Shown: positions 1 through 56,599 of the stretch, piece by piece
How the letters are laid out: the number at the start of each line of letters is the position of its first letter
Position numbering within the stretch: the first letter of the stretch is position 1
Origin: a virus
Lineage: Duplodnaviria; Caudoviricetes
Strand: one strand, 5' to 3'
IMG/VR virus record: IMGVR_UViG_3300033233_000046
Span: 1 to 56,599 of that record
Length of the DNA: 56,599 nt
Notes under the pieces: generated by a model
Seen by the model: the letters and a program-made list of their open reading frames with translations, nothing else
Database searches by the model: none
What the model was told of the DNA's origin: nothing
Made by a program: the position numbers and the translations under genes

Positions 1-197
1 GGCATATAGACGCTGCAGATGTATGCATTGGCCTCCTTCATATCAGTGATGCCAGCGGCGGCAAGTTCCTTGACAAGCCTCTCCTGATGGGTGCGGAAGG
101 CCCGCTCAGAGCGTCCCCTGGCCTCGGTCGGGGGAATAGGCGGGAATCATCTCAATCCCTAACTGTCGCATGGCACACCCGAACTGTGTGAAATTCT
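1..197. repeat. Terminal direct repeat, copy 1 (matches 56388-56580)
   Basis: Direct comparison: identical except the extra TCGG and A192 versus G. Confidence 0.95.
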
Positions 198-623
198 CTT
201 TGTCCACTTTTCCACCAGCAGCCGGGGTATGCCAGTAGTGACTGCCACGATCCGTATACAAAGAGGCAAACACTCCGTATCCCTCAATGACCTTCCTGAC
301 CCCCTGAAAACTGCTTTGTGTACCTTCTTCCTCGACAAAAAACATCGAGTAGTGTGTGCCCGTGGCATCGTCCATCGTCACGATCAAATCCCATAACTTC
401 CCTATGACCCACTCATGCGGCGCCCGGCGATGCGATATCTGCCCCAACCGTTGATCTACAAGTCCCTCCATCCCCTCTTCCTCATAGCGAGCTAAATAGC
501 GGCGAAATGTTCTGTCACATACCCCAAGAAGCAATGCTGCCTCCTCCTGTGTCATCCGGCCCCGCTTCCACCCACCATATGCTTCCTCAAATCTCATCTT
601 CCGTACCTCCTGTAGTACCTCCG
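1..623 (-). pseudogene. ISNCY (IS1202-like) DDE transposase remnant, N-terminal HTH plus core; no start codon seen, internal deletion, frameshift
   Basis: Translation EVLQEVRKMRFEEAY...EAALLLGVCDRTFRRY and WDLIVTMDDAT...LYTDRGSHY...IPAYSP is typical of ISNCY transposases. RRAP is joined directly to HEWV (the segment with the first catalytic Asp is missing). A 4-bp TCGG duplication at 124-131 shifts the frame. Confidence 0.85.
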
Positions 624-633
624 ACAGGAGGAG

Positions 634-662
634 TTGACAAAGATAAAGTAATCTGATAGACT
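634..662 (+). promoter_or_regulatory. sigma70-type promoter
   Basis: TTGACA (634-639), 17-nt spacer, extended -10 TGa-TAGACT (657-662). Confidence 0.65.
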
Positions 663-668
663 ATCCTC

Positions 669-960
669 AATATGTATCTGCCTGATACCCATACCAGCGT
701 TGCACTACTCTCAAGCAACCTCCTGCAATCGAGGGGTAAACCCTGCGAGAGGATCGTAGTATCTACGGTCAGGGCCGGATCAGGTCAGTATCGCTCAGAG
801 TCCCACGCCTCCCTGGATTAATCGCACATATAAAACATAGAGCGCGGGCGGGTCTTGTTCCCTCAGGCCGACAACTCATCTATAATAGAGTTGCGCCCCG
901 CAACACATACTCGCTCGGTCTCTCGCGGGAACGAATGAAATGAGGTGAGCACGCTCCCCT
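669..960 (+). ncRNA. Candidate structured ncRNA / leader
   Basis: Follows the 634 promoter; no ORF >=60 aa; nested stems 678-686/779-788, 699-703/715-719, 741-745/770-774, 753-759/763-769, 844-850/894-901, 851-857/864-869, 872-877/888-893. Confidence 0.45.
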
Positions 961-985
961 CCTATACCACATGTGAAAATAACCC

Positions 986-1014
986 TTGACATTCACTCAC
1001 CACTTCTGTATATT
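986..1014 (+). promoter_or_regulatory. sigma70-type promoter for the terS operon
   Basis: TTGACA (986-991), 17 nt, TATATT (1009-1014), 14 nt before ATG 1029. Confidence 0.6.
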
Positions 1015-1028
1015 TCAATCATAAGCAT

Positions 1029-1601
1029 ATGAAAGAATTAGAGACACTCGAGAAACATACATTACCCAAACATACATTACCCAAAAGAAAACCGGGTAAG
1101 CCATACAAACAAGATATTATCCCCCTTGCCATCCTCATTGATATGCATGTCCGGCAGAAAATGCCCATTATGTTGATAGCCAAAACGCTGAATATATCCC
1201 ATAGCAATGTATGCGATAGGCTGCGTAAGGCTGGTATACAGGCGTTGGAAGCGTTTAGGATGCATAGGGCTGATATATTAGCACTAGAGCAGCAGAGGAT
1301 ACTCTCACATATTACTGACGCGGATATCAAACGGGCAGGGATTAAGGACAAGGCTGTAAGTATCGGTATATTGTATGATAAGGAGAGGTTAGATAGAGGT
1401 CAGAGCACCTCAATCCTGTCCTACGCGGACATCACAAAGGATGAGATCGAGAGTGAGGGCCGCATTAGGGCCATCGAGGATAAGCTGAGGTCCCTGGGCA
1501 TTAGGGAGCATGAGATCGTGGATGGAGAAGAGGTGGAGGAAGAGGTCCAGAGCGCTATAGAACCACTACATATAGATAACGATGGAAAAAACAACAAATA
1601 A
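1029..1601 (+). CDS. Putative terminase small subunit (HTH DNA-binding protein)
   Basis: HTH-like IAKTLNISHSNVCDRL, motif IGILYDKERLDRGQST, upstream of terL; 15-bp tandem duplication at 1053-1082 (KHTLP x2). Confidence 0.6.
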   Translation: MKELETLEKHTLPKHTLPKRKPGKPYKQDIIPLAILIDMHVRQKMPIMLIAKTLNISHSNVCDRLRKAGIQALEAFRMHRADILALEQQRILSHITDADIKRAGIKDKAVSIGILYDKERLDRGQSTSILSYADITKDEIESEGRIRAIEDKLRSLGIREHEIVDGEEVEEEVQSAIEPLHIDNDGKNNK

Positions 1602-1688
1602 GGCTTTACATAACCCGTTCTCACATCAATACCTCAAGTCGATTTCTTCCTTTAGTATTATAGAGTTAGATACGATTCGCAAATATGA

Positions 1689-1716
1689 ATGTCCGATAAG
1701 CGTGATTATGACTATA
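1689..1716 (+). other. dif/xrs-like XerCD recombination site
   Basis: ATGTCCGATAA-GCGTGA-TTATGACTATA has the 11-6-11 layout with ATAA-N6-TTAT core; outer XerD arm is degenerate. Confidence 0.5.
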
Positions 1717-1904
1717 TCGCAAAGGTGCGAAAAATGAGCGTAAATGCCTGCGTTATACTGCGCTCCCCGGTCGTGGAGGCTCATCACGGTCGGTCACGGT
1801 CTGTATCGAAGGAGGGGGAGGGTACGGGGGTAAATCAAAAAGGTTTTGTTTTTTTACTTCCCTCTCTTAGTAGAAAAAATCAAAGGGGGGTTATGGGAAT
1901 GGTG

Positions 1905-2069
1905 ATGAAGTTTCTATTTCTCTTTATTTTTTTGTTTACATTTTCAGGTTGTGGTTCTTATTCTTCAATCGAGGATCAGCCGCAGGTTGAGATAGTAGCT
2001 CCATGTGATTTGGATTGCATAAGACATACGATGTTGTATCAGGAACAAAGTGGGGGTGAGGGGAAATGA
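1905..2069 (+). CDS. Small predicted lipoprotein
   Basis: MKFLFLFIFLFTFSG-C lipobox-like signal within ORF 1689..2069. Confidence 0.45.
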   Translation: MKFLFLFIFLFTFSGCGSYSSIEDQPQVEIVAPCDLDCIRHTMLYQEQSGGEGK

Positions 2070-2453
2070 GGGAATGGATTTTACTCGGTCTGATAATCTT
2101 TTACTTGATGGTGTTAGGGTTTATTTTTTTACCGGAGAAAGGTGATGAGCGTTTTACACACGAAGAATAGAAGTGACTTTAAGTTAAAAGCGAGATGGTA
2201 TTTTTGGCAATATGGACTATATGGGGGTGCGGAGAACTTAAATTGAGACGCTGGGACGTTATTGTTGTTTTGATTTCTTTTGGAGTTATGTTTTTGATAA
2301 GTATTTATATGGTAGTGAGTATTGGGATAAAGATGGGGTTGAAATGAATCAGAAGAAATGTAAGACCATACGTAAAGAGATGAGAAGGGATGGGGAGACC
2401 AGCCGTAAGATATACCAGCAGATTAAGAACGTAGTCAGAAAAGGAGGGAAATA

Positions 2454-2642
2454 ATGGTTAAGAAAGCAAAGAAAAAGAAGTTACCTACGGTAGACGCTGC
2501 GATAAGTAAACTGAGGGATGCCCTTAATCAGTCGGTGGGGGATGCAATTACATGTCCTCACTGTGGGCAGGCATTCATACCTGAGGCGAAGTTGACCGGT
2601 GAGGCGTTAGACCTTTACCGGATGTTATGCAAGAACTGGTAA
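2454..2642 (+). CDS. Small hypothetical protein (CxxC)
   Basis: AGGAGG RBS; CPHC motif. Confidence 0.6.
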   Translation: MVKKAKKKKLPTVDAAISKLRDALNQSVGDAITCPHCGQAFIPEAKLTGEALDLYRMLCKNW

Positions 2643-2730
2643 GAGTAAGGGTTGCTCAAAGACCGTGGATATGGCGAAGAGACATCTAATGGCTCTTTAC
2701 GCTAACGAGCACAAGAAGGGAAAGGCGTAA

Positions 2731-2940
2731 ATGAGCATGGAGGATTTTACGGCAGATAATATGAAAGACTGTCCGATACAGGCTCTGAAAGATTATTATG
2801 TTCAGGCTCAATCTAAAGACGGTCATGCTGCGGGATTTTTTATTTGCGCCGATAGTCTTGAAGATGCGTTCAGAATAGGGAGCAACAAGACAAAGACCGT
2901 TTTTGAAGACTTCATTCTTAATGTTCAAGAGGTACGGTGA
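2731..2940 (+). CDS. Hypothetical protein
   Basis: Stop overlaps the terL start (GTGA). Confidence 0.55.
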   Translation: MSMEDFTADNMKDCPIQALKDYYVQAQSKDGHAAGFFICADSLEDAFRIGSNKTKTVFEDFILNVQEVR

Positions 2941-4394
2941 ACGAGAAACAAAAACAGAGAACGATACTTAAACTCCAACTTGAACGCGAGAGGGAGATTA
3001 AGCGCAACCTCGCTGCTAAAAGGGCTATCGCTGAATATAAGGACAAACACAAGAGTGAGTTCTTTGTTCCGTTTCCTCATCAACAAAAGGCAATTGATTT
3101 TATAGAGGAAGGAAAAAAAACGGTAGTTCTACAAGGCGCGAATCAGGTTGGAAAAACTGCGACAACCGTTAATCTTATGAACACGTTTATGAATGGGTGC
3201 GTTAGGGCCTGGGGAGAGAAAAAACCGCTATATCCTTCTGAATTTTCAAAGGTCAATGCCGGGAAGAAAATAATAGGGAGGATACTCTGTAACAACTGGG
3301 AAACTGCCGCCAAGGATACCATTGTGCCTAAGCTAAAAGAATTTCTACGGGACGGCACTTATGAGATGAAAAAGAATACAGTGGGGGTCGAGCATGAGTT
3401 TATTTTTCCAAAGACAAGTTCTAAATTTACCATTCTTACTTACAAGGAAGATACTAAGTCTCATGAGGGCTGGACGGGCGATGTGGTAATTTGTGATGAG
3501 CCACCCCCACGCGATAAATATATAGCCAATAGAAGAGGGTTAATAGCCCGTAACGGAGTAATGATTATCGCTATGACCGCCATAAGCGAGGATTGGATTC
3601 TTGATGAGATAGTCCTTAAACCTGACAGATCGGTTGGTGTGGTAGGCGACATCCCCATAGAAGCCAACACTACACTTACACCAGAAGCCATTAGAGTGTT
3701 TGAGCAATCCCTCACTGAAGACGAGAAGGTAGCCAGAATCAAGGGCGGCTGGTTACAACTGACAGGACGGATATGGAAGGTTTTTAGTACTGACACCCAC
3801 GTAGTGAGACCCTTTAAAATCCCTCCTGACTGGCCCTGTTCCTTTCAAATAGACTTTCATTTGGACATTCCCCATGCGATAAGCTTTTGTGCTGTGGACC
3901 CTCTAAATAGATTTTTTATCTTCGATGAGGTATGGCTTAATATCGGCAATAAGGAAATAGCCGATGAGATAGCCCGCAGGAAGATAGGACAGGTGCTCAG
4001 AATGAAGTATGGAGAGATAGATGCGCTATCAAAAGGAGATACCTCTTATACGAGAAACAGGTTTGGTACTACGGAGGCTTCTTTTGAACAGATAGGGAAG
4101 GAACTCAGAAAGTATAGCATTACATTGGGTGTAGGCTCCAAGGCCGAGAAAGATTATATTAAGGCTGTTGAGACAAGGCTGAAGGGGCCTAACGGTATGC
4201 CAACCCTTTTTATTTTTGATACCTGTACTGAGACTATTAAACAGGTTCAAAGATGGAGTTATGATAATAATCACCAGCCTAAAGCAGACGGGCATTTTCC
4301 TGAAGCTATTGGTAGATTTACGCAACAAGGGCTTAAATACACTGCACCGGACTTGCAGACTAAGCAGTTACAATACGCGGAGATGGTGATATGA
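2937..4394 (+). CDS. terL: Terminase large subunit
   Basis: Walker A GANQVGKT, Walker B VVICDEPP, C-terminal nuclease-like region; directly upstream of portal. Confidence 0.92.
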   Translation: MNEKQKQRTILKLQLEREREIKRNLAAKRAIAEYKDKHKSEFFVPFPHQQKAIDFIEEGKKTVVLQGANQVGKTATTVNLMNTFMNGCVRAWGEKKPLYPSEFSKVNAGKKIIGRILCNNWETAAKDTIVPKLKEFLRDGTYEMKKNTVGVEHEFIFPKTSSKFTILTYKEDTKSHEGWTGDVVICDEPPPRDKYIANRRGLIARNGVMIIAMTAISEDWILDEIVLKPDRSVGVVGDIPIEANTTLTPEAIRVFEQSLTEDEKVARIKGGWLQLTGRIWKVFSTDTHVVRPFKIPPDWPCSFQIDFHLDIPHAISFCAVDPLNRFFIFDEVWLNIGNKEIADEIARRKIGQVLRMKYGEIDALSKGDTSYTRNRFGTTEASFEQIGKELRKYSITLGVGSKAEKDYIKAVETRLKGPNGMPTLFIFDTCTETIKQVQRWSYDNNHQPKADGHFPEAIGRFTQQGLKYTAPDLQTKQLQYAEMVI

Positions 4395-4552
4395 TAACGA
4401 GAGATGAAAAAGCCCCCATAACTCAGAACTTGACAAAAGCTTTAAAACCTGATACGGTTAACGCAATGTGTGTGGAGTGCAAGAAAGAAATAATAGAAGC
4501 ACTAAAGTTAGTATATGCGGGAAAGAGAAAACTAGAACTGCTGATTAAATAA
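4391..4552 (+). CDS. 53-aa hypothetical protein (not in ORF track)
   Basis: ATGA overlap with terL stop; MITRDEK...CVECKKE...LLIK. Confidence 0.45.
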   Translation: MITRDEKAPITQNLTKALKPDTVNAMCVECKKEIIEALKLVYAGKRKLELLIK

Positions 4553-4583
4553 AGCTTAAATCTTAGGAAGCATATGAGAACAG

Positions 4584-4619
4584 AGGCTACGGTCCCTAAC
4601 GGGATTGTGGTCTTTTTTT
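4584..4619 (+). terminator. Intrinsic terminator-like hairpin before portal
   Basis: GGCTACGGTCCC-TAAC-GGGATTGTGGTC (several G-U pairs) followed by T7. Confidence 0.6.
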
Positions 4620-4635
4620 GTTTTATAAGGAGAGG

Positions 4636-6609
4636 ATGACACAGGAAGAAAGATTAACGTACTGTAAATTGTGGATAACCCGTCTAAATGGTCAGTGGTC
4701 CTCGCTTGATACAGACAGGACAGACGCTCTCCGTTTTTGTAATGGCGATCCCACCATAGTCAAGCTCATTACCGGCAGATCACAGGTAGTTACTCATGAT
4801 ATGCAGGATGCTATTGATTCAGCTAAGCCGGACATCCTTGAGACTCTAGCAGGAACAGACGAACCTTTAAAGCTTGATCCTACTGGAGCAGAGGATGTCG
4901 AACCCGTTAAGAAGCTTCAGATACTCGCCAATATCCAGGTTAAGCGTAAAAACCCATGGTTTAGGCGGTGTGCTGACTTTCTTGATGATTCCATGAAGTT
5001 AAAGTTCGGATGCTTTAAATATCAATGGATAGAGAAGACGAAGGCCATTGAGAAGATATATGAAGATGCTAATGATATTGAGATTAAAGAAAGGGTTATG
5101 TCCGGGGCAACAATTATTAAAGATGAAATGGTAGACGGCAAGAGGCGAACCACGTTGAGCACCGAAACTTACGATGAATATGTAGAGATAACAACCCCTC
5201 CGACCGAGAGAGTTAAATTTCCCATAGATTGCAGGGGTTTTTCAACTGCTCCTTTCGTATGGGAAGAGGTCAGGCTTTATGAGGAAGAGTTCAGGACGCT
5301 TTACGGTAAGGATGTTTTGGATAAGGTCAAGGATATACAGGAGAATCTTTCCAGACCCGAAGTAGATTCCATTCAACAGGAAAGGTTCAAAGACGTAGGT
5401 GGAGTTAAGTTTATCTATGATGGTGATACAGGGAAGTATAAAGCCCATGAATGCTATTTTCATGAACCTGACGAGAATAGGGCATGGCTATTTGTCTTTA
5501 GTGGAGATGAGGTAATTCTGGATGAATACAACAAGTATGACAGACCTCCATATGAAGGAGGCTCACCGTTCCTTGTGGCCCATAGGCTACTGTCTTTAGG
5601 ATATTTCGATTATCTCAAAGAGATTCAGAAAGAGCGGACATTCTTCAAGCGACAGATATTTGACAACGTAACTCAGGCTAATTACCGGCGATACTTCGGC
5701 GATCCTGAGCGGTTGAATATGGATGACTTCTTAAATAACAATGCCACCAATGCTCTAATAAGAGTAGACGGCGATCCATCCAAGGTTGTTATGGCAGAGC
5801 AGAAGGCTCCAATCCCCGCCGAGGTTCTTGACTTTTGGGAACTTATGAATGTCGAAAAGGATTATCACTTGCCTACTCCAAGGTCATTTACCGGAGTAGA
5901 CCCCAAGAAGGCGCAACGGACATGGCGGGGGCAGGCGCAACAGACTAATTTAGCTCAAAAGAAGCTTCTTATGATGATAAGGGGATATATGGAGGATGTG
6001 TTTTCTCCGCTCTTCAATGACGTTATAGACTGTATTCTTAAATTCATGAAGAAGAAAGTCTCAGTCCGGTATCTCAATGAAGACTACAATATCAATCCCG
6101 ATAATATAATCGGTAAATTCGATCTCGTGGTGAATGTTGGACTAGGCTCTCACGATAAAAATGATATGGTAATGAAGCTCCAGCAGCTCATTGGCCTATC
6201 TGCAAAGCTTATGGAAACGGGCGTTGTCACTCCCCAGAACCTTCATTATATGACTCAGGAGCTTGTGAAGGCTATGGGCTTTTTGAATACAACCGACTTT
6301 GTGACAGACCCGAAATTGAAAGAAGCCATTGTCAAATTTATTATGATGGTCAGCCAGATGCTCCATAAGATGAGCATGGTCCCTGAACTTCAGGCAGACG
6401 TAGCCCAGATAGCCCCTCAACTCTATCAGGAGATAAGCGAAATCAGCATGGCACTCGGTATGCCTATGGGAAAGCAGAAAGGGCAGGGAACGCTACCGGG
6501 TGAGAATGTAGCACCACAAGCAGAGGTTCCCGGTCAGGCATTGACCGAAGTAATGGCTATAGATGGAGCCGGTAGGGGTAATGGTGGAGGAATGGGGTTG
6601 CATGTTTAA
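4636..6609 (+). CDS. Portal protein (podovirus type)
   Basis: ~657 aa after terL; GRSQVV and FDLVVNVGLG motifs, Q/G-rich tail; ATG 4636 follows AAGGAG. Confidence 0.88.
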   Translation: MTQEERLTYCKLWITRLNGQWSSLDTDRTDALRFCNGDPTIVKLITGRSQVVTHDMQDAIDSAKPDILETLAGTDEPLKLDPTGAEDVEPVKKLQILANIQVKRKNPWFRRCADFLDDSMKLKFGCFKYQWIEKTKAIEKIYEDANDIEIKERVMSGATIIKDEMVDGKRRTTLSTETYDEYVEITTPPTERVKFPIDCRGFSTAPFVWEEVRLYEEEFRTLYGKDVLDKVKDIQENLSRPEVDSIQQERFKDVGGVKFIYDGDTGKYKAHECYFHEPDENRAWLFVFSGDEVILDEYNKYDRPPYEGGSPFLVAHRLLSLGYFDYLKEIQKERTFFKRQIFDNVTQANYRRYFGDPERLNMDDFLNNNATNALIRVDGDPSKVVMAEQKAPIPAEVLDFWELMNVEKDYHLPTPRSFTGVDPKKAQRTWRGQAQQTNLAQKKLLMMIRGYMEDVFSPLFNDVIDCILKFMKKKVSVRYLNEDYNINPDNIIGKFDLVVNVGLGSHDKNDMVMKLQQLIGLSAKLMETGVVTPQNLHYMTQELVKAMGFLNTTDFVTDPKLKEAIVKFIMMVSQMLHKMSMVPELQADVAQIAPQLYQEISEISMALGMPMGKQKGQGTLPGENVAPQAEVPGQALTEVMAIDGAGRGNGGGMGLHV

Positions 6610-6967
6610 TCAAATACTTAAATCGTTTGTTCAGTTATTAACTCGGTTTATTAAGGTTGAATCAAAGCCAGAGACAGATTTTGTAGATTCCGAACAGGAG
6701 CAGAACAAAATTATTCTCGGACATCAGGCGAAGCTATTGCTTGAGAATCCAGTTTTCGCTAATGCCCTGAAGGATATTGAAGATGGATATTACAGGATGT
6801 GGAAAAACTCAAAGCCTATGCAGTCAGACGAAAGGGAAGCGGTATGGGACAGACTTCAGGCTCTTCAGGAAGTACGATTGAAGATAACAGGGTACGTCAA
6901 TACCATGCTGCATGAACAGAAACTAAAAGAAGAGGCAAGCGTAATAGCACCTCAAAAGGAGATTTAA
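6602..6967 (+). CDS. Conserved-type small protein between portal and scaffold
   Basis: AKLLLENPVF...EREAVW pattern; position. Confidence 0.65.
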   Translation: MFNQILKSFVQLLTRFIKVESKPETDFVDSEQEQNKIILGHQAKLLLENPVFANALKDIEDGYYRMWKNSKPMQSDEREAVWDRLQALQEVRLKITGYVNTMLHEQKLKEEASVIAPQKEI

Positions 6968-6968
6968 C

Positions 6969-7841
6969 ATGGCAGAGCAATTGGTAAAAGAACCCGTTGA
7001 GGGCAATCTGGAGCCAGAGGAAACAGACTTAGAGGAAATTTCTCAGGCCGATAAAACGGTAACTGAAGAAAAAGAAACTGAGTCAGCAGCGGGAACGGGG
7101 AAGGTTCCATATACCCCCGATGAGATGAAAAGCCTCGATTTCGACCAGATTGACACGTCTCGGATACCCGATGAGATGCAACCTTTTTATAAGGCAATGC
7201 AAGCTTCATATGGCAAGAAGACAATGACGCTGGCAGAACAGAGGAAAGAACTTGAAAGAGAACGTGAAGCTCAGACACCGAAGACATACTTTGAAGATCC
7301 AAAGAAGAACGATATCTTTATGGATTACCTGAAAAGCCCCGTTAAGGTGGTCTCCGACATCAATGCCGAGATAGCAAAGCTTGAATCGGACGAGACTATC
7401 TACGATGATGAGGGTAGGGTAGACGTAAAGAAGCAGTCTGCCAACAGACGAGCGATAGCCTATTGGAACGGGATTAAGGATGAATTTTCCCTCAAGAGAC
7501 AGGAAGTTATTGAGCGGAGAAGGAAATCCGAGGTTGACGAGTCTAGGATAGCCTCTGAATTAGGGGAAAATGCCCTGAAGATAGAGGAATATGCCTTGTC
7601 TCTCGGTTTCAGCAGGGAAGACTTTCTAAGTAAACCGAAGGTTAGGGAAGCCGCAAAGAAGGCTTTCAATATCGCTAATGTGCCCATATCTGTGAGAGCG
7701 AAGGAGTTGAAGGAAGCTCCCAAGAAACTCGCTACGCAAGGTGGGTCAACCGTCGCTTCAAAGGAAGATGATCTCGATAAGTTGTCTCCGTCTGAATTCG
7801 CGGCAAGAAGGAACAAGGAGAAATTCAATGCGAGTTTCTAG
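6969..7841 (+). CDS. Capsid scaffolding protein
   Basis: Acidic N-terminus, MQASYGKKT coiled coil, immediately before coat gene. Confidence 0.75.
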   Translation: MAEQLVKEPVEGNLEPEETDLEEISQADKTVTEEKETESAAGTGKVPYTPDEMKSLDFDQIDTSRIPDEMQPFYKAMQASYGKKTMTLAEQRKELEREREAQTPKTYFEDPKKNDIFMDYLKSPVKVVSDINAEIAKLESDETIYDDEGRVDVKKQSANRRAIAYWNGIKDEFSLKRQEVIERRRKSEVDESRIASELGENALKIEEYALSLGFSREDFLSKPKVREAAKKAFNIANVPISVRAKELKEAPKKLATQGGSTVASKEDDLDKLSPSEFAARRNKEKFNASF

Positions 7842-7867
7842 TGTTCCTTTTATAAGGAGATTTAGCA

Positions 7868-9097
7868 ATGGCTGGTAACACAATTTTAACCCCGGCTATG
7901 ATCACCAAGGAAGCACTCAGGATATTGCACAACAAGCTTACCTTTATTGGTAGCATAGACCGTCAATATGACAACAGATTCGCCGTCTCAGGAGCTAAAA
8001 TCGGCTCTCAGTTGCAGATTAGGCTCCCTAATCAGTATTCAGTAAGGACCGGTTCGGTCATGCAGGTAAACGATACTACAGAACAGTCCGTCACTCTTTC
8101 CGTGGCTACACAGAAGGGCGTTGACATGAACTTCAGTTCTGCCGAACTTACTCTCTCCCTTGATGATTTTTCAAAGAGAGTTATCGAACCTGCGATGTCC
8201 GTTCTTGCAGCTAACATCGAAAATGATGCCCTGAGCATGACCTTCGATGTCTATAACTGCGTTGGAACACCGGGTTCAGCTACCGTAGTTTTGCTTCCGT
8301 GGCTTCAGGCAAGAGCAAAGCTGAATCAGTTCCTTACTCCAAAGGATTCCAACAGGAACTGCCTTGTAGATTCTAACACCATGGCGCAGATGGTTGAAGG
8401 ATTAAAAACCCTGTTCCATCAGGATAGCGCAATAGCCAAGCAGTACAGGGAGGGCTTTATCTCTTACAATGCCGGCATGAAATGGTGGGAGAATGAGCTT
8501 GTCCAGAGCCTTCTTCACGGAACCGAGACTAACACAACCCCGCTCACCGATGGTGTTACTCCTCAGACAGGTGCTTCTATTCTCATAAACGGCATGTCTG
8601 CTTCGACTGCAACCATCAAGAAAGGTCAGATATTTACCATTGATGGCGTGTATGCCGTGAATCCTGAGACAAAAGCATCCTATAGTTTCCTTCAGCAGTT
8701 TGTCGTTACTGAGGATGTCACTGGCTCAGGTTCCGCTGCTACCATTAAAATCTCTCCGTCTATCATCCCGGCTGGTTCGGGGATACTTCCGAATCCACTC
8801 CAGAATGTATCCAACGGAGCAGCGAACGATAAGGCTCTGACATTTCTGGGAACGGCTTCGACTTCCTATGTCTACGACTTGGTATACCACAAGGATGCGT
8901 TTACCTTTGTAACCGCTGATCTTGAAATGCCAAAGGGTGTAGACTTCGCAGCCAGAGAGATTCTTGACGGTATCTCCATGAGAATCGTCAGAGCGTTTGA
9001 CATCACCAACGACAAGTTCCCTTGCCGTATTGATGTGCTCTACGGTTATAAAACCTTACGTCCGCAAACCGCATGTAGGGTGATAGGTACGAACTAA
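7868..9097 (+). CDS. Major capsid protein, P22 coat protein family
   Basis: NTILTPAMITKEALRILHN start and RIDVLYGYKTLRP end typical of P22-coat-like MCPs; AAGGAG RBS. Confidence 0.93.
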   Translation: MAGNTILTPAMITKEALRILHNKLTFIGSIDRQYDNRFAVSGAKIGSQLQIRLPNQYSVRTGSVMQVNDTTEQSVTLSVATQKGVDMNFSSAELTLSLDDFSKRVIEPAMSVLAANIENDALSMTFDVYNCVGTPGSATVVLLPWLQARAKLNQFLTPKDSNRNCLVDSNTMAQMVEGLKTLFHQDSAIAKQYREGFISYNAGMKWWENELVQSLLHGTETNTTPLTDGVTPQTGASILINGMSASTATIKKGQIFTIDGVYAVNPETKASYSFLQQFVVTEDVTGSGSAATIKISPSIIPAGSGILPNPLQNVSNGAANDKALTFLGTASTSYVYDLVYHKDAFTFVTADLEMPKGVDFAAREILDGISMRIVRAFDITNDKFPCRIDVLYGYKTLRPQTACRVIGTN

Positions 9098-9120
9098 CTA
9101 AGAAAGGAAGGTGAATAGAG

Positions 9121-9402
9121 ATGAGTGCATTAAGTAATACGCCAGCAACTCCGATAAATCAGATAACCGGCTCGAATCCTGCTGGAACACTTATGGGTTC
9201 AGCCGCAGCCGACCTCATTGCGTTCTACGGGGGAACTCCCGTAGCGCAGAGAGCAAGCGCGGTGCAGGTAGCAGTAGCGACTACCGTTTCAACAACTAGC
9301 CAGTATGGGTATGCACAGGCTCAGGCCGATGCGATTGTAGCAACCCTCAATGAGGTGGTTGCTACATTGACGGCACTCGGTTTGTGGAAGGGAGGAGCTT
9401 AG
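9121..9402 (+). CDS. Putative capsid decoration protein
   Basis: Ala/Thr-rich, IAFYGGTPVAQ motif, directly after MCP. Confidence 0.55.
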   Translation: MSALSNTPATPINQITGSNPAGTLMGSAAADLIAFYGGTPVAQRASAVQVAVATTVSTTSQYGYAQAQADAIVATLNEVVATLTALGLWKGGA

Positions 9403-9415
9403 TAACTAAAGCGTA

Positions 9416-9937
9416 ATGGAGAAAGGTAGACACTCATATGGGACACCGATTATCAAGAGGTGGCATGACAGCGATGGAGATGTTACAATTGGTGCTTTCT
9501 GCTCGATAGGTGAGAACGTCCAGATATTTACAGGCGGCAATCACCGGACGGATTGGGTGTCTACCTTCCCATTTCCTGCTTTTTCTGAGTGGCCGGAAGT
9601 GCAGGGCAGAATTGATTATTGCCCGACAAAGGGAGATGTGGTGATCGGTAATGATGTATGGCTCGGTAACGATTGCCTTATACTCTCAGGGGTAACGATA
9701 GGCGATGGAGCAGTGATAGGCGCAAGGGCGGTAGTGGCGAAGGATGTTTCTCCCTACGGGATAGCCGTGGGGAATCCGGCAACGGTCAAACATTTGAGGT
9801 TTGCTTCTGAGGTGGTTGAGAAGCTGATGCGGATAAAGTGGTGGGAGTGGTCTGACGATAAGATACGGGAATATCTGCCGGACATTTTAAGCAGTGACGT
9901 AAGGGCTTTTATACGAAAGGTTGAGAATGCTTATTAA
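9416..9937 (+). CDS. CatB/Vat-family hexapeptide O-acetyltransferase
   Basis: IGAFCSIG, GGNHRTDWVSTFPF, IGNDVWLG, GVTIGDGAVIGA, WWEW. Confidence 0.92.
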   Translation: MEKGRHSYGTPIIKRWHDSDGDVTIGAFCSIGENVQIFTGGNHRTDWVSTFPFPAFSEWPEVQGRIDYCPTKGDVVIGNDVWLGNDCLILSGVTIGDGAVIGARAVVAKDVSPYGIAVGNPATVKHLRFASEVVEKLMRIKWWEWSDDKIREYLPDILSSDVRAFIRKVENAY

Positions 9938-11339
9938 CGAAAAGAAAGTAATGATAGCGACTCCCGCATATGAGATGAAAATGTTTTCTGCGTATTTGGA
10001 TACTCTCCTTACTTCTTTGAAGCTTCTCGACGGGATAGGGGTAAAGTATGTAACGTATTTCCTTCCTGGAGATTCTTATGTCCATAGGGCAAGGAATACT
10101 ATTGTCTCAGACTTTTACAAAAGTGACTGCACTGATCTTGTATTTATTGATTCAGATTTGACATGGCGGCCCAAAGACCTTGTAATGCTCATTGCCAATG
10201 ACGCTGAGGTCGTTGGCGGGGCTTATCCCTGCAAGAACCAATGGGACGATTGGGGAGTGAGAATATTTACCGACGAGAACGGGATTCCCGATGTAGACCC
10301 TCAAACGGGTCTAATCCGCGCTCAAATGGTTCCTACGGGCTTTATGAAGATAACCAGAAGGGCAATAGACAGAATGATTGAAACATATCCCGACCTCTGG
10401 TATTGGGCGAAGGTAGAAGTCGGAGAGCCTAAAAAACAATTTGCTTTCTTTAACCATCTTCCGGTTGAGGAATCCCATATATTTACCGGAGAGGATGGGA
10501 GTTTTGTTCATAGGTACAATGCAGCAGGAGGCGACTTATGGCTTATGCCCGATGCTACATTTGAGCATTATGGAATTAAAGAATGGAGGGGGAATTACCA
10601 TGAGTACCTTTTAGCTTGTCCGGGAGGTTCAAAAAGTCCTGAATCTGATAACCCGTTAGTCAGTGTAGTGATTGTTAGCTATGGGAATTATGAGTTCATA
10701 GGGGAGTGCATTAAGAGTGTATTGAATCAGACTTACAGAAACATTGAAATTATAGTTATGGACAATAATGAGGATGAAAGAATTCAACAGGCAATAGAGC
10801 ATTTTCCTGTCAGAATAATAAAGACAGCCAATGAGGGTGTTTCGGCAGCGAGGAATAAAGGAATAGCAACGGCAAGTGGGATATGGATATGTTGTCTGGA
10901 CGGTGACGATAAGATACATCCGTCATATATAAAAAGCTGTATTCAGAATAGTAAGGGATTTGATATTGTTAGTTCATGGATGCAACAGTTCGGGGGTGGG
11001 GATAAAGTATTTTCAACCGCAATCAATCCGGAGCATAAGGATTTTCTTACAGCGAATAGAATTCATTGCGCCTCTCTTTTCAAGAAAGAAGTCTGGTCTA
11101 GTATTGGTGGATATGATGAAGGATTGGGGGGAGTCCCATATACGGGATATGAAGACTACGATCTATGGTTAAGGGCTACCGACGATGGTTATAGGGTCAA
11201 TGTAGTGCAACAGGCCCTTTTCTATTGGAGAAAGCATGATGGACAAATAACTTCGATTATGAACCATGAGGAGATGTGCAGAAAGGTTTTGACTAAGAAT
11301 GGAGTGAAACAGGAGACACAATGCGCTTTAGTGAATTAA
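9927..11339 (+). CDS. Two-domain GT-A glycosyltransferase (phage-type GT + GT2)
   Basis: Domain 1: VMIATPAY, RARN, FIDSD, GED. Domain 2: VSVVIVSY, QTYRNIEII, SAARNKG, LDGDD, EDYDLWLR. Confidence 0.9.
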   Translation: MLINEKKVMIATPAYEMKMFSAYLDTLLTSLKLLDGIGVKYVTYFLPGDSYVHRARNTIVSDFYKSDCTDLVFIDSDLTWRPKDLVMLIANDAEVVGGAYPCKNQWDDWGVRIFTDENGIPDVDPQTGLIRAQMVPTGFMKITRRAIDRMIETYPDLWYWAKVEVGEPKKQFAFFNHLPVEESHIFTGEDGSFVHRYNAAGGDLWLMPDATFEHYGIKEWRGNYHEYLLACPGGSKSPESDNPLVSVVIVSYGNYEFIGECIKSVLNQTYRNIEIIVMDNNEDERIQQAIEHFPVRIIKTANEGVSAARNKGIATASGIWICCLDGDDKIHPSYIKSCIQNSKGFDIVSSWMQQFGGGDKVFSTAINPEHKDFLTANRIHCASLFKKEVWSSIGGYDEGLGGVPYTGYEDYDLWLRATDDGYRVNVVQQALFYWRKHDGQITSIMNHEEMCRKVLTKNGVKQETQCALVN

Positions 11340-12439
11340 TAAGCAGGCTAGCGAGATTTTTGCATAAAATAAACGACATAGACATTGTTCAGACATGTGG
11401 CCCAGCAAAAGGAACGGGTGCTCATACTCTCAAGACGACAAGGGCTATTGTCTATAATCTTCTTAATCAGCAGTTCACTCTGGCCATTACAGATAATATT
11501 GCCATGACTGTCTGTGCTCTACAGGCATCAAGTACCTTCTGTTATTACCTCGTCTCAGTTGATTCTGCTGGTCTTGTCACTGTTACAAAAGGGACAGACA
11601 ATCAGTATGCACTTCCCGCAACTCCCGATTGGGCCATTCCGATAGGGGCGTTTCTCGTAACGGTAGACGGTTCTCATACCTTTACTTCAGGGACGGATAC
11701 TCCCGGAACTAATAACACCACTGTTTTTTTTGATATTGACACTGGCATAGCGGCCTCTCTTGTAAATGATTGTATGAGGAAATTAGAGCGGGGGATAGTA
11801 GTTCCCCTCAATAATCAGTCAGTGAGGATTTCTAACTTTGACCACATGAGGGCAAGGGTTCAGGTAACACTTAACGCTGGGGATTATTTGATAACCAACC
11901 CATTCCCGACATACAAGGAACTTATCGTTGCTCAGATTATGGATAGCAACGGATTTGTGTGGCCCAGCCTTACAAGAGCAGGATTCGATAACGCAATGAG
12001 TCTGTATCCGAGTTTTACACAAAATAAACAGAGGCCAGTATTAATTTCAAGAGTTCCGGCTATTCAGACTTCTTTGACTCCTGAAACGGTAGATACGGTC
12101 AATTTCGTTCTTAGACCGACAGCGGATACTACATACACGCTTGATATGCAAGCCTATCAATACAGTCCTCCGCTTGATGGAGTTATTTACTCAACAAATT
12201 GGTGGACGGAGAACGCACCTGAGGTCTTACTCTATGGTGCGCTTATGGATGCTGCACCCTATCTGTTGAATGATGAGCGGATCGCCATATGGAAATCCCT
12301 CTATGCCGATGCGGTAGCGGGGCTGGTATCTTCTCAGAGACTTGAGAAGTATGCGGGAAGTAAACTTAATATTGGATTCGATAACCCTCTTAATAGAGGA
12401 TATTACGATATTTACTCAGACACTTATGGAGGTGTTTAA
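11321..12439 (+). CDS. Head-to-tail adaptor protein with extra inserted domain
   Basis: C-terminal TNWWTENAPEVLLYGAL...PYLLNDERIAIW resembles podovirus adaptors. Confidence 0.7.
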   Translation: MRFSELISRLARFLHKINDIDIVQTCGPAKGTGAHTLKTTRAIVYNLLNQQFTLAITDNIAMTVCALQASSTFCYYLVSVDSAGLVTVTKGTDNQYALPATPDWAIPIGAFLVTVDGSHTFTSGTDTPGTNNTTVFFDIDTGIAASLVNDCMRKLERGIVVPLNNQSVRISNFDHMRARVQVTLNAGDYLITNPFPTYKELIVAQIMDSNGFVWPSLTRAGFDNAMSLYPSFTQNKQRPVLISRVPAIQTSLTPETVDTVNFVLRPTADTTYTLDMQAYQYSPPLDGVIYSTNWWTENAPEVLLYGALMDAAPYLLNDERIAIWKSLYADAVAGLVSSQRLEKYAGSKLNIGFDNPLNRGYYDIYSDTYGGV

Positions 12440-12805
12440 ATGAAAAAGGTATTGGTATTTCTAGTAATGGCACTATTGATAATTCCTTCAATAGTATTTG
12501 CAACTAATTTTGAGACTCTTTCCCCGACAACGAGCACGGCGATACCTTTTACGGCTAATCAAATTACTCCACCGGGAACGGGAATGAATGCCCAAAAGGC
12601 TTTTTGTACGGTTGAGACGTATGCAATCCGCTATACGTCTGATGGCGTAACTACTCCTACATCTACGGTAGGACATTTGGTGGCTACAGGTAATTTCTTT
12701 TGGGTAAGTTATGGGGACGTTCATAATTTTAAAATGATAGGGATAAGTGGCACTGCAAAAGTCTCATGCAGTTATTTCTTTGAACTTCATACGGCAATGG
12801 AGTAA
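12440..12805 (+). CDS. Virion-region beta-rich protein with signal peptide
   Basis: MKKVLVFLVMALLIIPSIVFA leader; IRYTSDGVTTPTSTVG motif; 2 Cys. Confidence 0.7.
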   Translation: MKKVLVFLVMALLIIPSIVFATNFETLSPTTSTAIPFTANQITPPGTGMNAQKAFCTVETYAIRYTSDGVTTPTSTVGHLVATGNFFWVSYGDVHNFKMIGISGTAKVSCSYFFELHTAME

Positions 12806-12809
12806 AACA

Positions 12810-13355
12810 ATGAAAAGAATAATCCTTTTAATTTTAGCTATTGTCTCTATACCTGCGTTTGCATTAGCAGGTGGAGGTAACGGAAGTTTTGGTCCAGGCG
12901 ACCCTCCCGGTACTGCTGCCAGTCTAATTTCTGATACCATCTTCGGGGCTGGCTGGAATGGGGTAACGACAATAGCACCCTCTCAAAATGCAGTTTATGA
13001 CCAGATGATTTTGAAAGCTACTATAGATGCACCTACCTTTACGACTTCCGTAACGTCATCTAACGCTATTATTAGTCAAACACAGACGAGCTTACCGACT
13101 TGCGCTTGTAGTGGTGGTGGAGCCTGCGCTCTTGTAACGGGAGATACGGATGAGAGTGGTACAATGACCTGTTCTGCCGGAGGCAGTTCAACTACAGCAA
13201 CCCTTACGTTTAATCTCACTCACGGTAAGGCTCCTGTATGTATGGGACTGTTACATGATGGAGCTATTGCTTATAACTCAACGAGAAGCACAACCGCTCC
13301 AGTATTGACTTTCTCAGCGAAAACAAACCCTACTATTGATTATATTTGCAGATGA
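12810..13355 (+). CDS. Short fibre-like protein with signal peptide
   Basis: MKRIILLILAIVSIPAFALA leader; WNGVTTIAPSQNAVYD fibre module; 6 Cys. Confidence 0.7.
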   Translation: MKRIILLILAIVSIPAFALAGGGNGSFGPGDPPGTAASLISDTIFGAGWNGVTTIAPSQNAVYDQMILKATIDAPTFTTSVTSSNAIISQTQTSLPTCACSGGGACALVTGDTDESGTMTCSAGGSSTTATLTFNLTHGKAPVCMGLLHDGAIAYNSTRSTTAPVLTFSAKTNPTIDYICR

Positions 13356-13708
13356 TAGACCAGGAACTTAAAGATTACGTTAATCATGAAATAGAGACAG
13401 CGTTTTTAGCTGTACCGGAACTTGTCTCTAAACTTTTTATAGAGAGAATGGCAATGCGAGAATTGGCTAAAAAGTTTTATGATAACAATAAGGAGTTTAA
13501 AAAGCATGGCGATATTGTAGCCTCGGTGCTTGAAGAAATCGAGGGCAAAAATCCCGGCAAGAAGTATGCTGACCTTTTAGTAGAATCGGTTCCGATTATT
13601 CAGAAGCGGATCGCCTTAATAGAAGGGTTAGACACAACTGATGGAGTTACTAAGCCTGAAGATTTACGCATCTATGAATCGGATGTAAGCAATCACGGAA
13701 TCCTATGA
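13352..13708 (+). CDS. Hypothetical protein
   Basis: ATGA coupling on both sides. Confidence 0.65.
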   Translation: MIDQELKDYVNHEIETAFLAVPELVSKLFIERMAMRELAKKFYDNNKEFKKHGDIVASVLEEIEGKNPGKKYADLLVESVPIIQKRIALIEGLDTTDGVTKPEDLRIYESDVSNHGIL

Positions 13709-14262
13709 AGACATTTGCATATCCTATAACAACGCATCTCGGTAAGGGATTAAGGCAGAGGCAGAATACCCGCAATCAACCTTATCTTGTGGAAGCCATC
13801 GGGTGCTTCCCCTATGAGGGCGTACTAGAGGCTGTAGAGCAGTTTTCGAGGGTAGATACGTCTGCTCTTGCCTGTTCGTTCCCTTATCCTCAGATATTTG
13901 TTCTGAGTAACTGTATCGTGGTATGTACCTTAACTTCATTGTTTGAACTTGTGAACGGTTCTTTAGTTACAAAAGCATCGAATATTCCTCCCGGTCTTAC
14001 ATGGGATGTTGTTGACTTCAAGACATTCCTTTACCTAACAAATGGGCAAGTAGCCATTACAAAGAACTATCAGACAGGAGCTTATGCGCAGGATTCTTCA
14101 CTCCCATTCGGAACTTGTCTATGTAATTTTAACGGACAGGTGTTTATAGGAAGCCCGAACATTAAAGCTAGTTTTACTTCAGCGGGTGAGGTTTTACAGA
14201 CAGAAGCAGGAATAGATATAACAACAGAAGGCGGGGAACCGATTATCGCCTTTCCTACTTAA
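13705..14262 (+). CDS. Putative tail nozzle/stabilisation protein, N-terminal part
   Basis: Beta-propeller-like strands (CLCNFNGQVFIG); C-terminal LQTEAGIDITTEGG motif. Confidence 0.45.
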   Translation: MKTFAYPITTHLGKGLRQRQNTRNQPYLVEAIGCFPYEGVLEAVEQFSRVDTSALACSFPYPQIFVLSNCIVVCTLTSLFELVNGSLVTKASNIPPGLTWDVVDFKTFLYLTNGQVAITKNYQTGAYAQDSSLPFGTCLCNFNGQVFIGSPNIKASFTSAGEVLQTEAGIDITTEGGEPIIAFPT

Positions 14263-14275
14263 TAAGGAGAACTGA

Positions 14276-16735
14276 ATGAAAAGAATACTACCATTAATTA
14301 TCGCCCTTTTAATGACTGCAAATGTGGCTTATGGAGTTACGATATGCGAGCTCCCTACAGATAGTTCCCTGACTCTTTTTGATTGGCTCCCCATATCGAG
14401 GGCTGCATGTGGCCCTACTGACAGCATGAAGATAAACATAGGGCAAATATGTACTGTTTGCGGTGTAACGCTTACTCCCGTAACGAGCGTATATGGTAGA
14501 ACAGGGACAGTTACCGCTCAAGCAGGCGATTATACTTTTGCTCAATTAGGTAGTAAGCCGACCACTATTGCAGGATTTGGTTTGACCGATGCCGCTCCAA
14601 AGGCATCTAAATATATAGTACAGGGGACAAGTGATAGCGAACTGACTGGTGCTCAGTTTCTAGGTGCTCTTGCAAGCGGGATACTCAAGAATACGACTTC
14701 AACGGGAGTTTTGGCGAGGGCTATCCCCGGAACCGATTATGCTGTTTCAACAAGTGGCTCTTCAATATTGAAAGGAGATGGGATGGGAGGCTTTAGCAGC
14801 ACGACAGCCGAAACGGATTATTCTAATCCTCTTACCTTCAATTCCCCGCTTTCCAGAACTACAAATGCGATTTCTCTTACGACAGTGGGAGTAGCACTCG
14901 GTGGAACGGGGATAACCTCTGCGGCTGCTGATGCTGCGATAATGGGTGGTGGAGGGACTTCGGTATTTGTGGTCAAGGCTATGCCGACAGGTGGTACAAA
15001 CGGATGTTCAGGAACACTAGACAAGCTACTCTATAACACGACTACTCATGCTTTTTCTTGTGGGGCAGACCAAACGGCTGCCGGTGGGTCAGGTATAACA
15101 ACTCTGAATACCCTTACTGATAGCACTCAGACTTTTGCAGTAGGGACAACAGGAACGGATTTTACAATTTCATCGGCTACAGCGACTCACACCTTTAACA
15201 TCCCGACTGCTTCAGCATCGAATAGAGGACTGCTTTCTACCTCCGACTGGACAAAATTCAATGGGAGCATATCAGCTTATCCGGGAGCAGGGATAGGAGT
15301 TTCTACAGGTTCAGCATGGGGGACTTCAAAAGCTACGCCATCGGGTGTTATCGTAGGCACAACCGATACGCAAACGCTTACAGCTAAGAAGATAACACAT
15401 GCCGCAGGATCGAATGGAGCGGGGCTTGCTCCTCTATATTTGACTTCAGGCCCAGTTCTTGATACCCCTGAAGCGGGAGCGGTTGAGTTTCTAACCGATA
15501 CCCTTTCTTTTACCATCACCACAGGCCCCACCAGAAAGACGGTTGCCTTTACCGATAGTAACATAACTGGAACTGCCTCGAATGTGTCTGGCACTCCGGC
15601 CTTGCCTAATGGTACGACTGCTACAACGCAATCGGCAGGAGATAATAGCACTAAGATAGCCACTACATCCTTTGCGGATGCCCTTATAAGCGATACGGTT
15701 TTTGGTTCAGGCTGGAATGGGGTAACAGGGATAGGCCCTTCCAAGAATGCAGTTTATGACCAAATGGTATTATTGGCTCCTTTAGCGGGGCCGACATTCA
15801 CCGGAACGGTCACGGTTCCTACGCCTTTTACTATCGGGGCTGTCTCTATGACAGCGACGGGAACGCAGCTAAATTATTTAAATGCAGCCACAGGAACGAC
15901 AGGGACGGCAAGCACTAATCTTGTTTTTTCTGCATCACCGACATTCACCACGCAGATAATCTCTCCCTTAGTAATTGGAGCCACAGGAAGCGCGGGTACT
16001 TTAACTCTTGAATCCACTTCTCATGCAACTAAAGGCAAAATTCTCTTCGGAACTTCAGGATACGATGAAGTTAACAATAGATTAGGCATCGGACAGACAA
16101 CCCCCACCGCAGCCCTTCATTTAAAGGCTGGAACTACCACAGCCAGTACCGCACCCCTGAAGTTCACCTCCGGTTCTCTTCTGACTACCGCAGAGGCAGG
16201 AGCAGTAGAATTTCTTACTGATGCCTTTTACGGGACAATCACCACAGGAGCGGCAAGGAAGACATTTGCATTCCTTGATAGTAACATTACAGGTACAGCA
16301 GCTAATGTATCTGGAACGCCTGCGTTACCAAACGGAACAACAGGCACTACTCAGGCTGCTAGTGACAATTCAACAAAACTGGCAACTACAGCATATGTTG
16401 ACATCAATGCTCCTGTAGTGGACTCTGCAAACGGTGGAACTATCACAGCCCGTAATGGATACCATATCACCACAGGCGCAACGACATGGACGCTTCCTGC
16501 CACGACACCGGGGTATCAGCATTGTTTTAGACAGGCCGATGCGGCTACGAATGCGATTTCAATAACGCCTCCGACCTCCTCTTATGTCGAGGCCGCTAAC
16601 GGAAGCGCATATTGCACCGTAGGCCATGCGATAAAATCAGGTGGGGCAAATGGCGATTCTATCTGCTATGTGGCAATAGATACTACTCATTGGATGGTGT
16701 TCGGAGGGGCGAATGGTTCATGGACTTGTCAATAG
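14276..16735 (+). CDS. Modular tail-fibre-like protein with signal peptide
   Basis: Thr/Gly/Ala-rich; VTSVYGRTG, VALGGTG, NRLGIGQTTP, DNSTKLATTAYV modules; leader MKRILPLIIALLMTANVAYG; 10 Cys. Confidence 0.85.
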   Translation: MKRILPLIIALLMTANVAYGVTICELPTDSSLTLFDWLPISRAACGPTDSMKINIGQICTVCGVTLTPVTSVYGRTGTVTAQAGDYTFAQLGSKPTTIAGFGLTDAAPKASKYIVQGTSDSELTGAQFLGALASGILKNTTSTGVLARAIPGTDYAVSTSGSSILKGDGMGGFSSTTAETDYSNPLTFNSPLSRTTNAISLTTVGVALGGTGITSAAADAAIMGGGGTSVFVVKAMPTGGTNGCSGTLDKLLYNTTTHAFSCGADQTAAGGSGITTLNTLTDSTQTFAVGTTGTDFTISSATATHTFNIPTASASNRGLLSTSDWTKFNGSISAYPGAGIGVSTGSAWGTSKATPSGVIVGTTDTQTLTAKKITHAAGSNGAGLAPLYLTSGPVLDTPEAGAVEFLTDTLSFTITTGPTRKTVAFTDSNITGTASNVSGTPALPNGTTATTQSAGDNSTKIATTSFADALISDTVFGSGWNGVTGIGPSKNAVYDQMVLLAPLAGPTFTGTVTVPTPFTIGAVSMTATGTQLNYLNAATGTTGTASTNLVFSASPTFTTQIISPLVIGATGSAGTLTLESTSHATKGKILFGTSGYDEVNNRLGIGQTTPTAALHLKAGTTTASTAPLKFTSGSLLTTAEAGAVEFLTDAFYGTITTGAARKTFAFLDSNITGTAANVSGTPALPNGTTGTTQAASDNSTKLATTAYVDINAPVVDSANGGTITARNGYHITTGATTWTLPATTPGYQHCFRQADAATNAISITPPTSSYVEAANGSAYCTVGHAIKSGGANGDSICYVAIDTTHWMVFGGANGSWTCQ

Positions 16736-16742
16736 TGCATAT

Positions 16743-17345
16743 ATGAGAAGAATATTACTTAGTATAATAGCCGTTCTTTTATTGTCTTGTCCTGCCTCTA
16801 CCATGATGCTTGAAGGAATAGTTGGCGGAGGTGGGAGCTATGGCGTATTTTCACAAACTCTTAATATTGATAACGTTGGTTGGATAGGATACTCAGTAAG
16901 AACTAAAATCCCCTCCTCGGCTCTTTCTGCAAGCGCGTCTAAGGTATCTATAAGACTGGAAGCGGCTTCTACCGAAGGCATGAAAATCGTACAGTGTTAT
17001 ATTGGTCATGCTGCTGCGTCTGGTAATGCATGGAATTTTGACGGAGGACAGGTAAAAGTAACATTTGGTGGAGCAGATAATGGCACAATTACGGCCGGTT
17101 CTACATTAGAATCAGACACCGTAAGTTTTAATCTAGATAAAACTAAGGATCTAATCATAGCCTTCGATATTACCAATACGGACACAGCGAATGACTCTGC
17201 TAAAACAGCAGAGGGGGTATCGGGTCATTTTAAATATTCCAACCTCACAAGTGGAACTCTGCAAGCTCAGCTTACAGCACCGACAGGTTATGCAACAAAC
17301 ATCGGAGACGTGTACCTTGTTAATCGGATAACGGCACATAGGTAA
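16743..17345 (+). CDS. Fibre-associated beta-sandwich-like protein with signal peptide
   Basis: MRRILLSIIAVLLLSCPAST leader; position after fibre gene. Confidence 0.65.
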   Translation: MRRILLSIIAVLLLSCPASTMMLEGIVGGGGSYGVFSQTLNIDNVGWIGYSVRTKIPSSALSASASKVSIRLEAASTEGMKIVQCYIGHAAASGNAWNFDGGQVKVTFGGADNGTITAGSTLESDTVSFNLDKTKDLIIAFDITNTDTANDSAKTAEGVSGHFKYSNLTSGTLQAQLTAPTGYATNIGDVYLVNRITAHR

Positions 17346-17355
17346 GGGTGAAATA

Positions 17356-20322
17356 ATGGGATTTACTTATACTCCGAACTTCAATCTTGCTAAACCGGAC
17401 TTTGGTGAACCGGGCACTAACTGGTGGACAAAGGTTAACGCTAATTTTGACGCTATAGACCTTGCTCTTATTTCAATCGGCGGTAGTGGTGCTATAACAT
17501 CGGTCTTTGGAAGAACAGGAGTTATAACTGCTCAGACAGGGGATTATACCGCTACTCAGGTGGGGGCGATACCTGTTGTCGGAGGAGCGGTTGCAGGGCA
17601 TATCCCTATCTTCTCAGGATCGGGTGTTCTAAGCGATTCAGGAGTGGTCTTTAGCAGGGCCGCAGGTTCAATTTATATAAATGATGTTACAGTTCAAGTT
17701 ACTCCAGTTCTTCCGTCAAATTCCGCTGCCACTAATACAGCGAATATTGCCTCTATAATAGCTGCGGCTGCTGATGGTACTACATTGTTTTTCCCTGAAG
17801 GAACATATGCTTTTGCGAAAAACGGAGGGAATGATTATGCCATACTAATTAATAAAAGAGTTAATATGCTTGGTGAAGGTTGGATGGGTACTAAACTTAC
17901 AATAAATACAAATGATTGTCATTTTATTAAAGTTGAGAATCCCAGGAGGGTAGGTGCTAATCAGATAGGTGGAGTAGATGAAACAATCTCTGATTGGGGG
18001 CCTAGGGTTGCGATAAAAATTTGCGAATTACAACTTGTAAGAACGGCACTTGAAGCTTACCAACCTAATAATACAATGAATAATTATTATTCCGGGTTAT
18101 ATCTTCATGGCTGTGCGTGGAGTACATTTGAGCGACTTGAATTTAGGAATTGTGGAATAGCTATACATGTTTATAACGGGACGGGAGATTTAGCAAATGG
18201 ATATTTTAATGTAGCCAATGATTACAGGCTTATTTTTGGTCATTTTTGTAGAGTGGGAGTGAAATATACTAATGGTGATACACACCAGACTGATAATAGG
18301 TGGAGTGACATTCTCATAATAGGTGACGCTACATACACCACAGATGGGACCGGGTATAATGCTGGTTTTTGGATAGAAGACGCTTGGGCCGGAGATGTAA
18401 TGATAAGAGATAGTATTTTTTTAAGATATGAAGAGGGTGTTCATATCGTTGCTACGGCCCCGAACTACTCTGCTAATGTTTGGCTTCATGATGTTTGGAT
18501 AGACGTTTTTAAAAATTACGGATTTAATATAGCTAACATGAATCTTATAAGCCTTAGTAAGTGTAATCCTGCTGCTCCTCTTGGAACAAATTCGGTAGGA
18601 ATATATTTGGCAAACTGTCATGGGGGCGATATAACAAAATGCTATATTCCAATAACGGCAAGTGGACATATGGGAATTCATGTAGTAGCTAGTTTAACGG
18701 GAGGACAGTCTTCATATAATCTTGCTTTTTCTCAGAATACTATTTCGGGAAGCACAGTAGTTGCTAATCAGGGCATTGGTTTTTTATCTAGGGGAATGTC
18801 AGTATCAAGTATTATTGGGAACAATATTTTGGGATGTTCAACCGGGATAAAGCTTGCCAGTGATAGCAACTCTATCCCTTCAGTACAAAACACCATTAAG
18901 GGCAATACCATTCATAATCAAATAAGTGGAAGTAATGCAATAGGTATTAGGTTTGATGATATAAATCAAAGCAATAATATATATCAGGGGAATATAGCTT
19001 ATTTAAAGGTTGGTGGAACACCAATACAAAATTATGGAACTAACAACATCATTAAAGACAACCAGCCGTATTCTGGAAGCGCAAGCGGGACGTTAAGATC
19101 AGCGACAAAAATAATAGCGGCCCATAACTCCATTGATACGACCTCTGCCGATTATATGTGTGATGGGACGAATGACGAAGTTCAGGTAGCTCAGGCCGTA
19201 GCAGATTTAGGAACCGTAGGCGGGGAAATTCTATTTCTAGAAGGTAATTACTACTATTCTGCTTCTGTAACCGTTAAGTCCAGCATAACATTCAAGGGTG
19301 TTGGTTCAGGATATGGCTGGTCCCCCGGTTCCGTCAACTTTTATCTCATGGCGAATGTTCCTATGTTTTATGGAGACGCTGATCTCGCTCCTTTTATAAT
19401 GAATGTGAACTTTGTTGATATTAACTTTGCCGCAAATGTGCAGACCGCTTCAGAAAAACCACCGACAGGAACAACCGCAAGGGATGTCTATCTTTTCCAA
19501 TTCATTAATAGGTGCAAAGAGTTCAGCTTTACAAGATGCACCTTTAAGTATGCAGGAGCGATTTATATTGACACCTGCTGGGATTTTACTTTTATGAATT
19601 GTACATGGCACTCTTACGGTAGTACATCTTATCCTGCAATCTGGCTCTATAATAATTACAGGGTTGGATTGCAAAATGATGCTATCTCGAATATGCACTT
19701 CATTGGCTGTCGATGGGAAACTGGAAATAATATAGCCATTTTACAGACCTCTCATGCAAGCAACCCCACGCAAAACGCAGTCGGGGTTGATCTGGTAGAT
19801 TGTAAGGTTGATAGCAGTAATTATGCGGTAATGTACGGCGGTTTTTATGGTGCAAGAATTACATCCAGTTCATTCTATAATACAACAAGTGGTCGAAGTA
19901 TGTTTGTTTTTCTTAGTGCTGGCACTAAGAATACTATCACGGGGAACATCTTTGAAGCCAATGCTGGCGCAGCTATCTATTTTAATTGTTGGGCAGTCAC
20001 AATAACAGGCAATGTATTTTCTGGAGCACAGACCGGACTTTATATTGATACCGGTACAGGTGCTGCCAATTCAGTAATAAGCAATAATGTTTTTCTTACT
20101 GCTCAACAAGGTTCTATAAATATAAAAGGTGGCTATATTCAAATTATGGGAAATGTCTTCAACGGAAGTGTTGCGACTAACGACATAAGACTGGAATCTA
20201 CTTCGAGTTATAATTTCCTTATCGGCAATAACGGGTATAGTTCAACAGGTGGTTGGTCTATTTATTCAGATGCTGGTTCAAATAATAAGAAGCATTTCAA
20301 CACTGGAGATGGAGACCTGTAA
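17356..20322 (+). CDS. Tailspike / depolymerase with right-handed beta-helix domains
   Basis: TPNFNLAKP head, TLFFPEGTY and GGEILFLEGNY pectate-lyase-like starts, IxGN repeats. Confidence 0.85.
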   Translation: MGFTYTPNFNLAKPDFGEPGTNWWTKVNANFDAIDLALISIGGSGAITSVFGRTGVITAQTGDYTATQVGAIPVVGGAVAGHIPIFSGSGVLSDSGVVFSRAAGSIYINDVTVQVTPVLPSNSAATNTANIASIIAAAADGTTLFFPEGTYAFAKNGGNDYAILINKRVNMLGEGWMGTKLTINTNDCHFIKVENPRRVGANQIGGVDETISDWGPRVAIKICELQLVRTALEAYQPNNTMNNYYSGLYLHGCAWSTFERLEFRNCGIAIHVYNGTGDLANGYFNVANDYRLIFGHFCRVGVKYTNGDTHQTDNRWSDILIIGDATYTTDGTGYNAGFWIEDAWAGDVMIRDSIFLRYEEGVHIVATAPNYSANVWLHDVWIDVFKNYGFNIANMNLISLSKCNPAAPLGTNSVGIYLANCHGGDITKCYIPITASGHMGIHVVASLTGGQSSYNLAFSQNTISGSTVVANQGIGFLSRGMSVSSIIGNNILGCSTGIKLASDSNSIPSVQNTIKGNTIHNQISGSNAIGIRFDDINQSNNIYQGNIAYLKVGGTPIQNYGTNNIIKDNQPYSGSASGTLRSATKIIAAHNSIDTTSADYMCDGTNDEVQVAQAVADLGTVGGEILFLEGNYYYSASVTVKSSITFKGVGSGYGWSPGSVNFYLMANVPMFYGDADLAPFIMNVNFVDINFAANVQTASEKPPTGTTARDVYLFQFINRCKEFSFTRCTFKYAGAIYIDTCWDFTFMNCTWHSYGSTSYPAIWLYNNYRVGLQNDAISNMHFIGCRWETGNNIAILQTSHASNPTQNAVGVDLVDCKVDSSNYAVMYGGFYGARITSSSFYNTTSGRSMFVFLSAGTKNTITGNIFEANAGAAIYFNCWAVTITGNVFSGAQTGLYIDTGTGAANSVISNNVFLTAQQGSINIKGGYIQIMGNVFNGSVATNDIRLESTSSYNFLIGNNGYSSTGGWSIYSDAGSNNKKHFNTGDGDL

Positions 20323-20358
20323 AATGAACAAAATCAAACAGGGATATAGGAGGGAAGC

Positions 20359-20739
20359 ATGAAGTTAGGAGTACATGAGAGAATAGGGCTTTTACAGTTA
20401 ATACCGAAAGAAGGGAAGTATTTGTATCTGGTTCAAGTAAAAAAGGCAGTGGAGGTGTTGAACTTTAACGAGGAAGAGAGACAGTTGCTCCATTTTAGGA
20501 CAGAAGGCGTAGGCGATAAGACAAAGACGATGTGGGAAGATAATCAGGTTGACGAAAAGGAAATTGAGATTCCCGAAGAGGTTGAGGATACTGTTAGAAA
20601 AATTCTTATTAATAATGATAGACAGAAAAAGCTTACATTTGAGCTTTTCACTCTTTATGAAAAATTCTGTTTAACTGCTTCTAGTCTCACAGAAGATCAG
20701 AACAAACATCTTGCAGCCAATGATGAGGTAATAACCTGA
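20359..20739 (+). CDS. Hypothetical protein (possible fibre chaperone)
   Basis: Strong RBS; position after tailspike. Confidence 0.6.
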   Translation: MKLGVHERIGLLQLIPKEGKYLYLVQVKKAVEVLNFNEEERQLLHFRTEGVGDKTKTMWEDNQVDEKEIEIPEEVEDTVRKILINNDRQKKLTFELFTLYEKFCLTASSLTEDQNKHLAANDEVIT

Positions 20740-21032
20740 TGGGATGGGGTCAGTGGGCATATGGAACGGTTGCATGGGGAGAACCTACTGTTTCAATTCC
20801 GGTTAGTGCTCCAGAAGATAGGTGGTGGACTGACGGAAGAGCACAATTCCCGCAATGGCCTTTTGTAGAGGAGGATATGGTGCTCGGATATATTAACAAC
20901 CCGAATCAGACATATGAGAAAACAATTACCCATACTCCATGTGGACATTGGCATAAAAAGACATGGCCTTATCCAGATTTACCATTGTGGAGAACAGGGC
21001 CAGCACCTAAAACAATAATCAGGCATATTTAA
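20739..21032 (+). CDS. Trp/Pro-rich hypothetical virion protein
   Basis: TGATG coupling; WGQWAYG..WG motif. Confidence 0.55.
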   Translation: MGWGQWAYGTVAWGEPTVSIPVSAPEDRWWTDGRAQFPQWPFVEEDMVLGYINNPNQTYEKTITHTPCGHWHKKTWPYPDLPLWRTGPAPKTIIRHI

Positions 21033-21043
21033 GGAGGTCTAAA

Positions 21044-21451
21044 ATGGCATCACAAGTAGCGAACTTCTGGAAGTATTACAAGCTGAATCTTTTGGTAGGT
21101 AAGACGTTTAAAATTTACCTTATGGCTCCGGGTTTTCTCTTTAACCGGGCAACCCATAAGCATTATACCGACATCTCAGCAAGTGAACTCACTACGGCTA
21201 ACGGGTATACCTCTGGTGGTCAATCGCTTGCAGGAATAAGCGTCTCGCAGGACGATACGAACAACCGTGGGATAATCACATGGAGCAATGCTCAATGGAC
21301 AGCATCAAGTAATGGAATTGCAGCTTCAGGAGCTATTGTCCATGATTCTACGGACGATGTTATTGCAGGATTCATAGATTTTGGGGGAACACAGACGGCT
21401 TTGGCGGGTGCTCCGTTCATAGTAGCGAATATCAGCGTGGAAGAGGATTAA
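21044..21451 (+). CDS. Virion structural protein (GYTxGG type)
   Basis: SELTTANGYTSGGQSL and IDFGG motifs; AAGGAGG RBS. Confidence 0.7.
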   Translation: MASQVANFWKYYKLNLLVGKTFKIYLMAPGFLFNRATHKHYTDISASELTTANGYTSGGQSLAGISVSQDDTNNRGIITWSNAQWTASSNGIAASGAIVHDSTDDVIAGFIDFGGTQTALAGAPFIVANISVEED

Positions 21452-22537
21452 TTGCAGACTTACCCGGCAGGAACGTTTCTTTTTAATTGTGCCTTACTCT
21501 CACAAGGGAAACTGAAAGGCATCGGAATTATCAAGGGTGTTCCTTCTACCTATACTGCCCATAAACAGTCAAGTACCTTTACTCAGGGCTATACCCCACT
21601 TGCCGGTATAGGAGTTATTAGGGGTAATGTTCTTGAAGCTACTGTTGCTCATTCCCTGGCTGCTCTTGTCGGAAATGGGAAGATAAGTGGTTATCCGTGG
21701 GTACTACATTCAGGATATGAATGGGTATGGAACTCAAAGATAGGAGTTTTAGACTTTACCATAGACAAAAGCAATCAGGCAGGACAGAGACCGATGGAGT
21801 TTGGAGGTTTCATATATGCCATTAAGAAACTCGGCAATGAGGTAATAGTCTATGGTCAGAATGGAGTAGGGACGCTTTCTCCTGCTGGTGTCCATTTTGG
21901 ACGGAAGACGATATACAATGTGGGTCTGATAGCCAAAAATGCTGTATGCGGAACTGAGCAAGTTCATTACTTTATAGACTCAAACGGAATAATGTGGAAG
22001 ATGTCGGGGCAGGGCCTTGAGATGATTGATTACTCAAATTGGTTCTCTGCCCTTAATAATAGAACAGTTATGACCTATAACGAAAAGAAGAAGACGGTAC
22101 ATATCTGTGATGGCGTGAGGGGGTTTGTCTATAGTGAATCTGGACTAGGCAAGGGTCCGATAAATATAACAGGCATGGGATTACAGTCGGGGATATTCTA
22201 CGTCTCCGCTCCCGTAGCTATTGTAACAGACCCGCTTCAGGTTGCAACCGACATTATTGATTTTGGTTCAAGGGACACGAAATATATAGATCATCTTGAT
22301 GTCGGGATGGACGTGGTTCAAGACCTTTATATGGCAGTAGAGTACCGCTTAAATAAGGGGCAGACATTCTTTATGACTCCATGGATTAAGGCTGATTATA
22401 CTGGGACTGTCCATCTGATTGTATCCGGTATAGAGTTTAGGTTCTGGTTGAAAGTGCTGAATTGGGAGCAAATAAGAATTGATTATATAAATGTATCTGG
22501 TAAACAGGTGGGTGCAGTGCAACAGGTAGCGGCATGA
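21452..22537 (+). CDS. Putative tail nozzle/stabilisation protein, C-terminal part
   Basis: Propeller-like strands (IKKLGNEVIVYG, HYFIDSNG), TDIIDFGSRDTK module; TTG start. Confidence 0.55.
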   Translation: MQTYPAGTFLFNCALLSQGKLKGIGIIKGVPSTYTAHKQSSTFTQGYTPLAGIGVIRGNVLEATVAHSLAALVGNGKISGYPWVLHSGYEWVWNSKIGVLDFTIDKSNQAGQRPMEFGGFIYAIKKLGNEVIVYGQNGVGTLSPAGVHFGRKTIYNVGLIAKNAVCGTEQVHYFIDSNGIMWKMSGQGLEMIDYSNWFSALNNRTVMTYNEKKKTVHICDGVRGFVYSESGLGKGPINITGMGLQSGIFYVSAPVAIVTDPLQVATDIIDFGSRDTKYIDHLDVGMDVVQDLYMAVEYRLNKGQTFFMTPWIKADYTGTVHLIVSGIEFRFWLKVLNWEQIRIDYINVSGKQVGAVQQVAA

Positions 22538-22971
22538 TATACAAGCTCGATGCAGGAGGAATAGCTCAAAATTGGGGTATTATCAAGTACGCTGCCGTTA
22601 CAGTTAAGAATATTGTTCCGAAAGAGAATATCTCTCGGTATTGCAGAAATTTGTTGAAGAACCTTTTAACAAGTAAGTATCAATGCTGGTTCATTCTTTC
22701 AGAAAAAAAAGAGGTTAAGACTGTATTGATAACTAAGATATACAACGACATCGGAGACGAGATGCACTTAATGATGGATGTGGCCTATGGCTTTACTCCA
22801 ATGACTGACAGCGACAGGGAAGAGATAAGGAATGCTATACTGCAATTTAGCCGGTCAGTGGGGTGTAATACGATTCTTGCTTATGTAGATAATCAAATGG
22901 CTGGTAATGCGTTGGCGAAGGGCGGTATGACCGAGACATTCAGAGTATATTCTATGCAGGTAGGAGGATAA
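22534..22971 (+). CDS. Small protein preceding ejection genes (possibly GNAT-like)
   Basis: Position and size as in podoviruses; fold is inference. Confidence 0.45.
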   Translation: MIYKLDAGGIAQNWGIIKYAAVTVKNIVPKENISRYCRNLLKNLLTSKYQCWFILSEKKEVKTVLITKIYNDIGDEMHLMMDVAYGFTPMTDSDREEIRNAILQFSRSVGCNTILAYVDNQMAGNALAKGGMTETFRVYSMQVGG

Positions 22972-22972
22972 A

Positions 22973-23821
22973 ATGGGAAGCAGTAGTTCACCTGATGGGA
23001 CAATACATTTCGCTCCCTATATAGAAGATTACCATGAAAGAATGATGTCTAATATGGACAAGGTTCTTGTGGGGAATGAAGGAGAGGGAGCCATTTGGTT
23101 CTTTAAGGATGCTCAATATTACCCTCTCGGAAAAGTTTTCTCCTCCCCCTATGCTGCATATACCGTTACTCTTCCCGATGATGCTTATCTGGGGTTTGGG
23201 TATACCGTGACCAGCTTCCCCTCGGTCTATGATATGTTTGGGAAGTTTACGGCAGGCCTTGATATTGAAATTCTTCATGGTCAAATACTCCGAGATGATA
23301 TTTATGATGGCCCCATAAATGACTTTGTAGATGCTGCGGCTACCTATCTTAATGATGAGATAGATAATGTATCTCTTCCGAGAATGGTAGCAGGCATGAG
23401 AGACATAAACGCAGTTATGTCTACGGGCTTTCTGGTAGAAAAAACTCTTATAGAAGACAGCAGGTTAAAAGCTCTTGCCAAAACTCGTTCTGAATTGCAG
23501 ATAAAAGCTATGGAGTTAGGACATCAGAGATGGATAAAGCATCTCGACTGGAATATGAATACCGTGAAGCTTTTTACGGACATTACCGATAAAATGCTTT
23601 CGTCTGAGCAAAACTATTTAAAGGTGAAAGAAGCCATTGACGTAGGGAATAAGCTATGGAGCTTTACAGTTCTTGATAAATGGGGTGGGATGCTCGGATT
23701 GTTAAATAACGCCTATGCCTCCTCGCAGCACAAAACGGGCGGTTTAATGGAAACGATAGGAAATGTTGCAGGTGGTGTCTCTGCCTTAGCGAAAATAGCC
23801 CCATTGATTGCGATGATATAG
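22973..23821 (+). CDS. Putative internal virion (ejection) protein
   Basis: MGSSSS start, helical, hydrophobic Gly/Ala C-terminus. Confidence 0.6.
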   Translation: MGSSSSPDGTIHFAPYIEDYHERMMSNMDKVLVGNEGEGAIWFFKDAQYYPLGKVFSSPYAAYTVTLPDDAYLGFGYTVTSFPSVYDMFGKFTAGLDIEILHGQILRDDIYDGPINDFVDAAATYLNDEIDNVSLPRMVAGMRDINAVMSTGFLVEKTLIEDSRLKALAKTRSELQIKAMELGHQRWIKHLDWNMNTVKLFTDITDKMLSSEQNYLKVKEAIDVGNKLWSFTVLDKWGGMLGLLNNAYASSQHKTGGLMETIGNVAGGVSALAKIAPLIAMI

Positions 23822-23829
23822 GAGGATAT

Positions 23830-24996
23830 ATGCCGATACCCGATATGCTTGATTCGATTCAGAGTTCATGGGGTGATATATTCAAGAATATTCAGCCTCC
23901 CAAAGCTACCGGTGCGTCTGGCGGGATCGGCAATATACAGGCGAATGTTGATATGCCTGGAGGATTTAGACCACCATCCGGTTCATTTGACAGGGCCGCT
24001 AACGTAGATTTCCCTGAAATGAAAGCTCCTTCTTATAGGGGGATAGAAGGCAATTCTTCTGTAGCGGGTATAAAACCTATGCAAAATCCTCAGTACCATG
24101 GGTTAAATGCTTATCCTACATTTGGAATAAAAGGAGCACCACCTACAGGAGCATTTGTAAAGACATTGGGTGGTATAGCCCATGCCTTAGCACCGAAGTC
24201 ATGGGGAGGAAGGCTCGGAAAGGAAATGGCAGGGCAGGTAGCAGAAGAGGAAGCTATGGCAACAAGCAGGGAGGATAAGAGGTTAGCCGAACTGTTTAGG
24301 CAGGATCGGTTAAGAGAAACACAAAAAAGGGATGAAGACACAGCGAGGCATCGGAGGGTGCTTGAAGGACAGGGCGATTTCAGATTAGGAGCAATGGTAG
24401 ACGCAAAACAAGCAGAAGCAGACAGGAAGGCTAGAGAAGAGGAGGCTAAACGTGTAGGCGGGGTATCCCTTGAAACGCTCAGGACTGTTCCTTCTGAATC
24501 ATTAGAGTTACCCACAGAGGGAGGGAGTACGATAAGGAAAGAGCTTGAAGGACAGGTAATGGAATCGGCAGCCTCAAGTCCCGGACTTCAGCATATGTTT
24601 AAGGCATATGAAGACAGGCAGTATCCCATAGTCAAAGAAAAGACCCCTCAGCGGATTACAGAGACAGACTGGATTGCTAAGGCAGCGCAAGGTGATCCTG
24701 AAGCGAAAAAGGTTGTCGGTGCGATTGAAGCACACAAAAGGGCCACCAAAGACCCTCGTAGGGATAGGTTTGTTACCGCTAGGAACAAAGACGGTGATTT
24801 AGTGCTTGTAGACATAGATAACCCCGGTGCGAATCCAAAGGTTATTGAAGGTGTTAAGAAGGATGCTCCCAAGAAAGGCAAGGAAGAGGGGGGATGGAGA
24901 AAGAAAAAAGACTTTAGTAAAAAATGGGGAGAGGAAGATAAAAAGATGATACAACAGGAAGATGATGATATTAGAAAAGCGTTAGGACTCAAATAA
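23830..24996 (+). CDS. Putative internal virion (ejection) protein
   Basis: Low-complexity charged helical protein between ejection-type genes. Confidence 0.55.
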   Translation: MPIPDMLDSIQSSWGDIFKNIQPPKATGASGGIGNIQANVDMPGGFRPPSGSFDRAANVDFPEMKAPSYRGIEGNSSVAGIKPMQNPQYHGLNAYPTFGIKGAPPTGAFVKTLGGIAHALAPKSWGGRLGKEMAGQVAEEEAMATSREDKRLAELFRQDRLRETQKRDEDTARHRRVLEGQGDFRLGAMVDAKQAEADRKAREEEAKRVGGVSLETLRTVPSESLELPTEGGSTIRKELEGQVMESAASSPGLQHMFKAYEDRQYPIVKEKTPQRITETDWIAKAAQGDPEAKKVVGAIEAHKRATKDPRRDRFVTARNKDGDLVLVDIDNPGANPKVIEGVKKDAPKKGKEEGGWRKKKDFSKKWGEEDKKMIQQEDDDIRKALGLK

Positions 24997-27900
24997 TGCC
25001 TAAAGCGTGGAAAGATATAGTTAATTCTCAAGATTATAAGGCGTGGAATCCTGAGAAAAGGGCTAGAGCACAGAATATCTACTTCGATGAGGTAGTGTCT
25101 GAGGGATTGTCCGATGAAGACAAGGCACAGGCGAAAGCTCAGTTCTTTAAGGCATATCCACCGCCTAAGCCTCCGGGCATTGTGGATAAGGCTATTGATG
25201 TTGTGAAAGATGTTCCTCGTTCTGTCAAAGCCTATGGTTCTCAGACCGTTGCATCTTTAATGGAAGGTGCAGCCGGATTTGGAGAGAAACTTTCGGGAGC
25301 ATCCGATTATATAGCCGACAGAACAGGGTTATATGATTTAGGTGAGAAAATCGGCATCCCAAGAACAAGCGGATTAACAAAAGAGATGGTAGAGGGCTCG
25401 AAGGGTCTGGCAACATCAACAAGAAAAATGGCTGAATCTATTCCCTCAACTCCCATAGAACGTTTCGTTGGTGGTGCTGCCGGAGGTGCTTTGCCGGGGA
25501 TTACCGAGTTTGTAACCGAGAAGGGCATGCCTCCTCTTGCTTATGTCATGGGTGCGTCAGAAGCAAAGAAAAAGGGCGAATCGGAAGTCCTGGGAGGATT
25601 AGGAGAGGCAGGACGCATCGGTTTACTTAGTAAAGCCTTTGGTGCTACTGCTCCACTAAAAAGAGGACTTAGAATGCTAGCACAGGGAGTAGTAATGGCT
25701 ACCGGATCGCCAGAAGGACCGACACCTGAAGCCTTTGGTACAGGTATGCTCTATGGGATGTTTGGGGGGAAGGGGGAGATAGGGTTAAGGGGTATGGCTA
25801 AAAAGCCTTCAGTTCCGTGGGAAGAGTTTGGGGATATACCGAAGGACCCGACTAAACCTTTCAGCAAGGAAGAAATTAAGTCTATCAATGCCATTAAGCC
25901 GACAGAAGGCGAAGGGATAGCGTCTAAAATACCACCTGAACAGCCCCCAATTAAGCCTGAGGGGGTAATAGAAGCATTAAAACCACAAACAGAGGGTGTT
26001 GACCGCAGGGCTGCTATGCGTCCCTATCTGCCGGACTTCACTGTTGAGCAACTTCAGGAAATGAAGCGGACGAATGAGGAAGGGTGGGCCGACAAACCGA
26101 CTACCGACCCATACGAAATACGCAAGAGAGACAGGCAGAGGGATGAACTCGATAAGATAATCGTTAAAGCTGGTGGCAGGGCCGAGAAAGAGATCGAAGA
26201 GCCGCCGATGCCTGAATTTAAAAAGAAATATCAGAAAAAGGAGGGAGTAACAATTGAGCAAGATAAGAGTGCAACCGAAGCCGAAGCCACAACCGGAGGA
26301 CGAGGGGCAGGTACAGAGGTTCGGGGAGAAGTAATACAGGTTGATAAAGTGATGTCACCAGAAGAGGGAAAAGCTTTACTTACATCTGAGACAGCTAAAG
26401 AACCCGTGAAGAAGGCAACACAAAAGGACATGTTCGGGGCTACACAGGGGGGGTTAGAGGGCAAGATACCCTCAACTGAGACCCCTGAGACACCCCTTGA
26501 GGCCGCACAGAGGGAAGCACAGGCCCGTAAGGTACAGGCAGAGGAAGCGAAGGCGCAACAGGCACTACCGACAGAACCATTAACCCCAAAAGCTAAGGCT
26601 ACCATTCAGGATTCGTTCGACAATGGCCTCACTGTCAGCCTGAAAAACCTGCGGGAATCGGATAAGCGAACAATCACAAAGGGAGAGATACGACAAATAT
26701 ATGAGGTAAAGTCCAGACAAACTACCGCTCCTGAGATGATAGAGAAGCTGAAGGGGGAAGGGTTTAAGATAGGGAAGAGTGTTGAGCTTTATTCTGGTAT
26801 TCCGGTAGATGAGATAGTGAGGTCTGTCAAGGCATTTAAAGAGAGCATTTTTGACCCCGTTAAGGCTTTTTGGTCAAGACCGCCCAAGGCAAGCGAAGGT
26901 AAAAATATCATTGGTAAATATTTGGGAGATGCGCAGCAATATCAGTGGCGATTAAGCAGGTTTGCTAATGCAATACAGAAGGAAATACCAAAGCTCGACC
27001 AACAGGCTATGAAGCGTTGGATGCAGGCGGGGGGAGATGAAGCTACCCTCAGACAATGGGCTACTCAAATGAAAGACCCTGAGCTGAAGAAGATTTACGA
27101 GAGAGCTTTGAATCTACCCGAACAAGCCAAAGAAATCGCGCGTCAGTTAGAAGTAGGATACGCTGAGGGTGCAGAGGAAATGATTAAGTCTGGTATTCTG
27201 GAAGATACTGTTGAGTTCTATGTTAATAAGAATTGGGATAGACCGAACAAGGCTAGTCAGAAACTTCAAGCGTGGGCTAATGCTACGAGTACTGGCAAAT
27301 TCAGACCAGACCCTAAAGAAGCCAAACACAGGATATGGAAGTCTAATTTCGAGGGAGAACAATTAGGGTATAAAGAGAAGAACGATTCTATAGGGTTTGC
27401 TTATGTTAAGTGGATGTCTTCAATGGCAGATGCTAAATCTACCAGAGAAGCCCTTAAATCAATGATGTCAGCTAAAATGCCAGATGGAAGACCAATGGTA
27501 TATGTAGGCGGTGGGGGAAGTTACGTACCGAAGGAACTGCAAGCCGAAAGAGAAGCTTATTTCATAAAGCCCAATGCAAAACCTGAAGCAGCGTATGATT
27601 ATAAATCCTTTGATCACCCAGCCTTTAGAAAATGGAAATGGGTGGATAGCGATCCCGAAGGCAAGCCGATTATGGTACAGGGGAATATGCTCATACACCC
27701 TGAAGCCTACAAGCAGATTAACGCCATGATCGGGAAGTCAAAGATTAGAACATATACCATTCCTGAAGATGTTCCCATTGTCGGCGGTAAGCAACCTGGA
27801 CGGATGTTATTAGATGCGGGGGCTTTTGTAAAGGGAACTATTCTTGTCGGTCCCTTCCATCAGGTTCATGTAGGGGAACACGCCTTATTTCATAAGGTCA

Positions 27901-29459
27901 ATGCGTTTAATCCCCCACAGTTAGATTTAAACAAGCCCCTTACTAAAGAGCTTTTGGATCATGGTCTCATGCTGTATAATCATAATGCTCTGATAGATTT
28001 CGGGGAAGGTGTAGCAAGCGGAGGGTTACTTGAGAAGATACCCGTTCTAGGCGATGGATTAACGAGGTACAAAGAATATCTTTTTCTGAATTATATTTCA
28101 CGGTTGAAGTCTGCAATGGCTGAGGAGGCGGTTTCAAGGGCGGAGGGTTATTATAAAAAAGATTTGACAAGTGGTAAGTTAACAAGAGATCAAATGCTTG
28201 AGAATGTTGCAAAACAGGCCAATGCCGCCTTCGGAGAACAGAACTATAAATATATGGGACGTAACCCAACATTGCAAGATGCTTTAAGGGTTATTCTTTT
28301 AGCTCCTGATTTTCTAGAGGCCAGATTAAGATTTGCAGGGCAGGCACTGAGACCTTACGGAAGAGAGCAACAGATGGCCCTATTAAGGGGAGCTATCGGT
28401 ATGGCGGTGGGAGCACAGGTGATTAATTATATGTTCGGGGACGATCACAAGTTTAACTGGAAAGAACCGTTTACAATACTTATAGGCGGGGTAAGTTATA
28501 CTCCCCGGTCAGTTATGGGGGATGTAGCGCATCTATTTCAAGACCCTCGCAGCTTTGCTCTTCACCGTCTTAATCCGCTCACTACCAGAACGATGTATGA
28601 AATAGGACTCGGTAGAGATATAAACGGGAGAAAAGTTAATACAGAGGAAGCACTGAAGGACATAGGCAAGTCATGGTTTCCTATCCCAGCACAGGGATTA
28701 TTCAGAAAGAATTTAGCAGACAGCAAAACGCAATCATTCATAACGGGAGTATTAAATTCAATCGGTATCGGCAGCTATAAGCATAAAACTGAAGCGGAAA
28801 GAAAAATTTTCGAGTTCCTTCCTAAAATAGATATGACCGCTGAGCAAAAACTTAAACATACTTCATTGGAGACTGTTCGTGATTCTTACCGGGGAGGAGA
28901 TGAAGATAAAATAAGTGAAACACTACAGAACGCAGTAGAGGCGAAAACAATCACGGAGAAAGAAGCAGACAGACTATGGAATGAGAGGGGAGCATCACGG
29001 CTTTCATTAAGTTTTGACCATATCAATATTCAACAAGCCGTAGAGATATGGAAGCTGGCTACCCCAAAAGAGAAGGAAGCATTATATGAGAAGCTAATCA
29101 AGAAGGTTGACAACGCCCATAAGAACAAGTCCGAGAAGCTGACAGATGAATTACTTGATGAGATCAATACGCTTTTAGATAAGTACGAGGAGCCGGGACA
29201 GACATCGGAGATTACAATACCGAGTAGGTCAGGTGGGAATGTTATTAGTGAAGATTATCCACCAATAGAGGAGGATAATTCGAGGGCTGAATTAGATATC
29301 GATTCTATTCCAGAAAATGCTAAGGTAACTGTAACGGAGCTAACGAGAAAGGGAAATGAATTGAAAGTTACACGTAATGCGAGAGAGGCTTTAGCAGAGA
29401 AAAAAGCGGACATTAAGACTTTTCAATCTATGTTAGAATATCTCAAGGCAGGTGTTTAA
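24996..29459 (+). CDS. Large internal virion / DNA-transfer protein (1487 aa)
   Basis: Size, G/A-rich amphipathic N-terminus, polyvalent-protein-like C-terminus. Confidence 0.7.
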   Translation: MPKAWKDIVNSQDYKAWNPEKRARAQNIYFDEVVSEGLSDEDKAQAKAQFFKAYPPPKPPGIVDKAIDVVKDVPRSVKAYGSQTVASLMEGAAGFGEKLSGASDYIADRTGLYDLGEKIGIPRTSGLTKEMVEGSKGLATSTRKMAESIPSTPIERFVGGAAGGALPGITEFVTEKGMPPLAYVMGASEAKKKGESEVLGGLGEAGRIGLLSKAFGATAPLKRGLRMLAQGVVMATGSPEGPTPEAFGTGMLYGMFGGKGEIGLRGMAKKPSVPWEEFGDIPKDPTKPFSKEEIKSINAIKPTEGEGIASKIPPEQPPIKPEGVIEALKPQTEGVDRRAAMRPYLPDFTVEQLQEMKRTNEEGWADKPTTDPYEIRKRDRQRDELDKIIVKAGGRAEKEIEEPPMPEFKKKYQKKEGVTIEQDKSATEAEATTGGRGAGTEVRGEVIQVDKVMSPEEGKALLTSETAKEPVKKATQKDMFGATQGGLEGKIPSTETPETPLEAAQREAQARKVQAEEAKAQQALPTEPLTPKAKATIQDSFDNGLTVSLKNLRESDKRTITKGEIRQIYEVKSRQTTAPEMIEKLKGEGFKIGKSVELYSGIPVDEIVRSVKAFKESIFDPVKAFWSRPPKASEGKNIIGKYLGDAQQYQWRLSRFANAIQKEIPKLDQQAMKRWMQAGGDEATLRQWATQMKDPELKKIYERALNLPEQAKEIARQLEVGYAEGAEEMIKSGILEDTVEFYVNKNWDRPNKASQKLQAWANATSTGKFRPDPKEAKHRIWKSNFEGEQLGYKEKNDSIGFAYVKWMSSMADAKSTREALKSMMSAKMPDGRPMVYVGGGGSYVPKELQAEREAYFIKPNAKPEAAYDYKSFDHPAFRKWKWVDSDPEGKPIMVQGNMLIHPEAYKQINAMIGKSKIRTYTIPEDVPIVGGKQPGRMLLDAGAFVKGTILVGPFHQVHVGEHALFHKVNAFNPPQLDLNKPLTKELLDHGLMLYNHNALIDFGEGVASGGLLEKIPVLGDGLTRYKEYLFLNYISRLKSAMAEEAVSRAEGYYKKDLTSGKLTRDQMLENVAKQANAAFGEQNYKYMGRNPTLQDALRVILLAPDFLEARLRFAGQALRPYGREQQMALLRGAIGMAVGAQVINYMFGDDHKFNWKEPFTILIGGVSYTPRSVMGDVAHLFQDPRSFALHRLNPLTTRTMYEIGLGRDINGRKVNTEEALKDIGKSWFPIPAQGLFRKNLADSKTQSFITGVLNSIGIGSYKHKTEAERKIFEFLPKIDMTAEQKLKHTSLETVRDSYRGGDEDKISETLQNAVEAKTITEKEADRLWNERGASRLSLSFDHINIQQAVEIWKLATPKEKEALYEKLIKKVDNAHKNKSEKLTDELLDEINTLLDKYEEPGQTSEITIPSRSGGNVISEDYPPIEEDNSRAELDIDSIPENAKVTVTELTRKGNELKVTRNAREALAEKKADIKTFQSMLEYLKAGV

Positions 29460-29848
29460 TGAAGGTTCTTACTGAAAAAGAATTAAAGACAATGCTTAAA
29501 AACAAAGAGATTACATATGCCCAGTTTATTGAAGAAATGAAGCCTGAAGCTCAAGAACCGCCTGATTCTGAACACAAACATTTAGATGCTCTTAGGGCCA
29601 TTAAGGAAGTGCTCATTCGGACAGAAGGAAATAGAGAGAAAAGAGATACCCATTTGCTCGTTATACTTAATAATTACCGTGATGATATTCTGCATGTGTT
29701 GAAGATGATAGTTGATAGGCTCGAAAAAGAAATACCAATAAAACTAGAGCTACCACAAAAGGAGTTAGAACCCCTGAAAAAATGGCGGTTTACACCGTCC
29801 AGGGACGATAATGGGAGAATCGAACACATAGATGCTGAAGAAATTTAA
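29459..29848 (+). CDS. Hypothetical protein
   Basis: TAATG coupling; WRFTPSRDDNGRI C-terminal motif. Confidence 0.6.
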   Translation: MKVLTEKELKTMLKNKEITYAQFIEEMKPEAQEPPDSEHKHLDALRAIKEVLIRTEGNREKRDTHLLVILNNYRDDILHVLKMIVDRLEKEIPIKLELPQKELEPLKKWRFTPSRDDNGRIEHIDAEEI

Positions 29849-30006
29849 AATGGAGGTATATACCCGGTGAGACTTTTTCTTATCATTATAACTATGGTCG
29901 CTATCTTCTACGCGTCTCAATTTGCCATATCACTTTACTGTGACCTCTCAGGCATTGACCTGAAGACGGCCTTGTGGGTGGGGGAAGGAAATGAAAGGAG
30001 AAGCAT

Positions 30007-30285
30007 ATGAAATACGAAATCGAAGTTTACGACAATCTTAATCAGACGCTTTTGGATGTTTCCACAGAGGCGGGGGTAACACCGGAACAGTATATAGCCG
30101 ACGTGATGAATCCTCAGTTGAAGGCGATCTGTCTTAATAGGACAATCAGCAAACTCTTGTCATTCGATGTTGTTGACATGAAGCCCATTGTTGACGCTGT
30201 AGACACGGCTCACCTTGCGATAGAGGCTGGGAAACTCGCAATGCTGCCTCCAGTTGAACCTCCGATAAGTAAGGGAATATTGTAA
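30007..30285 (+). CDS. Hypothetical protein
   Basis: AAGGAG RBS; coupled to next gene. Confidence 0.6.
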   Translation: MKYEIEVYDNLNQTLLDVSTEAGVTPEQYIADVMNPQLKAICLNRTISKLLSFDVVDMKPIVDAVDTAHLAIEAGKLAMLPPVEPPISKGIL

Positions 30286-31301
30286 TGGTATTTGATCTTC
30301 AATGGTTCGATAGACATCAGAGGAAACTCCTCTGGTTGTGCAATGCCTCTGTTATCAAGCATTGGTTTAGGTGGGTGCTGAGGATTCATAACGATGTTAA
30401 ATCGTGGGAGCGCATATGTCAGATACAGCCGAACAACCATAAAGTTTTCAGAGGTATCATCGGTGATAGGGCATATCTAAAAGCCGATTTCAGAACACAC
30501 GATAAATTTTCCAAACGTCTTTATTATACTTTTAGGCCCATGTGGTGGGTAATGCACTATTGGGATTTATTTATAGCAGATAGGTGGCAACCTAAGTGGA
30601 GTTTTGGATTTACGACTCTAACGACTTATCCTGATGCTGATCCGGAAACAACAACGTGTGATGGTTATGTACAGGGAGGGAATAGCGGATGGGATAATAC
30701 TTGGGCATCTTTGCACGATGCGTCAAGTGGCTCAACAGCGGTTACCACAGCCTCATATATGCAGTCCCGAATTGAATCCGGACCTTCTACATCTAAATGG
30801 GCTGACTTATGGAGAATATTTCTTCTGTTTAACACGGCTTCAATTGACGATACTGCGACAATAAGTGCTGCAACGTGTAGCCTATATGGAAATGATAAAA
30901 ATGACCAGTTAGCAGCAACTCCAGCCATTGCTCTTGTATCTTCTGCCCCTGCATCAAATACAAACCTTGTTATTGGTGATTATAACAAATTAGGTGCATC
31001 TGATTATGCAACAAGGATAACTTATGCAAACTGGAGTGATGGTGGGTATAATGGTCTTGTAATGAATGCTGCTGGCCTTGCCGCTATATCACTAACAGGA
31101 ATTACTAAATTAGGAGCACGTTTATCATATGATATCGACAATATAGCACCTACTTGGTCAGCGAATAAGGTCAGTAATTTAGTAATGTATGGAGCCGAGA
31201 GAACCGGCACAACTCAAGACCCCAAATTGGTGGTGACGTATACGATTTCATCAGGAATTGTAGCAGCGGCAATGCACCATCTTAAAATGATGAGAGAATA
31301 A
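30285..31301 (+). CDS. Structural protein with DNRLRE-like beta-sandwich and Trp/Arg-rich N-terminus
   Basis: RIFLLFNTASI..ATISAATCSLY...PKLVVTY pattern. Confidence 0.6.
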   Translation: MVFDLQWFDRHQRKLLWLCNASVIKHWFRWVLRIHNDVKSWERICQIQPNNHKVFRGIIGDRAYLKADFRTHDKFSKRLYYTFRPMWWVMHYWDLFIADRWQPKWSFGFTTLTTYPDADPETTTCDGYVQGGNSGWDNTWASLHDASSGSTAVTTASYMQSRIESGPSTSKWADLWRIFLLFNTASIDDTATISAATCSLYGNDKNDQLAATPAIALVSSAPASNTNLVIGDYNKLGASDYATRITYANWSDGGYNGLVMNAAGLAAISLTGITKLGARLSYDIDNIAPTWSANKVSNLVMYGAERTGTTQDPKLVVTYTISSGIVAAAMHHLKMMRE

Positions 31302-31304
31302 GAA

Positions 31305-32939
31305 ATGGCACAAGACCTAAGACAGAGTACAGCAGGCCAGACGGTCATGTTTGGTCCGTTTGTGGATAAAACTGACGGCGTAACTTTAAAGACCGATGCG
31401 ACAACGATAACAGATATAGACCACGCGACAACTGGAATATTTCTAAGTAAGAATGGGGCTGCGTCTGCTATAAGACATCAGAGCGTTACAGCAAGCGTGG
31501 CTGATTCCTATGGTCAAATGCAGGTTACACTAGATGCAACCGATACAGGGACAGCAGGAAGGCTGGATATGATATTTGCAAAAGCTGCAACTTATCTGCC
31601 TGTTCAAAAGACCTTCAATGTTCTTCCACAGGCTGAGTATGACATCAAGTATGCCGCAGGGGTTAGGCCAGTAAATCTTACTCAAATACTCGGAGCAGCA
31701 ATCACCGGAACGGCGGCTAATATAGTAGCTGCATTCACAAAGTTCTTTGATAAGACTTCACCCACAGGGACAATCAATAGTTTGCCTGATGCGGTTGCAG
31801 GTCAAGCGAATGGTATAGCTATCGTTGGCTCTGTCATGGGGAAAAGCCCCGCCACTCTTGCGGCTGCCGATGTATCAGGAAATCTGCCGGCACAGGTTAA
31901 GGCACAAGACAACATTGACTTTGGGGTATTGCAGAAGTTAAGCCTTAATGCTGCCACTCCTGCGAGCATTCAATCTTATGGAACGCTCGTTGCTGACATA
32001 GTTGCTGCGGTATGGGGTGCTCTGACTTCTGGAATGATTACGTTGAATTCTATCGGGAAGAAGTTGGCAGATTGGGTTGTCGGTACGCTGACCAGCGACT
32101 ATGACGCGGCAAAGAATGCAGCTTCCCAGACCTCGGTGAACGCCATAACCACGAACACGGCGAGAGGGCGTTCCTCTGTCCCTGACCAGATATTCAGAGA
32201 AGCAGCGGGAACACAGTCCTATGAGTTTGATTTGCTTATATACTCTCTAAAGGGGGTATTGGAAGCTCCTGACGCAGCGCCCACGATCCACGCAAGGAAT
32301 GGTGCTGGCAGCAGTCTTGATGCAATGCTGTCTTCCACGACCATGACGCTGATCTCGACCGGGAAGTATAAGGTGACGTTCAACGTGGCTCCTACAGATA
32401 TATTGCAAGAAGTTCTTCTTGACTTCTCATGGGCTGTTGGCGGCGAGGCATTTGCGGTTACGGACTATGTGTATGTGGTTGACCTGTATGCTGTTGACTT
32501 TACGTCTGATGATAGAACGAAGCTCACCGACATACACGACAAGCTTCCGTCCGGGACAATAGCGAAGCCTGGAGATTCAATGGTCGCCTCGAATATGCGA
32601 GGAACTGATGACGCAGCATTGGCAAGCGTCTGCACTGAGACAAGACTAGCCGAACTCGATGCGGCAAACTTGCCAACGGATATTGCAGCGATACCGACAA
32701 CCAAAACCGAATATTCACTTTCCACGGCTGGCATAACAGCGATATGGGCTAGTGTAATTGAGGGAACAGTTACAGTTAACAAGGCGCTTAAATATATACT
32801 TGCAGTGCTTGTAGGGAAAGCTTCGGGTGGAGGTACAACTACTATTACCTTTAAAGATACCACGGATACAACAAGTAGGGTGGTGGCTACAGTTGACCCA
32901 GACGGGAATAGAACAAACGTGACATTGGATGGAAGCTAG
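31305..32939 (+). CDS. Ala/Thr-rich virion fibre/decoration protein
   Basis: LRQSTAGQ..GPFVDKTDG start; RVVATVDPDGNRT end. Confidence 0.65.
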   Translation: MAQDLRQSTAGQTVMFGPFVDKTDGVTLKTDATTITDIDHATTGIFLSKNGAASAIRHQSVTASVADSYGQMQVTLDATDTGTAGRLDMIFAKAATYLPVQKTFNVLPQAEYDIKYAAGVRPVNLTQILGAAITGTAANIVAAFTKFFDKTSPTGTINSLPDAVAGQANGIAIVGSVMGKSPATLAAADVSGNLPAQVKAQDNIDFGVLQKLSLNAATPASIQSYGTLVADIVAAVWGALTSGMITLNSIGKKLADWVVGTLTSDYDAAKNAASQTSVNAITTNTARGRSSVPDQIFREAAGTQSYEFDLLIYSLKGVLEAPDAAPTIHARNGAGSSLDAMLSSTTMTLISTGKYKVTFNVAPTDILQEVLLDFSWAVGGEAFAVTDYVYVVDLYAVDFTSDDRTKLTDIHDKLPSGTIAKPGDSMVASNMRGTDDAALASVCTETRLAELDAANLPTDIAAIPTTKTEYSLSTAGITAIWASVIEGTVTVNKALKYILAVLVGKASGGGTTTITFKDTTDTTSRVVATVDPDGNRTNVTLDGS

Positions 32940-32941
32940 AA

Positions 32942-33148
32942 ATGTCATATGTAGGGTTGCCCTATTCTCCGAAGAACTATTATCCGGAGAGATACTTCCC
33001 AATGGGGGGGATTATAGTTTTACCTTCTTCTATACGTCCGAGCGGTGGATGGAAAAGGAAAAGGCAGGAAGAAATAATTAGAAGAGAGGACGATGAGGTT
33101 ATGGAATTAATAATGAGAGTATTTACAGGTGGGTCATGGCTACATTAG
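32942..33148 (+). CDS. Small hypothetical protein
   Basis: YYPERYFP and REDDEVMELI motifs; operonic. Confidence 0.55.
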   Translation: MSYVGLPYSPKNYYPERYFPMGGIIVLPSSIRPSGGWKRKRQEEIIRREDDEVMELIMRVFTGGSWLH

Positions 33149-33420
33149 CAGATTGTTTTAAATTACATGGCATTGAAGAAAAAAGTCCTGAAGCTGGGTT
33201 TATCAGGAAAGAAGTGGCACGATACAAAAAAGATGGATTTTCTACTCAAGAAGCTTATGTCGGAGTATTGACAGACCTGTTAAATCGTGCAGAAACTGAA
33301 CATGGCAATATATTAAAACAACTAGGAGGGGATACCAATACCTTAACTGAACTTAAATCTCCAAAGTTATCCCGAAAGGAAAAGCGTAAACAGTTAATGG
33401 AGAAATCGGATGAAAGTTGA
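33136..33420 (+). CDS. Hypothetical protein
   Basis: Operonic ORF. Confidence 0.55.
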   Translation: MATLADCFKLHGIEEKSPEAGFIRKEVARYKKDGFSTQEAYVGVLTDLLNRAETEHGNILKQLGGDTNTLTELKSPKLSRKEKRKQLMEKSDES

Positions 33421-33815
33421 GGAAAACTATGCTCCTTTATAGAATATGGGATGTAGAAGGCAAAACAAGGAATGATGGCCTCGGCGACTATCGAGAACAT
33501 TTTGACGGAGTATGGGATATTTGCGCCACAAGATTATCGAACCCTCGATTTACTGATCTTATCCTCATTCATGAGTTTATAGAGACTATTTTGATAAGGG
33601 CTGCCGGCATACCTGAACCAGACATAGACGCCTTTGATGCTCAATTCGAGGAATTAAGGGGGCAGGGCTTTATTGATAACGATGCAGAACCAGGGGACGA
33701 TCAGAATGCTCCGTATTATCAGGCTCATCAAATAGCAACAAGGATAGAAAAAATAGCGTGTGAAGCTTTGGGATTATCATGGACGGATTACGAGAAGGAG
33801 TGTGAGAATGTTTGA
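33417..33815 (+). CDS. Small putative metal-binding / zincin-like protein
   Basis: IHEFIE plus EPGDD..APY..AH..A..IE. Confidence 0.55.
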   Translation: MRKTMLLYRIWDVEGKTRNDGLGDYREHFDGVWDICATRLSNPRFTDLILIHEFIETILIRAAGIPEPDIDAFDAQFEELRGQGFIDNDAEPGDDQNAPYYQAHQIATRIEKIACEALGLSWTDYEKECENV

Positions 33816-35070
33816 TTTAAACAAGCGTAAGGTTCTGATATATGACTACGGGACCTTTACTTTTCTGGCTGAAAGATTAGCAGAGGACTTTGGAGAAGTG
33901 ATTTACTTCACTCCATGGAAATCCGCACTACCCCGTGCTGAGAAGGCAGTTATAGGAGAAGGGCTGGAAGGAATCACTAACTGCCGTGAGTTCTATGAAG
34001 CATTAAAAGAACTTGACCCCAAAAGAGATATAGTGGCTTTCTTTCACGTTGGAGAGGGAGATTTACAGGAGAATCTTAGAAAGCAGGGATATACGGTGTT
34101 CGGCATGGGAGGGGCAGAAGTGCTAGAAATGAACCGCTATCAATTTAAGCAGGAACTTAAAAAAATGGGGCTGCCGATTATTCCCTATGAGCACATTAAA
34201 GGAATAGACGATCTTGATGAATATCTTAGGGGTGTAGAGAACAAGCACGTTAAAATAAGCTCGTTCCGCTGGCTTACTGAGACGTGGAAGCATATTAATT
34301 ATGCACATTCAAAGGCTCGATTAAGAAAACTAGCCTATAACGCCGGAGCCTTCCAGTCAAAAATAGAGTTTGTGGTGGAAGATCATATCGAAGGAGAAGA
34401 AGGCGGGACTGATAACTTCATATCGGATGGTGAATACTTTGATAAATGTCTGTTTGGGTTTGAGTTAAAGGATGCCGGATATGTATGCAAGGTATCGGAA
34501 CTAAGCGATGTCCCTAAGCCATTTCTGGATGTTCTCTTAAAAGCGCAGCCTTTCTTTAAAGAAAAGAAATCCAGGGGTATGTTCTCAACCGAAGTCAGAA
34601 TTACTAAGGATATGACCCCCTACTGGAATGATGCCACAATCAGGGGCGGCTTGCCTCCGAGTGAAATAATCTGCGAGCAATGGAAGAACTTCAGTGAAGC
34701 GGTATGGGCTACTGCAAATGGAGAAACCATTAAGCTAGAGCCTGTAGCTAAGTATGCCGCACAAGTGATTTTATGTTCCTCATGGGCTAAAACAGAGGCA
34801 ACGGTTATTGAGTTTCCAAAGAAAATAGCAAAATCCATTAAATTATATAATGCCTGCAAGATGGACGGATATTTTAAATATATTCCACAAGATAACTCTG
34901 ACGTAATAGCTTCTGCTATCGGACTATCAGATGATCTTGAAGAAGCAGAAGTTATTGCTCTGAAGGCAGCAGGGCAGGTTAAAGCCGATTCCCTGGATTA
35001 TGATGGTGACTGTTTTGATATGCTGGATGAAAAGTTGGAAAAAGCTAAGAAGTTAGGGATTAAATTCTAA
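33808..35070 (+). CDS. ATP-grasp ligase (PurD/GARS-like)
   Basis: LEMNRYQFKQ..MGLP, HVKIS, FVVEDHIEGEE, STEVRI, DATIRGGLPP. Confidence 0.75.
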   Translation: MFDLNKRKVLIYDYGTFTFLAERLAEDFGEVIYFTPWKSALPRAEKAVIGEGLEGITNCREFYEALKELDPKRDIVAFFHVGEGDLQENLRKQGYTVFGMGGAEVLEMNRYQFKQELKKMGLPIIPYEHIKGIDDLDEYLRGVENKHVKISSFRWLTETWKHINYAHSKARLRKLAYNAGAFQSKIEFVVEDHIEGEEGGTDNFISDGEYFDKCLFGFELKDAGYVCKVSELSDVPKPFLDVLLKAQPFFKEKKSRGMFSTEVRITKDMTPYWNDATIRGGLPPSEIICEQWKNFSEAVWATANGETIKLEPVAKYAAQVILCSSWAKTEATVIEFPKKIAKSIKLYNACKMDGYFKYIPQDNSDVIASAIGLSDDLEEAEVIALKAAGQVKADSLDYDGDCFDMLDEKLEKAKKLGIKF

Positions 35071-35093
35071 CAATAAAAAGGAGGGCTTATGAA

Positions 35094-35453
35094 TTGTTCA
35101 AGCCAAGGGGAGTCACAATATTAATCAATATGAACGGGTTGACTTTATCTCAATTAACAGATGTCGTCTTTTGGAAAGACGTGATAATGAGCCTTACGCG
35201 GTTCGCAGGTCTTACCCCGCATACTGAAACCTTTGTCTTTAAGAGATTTAAGGACGCTGCTAATGAGGTATGCGGGATTACCTTCTCTACCATTCTATCA
35301 GAAAGCCACATCCAGGGACATACATGGGGGGAAAGTAATTATCTGCGACTCGAACTGTCTTCATGTAAATATGTCAGTCCCGATTCCATAAGGGAATGGC
35401 TTGAGAGTAAATTCCCCGATACTTACGTGGACTGTATGGCGGTAGCATGGTAA
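35094..35453 (+). CDS. Pyruvoyl-dependent AdoMet decarboxylase-like proenzyme (SpeD/SpeH class)
   Basis: GITFSTILSE/SHIQGHTWGE...ELSSC matches the ESH self-cleavage motif and downstream HTW and Cys. Confidence 0.8.
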   Translation: MFKPRGVTILINMNGLTLSQLTDVVFWKDVIMSLTRFAGLTPHTETFVFKRFKDAANEVCGITFSTILSESHIQGHTWGESNYLRLELSSCKYVSPDSIREWLESKFPDTYVDCMAVAW

Positions 35454-35772
35454 AAGATACCTGTGAGAACTGCACGAAGATGAAAAGAATGGGGATTATT
35501 TTTATCTGCATGGAGAAATCAAAGCCTGAACATCATATCTATGAGGAAGTTAAGCCAGAGTATAAATGCTGTAAGAGTATTGAATTTAAACATAGCGGTA
35601 CGTTTTTTAAAAGCGAGAGGTTGTATTAATGAAAGTAATAATAATTTCGATAGCCCTCATCTTTGCTCTTTATGCATTTCTATGGGTGTTCTCTTGTGCG
35701 GATAGTAAGTATTTTGGCTGGACTAAAACGTATCATACAAAATCTAACGAATGAAAAGGACGGTAACATGAA

Positions 35773-36006
35773 ATGATTGAGAACGCAGGGTATGGGGCAG
35801 GAGGTGGTATAGTAGGAGCTATAGCAATGTGGCTGGGTTTTAAGCAGAGATTAGATAGGGTTGACAAAGACATCCAATTTATTAGAGAGGGAGTTGTTTG
35901 GAAAGATACGTGTGATGCTCTCCATGAGGCTACGTTACAACGGTTAGATTCTATTGATAAAAACCTTAGAACTCTTCTAGAAAGAAGGATTGAACCCCGG
36001 CAATGA
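35773..36006 (+). CDS. Single-TM coiled-coil protein (holin/antiholin-like)
   Basis: N-terminal TM then coiled coil, before endolysin. Confidence 0.55.
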   Translation: MIENAGYGAGGGIVGAIAMWLGFKQRLDRVDKDIQFIREGVVWKDTCDALHEATLQRLDSIDKNLRTLLERRIEPRQ

Positions 36007-36193
36007 AATCCTTCGGCTGTTTTCAGGCTCAGATGATGGTTAGCGGTAAGAGGTGTATCTTCAATAAAGCCCAACATTGTTATCCGGTATCTACAGACGA
36101 AAAATGCATCCAATGCCAAAAAGAATGGGAAGCCAATAAAAAGGCTTGCCAAAACCTTACTATTTAGGTATAACTATCTAAGGGAAGGGGAGA

Positions 36194-36610
36194 ATGAAAG
36201 AAAATTTCGATAAATGCCTCGCCTTTGTTCTGGAACGAGAGGGCAATTATTCCTTCGATAAGTCCGATCCTGGCGGTGAAACTCATTTCGGCATTAGCAA
36301 AAAGTCGTTTCCACAATTAGATATTAAAAATCTCACTCTTCAACAAGCCTCTGACATTTACAAAATAAGCTATTGGGACGCTATTCATTGTGACGATCTG
36401 AAATGGCCTCTTGATGCCTGTGCGTTTGACTGTTGTGTTAATCAAGGCTGGGGAGTGGCAAGCTCATTCCTAAGCGAGACGGACGATTGGCAGGAGTTTC
36501 TATTTCTCAGGATAAAGCGGTATGTGGAATTAGGCCGTAAATATCCTCAGTTTCTAAGGGGATGGCTAATGAGGGTAGTTAAACTGTATGAGTTTGTAAG
36601 ACTCACATGA
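36194..36610 (+). CDS. Endolysin, glycoside hydrolase family 108
   Basis: EGNY..DPGGETHFGIS, IYKISYW, FDCCVNQG, FLRGWLMRV. Confidence 0.92.
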   Translation: MKENFDKCLAFVLEREGNYSFDKSDPGGETHFGISKKSFPQLDIKNLTLQQASDIYKISYWDAIHCDDLKWPLDACAFDCCVNQGWGVASSFLSETDDWQEFLFLRIKRYVELGRKYPQFLRGWLMRVVKLYEFVRLT

Positions 36611-37086
36611 ACCTATCTCTTATCTTTAAAATCATAAAGCAACTCACCACAAAGGATGCTCCTGAAGACAGTAAGCGTCCATGGGTGTTCCGGCGCAGGT
36701 TTATCGGGGCGGCAGTCCTTGTCGGAACAGGCTTCCTCGGTGCTCATTACGGAATAATCCTTGACGGTAGTGCCACAGACATCATAACCAATAACTTGCA
36801 GGTCATTATTGCCACAGTGAGTGCCTTTTTAACGACTCCATGGGACCTTAGCCATATAGGAGATAAGCTTTCCAACCTTGAAGCCCTCCTGACGGCTCTC
36901 GGCTTGATTTTAGGGGCATTTAAGCAAGCCCAGGGGTGGGTAGACAGACAAAAGACTATTCCCGTAACAGTTTCTCCTCCGGGGCAGGTTGTTTCCCCCT
37001 CAGTTGTGCAGCCTGCCCCCTTCCCCGATAAGGTTGAAGACTCAGGGAAGATTGAGGATACAAAATTGAGTGATAGCAGAGGGTAG
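36607..37086 (+). CDS. Holin-like membrane protein
   Basis: Several hydrophobic segments; coupled to endolysin. Confidence 0.55.
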   Translation: MNLSLIFKIIKQLTTKDAPEDSKRPWVFRRRFIGAAVLVGTGFLGAHYGIILDGSATDIITNNLQVIIATVSAFLTTPWDLSHIGDKLSNLEALLTALGLILGAFKQAQGWVDRQKTIPVTVSPPGQVVSPSVVQPAPFPDKVEDSGKIEDTKLSDSRG

Positions 37087-37090
37087 CAAA

Positions 37091-37876
37091 GTGAAAAAGA
37101 CCCTGATCTTATTATTCATAGCCCCCTGTCTCTTGGCAATGTTTGGCTGCGGAGAGGTGCGTGAGAAAATTCCCATCTCTCCACCCGACAGTTTGCCAAC
37201 AGGATACGAGAAATGGTCTGTGTTCTATGCGAATGATTGGGCAAAGTATCAGATTACAATGGAGCAGAAACTTGACCCTGACTTCTGGAAACAGAACATC
37301 GAGGAGTACGTTCCGCCTGTCTGGTTCGTGAATGAGACATTGGGAATAACCATTCTTGATTCATCCCCATATGACCTAGACATAATCTATGCGTTACAGG
37401 CTGGAGACTTTGCACTGGCAAATAAGTTCCGTAAGCAATATCTCCTAGAGTCGGGGCTGACAGAGGAGCAGTTTCAGGAGGTCTCTGACAAATGGCTGAA
37501 GCGGAATAATTTCCATAATCTCAGCTATTTCTGTCTTGGTGTAGCCGACAAGAATACCCGCACTTTCATGTCGAATCCGAATCCGGCTGACCCGACTTCG
37601 CCATTCTCCGCAGAGGGAGATAATCTTATCGTTGTGGAGGTACTTGAGGACGGCGTAGAGGGTATTATGGAACTGAGCGACATTGACATTGCCCGGATAG
37701 GACTTTACCAGAAGGGTTTAGGCAGTGAAAAGTTTGTTCGCGGCATCGTGGAAAGAGCACAGAAGGCGAAATTCTTCCTCGGTGCAACACGGAGAGAGGA
37801 AGATTGGGAGTCCTACAGCGGCTATAAGCCTAATGGCATATTTGGCATAGCATCAAGGAGCAGACAACCATTATGA
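37091..37876 (+). CDS. Predicted lipoprotein of unknown function
   Basis: MKKTLILLFIAPCLLAMFG-C signal. Confidence 0.6.
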   Translation: MKKTLILLFIAPCLLAMFGCGEVREKIPISPPDSLPTGYEKWSVFYANDWAKYQITMEQKLDPDFWKQNIEEYVPPVWFVNETLGITILDSSPYDLDIIYALQAGDFALANKFRKQYLLESGLTEEQFQEVSDKWLKRNNFHNLSYFCLGVADKNTRTFMSNPNPADPTSPFSAEGDNLIVVEVLEDGVEGIMELSDIDIARIGLYQKGLGSEKFVRGIVERAQKAKFFLGATRREEDWESYSGYKPNGIFGIASRSRQPL

Positions 37877-38151
37877 GCGCACAAGTTCAAATAGTTAAAT
37901 TTTTAGAGTACATGAAAATTCCTATAGCGGGGCATGTCCACGAGGGCTGTAACTTAGGGAATTGTGCTTATCTGCAAATAGACTTTAGTACCCCCGAAGG
38001 TCTAAATGCATTGGGCAACGCCCTTGAAATGTTTATACGCTCTCAAAAGGAGGAAGGGAAACGATTGGCTGAAGAATCCAAGTTCTTCGCAAGACGGTTG
38101 TTTGAAGTAGTAGAGGAAAAGGAGGTGACAAATGACAGCTTCTCAGATTAA
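37873..38151 (+). CDS. Hypothetical protein
   Basis: ATGA coupling. Confidence 0.5.
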   Translation: MSAQVQIVKFLEYMKIPIAGHVHEGCNLGNCAYLQIDFSTPEGLNALGNALEMFIRSQKEEGKRLAEESKFFARRLFEVVEEKEVTNDSFSD

Positions 38152-38311
38152 TGTCGTAACAAACGTTATCGCTGGACTTATGGCGATTCTCGAACCCGTG
38201 AGAGTGTATCTCACAAGTCAGCCGTTTAACTGGACAACCTTTGGCATATGCTTAGGTGGCGCAGTTATTGGATGGTTTACAGGCAAGAGTACACTGGCGG
38301 CAGTAAAATAA
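38132..38311 (+). CDS. 59-aa two-TM holin-like protein (not in ORF track)
   Basis: AAGGAGGT RBS; MTASQINVVTNVIAGLMAILE...FGICLGGAVIGWFTGK. Confidence 0.6.
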   Translation: MTASQINVVTNVIAGLMAILEPVRVYLTSQPFNWTTFGICLGGAVIGWFTGKSTLAAVK

Positions 38312-38440
38312 TGAGTGACCGCCCCCCAGATCACATGGATGAAAGGCTTGAGAACTTAGGCAAGCAGGAGAAGAGACTTTTCATATCAATACCCATCACT
38401 AAGATATATTTGTGGTGGAAAAAGAGAAAGGAGAAAAAAT

Positions 38441-38836
38441 ATGAGAATGACGTTGGGGAAAATAGTGAAGACCCTCGCATTAAGCGTTTTCATTATAAGT
38501 CTAAGTAGTTGCGCCACATGGAAGGGAAACGCTACGACAGCCTATCAGGGAATAGGTCTAAGTGGTGCAGAGATATGCAGTCAGGCTAAGGGGTTATGTG
38601 AGAATAACACCTTAAAGGAAACTGACTGTATCAAGATTAAGATTCTCTGTAACAAAGCAAGGGAATCTTATATTGTAGCTGGCAACGCTCTTTCGGCTGC
38701 AATCGAAACGGACAGCGCAATCACCAAAAACCAGAATATGACTGCTTACACGGCTGCGCTTAATGAACTGACGGCCTTAATCCCTGAGATAGTAAAGCTT
38801 GCGGCCAGTCTCGGTATAACAGGAGGTGTAAAATGA
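38441..38836 (+). CDS. Lipoprotein in lysis cassette (spanin-like)
   Basis: LALSVFIISLSS-C lipobox; helical body. Confidence 0.6.
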   Translation: MRMTLGKIVKTLALSVFIISLSSCATWKGNATTAYQGIGLSGAEICSQAKGLCENNTLKETDCIKIKILCNKARESYIVAGNALSAAIETDSAITKNQNMTAYTAALNELTALIPEIVKLAASLGITGGVK

Positions 38837-39078
38837 AGATAAGCGAAGTAAGCGTAGACGATATAGCAAAACTTTCAGGCATAGCAATAGGGCTTTTTAC
38901 GCTTGGCACCAAGCTGGTTGCTCTCATTAATGAAAGCCAGTCTATTAATCAGGAAGACAAAGATGCACTCAAAGCTTCCATTAAAAATGCACAGGCTCAA
39001 TGGCCTGAATGGGAATCAGGAGGCGAACAAAGCGGATGCCCTATTTCCTTACCCGCCGTACTCTATCCCCCAATTTAA
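38833..39078 (+). CDS. Small hypothetical protein
   Basis: AGGAGG RBS; overlaps previous stop. Confidence 0.5.
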   Translation: MKISEVSVDDIAKLSGIAIGLFTLGTKLVALINESQSINQEDKDALKASIKNAQAQWPEWESGGEQSGCPISLPAVLYPPI

Positions 39079-39084
39079 AGGTGT

Positions 39085-39937
39085 CATCATCCGAAACGCG
39101 ATAGTCATATCAGACATTCATGCTGGCTGCAAATTAGGCTTGTGTCCTCCGAGTGTCAAGCTTGATGAGGCAGGTTCATATACACACTCCCCTCTTCAGG
39201 CTAAGGTATGGGAGATGTGGCTGGAGTTTTGGGATGAATGGGTCCCCATGGTGACAAGGGGAGAAGACTACGCTGTTATCCTTAATGGAGATGCCATTGA
39301 GGGGGCACACCATAACGCAAGTACGCCGATAACCAATAATCTCAAAGACCAGAGAGCCATAGCCTTTGAAATCCTTTCTCCGATAGTAAATAACCCTCGA
39401 TGTAGGGAATATTATCATATCCGTGGCACGGAAACGCATGTCGGCATCTCAGGAGAGCATGAAGAAGCACTTGCGGAACAACTCAGAGCGATACCGAACG
39501 AGTTTGGGAATCATGCACGTTGGGAAATGTGGTACAGATTACATGGGTGTCTCATACATTTTACTCATCATGTAGGCTCTACATCTTCCGCTGCTTACGA
39601 GAGCACCGCTGTCTTTAAGGAATTAGTTGAAGCATACAACGAATCTGGCAGGTGGAACAACGAACCTCCGGTAGCAGTGGTGAGATCGCATAGACATAGG
39701 GGTATGCACATCGTTATTCCCACGGATTCTGGTTATGGGATGAGCATTGTTACCCCAGGATGGCAATTGAAAACTCCTCATGTTTATAGGATGGGCTTAG
39801 GCAGAAGCTCTACCCCTCAAATCGGCGGTTATCTGTTACGGCATGGGGACGAAGATCACTTATATCCAAGGTTTAGAATCTGGAAGATTCAAAGACCTGC
39901 GGAGGTTGGAAATGGGCGAGACGAAGATAACGTTTGA
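39085..39937 (+). CDS. Calcineurin-like metallophosphoesterase (start uncertain)
   Basis: ISDIH, NGDAIEG, RGTETH, THH, RSHRH motifs. Confidence 0.8.
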
Positions 39938-40175
39938 AGAGGTAATGTCCGAACTGGACAAGTACCGTGGCTCGCAGCAGATGAAGAACCACTTTACGGA
40001 TGAGCAAATAGCTTTTATCCGTAAATGCAGAGATCATGCCGTTCCTGTAGCTTATAGTAAAATGTGCGAATTATGGGAAAAACTCGGATGGGGACCGATA
40101 ACAAGGGCAACCATGATTTACCGATGCGGAACTATCATAAAACATGGTGACACTACCATAAAGGATGGTAAGTGA
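39912..40175 (+). CDS. Hypothetical protein
   Basis: GGAGG RBS before ATG 39912. Confidence 0.5.
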   Translation: MGETKITFEEVMSELDKYRGSQQMKNHFTDEQIAFIRKCRDHAVPVAYSKMCELWEKLGWGPITRATMIYRCGTIIKHGDTTIKDGK

Positions 40176-40507
40176 AGCCCCCTATCTATCTCGCCTGTCC
40201 GTACTCTCATCCTGATAAGGAAGTGAGAGAGCAGAGATTTAGAGCGGCGAACAGAGCAGCAGGCAATCTCATGCAGGAAGGTCTTCACGTTTATTCCCCA
40301 ATTTCTCATACGCACCCAATAGCCGTAGAATGCGAACTTCCGAAGGGATGGGATTATTGGGAAGCATTTGACCGGATATATATTTCTTTTTGCTATAAGA
40401 TAGTTGTCTTAAAAATTGAAGGATGGGAACAGAGCAAAGGAGTAAGGGCTGAAATGGCGATAGCCAAAGAGATGAACATCCCGATTGAGTTTATGGAGGA
40501 AGTATGA
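40172..40507 (+). CDS. DUF1937 / nucleoside 2-deoxyribosyltransferase-like protein
   Basis: IYLACPYSHPD, SPISHTH, GWEQSKGVRAE. Confidence 0.85.
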   Translation: MKPPIYLACPYSHPDKEVREQRFRAANRAAGNLMQEGLHVYSPISHTHPIAVECELPKGWDYWEAFDRIYISFCYKIVVLKIEGWEQSKGVRAEMAIAKEMNIPIEFMEEV

Positions 40508-40610
40508 AGGAGGCATGGAGAAAGTTTAAATGTTTCCTATTTCATCCTGAGTGGTGGCAACGTCACGGAAGCGAAAAGATATATTGCTTTAGATGTGGGC
40601 GGTGGCTTGT

Positions 40611-40811
40611 ATGAAACCCACTCCATCAGATGTCGAGGGCGTGATACGGGAGTGCTATGAGAAGTTCATAGACGGGGAACGGGAACATGGTACGCTCGAC
40701 CTGGACGCTGATAGGAGGAACTGGATTGACGAGACCATTGAGGAGCTTGAGGACTCGGTTAATTATCTTGTCTTCCAGATATTAAAGCTGAAGAGGCTAC
40801 GGGATGTCTAA
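40611..40811 (+). CDS. Small all-alpha NTP-pyrophosphatase-like protein
   Basis: ETIEELEDSVNY EExxD motif. Confidence 0.5.
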   Translation: MKPTPSDVEGVIRECYEKFIDGEREHGTLDLDADRRNWIDETIEELEDSVNYLVFQILKLKRLRDV

Positions 40812-41086
40812 TACATTTCATGCGCCGAAAGTAGGCTAAAGAGATGACAAACGGCACTCGAAATATAGCGGATAAACATACCTGCGGCAACTGTGGACGG
40901 ACACGTATTATGTCCGGTATTATTAAATGCCGTTTAAAAAGCAGAAAGATTGATCCTGATACTTATGCTCCCATTTTTAGGGATGCTCCGGCGTGCAGAC
41001 AGTGGCGAAGGCAAGAAGCTTGTATTCAGGATTGAGTACGATTGTATTTAAATGTAGACGACCTCACCGCCTCAACCTCCCCACTA

Positions 41087-41120
41087 GGGGCTAAGTTCTC
41101 CATGCTTAGCCCTGCTTTTT
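41087..41120 (+). terminator. Intrinsic terminator closing the late operon
   Basis: GGGCTAAG / CTTAGCCC stem then GCTTTTT. Confidence 0.65.
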
Positions 41121-41159
41121 AATGCTACAAAAATGTAGTAGTTGCGACAAAATGAGTGC

Positions 41160-41188
41160 TTGACATCCTTTCTTATTTCCTGTAATTT
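41160..41188 (+). promoter_or_regulatory. sigma70-type promoter opening the early region
   Basis: TTGACA-17 nt-TAATTT just downstream of the terminator. Confidence 0.5.
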
Positions 41189-41496
41189 AATAGGTGAGAT
41201 GCTAGGAAAAAAGATAAACCCGTTAAAACCTCCAATGAACTCCCCTCTGGGTGCGCCTTCTGTGGTCAGTGAGTCAACATCTGATTCTTGGCATCTCAAC
41301 GCAGATGTGCGCACCCTCTCACCGATAAATATGGCGCTGAAATACATCATCATCATCCGACGTGAGTTCCGGGACTACTCGGCTTATTTTCATACGCTGC
41401 CCGTGAGCGCACAGGATGCCATTGGTATTCTGGCAACAAGAGGGAAGAAAGAACAACTCATATCAGTTTTAATAACCCAAAACTAAGGGAGGGAGT

Positions 41497-42012
41497 ATGT
41501 ATGAACTTGTTTCATGGATTGAGTATATGGACAATATCTTGTTTCTAACGAGCAAGGAACTTACGACAAAGGAGGGCCGGGAACTGAAAAAATATCTCGG
41601 TGAGCAGTTCGAGAACGACATCAAGGGGCATGGGGCCATTAGAAAATACTACGGCCTTAAAAGCAATAAAGGAAACGATAGGGAATGCAACGATTTCTCT
41701 TCGACAAAAAAATTCCCGCCCGAAATTGTGAAGGCTATCAAGGAGGGATTATTCGAGGGCATTGGCATTGCTGTAAACATTCTTACCCCTAAAGCGTTAG
41801 CTGAGTACAAGAAGGTGGAAGGGCAGGCGTTAGCCGAGTACAAGAAGGTGCGAGGGCAGGCGTGGACTGAGTACAAAAAAGTGGAAGGGCAGACGTTAGC
41901 TGACTACAAGAAGGTGCAAGGGCAGGCGTTAGCTGAGTACGAGAAGGTGCAAGGGCAGGCGTTTTGGAGCCTCGTGAAAATAGCAGGGAATAGAAGAGAA
42001 GAATGGAAGTAA
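41497..42012 (+). CDS. Hypothetical protein with five 11-aa helical repeats
   Basis: ALAEYKKVEGQ-type repeats; strong RBS. Confidence 0.8.
   Translation: MYELVSWIEYMDNILFLTSKELTTKEGRELKKYLGEQFENDIKGHGAIRKYYGLKSNKGNDRECNDFSSTKKFPPEIVKAIKEGLFEGIGIAVNILTPKALAEYKKVEGQALAEYKKVRGQAWTEYKKVEGQTLADYKKVQGQALAEYEKVQGQAFWSLVKIAGNRREEWK
41794..41958 (+). repeat. 5 x 33-bp coding tandem repeat
   Basis: GCGTTAGCTGAGTACAAGAAGGTGxxAGGGCAG units. Confidence 0.95.
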
Positions 42013-42213
42013 CTCATATCTCCTCAGTTCCGTTTCACACGGGTCGGAACAACCTTCCTGTTGGCAATCTCACCCGTAAAAAAGAATCTTGCAAGGGTAG
42101 GGCAACATGATTGATAAGATCCCGCTCCCCATGTCCGTCATTCAGGCCGAGGGCCAGGAGGAATCAATCGCATTATCAAATGTGCTATTTGAACGAAAAC
42201 GACAGGACGAAAA

Positions 42214-42414
42214 GTGGGGAGAGCAGAATCATCATCCGTATGTCTGGCTTGCCATTTTAAGCGCATGAATCGTAAACCTGAATGGGCAAAAGAATTCAAT
42301 ATGACATATAAATGCCTAGCAACAAGGATAGAGAGAGGATGGTCAATTGAACGGGCATTAACACGATCGGTTCAGCAGAAAGGAAAACGCAGTGGGACAG
42401 TTATTTCCACTTGA
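42214..42414 (+). pseudogene. Remnant of HNH homing-endonuclease-like gene (C-terminal DNA-binding tail)
   Basis: EWAKEFNMTYKCLATRIERGWSIERALT; no intact nuclease domain upstream. Confidence 0.5.
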
Positions 42415-42627
42415 TAGGTCCGAGGATGCCGCTTGGGGCAAAGCGGAGGAATATAGTTGTGATTTATGCTCGTGCATTATGGGAGCCTGGGAGTATTTCA
42501 CAGGCAATGGAACCTGTGTGATATGTCGGAGGGAGGATTATGAAACATAAAAGAATCAAAACAAGGATTGCATGGCCTGCTAATACTCATATTGATCTCG
42601 GAGGATGGCTCGCAAAAAGGAGGCGTG

Positions 42628-42828
42628 ATGAAGACAACCTTTAAAATGATTCTCATCCTCATCTTACTTACCGCCCTTTATGGCTGGTGGGTAGAGTTGA
42701 ACAGGCCGGAACATATCGTAACCGAGGACGCAGAGCATATCATCATTAGACATCAACCTCATTACTCCTATGCGCCCGTTGTGGTGGCAGGGGCAGGGGA
42801 TCAGGGCATGAGGAAGGTGGGGGAGTGA
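42628..42828 (+). CDS. Small membrane protein
   Basis: AGGAGG RBS; N-terminal TM. Confidence 0.5.
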   Translation: MKTTFKMILILILLTALYGWWVELNRPEHIVTEDAEHIIIRHQPHYSYAPVVVAGAGDQGMRKVGE

Positions 42829-42965
42829 CGCTGGAACTTTTCGCTGCGATAATCCTTGCGGTTCTTATCGCCCTATGCAGCAGGGGGCTCTAGTGGAGAA
42901 GTGTACTCTTATAGTCCCGTCCAACGCATGGGGTTCAAGAACTGTGAAGGGTGTGAGGGAAAGAA

Positions 42966-43800
42966 ATGAAATATAGGGACTTTATACAGTCAAAACAGAT
43001 TGTTGATAACCCCTGCGGTATATCTGTGAATGGTGATCTTAACCCGATGCTCTTTGGATTCCAGCACGATATTGTCAGGTGGGCGGTTAAGCGTGGACGC
43101 GCTGCAATATGGGCGGATTGTGGCCTAGGCAAAACTCCAATGCAGTTAGAGTGGGCGCGTCATATCCCCGGTGATGTCCTTATCCTTGCCCCCCTTGCGG
43201 TATCTCAACAAACAATCAGAGAGGGGGACAAATTCGGTATTGAGGTAAATTACTCTCGCCATCAGGAACAAGTGCAGTCCGGCATAACTATCACCAATTA
43301 TGAAATGCTCCACAACTTTGATGCACAAGCAACTCTGTAAAGATTCTGCTATCTGCCGTTCTGGATTGCCTGATTATCTTATCACTATGAGAAAGCCAGG
43401 GGAGAACATGGAACCTATATCTCACCCCAATGGTCTTGAGGAGTTTCATGGAGACAACTCACCCACTAAAGGAGTGCTCTCACACGAACGGTGGAGGCGG
43501 TATGCCTCACCCGTATGGATGGATATTAATCAGACTGACACACTCCAATATTCATCGGCAAGAGAAGAAAAGGACGAAAGGCACATATGTCCGTTGCAAC
43601 TCGATACCATCCGGCGTGGGTTGCACCTTTGGACAAATCCCGGCGATCTTGTCCTCTCACCTTTCGCAGGTATCGGATCAGAAGGCTATGTTGCCTTAGA
43701 AATGGGGAGGCAATTCATCGGTATGGAGTTGAAGGAATCCTACTTCAAGCAGGCCGTAAACAATCTGAGGAACATTAAGAAACAGGGAATACTCATATGA
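42966..43800 (+). pseudogene. SNF2-like helicase / DNA methyltransferase locus with large internal deletion
   Basis: Helicase start (ADCGLGKT, LILAPLAV, ITNYE) stops before the DExx box and abuts, out of frame at ~43322, an MTase C-half (HICPLQLD, SPFAGIGSEG) with no catalytic xPPY/F motif. Confidence 0.8.
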
Positions 43801-43895
43801 CGCACGGCGACATCACAGCCTTGTATGAAATCAAGAGGGTAATCCGTCTGACGGTAACACGGCCTTTGAGCCTGTTATTCTTACCAACGAGGAGA

Positions 43896-43908
43896 TAACA
43901 CTTTGATT
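43896..43908 (-). promoter_or_regulatory. IHF binding site
   Basis: Minus strand AATCAAAGTGTTA matches WATCAANNNNTTR exactly. Confidence 0.6.
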
Positions 43909-43928
43909 TTTAAGGCATTACAGAAAGC

Positions 43929-43965
43929 TCCAGAGTCTGCCGTCCTGCCATTGGACGACTCCCCA
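43929..43965 (-). tRNA. 5' half of tRNA-Gln(CUG), probable attP core; not a full tRNA
   Basis: Minus strand TGGGGAG-TC-GTCC-AATGGCA-GGAC-G-GCAGA-CTCTGGA: acceptor 5' strand, D arm, anticodon loop with CTG; no T arm or 3' acceptor strand follows. Confidence 0.85.
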
Positions 43966-44000
43966 AAATTCAATGATTTTCGCTGCTTGAAGCAGTTCCC

Positions 44001-44030
44001 ATTATACCCCAAACTCTCAAAAACTGTCAA
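44001..44030 (-). promoter_or_regulatory. Consensus sigma70 promoter facing the tRNA half
   Basis: Minus strand TTGACA (44030-44025), 18 nt, TATAAT (44006-44001). Confidence 0.8.
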
Positions 44031-44035
44031 AATTC

Positions 44036-44065
44036 ACCAAAAACCTTACCAAAAACCTTACCAAA
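44036..44065. repeat. 12-bp tandem repeat, possible integrase arm-type sites
   Basis: ACCAAAAACCTT x2.5; CTTACCAA recurs at 43880-43887 across the tRNA half. Confidence 0.6.
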
Positions 44066-44253
44066 TTTTCGTGGGTGGTGATGACGGGGTCGGGTCGTAA
44101 CGGACAGCCGAGGATCAGGGACGAGGTGATGAAGATAAGGGAGTTGTGGCGTCGGCACGAGGGCGGAGAGATCAGCAGAGAGGAAATGGAGGAGGAACTG
44201 AGGAAGCTGAGACGTCCGCCGTTGTTTTCTAAATTTGAAGACGAGGAAAGGAG

Positions 44254-44535
44254 GTGATGAGAATGCATTACAAGGACGGGACCGTAGCGCAGATCGGTGA
44301 TTTAGCGAAGGGCACAACTTACAATCGCCAGGGCGAACGTGTTGGCACTATCGTCTCGATAACGCCGGGGTCAGATTTGTGCAATTGCAAGCTGGCGAAC
44401 ATTATCGAGGTTAAGCCCGAAGAGGCTTGTGAGCACGAACACTTATTTATGATTGTTCAACCCGATGGGAGCCGACGACTCTTCAAGGTGGACGTCGATT
44501 ACACGGAAGTGAAGGCGCTGGAAAAGGTCGCCTGA
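44254..44535 (+). CDS. Hypothetical protein
   Basis: AGGAGG RBS; operonic. Confidence 0.6.
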   Translation: MMRMHYKDGTVAQIGDLAKGTTYNRQGERVGTIVSITPGSDLCNCKLANIIEVKPEEACEHEHLFMIVQPDGSRRLFKVDVDYTEVKALEKVA

Positions 44536-44544
44536 GGAGGAAGA

Positions 44545-44793
44545 ATGCCGTTAACGATTTTGATAAACAATATGCCTTACGAGGTCCCGAAGCCCGCGAT
44601 GACCGGCGAGGAGATCAAAGAGCTTGCCGGTGGGCCGATGGATTACTGGCTGGTGCTTAGGAAAGGTTCCCCTGATCCCGTAGCCGGCGAAGATAATGTA
44701 CGCATTGAGGATGAAGAAGCCGTGGACATGCAGTCCGGAATGCAGTTCAGGATTATTAATGCCGCGACTTTCGGGGCATTGCAGGCAGCCTGA
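44545..44793 (+). CDS. Multi-ubiquitin-domain (beta-grasp Ubl) protein
   Basis: ILINNMPYEV...MTGEEIKELAG...YWL...IEDEEAVDMQSGMQF...ATFG pattern; GAGGAGG RBS. Confidence 0.72.
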   Translation: MPLTILINNMPYEVPKPAMTGEEIKELAGGPMDYWLVLRKGSPDPVAGEDNVRIEDEEAVDMQSGMQFRIINAATFGALQAA

Positions 44794-44938
44794 AGGCTGG
44801 GCCGGGGATGGCACGGGAGGATGGACAGGGAGAAAACTTCTCCCGGCGTAATAAGGTCCTTGTCTAACCCGGCCCTTTTCAAAAGGAGGGGCAGTGAAGG
44901 AGGTTCTGGAACTTGAACCATTTTAGGAGGAATAAATC

Positions 44939-45391
44939 ATGAAATCCTATAACTTCATCATCCTGGGCAATCCTCTTGCACAGGGGCGCCCTCGGTTCTT
45001 TGTCCGTCAGGGAAAGAGCGGTGGTAAGTTTGTCGGTGCCTACGATCCGGCGACATCGAAGAGTTGGAAGGAAACAATCAAGTGGCAGGTAATAGAACAG
45101 AAACCGGAAATAATCAGCGGTCCTGTCGCCATGACTCTCCATTTCATGCTTCCGAGACCGAAAGGGCATTTTAGAACAGGAAAAAACGATAAGGTATTGA
45201 AACCCTCAGCACCGAAATATCACATCGTTAAGCCCGATATTGATAATCTCGAAAAAGCCGTGAAAGATGCACTAAGGAGCATTTGTTATAGAGATGACTG
45301 TCAGATAATTTCTACAACCGTCACGAAAGAATACGGCAATCACACAACGGGCGTGAACATCGAACTCACGGAGGTTATTAGTGGCACTTAA
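44939..45391 (+). CDS. rusA: RusA-family Holliday junction resolvase
   Basis: GNPLAQGRPRF, KPDIDNLEKAVKDAL, YRDDCQI. Confidence 0.92.
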   Translation: MKSYNFIILGNPLAQGRPRFFVRQGKSGGKFVGAYDPATSKSWKETIKWQVIEQKPEIISGPVAMTLHFMLPRPKGHFRTGKNDKVLKPSAPKYHIVKPDIDNLEKAVKDALRSICYRDDCQIISTTVTKEYGNHTTGVNIELTEVISGT

Positions 45392-46064
45392 TCTTCAGTC
45401 CGGCAATATGTACGATTTCATCACGCACACATGGAATCCCATTAAGGGGAAATGCTCACATACCTGTTCTTATTGCTACATGCACCAAGAGAGATTGAAA
45501 GCACTCCGCCTTGACGAGAAGGACTTACAGACCGATCTCGGAGAAAGCAATGTTATTTTCGTCGGCTCCTCGACGGATATGTGGGCGAAAGATGTACCGG
45601 AGGAGTGGATTCGGGCGGTCATCGAGAGATGTGACCCCGCCGATAATAGATTTCTTTTTCAGTCTAAGAATCCCCGGCGGTTACTTTCTATGCCGAACAA
45701 TGCCAATTTTATCTTCGGCACAACGATCGAGACGAATAGAGATTATAAAATTTCTCAGGCTCCGATAGCATTGCTTAGGGCTGGAACAATGAAAGCCCTG
45801 CGGGAAAGCGGTTCAGAAGTCATGGTCACTATCGAACCCATCATGGACTTTGACCTCGTTGCATTTTCAATGCTTATAGAGGACATTAGACCCTCATGGG
45901 TGAACATCGGGGCCGATAGTAAGGGTCACAAGCTCCCTGAACCCTCATGGGAGAAAGTGCAGAATTTGATAAAGATTTTGAAGACGTTCACGGGAGTAAG
46001 AGAGAAGAAGAACATCGGAAGGCTGAAGCGGGGAGTTATTAACCATCAAACGGAGGGAGTATGA
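45381..46064 (+). CDS. DUF5131 (Gp37/Gp68, radical-SAM-like) protein
   Basis: TWNPIKGKCSHTCSYCY, IFVGSSTD, SKNP, GTTIETN, TIEPI. Confidence 0.85.
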   Translation: MALNLQSGNMYDFITHTWNPIKGKCSHTCSYCYMHQERLKALRLDEKDLQTDLGESNVIFVGSSTDMWAKDVPEEWIRAVIERCDPADNRFLFQSKNPRRLLSMPNNANFIFGTTIETNRDYKISQAPIALLRAGTMKALRESGSEVMVTIEPIMDFDLVAFSMLIEDIRPSWVNIGADSKGHKLPEPSWEKVQNLIKILKTFTGVREKKNIGRLKRGVINHQTEGV

Positions 46065-46387
46065 ATATTAGGCATGGAGATTTAGTACTTATCGGAATTG
46101 AGAAATTGCCAGAAGGACTCACGGCTACGGAAGCAACGGTAATTATGAAGGGTAGCGGAGGGAATGACCACACAGTTGTGAAGGGTGTGATCTATCCGAA
46201 TGCTGATAGGCAATTTATTGTCGGCTATTTGGAAGCGAAAAGAGGTTGCAGACTTCTTCATCCCGAACATGGGAAAAACAGAAAGATAAGTGGCGATTTG
46301 CGCATAGTTCGCATCCCCCAAGGATTCTATGAGTTGCGCAGGCAGTCAGAAGATACCCACAATGGCATGGTGAAGGTGGTGGACTGA
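46061..46387 (+). CDS. Conserved-type small 'R(Q/H)GD' His-motif protein
   Basis: IRHGDL, GGNDH, LLHPEH, GFYELRRQSE; upstream of the repeat protein. Confidence 0.7.
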   Translation: MNIRHGDLVLIGIEKLPEGLTATEATVIMKGSGGNDHTVVKGVIYPNADRQFIVGYLEAKRGCRLLHPEHGKNRKISGDLRIVRIPQGFYELRRQSEDTHNGMVKVVD

Positions 46388-46388
46388 G

Positions 46389-47882
46389 ATGAACAAGATT
46401 GAAAAGAAAGACACCAACAGGATTTATCAGGGCAATATCACTATCAGGAATGCCGAGGTGTGGCATGCGTTTATAAAAAAATACGATGCAATTACGGGCT
46501 ACATCGACATGCGGGGCTGCACAGGACTCACCTCTATCACATTCCCAGATAAGGTGATGGGCTCCATCGACATGCAGGGCTGCACAGGACTCACCTCTGT
46601 CACATTCCCGGATAAGGTGATGGGCTCCATCGACATGCAGGGCTGCACAGGACTCACCTCTATCACATTCCCAGATAAGGTGACGGGCTCCATCTACATG
46701 CATGGCTGCACAGGACTCACCTCTATCACATTCCCGGATAAGGTGATGGGCTCCATCGACATGCAGGGCTGCACAGGACTCACCTCTGTCACATTCCCAG
46801 ATAAGGTGACGGGCTCCATCGACATGCAGGGCTGCACAGGACTCACCTCTATCACATTCCCAGATAAGGTGACGGGCTCCATCTACATGCAGGGCTGCAC
46901 AGGACTCACCTCTATCACATTCCCGGATAAGGTGACGGACTACATCGAGATGCAGGGCTGCACAGGACTCACCTCTATCACATTCCCAGATAAGGTGACG
47001 GGCTCCATCTACATGCATGGCTGCACAGGACTCACCTCTATCACATTCCCAGATAAGGTGATGAGCTACATCGAGATGCAGGGCTGCACAGGACTCACCT
47101 CTGTCACATTCCCAGATAAGGTGATGGGCTACATCTACATGCAGGGCTGCACAGGACTCACCTCTATCACATTCCCAGATAAGGTGACGGGCTACATCGA
47201 GATGCAGGGCTGCACAGGACTCACCTCTGTCACATTCCCAGATAAGGTGATGGGCTACATCGACATGCGGGGCTGCACAGGACTCACCTCTATCACATTC
47301 CCGGATAAGGTGATGGGCTCCATCTACATGCAGGGCTGCACAGGACTCACCTCTATCACATTCCCAGATAAGGTGATGAGCTACATCTACATGCAGGGCT
47401 GCACAGGACTCACCTCTGTCACATTCCCAGATAAGGTGACGGGCTACATCTACATGGACGACCGGTGCTCAGAAGCTTTACTCTCCATGCAACACAAAAG
47501 GATCATATACCGCATTAGCGCAGTGCAGTTCAACAGGGATCTCTTCGATAAAGTACGTCACGATGACCTCTCTGCCCAGGAAGTCTTCTCGATCACCAAT
47601 ATGGAACAGCGCCGAATCGCCTATGAGCGCATGGACAAGATCAAGATGAAAGACATGCCTGGCTTTAAGACGCTCCACGAGGTTGCCGATGATGGGCGCG
47701 GTTATCCAATGAAGGTTGTGAGCTTCACAGTGGAGGGCTACAACGAACCATTCAAGTTCCTGAACTGTTTTTGTCCGTCAACGGGGAGGGAATACTTTTT
47801 GGAGACAAAACAGGATACGTGTGAGGTTGCGAAGGCGAAGAGTTTTGGTTTCGACAGACTGACGTTCGATGAGGAGTATTAA
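46389..47882 (+). CDS. Leucine-rich-repeat protein with DUF6745-like C-terminus
   Basis: 15 x 21-aa xxxIxMxGCTGLTS(I/V)TFPDKV; C-terminal NMEQRRIA and CPSTGREYFL. Confidence 0.85.
   Translation: MNKIEKKDTNRIYQGNITIRNAEVWHAFIKKYDAITGYIDMRGCTGLTSITFPDKVMGSIDMQGCTGLTSVTFPDKVMGSIDMQGCTGLTSITFPDKVTGSIYMHGCTGLTSITFPDKVMGSIDMQGCTGLTSVTFPDKVTGSIDMQGCTGLTSITFPDKVTGSIYMQGCTGLTSITFPDKVTDYIEMQGCTGLTSITFPDKVTGSIYMHGCTGLTSITFPDKVMSYIEMQGCTGLTSVTFPDKVMGYIYMQGCTGLTSITFPDKVTGYIEMQGCTGLTSVTFPDKVMGYIDMRGCTGLTSITFPDKVMGSIYMQGCTGLTSITFPDKVMSYIYMQGCTGLTSVTFPDKVTGYIYMDDRCSEALLSMQHKRIIYRISAVQFNRDLFDKVRHDDLSAQEVFSITNMEQRRIAYERMDKIKMKDMPGFKTLHEVADDGRGYPMKVVSFTVEGYNEPFKFLNCFCPSTGREYFLETKQDTCEVAKAKSFGFDRLTFDEEY
46494..47456 (+). 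repeat. 15.3 x 63-bp coding tandem array
   Basis: Units read directly; 10 of 63 positions vary. Confidence 0.97.
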
Positions 47883-47884
47883 CC

Positions 47885-48148
47885 ATGACAAAGAAAGAAT
47901 TGGCAAGAGCAGCGGCAATGATAGCCGGCGTGACCCAGGCGAAGGCAGAAGAGATCGAAGAGGCAATCTTCGATGGCATAACAGACTCTCTCAGGCGCGG
48001 TGAGAAGGTCGAGATCAGAGGCTTCGGGACCTTCAAAGTGAAGAACAGTCCCGCCAGGATGGGCAGGAACCCGAAGACGGGGGCAGAGGTACAGATCCCG
48101 GCGCGGAAGAAAGTCGTCTTTAAGGCGTCGAAAGAGATGGGGGTATAG
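47885..48148 (+). CDS. HU/IHF-family DNA-binding protein
   Basis: MTKKEL, GEKVEIRGFGTF, RMGRNPKTG, IPARKKVVFKAS. Confidence 0.95.
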   Translation: MTKKELARAAAMIAGVTQAKAEEIEEAIFDGITDSLRRGEKVEIRGFGTFKVKNSPARMGRNPKTGAEVQIPARKKVVFKASKEMGV

Positions 48149-48445
48149 GGATGGAAAATGGAGAAGTAATAACAATCAAAGGCTCTGGTGAACTTCAGCC
48201 TAGCGGTGCGGCGGCTGACGACCAAATCGAAATGATTGCGGCGAAGGTGGAGATGTGGAAAGGAGAGTGAAATGATTTATCAAGACAAACTAAATAAGGC
48301 GTTGAAGTTGAGGGAAATCCTCTTGACCGAGGATACACGTATTTTATTAATAATCGTAGCGGTAGTTATGGCCTTCACATGCGGGCTACTTGTTGGAATT
48401 GCCGGACGATAGAACAATGCCCGAAGGGGCACAGGGAGAGATCAG

Positions 48446-48808
48446 GTGACACCTAAAAAAGCAATCCATAACGAATGTTGTTGGTGCATGAATACACAAA
48501 GGTTTAATGGATGTAGCAGCGATGTTTGTAAATTGAACTATATTTCAATGACTTACGTTCAAAGGATTAAGGCTAATTGTCTCACTTGCTGCCCTGAACA
48601 GTCCATATTCGGGGTGCAAGGTTGTGACGGAAAAATAAGCAACTTCAATCAAGGACGTATTTGTCCCCTTCATCCCTTCCGGTTGGGCAAGAATCCTTCA
48701 AGAGTCGCAGCGGGTAAGATGGCTTTAACTGATAAATTAGCCTCTTTCCAGTTCAAGAAGGGGGACAGTAAGGGTCAAGGCAAAATAGAGGTCAAAAAGG
48801 GGGTCTAA
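48446..48808 (+). CDS. Cys-rich putative Zn-binding protein
   Basis: Duplicated IxxxCxxC units; CPLHPFRLGKNP. Confidence 0.65.
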   Translation: MTPKKAIHNECCWCMNTQRFNGCSSDVCKLNYISMTYVQRIKANCLTCCPEQSIFGVQGCDGKISNFNQGRICPLHPFRLGKNPSRVAAGKMALTDKLASFQFKKGDSKGQGKIEVKKGV

Positions 48809-48835
48809 GGCCGAAAGCCTGAAAGGAGGGAAAGC

Positions 48836-49024
48836 ATGAAGATAGGGAAATTGGGCAGACGTTATTTATACGTTATCTGGAGCGATAGGGAACTCGATGC
48901 TGAGAAGCTCAAGGGCTTATCATCGGGGGAGGTTCATTTAAGGAAGAGACCAATGAGACATGGGAAGAAGATTCCAGAAGCTTTGGGACTTCCACGTTAC
49001 ACAACAAACGATCCGAGAGATTGA
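48836..49024 (+). CDS. Hypothetical protein
   Basis: AGGAGG RBS. Confidence 0.55.
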   Translation: MKIGKLGRRYLYVIWSDRELDAEKLKGLSSGEVHLRKRPMRHGKKIPEALGLPRYTTNDPRD

Positions 49025-49040
49025 GGGAGGAAAGGGAAAA

Positions 49041-49958
49041 ATGAGTAATGGAGAGATGGTAGTCAGAGGGGAAGATGTCCCTGCGATAGCAGACGATTTT
49101 CTTATTCAGGTAGCAGATCAGGCTGAGAAGAGAATTGATGCGGTTATCAAGATCAAACGGGTTGCCCTGAAGGTGACGAATGCGCGGGACTGGACAGATC
49201 AGAACGGGAATCCTTATTTACAAGTTTCCGGGAGTGAGAAGATAGCGAATCTGTTCAACATCTCATGGCGCATAGAAGAACCGCGTTATGAGGAAGAACC
49301 AGATGGACACTTTACGTACTCGTTCAAGGGTGAATTTAGTCTCGGAGGCCGCAGGATTGAATGTGAAGGAACACGGTCAAGCAAGGACACCTTCTTCAAT
49401 AAGTATGAATGGAAAGGGGACGAAGGTAAAAAAGTGAAGGTTACCTTGCCGCCCTCTGCCATTGACAAGGGGGACGTGAAGAAGGCTGCACTAACAAACC
49501 TCTTTGGGAATGGTATTACCCGTATCCTCGGTATCCGCAATCTCACATGGGAAGACATCAAGGAATTCGCGGGGATTACGAAGGATCAGGTTGTATCAGT
49601 TAAATATAAAAAGGATGGGGAGAAGCCTCCTATTACTACCCCCCAGGCAAAGAGCGCACCAGCGATCAATGACCTTGGCGATCCCGCGCCCGATGCAGAC
49701 GGTAATTTCTCTGTAGATTCCGTTGTCCATAGCGTAGAGCAGAAGAAAGGGGAAAAGGATAATAAACCGTGGACAAAATACTTCGTCAGCGCAGGCGGTG
49801 AGAAGTTCAGCACCTTCGATAAAAAAATAGCGGAGGTGGCAAAAGCATCCAGTGACATGAGCATTGTTGCCACTATCATATACAAAAAAACTCAATACGG
49901 CAACGAGATTGTGTCGCTCACAGTACCGGAAGAGCGGTTGCCGGGAGTAGATGGGTAA
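49041..49958 (+). CDS. Putative single-strand annealing protein with OB-like C-terminal domain
   Basis: PYLQVSGSEKI, KKAALTN motifs; beside nuclease in a recombination module. Confidence 0.6.
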   Translation: MSNGEMVVRGEDVPAIADDFLIQVADQAEKRIDAVIKIKRVALKVTNARDWTDQNGNPYLQVSGSEKIANLFNISWRIEEPRYEEEPDGHFTYSFKGEFSLGGRRIECEGTRSSKDTFFNKYEWKGDEGKKVKVTLPPSAIDKGDVKKAALTNLFGNGITRILGIRNLTWEDIKEFAGITKDQVVSVKYKKDGEKPPITTPQAKSAPAINDLGDPAPDADGNFSVDSVVHSVEQKKGEKDNKPWTKYFVSAGGEKFSTFDKKIAEVAKASSDMSIVATIIYKKTQYGNEIVSLTVPEERLPGVDG

Positions 49959-49998
49959 TATGGACGTAATAACCGTCGTCATGCGGAGATGAAACAGA

Positions 49999-50610
49999 AT
50001 GGATAGCCTAGTATTTGAAGCTAAAACACATATTTATACTCTTCAGCCTTCCGGGCAAGTGATACCGAGTGTCACGCAAATTATCGAGGCACGATACTTT
50101 TGTGATCCATGGTATGCAGAAAAAGGTAAGGCGATTCACCGAATGGTAGAGCTATACCTGAACGATGACCTTCTCGAAGACTCTATCAGCCCTCAAGAAG
50201 GCGGTTTTGACCTGAGGCCGTACCTTGAGGCATTCAAGCTGTTTCAGGCAGAGGCTCCGCATGTGCGAGGGGTCATAGATGTGAAATCGGGGCAGATGGA
50301 GAAATGGCATTTTTTGCAAGTTTGCGCTTACCGGGAACTATGGCTTAACGGCGTCGATGAGCATGGGAAGCCACTGAGGGAAACGAGAAAGGGGACAGAG
50401 GTAAGGGGCTATTCCCCATTATGGCGGTATAGCGGAACGGTTGATATTATTGACATCCCTGAGAGGGAGGACTATCCAGAAGCTCACGTCCTTTATCTCA
50501 AAGACAACGGCAAATATAAAATCGAACCTGTCCGGGATGTGAGGATTCATACGCAAAAGTTCCTCACGCTTGTCTCGGCAGCGGTTATACGGTTGGATTA
50601 TGGAATCTGA
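49999..50610 (+). CDS. PD-(D/E)XK (Cas4/lambda-exo-like) nuclease with permuted motif order
   Basis: PSVTQII, GKAIH, IDVKSG, LQVCAY, YSGTVD. Confidence 0.75.
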   Translation: MDSLVFEAKTHIYTLQPSGQVIPSVTQIIEARYFCDPWYAEKGKAIHRMVELYLNDDLLEDSISPQEGGFDLRPYLEAFKLFQAEAPHVRGVIDVKSGQMEKWHFLQVCAYRELWLNGVDEHGKPLRETRKGTEVRGYSPLWRYSGTVDIIDIPEREDYPEAHVLYLKDNGKYKIEPVRDVRIHTQKFLTLVSAAVIRLDYGI

Positions 50611-50654
50611 AGAAAGATTGAGAAGGAAAACCATTATTTCCAAAGGAGGCATAA

Positions 50655-51338
50655 ATGGAATCTGAAGTCATTGAATCACCCGAACTAGAACGGGCGATAG
50701 TCACAACGAACATAGATGCTCTAGCCATCAAGGTTACTGACCCAGTGAGTTATGAACAAGCGGCTATGGTATGGCGGGGGTTCAAGGACCTTGAGAAACA
50801 GATAAGAGAGAAGTTCGCAGGGCCTAAGAAAAAAGCTTTTGATGCCCATAAAGCACTAACAAAATGGGAAGCGGAAGAATTATCAAAACTGAATCCTGGC
50901 CTTGAATGGCTGAACCGGGGAATGACGGCATGGCGCAAGGTTGAGGAAGAGAAGCGGAGAGAAGAGGAAGCCCGGTTGAGGGCAGAAGCTATGAAGCGTG
51001 AGGAAGAGGAACGTTTACAGGCAGCGATTGAAGCAGAGGCCGCAGGAGAGAAGGAAGAGGCGGCAGCGATCCTTGAGACGCCCGTTTTCGTGCCTTCTCC
51101 GGTTGTCCCCTCGTCAGCCCCCAAAGTTGCAGGGGTAGCTATGGCGGTTACGTGGAAATGCCGCGTAATTGACTTTATGACGCTCGTTAAGGCGGTTGCA
51201 GCTGGTCAAGCACCCCAGATGTGTCTTATGCCCGATCAGCAGTTCCTAGACCATCAGGCGAGGGCAGGAAAGGGCACTATCACCTATCCCGGCGTGGAGA
51301 TTATCAAAGAGGAGGGAATGCGGGGGGTGAGGAAATAA
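50655..51338 (+). CDS. Coiled-coil protein of the recombination module
   Basis: AGGAGG RBS; E/A/R-rich coil; YPGVEI C-terminus. Confidence 0.7.
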   Translation: MESEVIESPELERAIVTTNIDALAIKVTDPVSYEQAAMVWRGFKDLEKQIREKFAGPKKKAFDAHKALTKWEAEELSKLNPGLEWLNRGMTAWRKVEEEKRREEEARLRAEAMKREEEERLQAAIEAEAAGEKEEAAAILETPVFVPSPVVPSSAPKVAGVAMAVTWKCRVIDFMTLVKAVAAGQAPQMCLMPDQQFLDHQARAGKGTITYPGVEIIKEEGMRGVRK

Positions 51339-51511
51339 TGGAAATCAGATGTTTAAAATGCGGATGGGAAGGAGATAGCAGAGAACTTATATGTAACAGG
51401 GAGGACAGTAAAAGTAATAAGCCGACAAATGAAATTAAGTTCAATATTTGTCCTCAATGCGACACGGTTGATAATTTTGAGGATGCAGATTATGAAGAGG
51501 AGGAAGAATGA
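51338..51511 (+). CDS. Small zinc-ribbon protein
   Basis: CLKCGWEG...CPQC; coupled start. Confidence 0.6.
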   Translation: MEIRCLKCGWEGDSRELICNREDSKSNKPTNEIKFNICPQCDTVDNFEDADYEEEEE

Positions 51512-51750
51512 CATGCACTCTCATCATACCGGATAAGCCCCTTAATCCTTCCAGTGCGGGGACTGAGGATAAGGAAATACCGGCAGAGGTAAAGAGAATC
51601 GCAGTTCATAGGAATTTCGCTAATTGCAGGGGGTGTGAACATAATGAGGGGTGCAGTGGCCGCTCTGAGAAACCCATTGACATCCCCGGAGAAGTCTGAA
51701 ATACTATGAGCGTGAGCGTTAGAATGAGTGATATAATCCTCTTAACCAAT

Positions 51751-51817
51751 GACCGGATAACTGCGTCTGTAGGGGGGTGTCACTCCCCCGCTCACAACTA
51801 TGGGCCGTTGTCCGGTC
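51751..51817 (+). promoter_or_regulatory. Structured leader before replication genes
   Basis: 11-bp stem GACCGGATAAC/GTTGTCCGGTC with inner G-rich/C-rich hairpin; TGATATAAT at 51729-51737. Confidence 0.5.
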
Positions 51818-51838
51818 TTTCGTTTCTAGGAGAATCAT

Positions 51839-52168
51839 TTGCTTATCTGTCCGAAGTGCTTTAAAAAACAGTCTGAGACAGAAGCATTAGTGAACAAGAA
51901 CCCGCTTCCGAGTGGTGGTTATCATCTTATTGCGCGATGTTGCCAATGCAATGCCTTTTTAAAAAACCTACCCCACTCAGAAGGATCAAATAAACTCTAT
52001 TTTGGTAAACACAAGGGAAAATTCATTTCAGAAGTAGCCAAAACGGATTATGGCTATTTAGAATGGCTATTATCTCAAGACATCAAAGAATCATTAAAAC
52101 AAAAAATACATGAGGGGTTAAAAAAAGAAAATGCCAGACTTCTTGAAGTCGGCCTTGATATATCTTAA
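51839..52168 (+). CDS. Zn-finger plus ExoX-C/DUF3820-like domain protein
   Basis: CPKC..CQC; FGKHKGKFISEV...YLEWL. Confidence 0.7.
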   Translation: MLICPKCFKKQSETEALVNKNPLPSGGYHLIARCCQCNAFLKNLPHSEGSNKLYFGKHKGKFISEVAKTDYGYLEWLLSQDIKESLKQKIHEGLKKENARLLEVGLDIS

Positions 52169-53747
52169 CCAGCTACATTATTCCGTGTTCCCTGTCGGAC
52201 TGGATAAAAAAGCGCTTATTAAATGGGAACCATATCAAAAAAAACTTCCCACTGAAGCTGAAGTCCGAGAATGGTGGTCAAAATGGCCTACTGCCAATAT
52301 TGCAATTGCTACTGGATTAATTTCTAATGTCTGCGTAATAGACCTTGATGAAGTTGAACTGGCAAAAGAAGCACTCGGAACACTCATCCCCGATAGTATC
52401 ATATTCCCAATAGCTAAAACACCCTCCGGCGGAGAGCATTGGTACTTCGCCTGTACTGATGGGAATTTAAGAAACAATGCACGGATAGTTCCAGGTGCTG
52501 ACCTCCGGGCAAATGGCGGTTATGTGGTAGCTCCTCCGAGTGTTAATGGCAACGGCAATGCTTGGAAATGGCATGGTGATCTGAAACCAACAAAAGTTGT
52601 ATTGCCTTTTTTACCTATTGCATATAAAGAGTATTTAAGTATTAATGCATTATATAAGGGGGGTGTAGACAAACCAGTGTCTACAACTGTCTACAGTATG
52701 TTTCAAAAGGGTAGACGGGATGAGGACCTTTTCCACGTGGCTAATTGTTTGGTCAAAGGTAAGATGCCAAAGGTAGAGATTACTCAAGTGCTTGAAAAAA
52801 TAGCATTATCATGTAACCCACCTTTTGATTTGAAAGACATTCCGGTAAAAATTGAGAGTGCTTTAAAACGTTCTCATGCCCGAACTTCTAATCTTTCGGA
52901 CGAGGTCGAGGCGTGGATTTTGTCTACAACTGGCAACTTTTTGTCTACAGAAGTCTACAAGGTTCTACAACTGTCTACAAGAGATGAGCACAAGAATGTG
53001 TCAATAATACTGAAAAGGCTTATGGATAAGGGAGTTATCGAAAAATGGGGGGATAAGAACGGGTCATGGCGGGTTATTGATAACGAGGCTCAGACAATTG
53101 ATTGGTATAATTCACAGGTAAAGGCTTTTGACATCAAATGGCCTATGGGTATTGAGGATTTTGTTTTGACAATGCCTAAGAATATTATTGTTGTAGCTGG
53201 CAGTCCGAATGCCGGGAAAACAGCTTTCCTGCTTAATGTGATTGCAATGAACATGGGTGGTAAACTACCTATTCATTACTTTTCCTCTGAGATGGGATCT
53301 ATGGAACTTAAAGGTCGCTTGCAAAAATTCGACTTGCCACTAGAAAAATGGCGTTTTACCGCAAAGGAACGATCATCTAACTTTGATGATGTAATTCAAC
53401 CCGACGATATAAATATCATTGATTTTTTAGAATTATCTGATAAGTTCTACATTGTAGGCGGTATTTTAAAATCCATATTCGATAAACTCAGGAACGGGAT
53501 AGCTATCATTGCGTTGCAGAAAAACCCAGGGGCTAGTATGGCGAGGGGGGGAGTGGGGACCTTAGAAAAACCACGGCTTTATATCACAATAGATTCAGGA
53601 CTGCTCAAAATCGAAAAAGGCAAGAACTGGAAAAATCCTGAAAGAAATCCTAATGGTTTACAGATCAGATTTAAGCTTGTCCAGGGGGCTAAGTTTATGC
53701 CACAAGATGACTGGCAATATGATCCGAAAAAGGAGGTATTGCGATGA
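52131..53747 (+). CDS. Bifunctional primase-polymerase fused to RecA-like helicase
   Basis: NIAIATG, VIDLD, TPSGGEHWYF, GGYVVAPPS, PriCT-like GRRDEDL, Walker A GSPNAGKT, YFSSE, IIDFL. Confidence 0.9.
   Translation: MPDFLKSALIYLNQLHYSVFPVGLDKKALIKWEPYQKKLPTEAEVREWWSKWPTANIAIATGLISNVCVIDLDEVELAKEALGTLIPDSIIFPIAKTPSGGEHWYFACTDGNLRNNARIVPGADLRANGGYVVAPPSVNGNGNAWKWHGDLKPTKVVLPFLPIAYKEYLSINALYKGGVDKPVSTTVYSMFQKGRRDEDLFHVANCLVKGKMPKVEITQVLEKIALSCNPPFDLKDIPVKIESALKRSHARTSNLSDEVEAWILSTTGNFLSTEVYKVLQLSTRDEHKNVSIILKRLMDKGVIEKWGDKNGSWRVIDNEAQTIDWYNSQVKAFDIKWPMGIEDFVLTMPKNIIVVAGSPNAGKTAFLLNVIAMNMGGKLPIHYFSSEMGSMELKGRLQKFDLPLEKWRFTAKERSSNFDDVIQPDDINIIDFLELSDKFYIVGGILKSIFDKLRNGIAIIALQKNPGASMARGGVGTLEKPRLYITIDSGLLKIEKGKNWKNPERNPNGLQIRFKLVQGAKFMPQDDWQYDPKKEVLR
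52620..52980. other. Putative replication origin (GTCTACA iterons plus AT-rich tract) inside the primase gene
   Basis: GTCTACA at 52679, 52689, 52922, 52943, 52953, 52973, TTCTACA 52963, inverted copy 52664-52670; AT-rich 52620-52657. Confidence 0.7.
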
Positions 53748-53882
53748 GCACATTCAAACGGATTTGGATTGAGTACGAGGACGAGAAGGGAGATATTTAT
53801 CTGGTTCCGGCATCGAATGAAGAAGTAAAAACAATTCTTTATGAACTTACTGATATTCTGTCATTGCAAAAAAGGTAGGGGC

Positions 53883-54086
53883 ATGAGCAAATATACTTTC
53901 TTGATTTTAGGTGATCCCATAGCACAGGGCAGACCTCGTTTTACACGGTCTGGACATACGTATAATCCTAAGCGGTCTAAGGACTGGAAGAACGAGATTA
54001 AACGCCAGATGTTAAGGAAAAAGCCAAAAGTGCTTTTAGGCTCCCTATTTATGGTGCTTCAATTCGCGCTGAGAAGGCCTAAGAGC
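53883..54086 (+). pseudogene. Second RusA-like gene truncated at IS junction
   Basis: GDPIAQGRPRF...RRPKS then IS sequence; catalytic KPDxDN region absent. Confidence 0.75.
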
Positions 54087-54355
54087 GTTGGTAGGCAACG
54101 ACAACTGTGTTAGGTTTGATGGCCTAATCCTTCAAATCCCCCCCGATCGGTATCGATATCACTACGTCAGGGTAAAGGTCCGGGTCCATCGGTATCCTGA
54201 TGGTCGTCTCTCGCTGTTTCATGGCCCCCGAAAACTGGCAACTTACGATACCAAAGAGAAGGAGATTTTGGCTCGTGCACAGATTGCCGCGTAACGTTAA
54301 CAGGGGGAGCCTTGTTTCATGCGCTCCCCCACTACAGACCGGACAATTAATTTGC
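54087..54355 (+). mobile_element. ISNCY transposase C-terminal fragment and partial right end
   Basis: VGNDNCVRFDGLILQIPPDRYRYHYVRVKVRVHRYPDG; hairpin 54303-54330; ACCGGACAATTAATTTGC subterminal-repeat-like sequence. Confidence 0.8.
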
Positions 54356-54546
54356 GCATTGCAATCTGCAAAATGACCACTGCAAAATAACATGATGTAA
54401 GTCAGTGAATTTATTTATAGTTTTTAATGTGGGGCATTCTGCCTTAGCAAAATCCAAATGTTTAGTAACGATATTTATAAATCGAGGTTTTGGAGGAATC
54501 GTTTAAAATCGAGGTGATAATATTTATTTTGGGGAACTGGCATAAC

Positions 54547-54562
54547 TGGCACGGGGCTTGCT
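54547..54562 (+). promoter_or_regulatory. sigma54 (-24/-12) promoter
   Basis: TGGCAC-GGGGC-TTGCT matches TGGCAC-N5-TTGCW; near-consensus IHF site 54480-54492. Confidence 0.75.
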
Positions 54563-54626
54563 CTTATAGGGGTAGATCAAAAGAGCCTGCGGGTGCCTGT
54601 GAGAGGCCGGGGCAAGGAGGAGTAAA

Positions 54627-54884
54627 ATGAGAGACATCAGGATCAACAATTACGGTATGAGACTTACAACAGATCACCCCGCATCGTCGTACGGTATCCC
54701 TGTATTAGTGGATGAGCAGGGGCAGGCATACGGTCCCGCCGACAATATCTTAGGCGATATTGTTACCACCATATTTGGCCCCACAACAGGAGCCGACATT
54801 GTGACGGGAGCAATGCCAACCAGCAAGACGGAGGCCAACAGAGACATATGGGAGCCGATGGAGAGATACCTAGCAAGAGAGTAA
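54627..54884 (+). CDS. Hypothetical protein
   Basis: AAGGAGGAG RBS; LTTDHPASSYGIPVLV motif. Confidence 0.7.
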   Translation: MRDIRINNYGMRLTTDHPASSYGIPVLVDEQGQAYGPADNILGDIVTTIFGPTTGADIVTGAMPTSKTEANRDIWEPMERYLARE

Positions 54885-54885
54885 G

Positions 54886-56061
54886 ATGAAATACGCAGGT
54901 AAAACAATCGTAGGACTCGCGCACATGAGGGGCGCGAACGGAAACATCAAGAAACAATCTACCGCATGGCAGTACCTCCTCGGCACAATCCTCCAGGACA
55001 AAAAACCACTTGAGCAGCGCGGCACCCGCATCCATCTCGAGTATGAGATGCGTTATCCGGATCGCTCCCGCTCTTATGCACACACCCAGCGCCAGCATAC
55101 AGCCCTTGCCAAGGCAAAATATATCCGTGAGCAGTGGCTTGAGCGCATCGAGCGTAATGGCGATGCCCTCTGCCACGCTCAGGGATACAAGCTCCGCACA
55201 GAGGTCCCAGGAGAACTCCTGCCCGGACACATTAAGTATCGCAATGAGATGATCGCCAGGATCGATAAATCCTTACGGCATACCTATTCTTTATCCACGA
55301 TCCCGCGCGAGCCGCAGGATTGGAACGACCCCAACTATTACCTCTGCATAGCAGGCCGCACGATCATCCTACACCGCTCCGATAGCGCCTCATGGGATAA
55401 TCCCAAGTCCAAATGGCCGTCGAGCACCTCAGTAACCCGCACGGCATATCTTATGCGCGAGGGATGGGACGACCTCAGCAAGCCAGGATTACTCCGCAAC
55501 GCCCGATACAGCGATAGCCTCCTTGGTATGTGGAATAACGGCGAGGGGCTCCCTGAGCGTAGGATCAATTATGAGGCACGGGGTAACTGGTTGCCTAAAG
55601 TTGTTATCGCTCTCCTACAGATCGCTCCCGAGCGGCATCGGGGCCTCTCCCACATCCAGCTTGATCCTCATTATCGGATATCCCTCTCCCGCAAAATCGC
55701 AGGAATAGAAATCTGGAGGCGCACACTTGCAGGTGAGACAATAGATTACTGTGCTGTAAGAGGCAAAGACACATATCACGCCTCCACCCCACGCGCAGCG
55801 GTGCATGGCTTATCTGCTAAACTTGCAACCCCCGGCAGCCGTCGGGAGATATTGGACATGGATTATACACTCTCACTCGGCTTTTGCCGCACGGGGGTTG
55901 AACAATTTTGTGAGGACTACAATCTCGATAGCACAGCCTCTTACACCCGAGCGGAGATACAGGCGATAGTAGCACGAGGCAACGGTAAGGCCGAAAAGTA
56001 TGAGCGGGAACTGGCAAAGGCAGGTATCACAATATACAACAGAAGGGAGGGCACAACATGA
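54886..56061 (+). CDS. 391-aa hypothetical protein
   Basis: Long operonic ORF; no motif recognised. Confidence 0.75.
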   Translation: MKYAGKTIVGLAHMRGANGNIKKQSTAWQYLLGTILQDKKPLEQRGTRIHLEYEMRYPDRSRSYAHTQRQHTALAKAKYIREQWLERIERNGDALCHAQGYKLRTEVPGELLPGHIKYRNEMIARIDKSLRHTYSLSTIPREPQDWNDPNYYLCIAGRTIILHRSDSASWDNPKSKWPSSTSVTRTAYLMREGWDDLSKPGLLRNARYSDSLLGMWNNGEGLPERRINYEARGNWLPKVVIALLQIAPERHRGLSHIQLDPHYRISLSRKIAGIEIWRRTLAGETIDYCAVRGKDTYHASTPRAAVHGLSAKLATPGSRREILDMDYTLSLGFCRTGVEQFCEDYNLDSTASYTRAEIQAIVARGNGKAEKYERELAKAGITIYNRREGTT

Positions 56062-56210
56062 AACTATCTCTTAAGAAAACCGAGGTCGTCATCCTGCGTG
56101 ATGGGACGATCCATGGAGTCGCCAGGGATGAGGACGCAGCCAATAAACTCATAGCCGTGCTCCGGGAGCTTTATCCTGAGAGCACGTGGGAGAAGGGAGA
56201 AGGGGAATGA
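56058..56210 (+). CDS. 50-aa hypothetical protein (not in ORF track)
   Basis: GGGAGG RBS, ATGA coupling on both sides. Confidence 0.5.
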   Translation: MKLSLKKTEVVILRDGTIHGVARDEDAANKLIAVLRELYPESTWEKGEGE

Positions 56211-56311
56211 AAAGCATTGCTCTTACACAACTATTTGAGGACGGCATTACACAGGACATCGGACAAGTTACCGAGGGAGATAGAAAAGCTCTTAAAGAAC
56301 TAAAGAGATTA

Positions 56312-56580
56312 GGGGGGTGTACCCGCCCACGGCACAAACATGGTGGCTGACTCCTCTGGGGATATCTCAAACTCATCATTGTGGGCCGGCATATAGACGC
56401 TGCAGATGTATGCATTGGCCTCCTTCATATCAGTGATGCCAGCGGCGGCAAGTTCCTTGACAAGCCTCTCCTGATGGGTGCGGAAGGCCCGCTCAGAGCG
56501 TCCCCTGGCCTCGGGGGAATAGGCGGGAATCATCTCAATCCCTAACTGTCGCATGGCACACCCGAACTGTGTGAGATTCT
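56312..56580 (-). mobile_element. ISNCY transposase core fragment (includes terminal repeat copy 2, 56388-56580)
   Basis: IPAYSPEARGRSERAFRTHQERLVKEL...FVPWAG; continues the fragment at 1-623. Confidence 0.85.
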
Positions 56581-56599
56581 AATGATACGGCGACCACCG
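56581..56599 (+). other. Illumina P5 adapter contamination
   Basis: AATGATACGGCGACCACCG is the start of the P5 sequence. Confidence 0.97.

What the first reader, a model, noticed from the sequence alone, without database searches (positions are those of the whole stretch)
12440..17345. Four tail-region proteins, including an 819-aa fibre, have Sec-type signal peptides, three with even Cys counts
Seen: MKKVLVFLVMALLIIPSIVFA (12440), MKRIILLILAIVSIPAFALA (12810), MKRILPLIIALLMTANVAYG (14276), MRRILLSIIAVLLLSCPAST (16743), all with basic-hydrophobic-small-residue layout. The first three have 2, 6 and 10 Cys. The neighbouring tailspike, adaptor and coat have no leader. Known: tailed phages normally assemble in the cytoplasm. 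Inference: a fibre sub-assembly is exported, disulfide-folded in the periplasm and docked at lysis (which could also hide it from cytoplasmic defences), or it acts as a secreted receptor blocker. This is the strongest candidate for an undescribed system here.
Basis: partly seen in the sequence, partly recalled or inferred. Interest (0 to 1): 0.85.

Follow-up and report, generated by a model that had tools for sequence, protein, structure and literature searches.

The report
Exported, disulfide-bonded phage fibre-module proteins
Four genes in the tail-fibre module of an uncultured tailed phage carry secretion leaders, and their relatives gain paired cysteines whenever they gain a leader, which suggests that part of this phage's fibre set is folded outside the cytoplasm.

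Summary
Genes at 12440, 12810, 14276 and 16713/16743 begin with textbook secretion leaders, and Shine-Dalgarno sites sit directly in front of them. The coat, the 372-aa adaptor-like protein, genes C and D, and the tailspike have no leader.

The leaders look functional on comparative grounds:
- **Protein A family.** A belongs to a large family of ~100-aa jelly-roll proteins found in phage structural modules. Of 146 representatives, 57 of 84 with a leader have a Cys pair at two fixed positions, against 2 of 62 without a leader. In 52 matched pairs the split was 32 to 0.
- **The 819-aa fibre.** Its closest mosaic relatives all carry leaders and keep its Cys pairs. Leaderless relatives of the same module have no Cys there.
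- **Other phages.** Leader-bearing copies sit beside capsid, adaptor and terminase genes in other viral contigs. One of these contigs is syntenic with this window.

Export and oxidative folding are therefore well supported. Where the proteins end up is not settled. They may dock on virions after lysis, which I favour at about 0.45, or act on the cell envelope without joining the virion. Five literature searches found no description of this.

The parts
12440..12805 (+). Gene A, 121 aa. Leader is residues 1-21 (VFA|T). The mature ~100-aa part is a jelly-roll with Cys56 and Cys110.
   Evidence: Sequence. SD GGAGG upstream. Cleavage by my heuristic. 502 relatives at E<=1e-3. Alignment-based AF2 model with pLDDT 91.5: helix 2-13, first strand 21-27. 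Leader/Cys-pair covariation in the family. It is the only family member in the six-frame translation of the window.
12810..13355 (+). Gene B, 181 aa, a 'mini-fibre'. Order: leader 1-20 (ALA|G), Gly-rich linker, a fibre motif shared with E, then a C-terminal domain with 6 Cys.
   Evidence: Sequence. SD GGAG upstream. 68% identity over 47 aa to E residues 467-513. The 6-Cys C-terminal domain recurs in P0275 and P0276.
13346..13708 (+). Gene C, 120 aa, no leader and no Cys. Context gene inside the cluster; function unknown.
   Evidence: no family hit and no leader.
13705..14262 (+). Gene D, 185 aa, no leader, 6 Cys. Context gene; possibly related to P22 gp10-type 'phage stabilisation' tail proteins. 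This is a lead only.
   Evidence: Atlas feature score 0.93 to viral clusters in which 58-59% of members carry PF11134; structure row TM 0.52. No Pfam or PHROG hit of its own.
14276..16735 (+). Gene E, 819-aa mosaic tail-fibre protein. Leader 1-20 (AYG|V). Cys at 24, 45, 59, 62, 244, 262, 750, 780, 797 and 818.
   Evidence: Sequence. SD AAGGAG upstream. 477 fibre-type relatives at E<=1e-3. Best mosaic relatives P0003, P0004 and P0006 all carry leaders. Cys pattern across relatives.
16713..17345 (+). Gene F, 210 aa from 16713 or 200 aa from 16743. The leader ends in LLSC (lipobox-like) or SCPA|S. The mature part is a beta-sandwich of a viral family.
   Evidence: Sequence. SD GGAGG precedes 16713. 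Public gene call of 210 aa. Weak match to phrog_3545, E 2.3e-6. Atlas: 189-aa viral clusters at score 0.91, and TM about 0.8 to a non-catalytic domain of GDSL-esterase proteins.
11321..12439 (+). Context: 372-aa leaderless adaptor-like virion protein directly upstream of A. The pairing 'this protein, then an A-family gene' is conserved.
   Evidence: phrog_2941 'virion structural protein', E 8.2e-13. The L208 homologue (42.7% identity over 351 aa, E 8.7e-94) is also followed by a leader-bearing A-family gene.
17356..20322 (+). Context: 988-aa leaderless tailspike with a beta-helix; probably the main cytoplasmically made receptor-binding protein.
   Evidence: PF05048 NosD, E 3.5e-11. No leader. 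Shares a 27-aa fibre motif with E.

Best explanation
A, B and E are fibre-module proteins made late in infection with cleavable Sec leaders. F has either a lipoprotein leader or a Sec leader. The proposed path has three steps.

1. **Export (supported by comparison, about 0.8).** Host Sec moves the proteins into the periplasm and the leaders are cut off. For A the cut falls exactly where the folded jelly-roll begins.
2. **Oxidation (supported by comparison, about 0.75).** The Cys pairs are oxidised there: one pair in A, probably three in B and five in E. The result is disulfide-stabilised, carbohydrate-binding or fibre-type proteins.
3. **Docking (inferred, about 0.45).** Capsid, adaptor, hub and tailspike are built in the cytoplasm. 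The exported accessory fibre set meets the particle only when holin, endolysin and spanin-type lysis merges the two compartments, and it binds then. This would resemble the way free fibres and decoration proteins of other phages bind finished particles in vitro.

This phage would therefore be the exported variant of a fibre module that most of its relatives make without leaders and without disulfides.
For: **Leaders and starts.** Canonical n/h/c layout, with SD sites in front of the leader-encoding starts.

**Family A.**
- Among 146 cluster representatives, Cys at A-positions 56 and 110 co-occur: both 59, neither 66, one only 21.
- The pair is present in 57 of 84 leader-bearing members and 2 of 62 leaderless members (Fisher p 3.8e-17).
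- In 52 leader/leaderless pairs matched at 40% or more core identity, only the leader-bearing partner has the pair in 32, the reverse holds in 0, and 20 are ties (sign test p 4.7e-10).
- Leaderless members have V/I/L and V/A/I at those two positions.

**No linker in A.** In the model the first strand starts at residue 21, right at the predicted cleavage site. That leaves no linker for an uncleaved anchor.

**Family E.**
- 32 leader-bearing relatives have a median of 6 Cys; 81 leaderless ones have a median of 2 (p 2.9e-5).
- In the middle module, C244 and C262 are kept in leader-bearing P0003, P0004 and P0055.
- Position 262 is Cys in 5 of 7 leader-bearing relatives that cover it and in 0 of 11 leaderless ones.
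- All four C-terminal Cys are kept in leader-bearing P0006.
- P0003 has a leader directly followed by Mtd_N, a fibre N-terminal domain (E 2.9e-14).

**Points favouring a virion role.**
- E has the modular repeat make-up of long tail fibres and still shares modules at 65-80% identity with leaderless fibres.
- A occupies the conserved slot adaptor-like protein, then A, then a fibre-like gene.
- A is the only copy in the window, and the record's ends overlap, so the genome is probably whole.
- L208 has the same synteny with a leader-bearing copy.

**The family is phage-borne.**
- 82 ORFs found in 80 viral loci by one narrow DNA motif.
- No ~100-aa member in 802 sampled bacterial genomes of two phyla.
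Against: - There is no direct evidence of export, cleavage, disulfides or virion presence. Everything here is comparative.
- SignalP was not available. Leader calls rest on my own heuristic and a hydrophobicity threshold.
- The tree-based test of covariation had no power: only 2 independent pairs lay on supported branches. The matched-pair test is not strictly independent of phylogeny.
- The top-150 list is biased towards leader-bearing members, because the query itself has a leader and the Cys pair.
- 27 of 84 leader-bearing members lack the pair.
- No role in the virion is known for any leaderless A-family member: 0 of 80 members hit a PHROG, and three tblastn searches of GenBank phages found no match.
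- Docking after lysis has to compete with dilution.
- The phage already has a leaderless tailspike, so the exported set is not needed for adsorption.
- If F is lipid-anchored, it fits a virion role poorly.
- My impression that the mature N-terminus of E resembles the canonical fibre N-terminus was not confirmed by an HMM.
Confidence: 0.45

Rival explanations
1. The proteins are exported but do not join the virion. Fibre-type and lectin-type proteins act in the periplasm, in the outer membrane or in the lysate. They could mask the receptor or its precursors (superinfection exclusion), keep progeny from sticking to debris, or bind polysaccharide matrix. F would be an outer-membrane lipoprotein of this kind.
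For: Export and oxidation are supported as above. Leader-bearing genes inside tail-fibre modules have a precedent in T5 Llp and in Cor of phi80 and N15 (recalled, not tested here). F has a lipobox-like LLSC and lies between the fibre and tailspike genes. The phage has a leaderless tailspike that could serve adsorption alone. In L171 and L239 three small leader-bearing genes, one of them A-like, lie next to a small membrane protein and an endolysin-like gene; I identified those two by eye.
Against: A blocker does not need an 819-aa fibre with shaft modules. A replaces the leaderless orthologue in its slot, and no second copy remains for a structural role. Leaderless family members cannot reach the envelope before lysis, so the function shared by the whole family is more likely exercised after release.
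Confidence: 0.33
2. The N-terminal helices are uncleaved signal-anchors. They tether the proteins to the inner membrane, either as an assembly platform or as a sensor, with the folded parts facing the periplasm.
For: The hydrophobic stretches of 13-16 residues could span much of a membrane. Signal-anchor-release proteins are known among phage lysis proteins (recalled).
Against: Small residues at -3 and -1 follow the h-region in A, B and E and in the 84 of 150 family-A listings that my scorer flags. In A the fold starts at the cleavage site with no linker. Leader sequences in alignment A1 are not conserved apart from their hydrophobicity, as expected of cleaved signals.
Confidence: 0.08
3. The genes are lysogenic-conversion cargo ('morons'). 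They would be host-surface adhesins or envelope proteins expressed from a prophage and merely located in the tail region.
For: Lom and Bor of lambda are leader-bearing genes in or near tail genes (recalled). Mtd-like exported lipoproteins of diversity-generating retroelements also exist (recalled). P0003 combines a leader with Mtd_N.
Against: The genes share the strand with the structural operon, are tightly packed in it and have late-gene-type SD sites. No integrase was seen among the ORFs I scanned, though not all were scanned. The A family was not found as a ~100-aa gene in 802 sampled bacterial genomes, so it is not typical prophage cargo. No template/variable repeat pair was found.
Confidence: 0.07
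4. The proteins are not exported. The hydrophobic N-termini are structural (a trimer core or a membrane-inserting tip used at infection), or translation starts further downstream.
For: No export assay exists. Hydrophobic segments do occur in ejection proteins (recalled).
Against: SD sites sit in front of the leader-encoding starts. The covariation of leader with Cys pair in two families would have no explanation. The leaders have the charge, length and -3/-1 pattern of secretion signals.
Confidence: 0.05

Closest known systems
T5 Llp and the Cor lipoproteins of phi80, N15 and T1 (recalled from the literature; no sequence compared here)
   Same: These are leader-bearing genes placed beside receptor-binding genes of tailed phages. 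They are exported through host pathways and act on the cell envelope.
   Different: They are small proteins that do not resemble fibres. Here the exported genes are a full-length 819-aa fibre, a mini-fibre and two beta-sandwich proteins, and their families also exist in leaderless form in the same gene slot. Homology was not tested.
Coat proteins of filamentous phages (Inoviridae pIII and pVIII; recalled)
   Same: They are virion proteins with cleavable leaders that fold in the periplasm; pIII also forms disulfides there.
   Different: Those virions are extruded through the envelope. This phage has a portal, a P22-type coat, a tailspike and an endolysin, so its particle is built in the cytoplasm and released by lysis.
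Exported Mtd-like variable proteins of diversity-generating retroelements (Legionella LdtA, Treponema TvpA; recalled)
   Same: A phage receptor-binding-type protein is fused to an export or lipoprotein leader. The mosaic relative P0003 has a leader followed by Mtd_N.
   Different: No reverse transcriptase was seen among the ORFs I scanned, and no template/variable repeat pair was found. E itself has no Mtd_N hit.
PblA and PblB of Streptococcus mitis phage SM1 (recalled)
   Same: These are tail-fibre-like proteins that work outside the virion after release from the cell.
   Different: They have no Sec leader and leave the cell through holin and lysin action. The host is a monoderm.
Disulfide network of Agrobacterium phage Milano (PMC10811340; search listing and start of abstract only)
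   Same: Disulfides stabilise the tail parts of a tailed phage.
   Different: As far as the abstract goes no export is involved. It shows that virion disulfides can form without a leader, so Cys content alone does not prove periplasmic folding. The covariation with leaders is the new point here.
Signal-peptide and SAR endolysins, and spanins (recalled; spanin passages read in PMC3556154)
   Same: They are late phage proteins that use host Sec and lipoprotein pathways. The window has two lipoprotein-like ORFs near its endolysin.
   Different: Those are lysis functions and are not fibre-module families.

Membership tests
Sec (signal peptidase I) signal peptide: A, B, E | Positively charged n-region, an uncharged hydrophobic h-region of about 8-16 residues, and small residues at -3 and -1 | tested here: met
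   My own scorer gives MKK/h16/VFA for A, MKR/h16/ALA for B and MKR/h15/AYG for E. This is a heuristic, not SignalP.
Sec (signal peptidase I) signal peptide: A, B, E | Translation really starts at the leader | tested here: met
   GGAGG, GGAG and AAGGAG lie 7-8 nt upstream of the three ATGs. This is sequence evidence only.
Sec (signal peptidase I) signal peptide: A, B, E | Export and cleavage demonstrated | not testable with these tools
   Needs PhoA or BlaM fusions and N-terminal proteomics. The only indirect support is leader/Cys-pair covariation.
Bacterial lipoprotein signal (signal peptidase II): F | Lipobox [LVI][ASTVI][GAS]C at the end of the h-region | tested here: inconclusive
   F has L-L-S-C. 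Position -2 is Leu, outside the common set as I recall the consensus. An alternative type I site, SCPA|S, also scores.
Phage tail fibre (mosaic, repeat-built): E and B | Shares fibre repeat modules with known or annotated tail-fibre proteins | tested here: met
   477 relatives at E<=1e-3. Some are named tail fibre (P0014). Listed precomputed Pfam domains include PF18454 (confirmed as Mtd_N on P0003) and PF18338 (confirmed as BppL_N on P0016). B shares 68% identity over 47 aa with E.
Phage tail fibre (mosaic, repeat-built): E and B | Canonical N-terminal virion-attachment domain | tested here: not met
   An HMM built from 10 leaderless fibre N-termini does not hit E at E<=10, and E has no Pfam hit. 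The relative P0003 does have Mtd_N after its leader.
Phage tail fibre (mosaic, repeat-built): E and B | Present in the virion | not testable with these tools
   The phage is uncultured and no proteome is available.
A-family: ~100-aa jelly-roll proteins of phage structural modules (unnamed; defined here by alignment A1) | Sequence membership and fold | tested here: met
   A scores 1.3e-41 against the A1 HMM, which was built from an alignment that includes A itself. 502 relatives. Model pLDDT 91.5. 39 matches in BFVD at E<=1e-3, mostly ~100-aa uncharacterised Caudovirales proteins.
A-family: ~100-aa jelly-roll proteins of phage structural modules (unnamed; defined here by alignment A1) | Gene slot between an adaptor-like gene and a fibre-like gene | tested here: met
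   Window: 372-aa protein, then A, then B. L208: homologue of the 372-aa protein, then an A-like gene. L023: 203-aa protein, two A-like genes, then a 1322-aa fibre. The neighbour table covers 62 distinct members.
Pfam CHB_HEX_C_1 / Fn3_assoc | Hit above the curated threshold | tested here: inconclusive
   A itself has no hit. 22 of 80 family members hit CHB_HEX_C_1 (best E 3.4e-6) and 7 of 80 hit Fn3_assoc.
Llp/Cor-type superinfection-exclusion lipoprotein: F | Small outer-membrane lipoprotein encoded next to the receptor-binding gene that blocks the receptor | tested here: inconclusive
   Adjacency is met. The size does not fit as I recall the family: mature F is about 185 aa. The lipobox is ambiguous. 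Homology was not tested and the function cannot be tested here.
Diversity-generating-retroelement target protein | Reverse transcriptase plus a template/variable repeat pair | tested here: not met
   The only direct repeat touching the region is the 110-nt B/E motif at 70% identity. No reverse transcriptase appeared among the ORFs scanned with Pfam, but not all ORFs were scanned.

The most novel reading that the evidence does not exclude
Two-compartment assembly of a tailed phage. The head, adaptor, hub and tailspike are built in the cytoplasm, while an accessory fibre and adhesin set (A, B, E and perhaps F) is exported by Sec and disulfide-bonded in the periplasm. It joins the particle only when lysis merges the compartments. 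The route would be widespread: 84 of the 150 best cluster representatives of the A family carry leaders, and leader-bearing fibre-module runs occur in unrelated viral contigs (L074, L039, L086, L171).
Probability: 0.35. Interest if true: 0.87.

Novelty: new variant of a known kind. Interest (0 to 1): 0.68.

Why it matters
Tailed-phage particles are taken to be assembled wholly in the cytoplasm, so secretion leaders predicted on tail proteins are usually ignored as noise.

- **What is new.** Two fibre-module families switch together between 'no leader, no disulfide' and 'leader plus disulfide'. This suggests that some phages really route part of their host-recognition set through the periplasm.
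- **If the proteins end up on virions.** That would be a new assembly step. It would also offer a natural way to put disulfide-rich binders, and possibly periplasmically modified ones, on phage particles. Phage engineering and display could use this.
- **If they do not end up on virions.** They would be a new, large class of fibre-derived exported factors, acting in superinfection exclusion, receptor masking or adhesion.
- **In either case.** It changes how such genes should be annotated, and it gives simple bench tests: leader fusions, dsbA dependence, and particle proteomics of a cultured relative.

Tried and rejected
**Searches for close relatives of the phage or of the four genes.**
- IMG/VR and metagenome scans with E, P0006, the 372-aa protein, F, B, P0129 and P0131 returned only motif-level matches or nothing.
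- The one true relative, L208, came from a degenerate DNA motif scan.
- F has no relative of similar length, only itself.
- B has 6 relatives besides itself.

**Known-phage and family searches.**
- tblastn of A and of two leaderless family members against GenBank phages found no match.
- PHROGs hit 0 of 80 family members.

**Structure and complex predictions.**
- The single-sequence fold of F had pLDDT 50.6 and was not used.
- Complex prediction of the 372-aa protein with mature A gave no answer (score 0.00). This is evidence neither for nor against binding.
- Fold searches for A give only a generic jelly-roll or cupin fold. The PM2 spike P1 match has Z 8.1, in the range the tool calls common. 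Matches to Ena pilus subunits have TM about 0.4. I assign no function from these.

**Tests that failed or lacked power.**
- An HMM of canonical fibre N-termini does not hit E, so I dropped my by-eye similarity.
- The tree-based independent-pairs test had no power.

**Host and cluster look-ups.**
- The motif scan of bacterial genomes gave 6 family members, all leaderless.
- 802 genomes of two phyla gave only weak partial matches inside very long frames.
- The cluster look-up gave no informative names.

**Calls that returned errors.**
- Alignments A1 and A2 were too variable for the search for related loci.
- Metagenome loci are not held for the genome search.

**Literature.** Five full-text searches and passages of four papers found no description of Sec-exported tail-fibre proteins in tailed phages. 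The library holds open-access papers and bioRxiv only, and supplements were not consulted.

Full report
**What the window is.** The window is one whole IMG/VR virus record of 56,599 bases. Nearly all long ORFs are on the + strand. Bases 1-197 recur at 56388-56580, so the genome is probably complete, although the record is classed as linear and 72% complete.

Genes identified:
- a portal (phrog_1216);
- a P22-type coat (PF11651, E 3.3e-36);
- a hexapeptide acetyltransferase-like gene and a gene with a GT2 domain plus an N-terminal half that matches phrog_1574;
- a 372-aa 'virion structural protein' (phrog_2941);
- a beta-helix tailspike (NosD);
- an endolysin (phrog_315) with two lipoprotein-like ORFs nearby.

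Those lipoprotein-like ORFs point to a diderm host. That is my inference.

**The observation.** The four N-termini are present as quoted.
- N-terminal hydrophobicity maxima are 3.1-3.5 for A, B, E and F. They are at or below 1.0 for the coat, the 372-aa protein and the tailspike.
- My rule-based scorer (not SignalP) places type I cleavage after VFA (A), ALA (B) and AYG (E).
- Shine-Dalgarno sequences precede these starts.
- For F the good Shine-Dalgarno site precedes 16713, and a public gene call uses that start. Its leader ends in LLSC, a lipobox-like site, or alternatively SCPA|S.
- C and D, which lie between B and E, have no leader.
- In the window 9 of 77 ORFs are flagged. Four of them fall within six consecutive genes (P 1.2e-3 for one given run, about 0.09 after correction).

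**What the proteins are.**

*E* is a mosaic tail fibre.
- It has 477 relatives at E<=1e-3, most matching short repeat modules.
- It shares a motif with B (68% over 47 aa) and with the tailspike (63% over 27 aa).

*A* had no Pfam or PHROG hit, but an exhaustive HMMER search found 502 relatives.
- An alignment of 80 of them (A1) gave a confident model: pLDDT 91.5, a leader helix at 2-13, then a jelly-roll whose first strand starts at residue 21.
- Foldseek against viral models found 39 matches at E<=1e-3. Most are ~100-aa uncharacterised Caudovirales proteins, and one is the C-terminus of a protein named tail fibre.
- Matches to solved structures are generic cupin or jelly-roll folds.
- 22 of 80 members weakly hit CHB_HEX_C_1.

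*F* resembles 189-aa viral proteins and a non-catalytic domain found next to GDSL esterases.

*D* may be related to P22 gp10-type proteins. This is a lead only.

**The A family is a phage structural-module family.**
- A1-profile searches of 99 viral records found leaderless members in three. In the two whose ORFs I listed, one lies directly upstream of the fibre gene (L023) and one two genes downstream of a fibre-like gene (L040). In the third, coordinates place two copies directly upstream of the fibre match.
- A degenerate DNA motif for DGTxPTxx[VI]GH pulled 82 stretches from IMG/VR.
- In the 80 loci I read, 82 ORFs hit the A1 profile, representing 62 distinct proteins.
- The usual order is an adaptor-like protein of about 180-220 aa, then A (often in 2-3 tandem copies), then a Gly/Ser/Thr-rich fibre-like protein.
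- No ~100-aa member turned up in 401 + 401 sampled genomes of two bacterial phyla.

**Leaders occur on phage-borne members.** Six distinct leader-bearing proteins occur in eight viral loci. Their contexts come:
- In L208 the order is coat, enzyme genes, a homologue of the window's 372-aa protein (42.7% over 351 aa, E 8.7e-94), then a leader-bearing A-like gene. This is the same synteny as the window.
- In L171 and L239, three consecutive small leader-bearing genes follow the major capsid gene.
- In L231 and L182 the leader-bearing copy lies beside the terminase gene.

Other viral contigs have runs of leader-bearing fibre-module genes:
- L074: tape measure, 1113 aa, 231 aa, then leader-bearing proteins of 110, 270 and 538 aa;
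- L039: two leader-bearing proteins;
- L086: two leader-bearing proteins.

Among 79 5'-complete fibre ORFs in viral loci, my scorer flags 8.

**The key test: do leaders go with paired cysteines?**

*Family A* (146 representatives, after dropping the query itself and three long proteins):
- Cys at A-positions 56 and 110 co-occur: both 59, neither 66, only one 21.
- The pair is present in 57 of 84 leader-bearing members and 2 of 62 leaderless members (Fisher p 3.8e-17). One of those 2 has a borderline leader.
- An earlier, cruder count of any two or more Cys gave 62 of 80 against 8 of 58.
- Relatedness inflates such tests. A FastTree on about 90 core columns is poorly supported, and the formal independent-pairs test had only 2 usable pairs, so it had no power.
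- As a substitute I matched each leader-bearing member to its nearest unused leaderless member at 40% or more core identity, with the Cys columns left out. Of 52 pairs, the leader-bearing partner alone has the Cys pair in 32, the reverse holds in 0, and 20 show no difference (p 4.7e-10).

*Family E*:
- 32 leader-bearing relatives have a median of 6 Cys, against 2 for 81 leaderless ones. Five were ambiguous and one was skipped (p 2.9e-5).
- In the middle module, C244 and C262 are kept in leader-bearing P0003, P0004 and P0055.
- Position 262 is Cys in 5 of the 7 leader-bearing relatives that cover it and in 0 of the 11 leaderless ones.
- The C-terminal domain, with all four Cys, recurs at 86% identity in leader-bearing P0006.
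- The three closest mosaic relatives match E only in the middle or C-terminal part, not at the N-terminus, yet all have leaders. In P0003 the leader is followed directly by Mtd_N.

**Reading.** A hydrophobic N-terminus that varies in sequence, ends in a -3/-1 site at the edge of the fold, and is gained or lost together with a Cys pair in two separate families is what a real export signal into an oxidising compartment should look like. I put export at about 0.8 and oxidative folding at about 0.75.

The destination is open. For docking on the particle after lysis:
- E has the modular repeat make-up of long tail fibres and still exchanges modules with leaderless fibres;
- A replaces the leaderless orthologue in its slot and is the only copy in a probably complete genome.

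For a non-virion role:
- there is the precedent of leader-bearing genes in tail modules (recalled);
- the tailspike has no leader;
- F may be a lipoprotein;
- docking would have to compete with dilution.

I favour docking at about 0.45 against about 0.33.

**Limits.**
- There is no wet evidence and no SignalP run.
- The leader classes come from my own thresholds.
- The 150 listed representatives are biased by a query that itself has the leader and the Cys pair.
- The virion role of leaderless A-family proteins is unknown.
- Virion disulfides can also form without export in a tailed phage (PMC10811340, listing and abstract only).
- Five literature searches found no prior description, but they cover open-access papers and bioRxiv only.

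Noticed in passing
window 1-197 and 56388-56580: The two ends of the record repeat each other: 127 nt at 100% identity, then 70 nt at 99% with a 4-nt offset. The genome is probably complete (circularly permuted or terminally redundant), although the record is classed as linear and 72% complete.
   Followed up: partly
window 46368-47549, inside ORF 46389-47882: There are 15 overlapping 300-nt copies at 63-nt spacing, i.e. a 63-nt (21-aa) tandem repeat across about 1.2 kb, most copies 92-96% identical to the reference. They lie in a 497-aa BspA-type leucine-rich-repeat protein (PF13306, E 2.4e-55) with 19 Cys, located in the non-structural half of the genome.
   Followed up: partly
window 41795-41995, inside ORF 41497-42012: There are 5 overlapping 69-nt copies at 33-nt spacing, i.e. 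a 33-nt (11-aa) tandem repeat. The function is unknown.
   Followed up: no
window 9416-11339; L208 (minus strand of the locus, ORFs between its capsid gene and its 345-aa protein): A hexapeptide acetyltransferase-like gene and a 472-aa protein with a GT2 domain lie between the coat gene and the adaptor-like gene. The syntenic relative L208 has a different set of enzyme-like genes in the same slot; one has a CxxxCxxC motif that I read by eye. L211 also has a GT-like gene near its A-like gene. The enzymes might modify virion or exported proteins, or the host envelope. This was not tested.
   Followed up: partly
window 35773-36006; L171 8989-9219: A 77-aa ORF with a Gly-rich membrane-like N-terminus lies two ORFs upstream of the endolysin. 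By eye it resembles the 76-aa ORF that follows the leader-bearing A-like gene in L171 and L239. It may be a holin. No alignment was made.
   Followed up: no
protein P0124: A 2258-aa leader-bearing protein matches residues 33-73 of A in 18 separate stretches. The central motif of A is therefore also used as a repeat in a giant secreted protein.
   Followed up: no
window 52131-53747: A 538-aa protein combines a Prim-Pol domain (E 7e-27) with a weak DnaB-like helicase C-terminal match. It is probably the replicative primase-helicase.
   Followed up: no
window 24996-29459: A 1487-aa ORF has no Cys and no Pfam or PHROG hit. From its position after the tail genes it may be an internal or ejection protein.
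   Followed up: no

Follow-up and report, generated by a model that had tools for sequence, protein, structure and literature searches.

The attP sites of phages P22, P4 and HP1 are built around a block of identity to a host tRNA gene that is bounded by the anticodon loop, with a tyrosine integrase and with arm-type repeats and DNA-bending sites around the core. In these phages the block is the 3' part of the tRNA gene, and the host promoter is relied upon. Attachment sites without a recombinase of their own are found in cis-mobilisable integrase-less elements, which are small and chromosomal and whose sites are usable only in trans.

The Islander survey, in the counts that its published description gives, holds 3760 islands with a 3' tDNA fragment, 159 with a 5' fragment (about 4% of Islander islands) and 2083 with anticodon-centred sites (PMC4383910). 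The original prediction for this locus started from the premise that tRNA-targeting elements usually carry the 3' part and that crossover in the anticodon loop is a recognised class. A parallel outside tRNA genes is offered by the dusA-specific islands, which put sequence of their own in place of the 5' end of the target; once they have integrated, putative -10/-35 elements can be seen (PMC4482086). There, in contrast to the present case, the target is protein-coding, the integrase belongs to another family and the integrase is present. A Klebsiella preprint, as far as its account of upstream integration goes, describes such integration as rare and proposes that islands avoid polycistronic tRNA genes, whose downstream genes would lose their promoter (10.1101/2020.11.02.365908). 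Our literature search, a partial survey that does not establish absence, returned no paper on a promoter-bearing 5'-half attP in a tRNA gene.

The locus described here lies in the genome of an uncultured tailed phage, and the whole stretch of 56,599 nucleotides that was analysed is called the window below. Positions 44066-43880 of the window are probably an attP-type site, apparently orphaned, of the less common type in which the phage brings along the 5' portion of the tRNA gene that it targets. As in P22, P4 and HP1, the identity block is bounded by the anticodon loop, putative arm repeats and an IHF consensus flank it and a tyrosine integrase is involved, the latter in relatives, but the window carries the 5' part of the gene together with a promoter. 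Compared with the 5'-fragment islands that the Islander description covers (PMC4383910), in which the element's 5' part regenerates the gene and the host 5' fragment is pushed to the far end, the site belongs to the same rare but known class. In the present case the carried piece includes a copy of the promoter and leader of the host locus, a tRNA-Gln gene that heads a pair with tRNA-Glu is the target, the host phylum is a new one, the Nitrospirota, and no recognisable integrase adjoins the site. Like the cis-mobilisable elements it is an attachment site without its own recombinase, but it is part of a 56.6-kb podovirus-like phage genome, and its use in trans is hypothetical. All coordinates of the attachment site (promoter, leader, half-tRNA, repeats and IHF site) refer to the minus strand, and its features are the following.

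44066-43880, minus strand: probable attP-type site overall, consisting of arms and a host-like centre
44043-44066, minus strand: P-arm, where a 12-nt repeat, TTTGGTAAGGTT, stands twice in tandem and may bind the integrase as an arm-type site
44001-44030, minus strand: TTGACA-18-TATAAT promoter of sigma-70 type, homologous to the one native to tRNA-Gln in the host
43966-44000, minus strand: leader of 35 nt, its last 14 nt common to the related viral contig L027 and to host leaders
43929-43965, minus strand: half-tRNA-Gln(CUG), nt 1-37, with 37/37 identity to Nitrospirota tRNA-Gln genes
43880-43928, minus strand: P'-arm, non-tRNA sequence with an exact IHF consensus and a third TTGGTAAG

The arrangement of the centre can be read directly from the window and is the one originally described, that is, TTGACA-18-TATAAT followed by a 35-nt gap with a small hairpin and by the tRNA from nt 1 to the end of the anticodon loop. 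The hexamers lie at 44030-44025 (TTGACA) and 44006-44001 (TATAAT), separated by an 18-nt spacer, and with a score of 12/12 this promoter was the sole perfect match among the three promoter-like sites found in a scan of 42500-45500. The leader contains a 5-bp hairpin (CTGCT/AGCAG, 43995-43983). The half-tRNA runs from T1 (43965) to A37 (43929), the latter being the last base of the anticodon loop and position 38 in standard tRNA numbering, and it comprises the 5' strand of the acceptor stem, the D arm, the 5' strand of the anticodon stem and the full anticodon loop, CTCTGGA. This stretch is presumed to be the core and crossover region.

The half-tRNA does not form the complete cloverleaf of a functional tRNA gene. 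ARAGORN predicted no tRNA gene in the window, and Rfam returned no match at gathering score; in E-value mode the Rfam tRNA model scored 16.2 bits (E = 1.6), well below its cut-off of 29 bits. When a full host tRNA-Gln was used as query, the 3' half was absent from the window, with no other match longer than 13 nt. A perfect 5' half with its own promoter might suggest a tRNA-Gln gene that is split or contains an intron, with its 3' half at another place in the phage genome, but the lack of a 3' half in the assembled part and the negative results of ARAGORN and Rfam make this extremely unlikely.

The half-tRNA identifies the host, as the original prediction had anticipated. An exact copy of its 34-mer 43964-43931 was found in 25 loci on genome contigs, searched with one genome per species, and every locus was labelled Nitrospirota or one of its subgroups (Thermodesulfovibrionales, Nitrospiraceae, Sulfobium, Dissulfurispiraceae) with the exception of L010, labelled 'uncultured bacterium'. 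The 34-mer thus points to Nitrospirota tRNA-Gln genes: ARAGORN found tRNA-Gln(ctg) in 23 of the 25 loci, the other two being cut by contig ends, and an adjoining tRNA-Glu(ctc) in 22. Identity between window and host covers 37/37 positions and ends at the next base, which is G in the window and T in the host, so that it covers the gene from its first nucleotide up to the end of the anticodon loop, the boundary seen in attP sites of this type. The site assigns an otherwise unplaceable podovirus-like phage to Nitrospirota hosts (Thermodesulfovibrionales or Nitrospiraceae-type).

Similarity to the host is not confined to the tRNA. The segment 44038-43926 is 84-87% identical over 108-113 nt to the host loci L206 and L210, and the block is 78-79% identical over 105 nt to L002 and L012; upstream of the tRNA gene in L206 the same two hexamers, TTGACA-18-TATAAT, stand at the same spacing. 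The genes upstream of L210, L206, L013 and L012 encode NrdR, serine hydroxymethyltransferase (SHMT), phosphofructokinase (PFK), MTHFR, FxsA and BacA (PFK and MTHFR, and NrdR and SHMT, for L206 and L210), and the segment is single-copy in five such genomes. The housekeeping genes upstream and the single copy indicate that these are native, unoccupied tRNA-Gln (attB) loci, and because the promoter-inclusive block is 84-87% identical to them, the promoter is host-derived. The phage therefore carries a copy of about 110 bp of the host tRNA-Gln locus, comprising native promoter, leader and nt 1-37, and what had been taken for a phage promoter is copied from the one native to tRNA-Gln in the host. 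A 5'-fragment element has to carry a promoter with its 5' gene portion, and here promoter, leader and nt 1-37 are all homologous to native loci.

In some native Nitrospirota loci a different, distantly related integrase is encoded just past tRNA-Glu (L005 5642-6622, L210 4640-5713, L211 85-1110 and L002 239-382). The identity is 26-28%, and 46% over the short L002 piece, consistent with a second element whose target is the tRNA-Glu 3' end.

Including the window, eight phage-type contigs (the others are L027-L032 and L203) have a half-tRNA that is truncated at one and the same base. Two positions in the D loop are the only ones at which the copies vary, a pattern in keeping with selection for tRNA function, or with adaptation to different hosts. 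Seven of the eight encode a homologous tyrosine integrase 30-573 nt from the site, so that the integrase expected at this spot in relatives is indeed present at 7/7 other half-tRNA sites. The host assignment extends to these at least seven other uncultured phage contigs.

Contig L027 was the sole other viral contig with the half-tRNA in a search of viral contigs. It has 51 nt in common with the window, 98% identical and all at the site, and since the two genomes are alike only there, the site moves as a module. Its tyrosine integrase lies directly upstream of the site (PF00589, E = 1e-31), with a holin and an M15 peptidase on the opposite side. Metagenome contigs were scanned for half-tRNAs whose next base is not the host's T, which yielded six loci, five of which (L028-L032) encode homologues of the L027 integrase with 35-58% identity. 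All five genes point toward the half-tRNA and lie across it from the promoter; of the L028 integrase no more than the 30 C-terminal residues are visible, as the contig ends there. The same scan of genome contigs returned L203, in a Nitrospiraceae MAG, with an integrase 84-86% identical to those of L030 and L032, and L204, which was discarded as a 22-nt chance match. Where tested, the flanks are of phage type (SSB and HNH in L030, DUF5131 in L031 and L029, holin and M15 peptidase in L027), and phage-type genes on both sides argue that the related sites are attP sites and not host junctions. By eye, promoter-like hexamers precede each copy, with 18-nt spacing in L029 and L031 and with TGaTATAAT in L028, L030, L032 and L203.

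Between the integrase and the site of L027 lies an ORF of 92 codons (9750-10028, plus strand) that is similar, in its middle part, to the N-terminal end of the integrase family; it may be a remnant of a second, truncated integrase gene. On a high-GC metagenome contig (L033, 969-1008, plus strand) we saw a tRNA-like 5' half of another kind, whose anticodon arm is the same and which likewise has no 3' continuation; the contig showed no match to the L027 integrase and was set aside. Genome contigs contained no close relatives of the integrase family, the best match having 33% identity, and hence no close lysogens. In an integrase-family search of viral contigs, L116 had no half-tRNA behind its integrase and L115 ended 15 nt past the integrase.

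In relatives the module, which has its tyrosine integrase next to the site, recombines with the chromosomal tRNA-Gln gene at some point inside the 37-nt identity block, and this puts the phage-borne promoter and 5' half ahead of the host 3' half and tRNA-Glu. Strand exchange is probably in the anticodon loop, with the stem serving as core sites. The carried promoter would then drive both tRNA-Gln and the downstream tRNA-Glu, both of which would stay expressed, and the host's own promoter and 5' half would be displaced to the far end of the prophage. Such a promoter-bearing 5' solution would permit use of the first gene in a two-tRNA unit. If tRNA-Gln and tRNA-Glu are co-transcribed, a 3'-type insertion would sever tRNA-Glu from the tRNA-Gln promoter; a promoter-bearing attP would bypass this polycistronic-tRNA limit, which is a possible reason for the solution. 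The locus may serve as a worked example of the rare 5' class, illustrating why the promoter must travel with the 5' half.

Integrated forms were sought by scanning for intact tRNA-Gln genes with the D-loop variants of L028 and L030, which gave 24 Nitrospirota loci. In four of them (L227, L211, L224 and L214) a stretch of 1.6-2.5 kb matches the flank on the promoter side of L028, L030 or L203 at 76-80% identity and is followed by a phage-type leader, an intact tRNA-Gln and tRNA-Glu, as in an attR-type junction; L216 and L207 show such a junction in part only, and one MAG contains both a native-type locus (L221) and a junction (L224). For the relatives these four junctions are those predicted if the phage promoter and 5' half recombine with the host gene. 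An attL carrying host promoter, half-tRNA and integrase was not found for any relative, nor did the five junction MAGs (L227, L211, L224, L214 and L216) contain an integrase above 38% identity to the L030 type.

The original prediction that integration rebuilds the host tRNA-Gln accordingly holds for relatives, in which attR-type junctions occur naturally, but not as worded for the window phage, for which no junction was seen and whose promoter is of host type. None of the 49 host loci carries flank sequence of the window phage, so neither its attL nor its attR was recovered, and Logan contigs break inside the common tRNA stretch. The core of the prediction, an attP with a promoter and the 5' half of tRNA-Gln(CUG), crossover in the anticodon loop and no adjoining integrase, is upheld by the seven integrase-linked relatives and by the junctions.

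Homology to the host ends at about 44038, and the TTTGGTAAGGTT repeats, which are phage-specific, lie just outside the host-homologous block. The P-arm has copies of TTGGTAAG at 44064-44057 and 44052-44045, and the third copy, at 43887-43880 in the P'-arm, is oriented like both of them; relative to the tRNA block the offsets are -99, -87 and +42. TTGGTAAG is the reverse complement of CTTACCAA, the form in which the repeats had first been noticed, and they do flank both sides, twice in the P-arm and once in the P'-arm. Across the window TTGGTAAG is not enriched, with 4 copies against 2.0 expected and 13/100 shuffles reaching 4, and three of the four copies sit at the attachment site, all on the minus strand. 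The integrase-bearing L029 has a repeat of its own, ATTGATAC, at -89 and +40, which parallels the geometry in the window. We regard the TTGGTAAG repeats as putative arm-type integrase sites.

The exact IHF consensus that had been reported is present at 43908-43896, but the window has 3 matches against 3.6 expected, a count not above chance. The P'-arm shows weak similarity to the same arm of L030, with 14/2000 shuffles (0.007) reaching the score, uncorrected for 7 comparisons. A vestigial 3' half of the tRNA in the P'-arm was considered and rejected, as similarity to the host 3' half is insignificant (a score equalled by 0.93 of shuffles). The P'-arm also has stretches complementary to the acceptor and anticodon stems, which turn up jointly in about 1% of shuffles; they were picked out post hoc, are not conserved at other sites and were likewise set aside.

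The genes around the site, and those further along that bear on the type of phage, are listed here.

42966-43340, plus strand: ORF upstream of the methyltransferase and overlapping it, no Pfam match
43300-43800, plus strand: N6/N4 DNA methyltransferase, C-terminal part (PF01555, E = 4.2e-14, profile positions 134-220 of 221)
43797-43898, plus strand: 33-codon ORF that overlaps the methyltransferase stop codon and extends into the P'-arm
44075-44257, plus strand: 60-aa ORF without family assignment, the first on the flank opposite the methyltransferase
44545-44793, plus strand: small Multi_ubiq (Multiubiquitin domain) ORF between the site and RusA (PF14452, E = 1.7e-8)
44939-45391, plus strand: RusA, full length (E = 2e-25)
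45381-46064, plus strand: DUF5131, family match
46389-47882, plus strand: 497-aa LRR protein in a non-structural region, with seven BspA-type repeat stretches (PF13306, E = 2.4e-55)
47885-48148, plus strand: HU/IHF-family DNA-bending protein (PF00216, E = 2e-30), 4 kb from the site
53841-54113, plus strand: second RusA-family ORF, first half of the profile only (E = 1.9e-7)

The ORFs in 44075-46064 are phage genes antisense to the promoter. A portal of the SU10 type and a coat protein of the P22 type make the phage podovirus-like, and the window further encodes a GH108 lysin and a Prim-Pol/DnaB-like protein. The HU/IHF-family protein is a possible accessory factor for recombination, or could have a role in replication or packaging. 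The ORFs 42966-43340 and 43300-43800 may represent a frameshifted or split methyltransferase gene beside the site. Among 80 loci with DUF5131 homologues, identity did not exceed 57% and none had the half-tRNA. Relatives for a synteny comparison were also sought with two other proteins; the one of 391 aa led to two loci and the one of 485 aa to none, and no informative synteny resulted.

The methyltransferase occupies the side where six of the seven related sites have their integrase. Six-frame searches of the window with PF00589, PF00239 and PF00665 (E <= 1) gave no match to a tyrosine or serine recombinase or to a DDE transposase, tblastn with five related integrases had a best E of 0.94, PHROGs returned nothing integrase-like, and the alignment of three unannotated ORFs of 332-391 aa to the integrase family with hhalign gave less than 1% probability. 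A local integrase remnant was proposed by one match (E = 0.08 in a 1-kb search space) and rejected, as it falls on the C-terminus of the methyltransferase and looks to us like an ordinary methyltransferase ending. The statement that no integrase stands at the site therefore extends, by profile, tblastn, PHROGs and hhalign searches, to all 56.6 kb, and it is this absence that makes the site an orphan.

The record is linear, 56.6 kb long and about 72% complete according to CheckV; a cognate integrase adjoins 7/7 related sites and is absent from the window at this completeness. As the genome is incomplete, an integrase that was lost and one that was not assembled look the same: the gene may lie in the unassembled part or may have been lost recently, or an integrase would have to act in trans.

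The same absence could mean that the site is a dead relic or captured host DNA, some 110 bp left by aberrant excision or by recombination at a prophage junction and now a passenger. A methyltransferase in the place where 6/7 relatives have the integrase, the failure to find an integrated form of the window phage and the mosaicism of the phage genomes, with L027 and the window alike only at the site, would all agree with this. The missing integrase fits a dead site as well as it fits incomplete assembly, and a very recent loss of the integrase is compatible with it too. We nevertheless consider a relic unlikely, as the site shows no decay, with 37/37 identity in the tRNA, 12/12 in the promoter and arm-like repeats at the offsets of an integrase-bearing site. 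Its end point in the anticodon loop is moreover the same as in seven integrase-linked sites, which indicates derivation from an attP module and not random capture.

The undecayed state could also be explained if the phage truly lacks an integrase and keeps its attP for use in trans by the integrases of co-resident or co-infecting Nitrospirota phages that target the same tRNA-Gln (att-site piracy on the part of a full-sized phage), and/or if the strong promoter makes a 5' tRNA-Gln half with its own function in lytic growth; we hold this to be decidedly unlikely. If the site is really an orphan and is kept nonetheless, trans-acting integration from one phage to another would have a candidate here.

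The orientation of the promoter bears on the reading of the module as a co-opted RNA gene, in which the strong promoter of host type would yield a 5' tRNA-Gln half during infection, either to decoy anticodon nucleases or to regulate the methyltransferase operon in antisense. The perfect promoter aims into the half-tRNA and then antisense into 43300-43898, and within 42500-45500 there is no terminator-like site downstream on that strand. Integration, on the other hand, explains the same module in relatives, the half alone is not a tRNA according to ARAGORN and Rfam, and the downstream stem complements are post hoc, found in about 1% of shuffles and not conserved. Judged from sequence features, such a role would be quite improbable, and we prefer an attP-type site carrying the promoter and 5' half of its target.

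Continuity across the site was assessed in assembled contigs. None of the Logan contigs from the probable source run spans the site: one stops at 43958, and its neighbour begins at 43936. The pieces break in the common tRNA stretch and so cannot link the flanks, and many other contigs share 43929-43966. Host-type intact tRNA-Gln genes were seen among the Logan contigs of the same samples. The unbridged break, and the presence of 43929-43966 in many other contigs, would be expected of an assembly chimera in which two genomes were joined over a 37-41-nt stretch common to host tRNA genes and several phages. Logan pieces, however, break at any 31-mer repeat, so that a break is expected here anyway; the two pieces have similar depth (35.9 and 41), and phage genes lie on the same strand on both flanks. 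The flanks are correlated in tetranucleotide usage (r = 0.81), and among 15 comparison segments this is the top value that the right flank reaches, though this is weak evidence as other Nitrospirota-linked sequences reach 0.77. A chimera is in our view very improbable.

Contigs with other arrangements at the site were seen in two runs. In run X3, two contigs join other non-tRNA sequence at 43928. In run X2, a 151-nt contig of depth 2.1 joins 43809 to 43938 on opposite strands, which fits an inversion of 43809-43937; one of its ends lies in the anticodon stem of the half-tRNA, and it may be a chimera.

Follow-up and report, generated by a model that had tools for sequence, protein, structure and literature searches.

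An orphan BubA-type ubiquitin-like gene in a tailed phage record, with a possible role in the host Bub pathway

Relation to described ubiquitin-like systems

The Bub pathways (formerly 6E/DUF6527) were biochemically characterised in 2024 (Ye et al., 10.1101/2024.11.21.623953; Gong et al., 10.1101/2024.11.21.623966). [quoted passage not shown] The same text describes stress- or phage-responsive regulators adjoining Bub operons, a tendency of these operons towards mobile elements, and no Bub operon that the authors found to protect E. coli; because of this last report, an antiphage role of Bub is unproven. Bil (bacterial ISG15-like), as given in that preprint (10.1101/2024.11.21.623953), acts against phages by tagging the central tail fibre.

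Here we describe a bubA-like gene (44545..44793, stop codon included, + strand) in the window, which is the whole IMG/VR virus record IMGVR_UViG_3300033233_000046 of a sediment phage (Duplodnaviria; Caudoviricetes; 56,599 nucleotides; linear; CheckV completeness 72%). Its ORF, a PF14452 match, an AlphaFold2 model, and Foldseek characterise the product as an 82-aa single beta-grasp ubiquitin-like protein (Ubl) of the Multi_ubiq/BubA family. Like BubA of the Citrobacter Type I system (BubAB, BubCD, BubE), it belongs to this Pfam family, is predicted to share the fold, and has the conserved glycine followed by residues of the kind removed by JAB; moreover, its closest relatives adjoin a Prok-E2_E protein and a JAB-ThiF fusion protein that is a homologue of Citrobacter BubCD. 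It differs in that the phage record lacks BubB, BubCD, and BubE, and the Ubl is a single-domain, lysine-poor protein with no N-terminal extension, an altered loop, and three charge-removing changes (discussed below). In addition, bubA and bubB do not form one fusion in the related operons but are two ORFs, either apart or overlapping.

The phage Ubl is comparable to BilA in that the latter is also a bacterial Ubl conjugated via a set of E1, E2, and JAB enzymes. However, it is a Multi_ubiq protein, and its relatives occur with Prok-E2_E and oxyester enzymes of the cysteine-less kind. PADLOC (2023 library, which may or may not include Bil models) returned no match that would place it in Bil, and all relatives that could be judged lie in Bub-type loci.

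Viruses of eukaryotes offer a further comparison, as some encode a copy of the host tag without the conjugation enzymes; such ubiquitin genes, for example baculovirus v-ubi, have been proposed to interfere with host tagging. These cases differ from the present one in their eukaryotic hosts and true ubiquitin, and even for them the mechanism is not firmly established. Phages also carry counter-defences that copy components of a defence, including the pseudo-ToxI antitoxin RNA and Cas-derived anti-CRISPRs, and the resemblance lies in the use of a captured homologue of a defence component as a competitor. To our knowledge, there is no such case for a ubiquitin-like tag. A full-text literature search and the available text of the preprints of Ye, Gong, and Hor (10.1101/2023.09.04.556158) contained no mention of a Bub or Bil Ubl encoded by a phage, although supplementary operon tables may hold cases. 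The phage Ubl is thus a new member of a known family, and it is the phage-borne arrangement of an orphan, lysine-poor BubA that we did not find in print.

The gene product and the Bub loci of its relatives

The initial annotation had described an ORF ending ATFG-ALQAA, which is present at its full 82 residues, and had called the product a multi-ubiquitin-type protein, a call that the Pfam profile bears out: PF14452 (Multi_ubiq) matches residues 4–70 with an E-value of 1.7e-8 and 35 bits, relative to a curated cut-off of 24.5. The only match in a six-frame PF14452 search of the record is the bubA-like gene (33.9 bits), and none of 14 control genomes was matched in the same search; no family match was found in PHROGs or PADLOC (2023 library). 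A phmmer search of 1.84 billion representative proteins gave 45 matches at E≤1e-3, including seven at E≤1e-10 (best 8.6e-28), while a word-index search with the phage Ubl alone as the query returned only itself. A profile search retrieved 237 family proteins at E≤1e-10, one of them labelled by its source as belonging to a Thermodesulfobacteriota MAG.

The AlphaFold2 model is a beta-grasp fold (mean pLDDT 80.7). The Foldseek comparison that the annotation had proposed as a check of this fold places multi-ubiquitin/BubA chains (9d5a, 9d5b, 9cd2, 8u38, 9d59, and 9ea8_B) at all of the first nine PDB ranks, with TMq 0.63–0.73, rmsd 1.8–3.5 Å, prob 1.00, and E-values that are modest (3e-3 to 2e-2), as is usual for so short a domain. 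Among these nine, 9ea8_B is the BubA of the Citrobacter BubCD-BubA complex.

The ORF is intact and is preceded by a strong Shine-Dalgarno sequence, GAGGAGG (44534..44540, + strand), which shares bases with the TGA stop of the preceding ORF and lies 4 nt 5' of the ATG. The encoded C-terminus reads ...FRIINAATFG-ALQAA*, in which the conserved glycine is Gly77 (codon 44773..44775, + strand) and the remaining five residues, ALQAA (44776..44790, + strand), constitute a putative pro-peptide, the tails of the family ranging from 0 to 14 residues. All 20 rows of an alignment of the closest relatives have glycine in the Gly77 column, and in a second, 19-row alignment this column is conserved to at least 90%. 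Of the 45 phmmer matches, 33 homologues were retrieved, and nine of these end at the residue aligned with Gly77; others are short-tailed, and several continue into an additional domain, Prok-E2_E. From the family match, the modelled fold, and this E2 domain of the fused homologues, we classify the phage protein as a BubA-type Ubl, not a Bil-type one.

The Prok-E2_E domain was found at E≤0.01 in 7 of the 10 homologues scanned, 6 of them above the Pfam cut-off. In species-representative genomes, the genomic relative is a single locus, 68% identical to the phage Ubl, from a Thermodesulfovibrionia MAG, in which genes for an HTH protein, a COG2856-like protein, a BubA ending ATFGI, and an E2 follow one another in this order; a sample of 201 genomes from the class of this MAG includes 5 with Multi_ubiq. 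Relatives are also found at 25 metagenome loci, and the 22 closest (L003–L024) are 58–81% identical over the aligned stretch; overall, identity to the nearest relatives is 59–72%. An E2-sized ORF lies directly 3' of the Ubl, or is fused to it, at 22 of these 26 related loci, the remaining four ending or breaking at that point, and the next ORF is usually of JAB-E1 (BubCD) size. The fused relatives with Prok-E2_E and the BubB and BubCD neighbours identify the family as Bub, and the Bil framing of the initial annotation is therefore replaced here by BubA.

Two related operons were scanned with Pfam, and both contain Prok-E2_E and ThiF; DUF6527 was not seen in either. The E1 of locus L012 matches Citrobacter BubCD with an E-value of 6.7e-36, including the HSHP JAMM motif, and across nine BubCDs residues E27, H91, S92, H93, P94, D106, and Y377 are invariant. 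A conserved bubB start of the LPPQLE or LPPLL type is found at most about 30 nt past the glycine in 18 of the 20 junctions of related loci. In many cellular operons bubA overlaps bubB (L003, L005, L006, and L009, as well as family proteins from the profile search), and these operons are variants in which the BubAB pair of the published Type I fusion is unfused. Regulators adjoining the related operons include an HTH and COG2856-like pair, a LexA-like S24 protein, or an HTH-Panacea protein.

The gene following bubCD varies among these loci. Its product at L012 (3413–4960) has 515 aa and a TCAD9-like C-terminus, and that at L009 (4614–5405) has 263 aa and no Pfam match; neither is a recognisable DUF6527 protein (BubE). 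At L024 (3644–3835) a metagenomic bubA is broken after approximately residue 41 and continues into unrelated sequence, possibly through insertion or rearrangement, or because the assembly is chimeric.

The initial annotation had also considered the C-terminal glycine to be masked. Gly77 is indeed followed by five residues, but this is not a special feature of the phage copy. Of 121 family proteins, 96 could be parsed with a pattern describing the C-terminus, and in 60 of these 96 the glycine is followed by at least one residue (tails of 1 to 14 residues); the apparent mask is therefore an ordinary pro-peptide. The long cellular tails (ADDVLATAA, ..NELASSVRS, ..WDCLLN) are out-of-frame readings of the conserved bubB start, M..LPPQLE. 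We accordingly rejected the idea that tails ending in AA are selected degrons, as the long cellular tails are by-products of the bubA/bubB overlap. ALQAA itself might by eye be taken for a vestige of the bubB 5' end, but this is unsupported: its best local score against the bubB start is 18, compared with 14.6 ± 2.0 for shuffles, and 158 of 2000 shuffles attain this score, as do 395 of 2000 random phage 40-mers.

A resemblance of ALQAA to an SsrA-type degron had been suggested as well. The tmRNA tags of all five Multi_ubiq-bearing genomes in the class of the Thermodesulfovibrionia relative read AN[NT]ELALAA. Work in E. coli established that the leucine at position -3 of the SsrA tag is important. 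The phage tail has glutamine at -3 in place of the leucine of the tags and shares with them only the terminal AA; the likeness is weak, and in sequence ALQAA is not an SsrA-type C-terminus.

Orphan status within the phage record

The record encodes a portal, a major head protein, virion proteins, a primase/helicase, exonucleases, RusA, and a DUF5131 protein, nearly all on the + strand. The region is reproduced without differences in contigs from the run of a second study: eight X2 pieces are among the matches listed, with 0 differences, and one of them spans 44599–44861. Third-position composition sets the bubA-like gene apart from most of the record (GC3 0.627 versus 0.31–0.55 in 14 of the 16 other ORFs measured); however, an adjacent phage-type gene has a GC3 of 0.628, so composition is not diagnostic here.

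The initial annotation had noted that the window contains no E1, E2, or JAB gene, and profile and translated searches agree. Profiles for ThiF, Prok-JAB, Prok-E2_A, Prok-E2_E, DUF6527, and BubCD gave zero matches at E≤1 across the record, and a tblastn search of the window with the ORFs of related operons returned the Ubl and one unrelated methylase match, with no bubB/E2 or E1 remnant. With no match to E1, E2, JAB, or DUF6527, the bubA-like gene is therefore an orphan within the record. Because the record is linear and 72% complete, this absence of Bub enzymes applies to the record itself, in which BubB, BubD, and BubE do not accompany the gene as they would in a Bub operon.

The incompleteness of the linear record leaves room for the E2, E1, and peptidase genes to be encoded in the unsequenced ~28%, in which case the phage would carry a Bub system of its own, for example for superinfection exclusion, and the tendency of Bub operons towards mobile elements in the available preprint text (10.1101/2024.11.21.623953) would suit such a system. 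However, at all 22 of the 26 related loci that can be judged, the E2 is directly 3' of the Ubl or fused to it, while in the phage the next gene, after a gap of 145 nt, is rusA, and the record holds no remnant of bubB or bubCD. We therefore regard a phage-carried Bub system as very improbable.

rusA (44939..45391, + strand), which occupies the place of bubB relative to the cellular operons, encodes a Holliday-junction resolvase (PF05866, E=2e-25; phrog_140, E=7e-39). The 145-nt gap preceding it contains a possible terminator-like long stem (GGGCCGG...CCGGCCC) followed by UUUU (44800..44878, + strand). The evidence for this element is weak: its minimum free energy is -55.6 kcal/mol with z=-1.93, 7 of 200 shuffles fold as well, and a simple terminator scan returned none. 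The upstream neighbour (44254..44535, + strand) encodes a small phage-type protein of 93 aa that has no Pfam, PHROG, or PADLOC family and is not a Bub component; its nearest Atlas clusters are 89–100% viral, and it has one homologue, 42% identical.

The bubA-like gene thus lies within a run of small genes and adjoins rusA, and beta-grasp domains are versatile, so that the protein could be an adaptor acting outside conjugation, for example as a partner of the 93-aa protein or of replication or recombination proteins. Against this, the most strictly kept parts of the protein are the conjugation-specific C-terminal motif and the glycine, and no other family was matched, which makes an adaptor quite improbable.

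Several other genes of the record were noted. Upstream of the 93-aa gene, two overlapping ORFs of 124 and 166 aa (42966–43800, + strand) correspond to the N-terminal helicase-like and C-terminal N6/N4 DNA-methylase parts of one PHROG-16-type protein; approximately 460 profile positions are absent between them, and the helicase/methylase gene looks shortened or decayed. A 171-aa protein with tandem ALAEYKKV(E/R/Q)GQ repeats is encoded at 41497–42012, and a 163-aa transposase-like fragment is found at the left end of the record (106–597, minus strand). Downstream of rusA, the DUF5131 protein (45381–46064; phage Gp37/Gp68 type) has a weak radical-SAM likeness and matches the PADLOC candidate-defence models PDC-M41B (E=1e-9) and PDC-M30B (E=1.9e-8). 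It is followed by a 497-aa protein (46389–47882) with many tandem repeats of ~21 residues (MQGCTGLTSITFPDKVxGSIx) and tail-fibre-like PHROG matches; a long antisense ORF at 46215–47018 is probably an artefact of these repeats.

Derived features, predicted docking, and possible roles

In a 41-row tree the phage Ubl pairs with a metagenomic protein, P0003 (support 80/92), beside a clade of 14 operon-encoded BubAs (82/87), a placement that points to a cellular origin of the clade. P0003 consists of 73 aa, ends ATFGARAA, and is encoded on a 561-bp contig. The branches leading to the two proteins are long (stem 0.35, ends 0.36 and 0.54), compared with 0–0.24 within the operon clade. The phage Ubl diverges from every known cellular copy by ~30% of residues and ~31–33% of bases; given this residue divergence, the capture was not recent.

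Of the 48 columns that are invariant in the 14 operon BubAs, 37 are kept by the phage Ubl and 11 are changed. The derived changes L22E, K63Q, and R67Q are common to the phage Ubl and P0003 and remove charge, and this combination is found in only these two of the 96 parsed members. Both proteins have three lysines, compared with a family median of 8, and the Lys/Glu-rich N-terminal extension is absent, with 0–2 residues in place of the usual 6–12. The GGDD loop is changed to GEDN in the phage Ubl. The FRI(I/V)NxATFG end is kept in both proteins, a retention observed in these two sequences (n=2). The three shared changes suggest a persistent lineage, and the overall pattern fits an orphan lineage whose constraints have changed but for which the conjugation end remains important, while the long branch and the 11 changes fit relaxed constraint as well as they fit a new function.

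The phage Ubl was co-folded with an L012-type BubCD, a stand-in enzyme from another organism, with alignments supplied for both chains. The ipSAE values are 0.81, 0.78, and 0.81, compared with 0.00 for the best of three controls; 58 of 80 solved complexes attain the mark applied to these scores, as do 2 of 110 mismatched pairs, but close relatives of a true partner pass co-fold tests by likeness, so the predicted score is not proof of binding by this particular copy. At least 86% of contacts agree among the runs, and partner pLDDT is at least 83. Residues 69–79 of the Ubl contact residues of the BubCD JAB domain including 27, 91, 93, and 106. The predicted pose would be a substrate-like position for an uncut pro-form, unlike the E1 site occupied in the solved BubCD-BubA complex, and it supports, as a model, docking of the phage Ubl in the JAB site of BubCD. 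Conservation is not enriched at this interface: 8 of 12 predicted-interface columns are kept versus 29 of 36 elsewhere (p=0.43).

Our preferred reading, which we hold tentatively, is that a BubA-type pro-Ubl was captured by the phage from a bacterial Bub operon of the JAB-E1-fusion kind and has been kept without its enzymes, and that it competes in the Bub pathway of the host. Under this reading, the Ubl would be made during infection from a block of replication and recombination genes and would bind the host BubCD at its JAB peptidase domain in the way that host pro-BubA does. If cut after Gly77, it could then be taken up by the E1 and subsequently the E2, where it may occupy the Bub enzymes or form conjugates that lack the function of host BubA conjugates, and so serve as a decoy or competitor. 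The proposal of competition with the host tag is based on the lack of the Lys/Glu-rich N-terminal extension and most of the lysines. We infer expression, cleavage, charging, competition, a benefit to the phage, and the presence of Bub in its host. In a more specific and more doubtful form, the lysine-poor, extension-less pro-BubA would enter BubCD and BubB as a pseudo-substrate, or as a dud in chains or conjugates, and disarm Bub; this would be the first phage counter-defence based on a Ubl tag.

A tag-only phage copy, in which the conjugation end is kept and the extension and most lysines are lost, is the pattern expected of a viral competitor. If the competitor reading is correct, Bub would be tied to conflict with phages and the protein would be a natural inhibitor for dissecting the pathway; its existence would moreover give a first independent indication of antiphage action by Bub, something that those who characterised these pathways were unable to show. 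The theme of viral copies of a host tag would then extend from viruses of eukaryotes to phages.

The same retained glycine, tail, and C-terminal motif, together with the predicted JAB docking, could equally belong to a hijacked tag, which the BubCD and BubB of the host would attach to host or phage proteins for the benefit of the phage, much as published co-expression of BubA, BubB, and BubCD tags many E. coli proteins (10.1101/2024.11.21.623953, available text). Nothing computational separates such a tag from a decoy. However, no candidate target or specificity factor is encoded nearby, the neighbours being the 93-aa phage protein and RusA, and the lost extension and lysines look more like a loss than a gain of function; a hijacked tag is therefore unlikely.

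Alternatively, the gene may be a neutral passenger, a piece of a Bub operon acquired through illegitimate recombination that has left an intact but functionless ORF in slow decay. Its separation from every partner enzyme in the record, the long branch with its changes at 11 of the 48 positions invariant in the clade, and the decayed appearance of the nearby helicase/methylase gene are all consistent with this, as is the lack of any other viral copy in IMG/VR scans or an INPHARED tblastn search. On the other hand, the ORF is intact, has a strong Shine-Dalgarno sequence, and is confidently foldable; the capture was not recent, as judged from the ~30% residue divergence, yet the frame and the C-terminal motif survive; and the three derived changes held in common with P0003 suggest a persistent lineage. 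We consider a passenger somewhat unlikely on balance; were it only that, the gene would be a minor curiosity of gene transfer, in contrast to the competitor favoured above.

The searches for further viral copies were as follows. Three protein-pattern scans of IMG/VR, in which only close relatives are detectable and from which the phage's own record was possibly excluded, found no viral relatives of the Ubl, and a DNA pattern for G..FR[IV][IV]N..TFG, likewise sensitive only to close relatives, gave 0 matches in viral data. tblastn of INPHARED with the phage Ubl and a three-domain family member as queries returned no copy, nor was a copy of the phage Ubl found among PLSDB plasmids. For rusA and the upstream 93-aa gene, IMG/VR contained no close relatives with which synteny could be compared.

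With regard to the host, the capsid protein was compared with 401 genomes from the phylum of the genomic relative; matches at 34% identity were found in two genomes only and are uninformative. Upstream of the 93-aa gene, ~40 nt at 43929–43968 (minus strand), together with 44001–44030, are common to many unrelated contigs from sediment (three runs), and this is a break point of the X1 assembly. The minus strand of 43929–43968 resembles the 5' half of a tRNA, and other contigs run on from it into a T-arm-like GGTTCGAATCC. ARAGORN called no whole tRNA for this piece, and Rfam gave no match within 43600–45000. A perfect sigma-70 consensus (TTGACA-18-TATAAT, 12/12) lies ~35 nt upstream of the tRNA-like piece on the same strand. 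Judged by its sequence, the piece at 43929–43968 is a candidate attP core or tRNA remnant and could aid in assigning the host.
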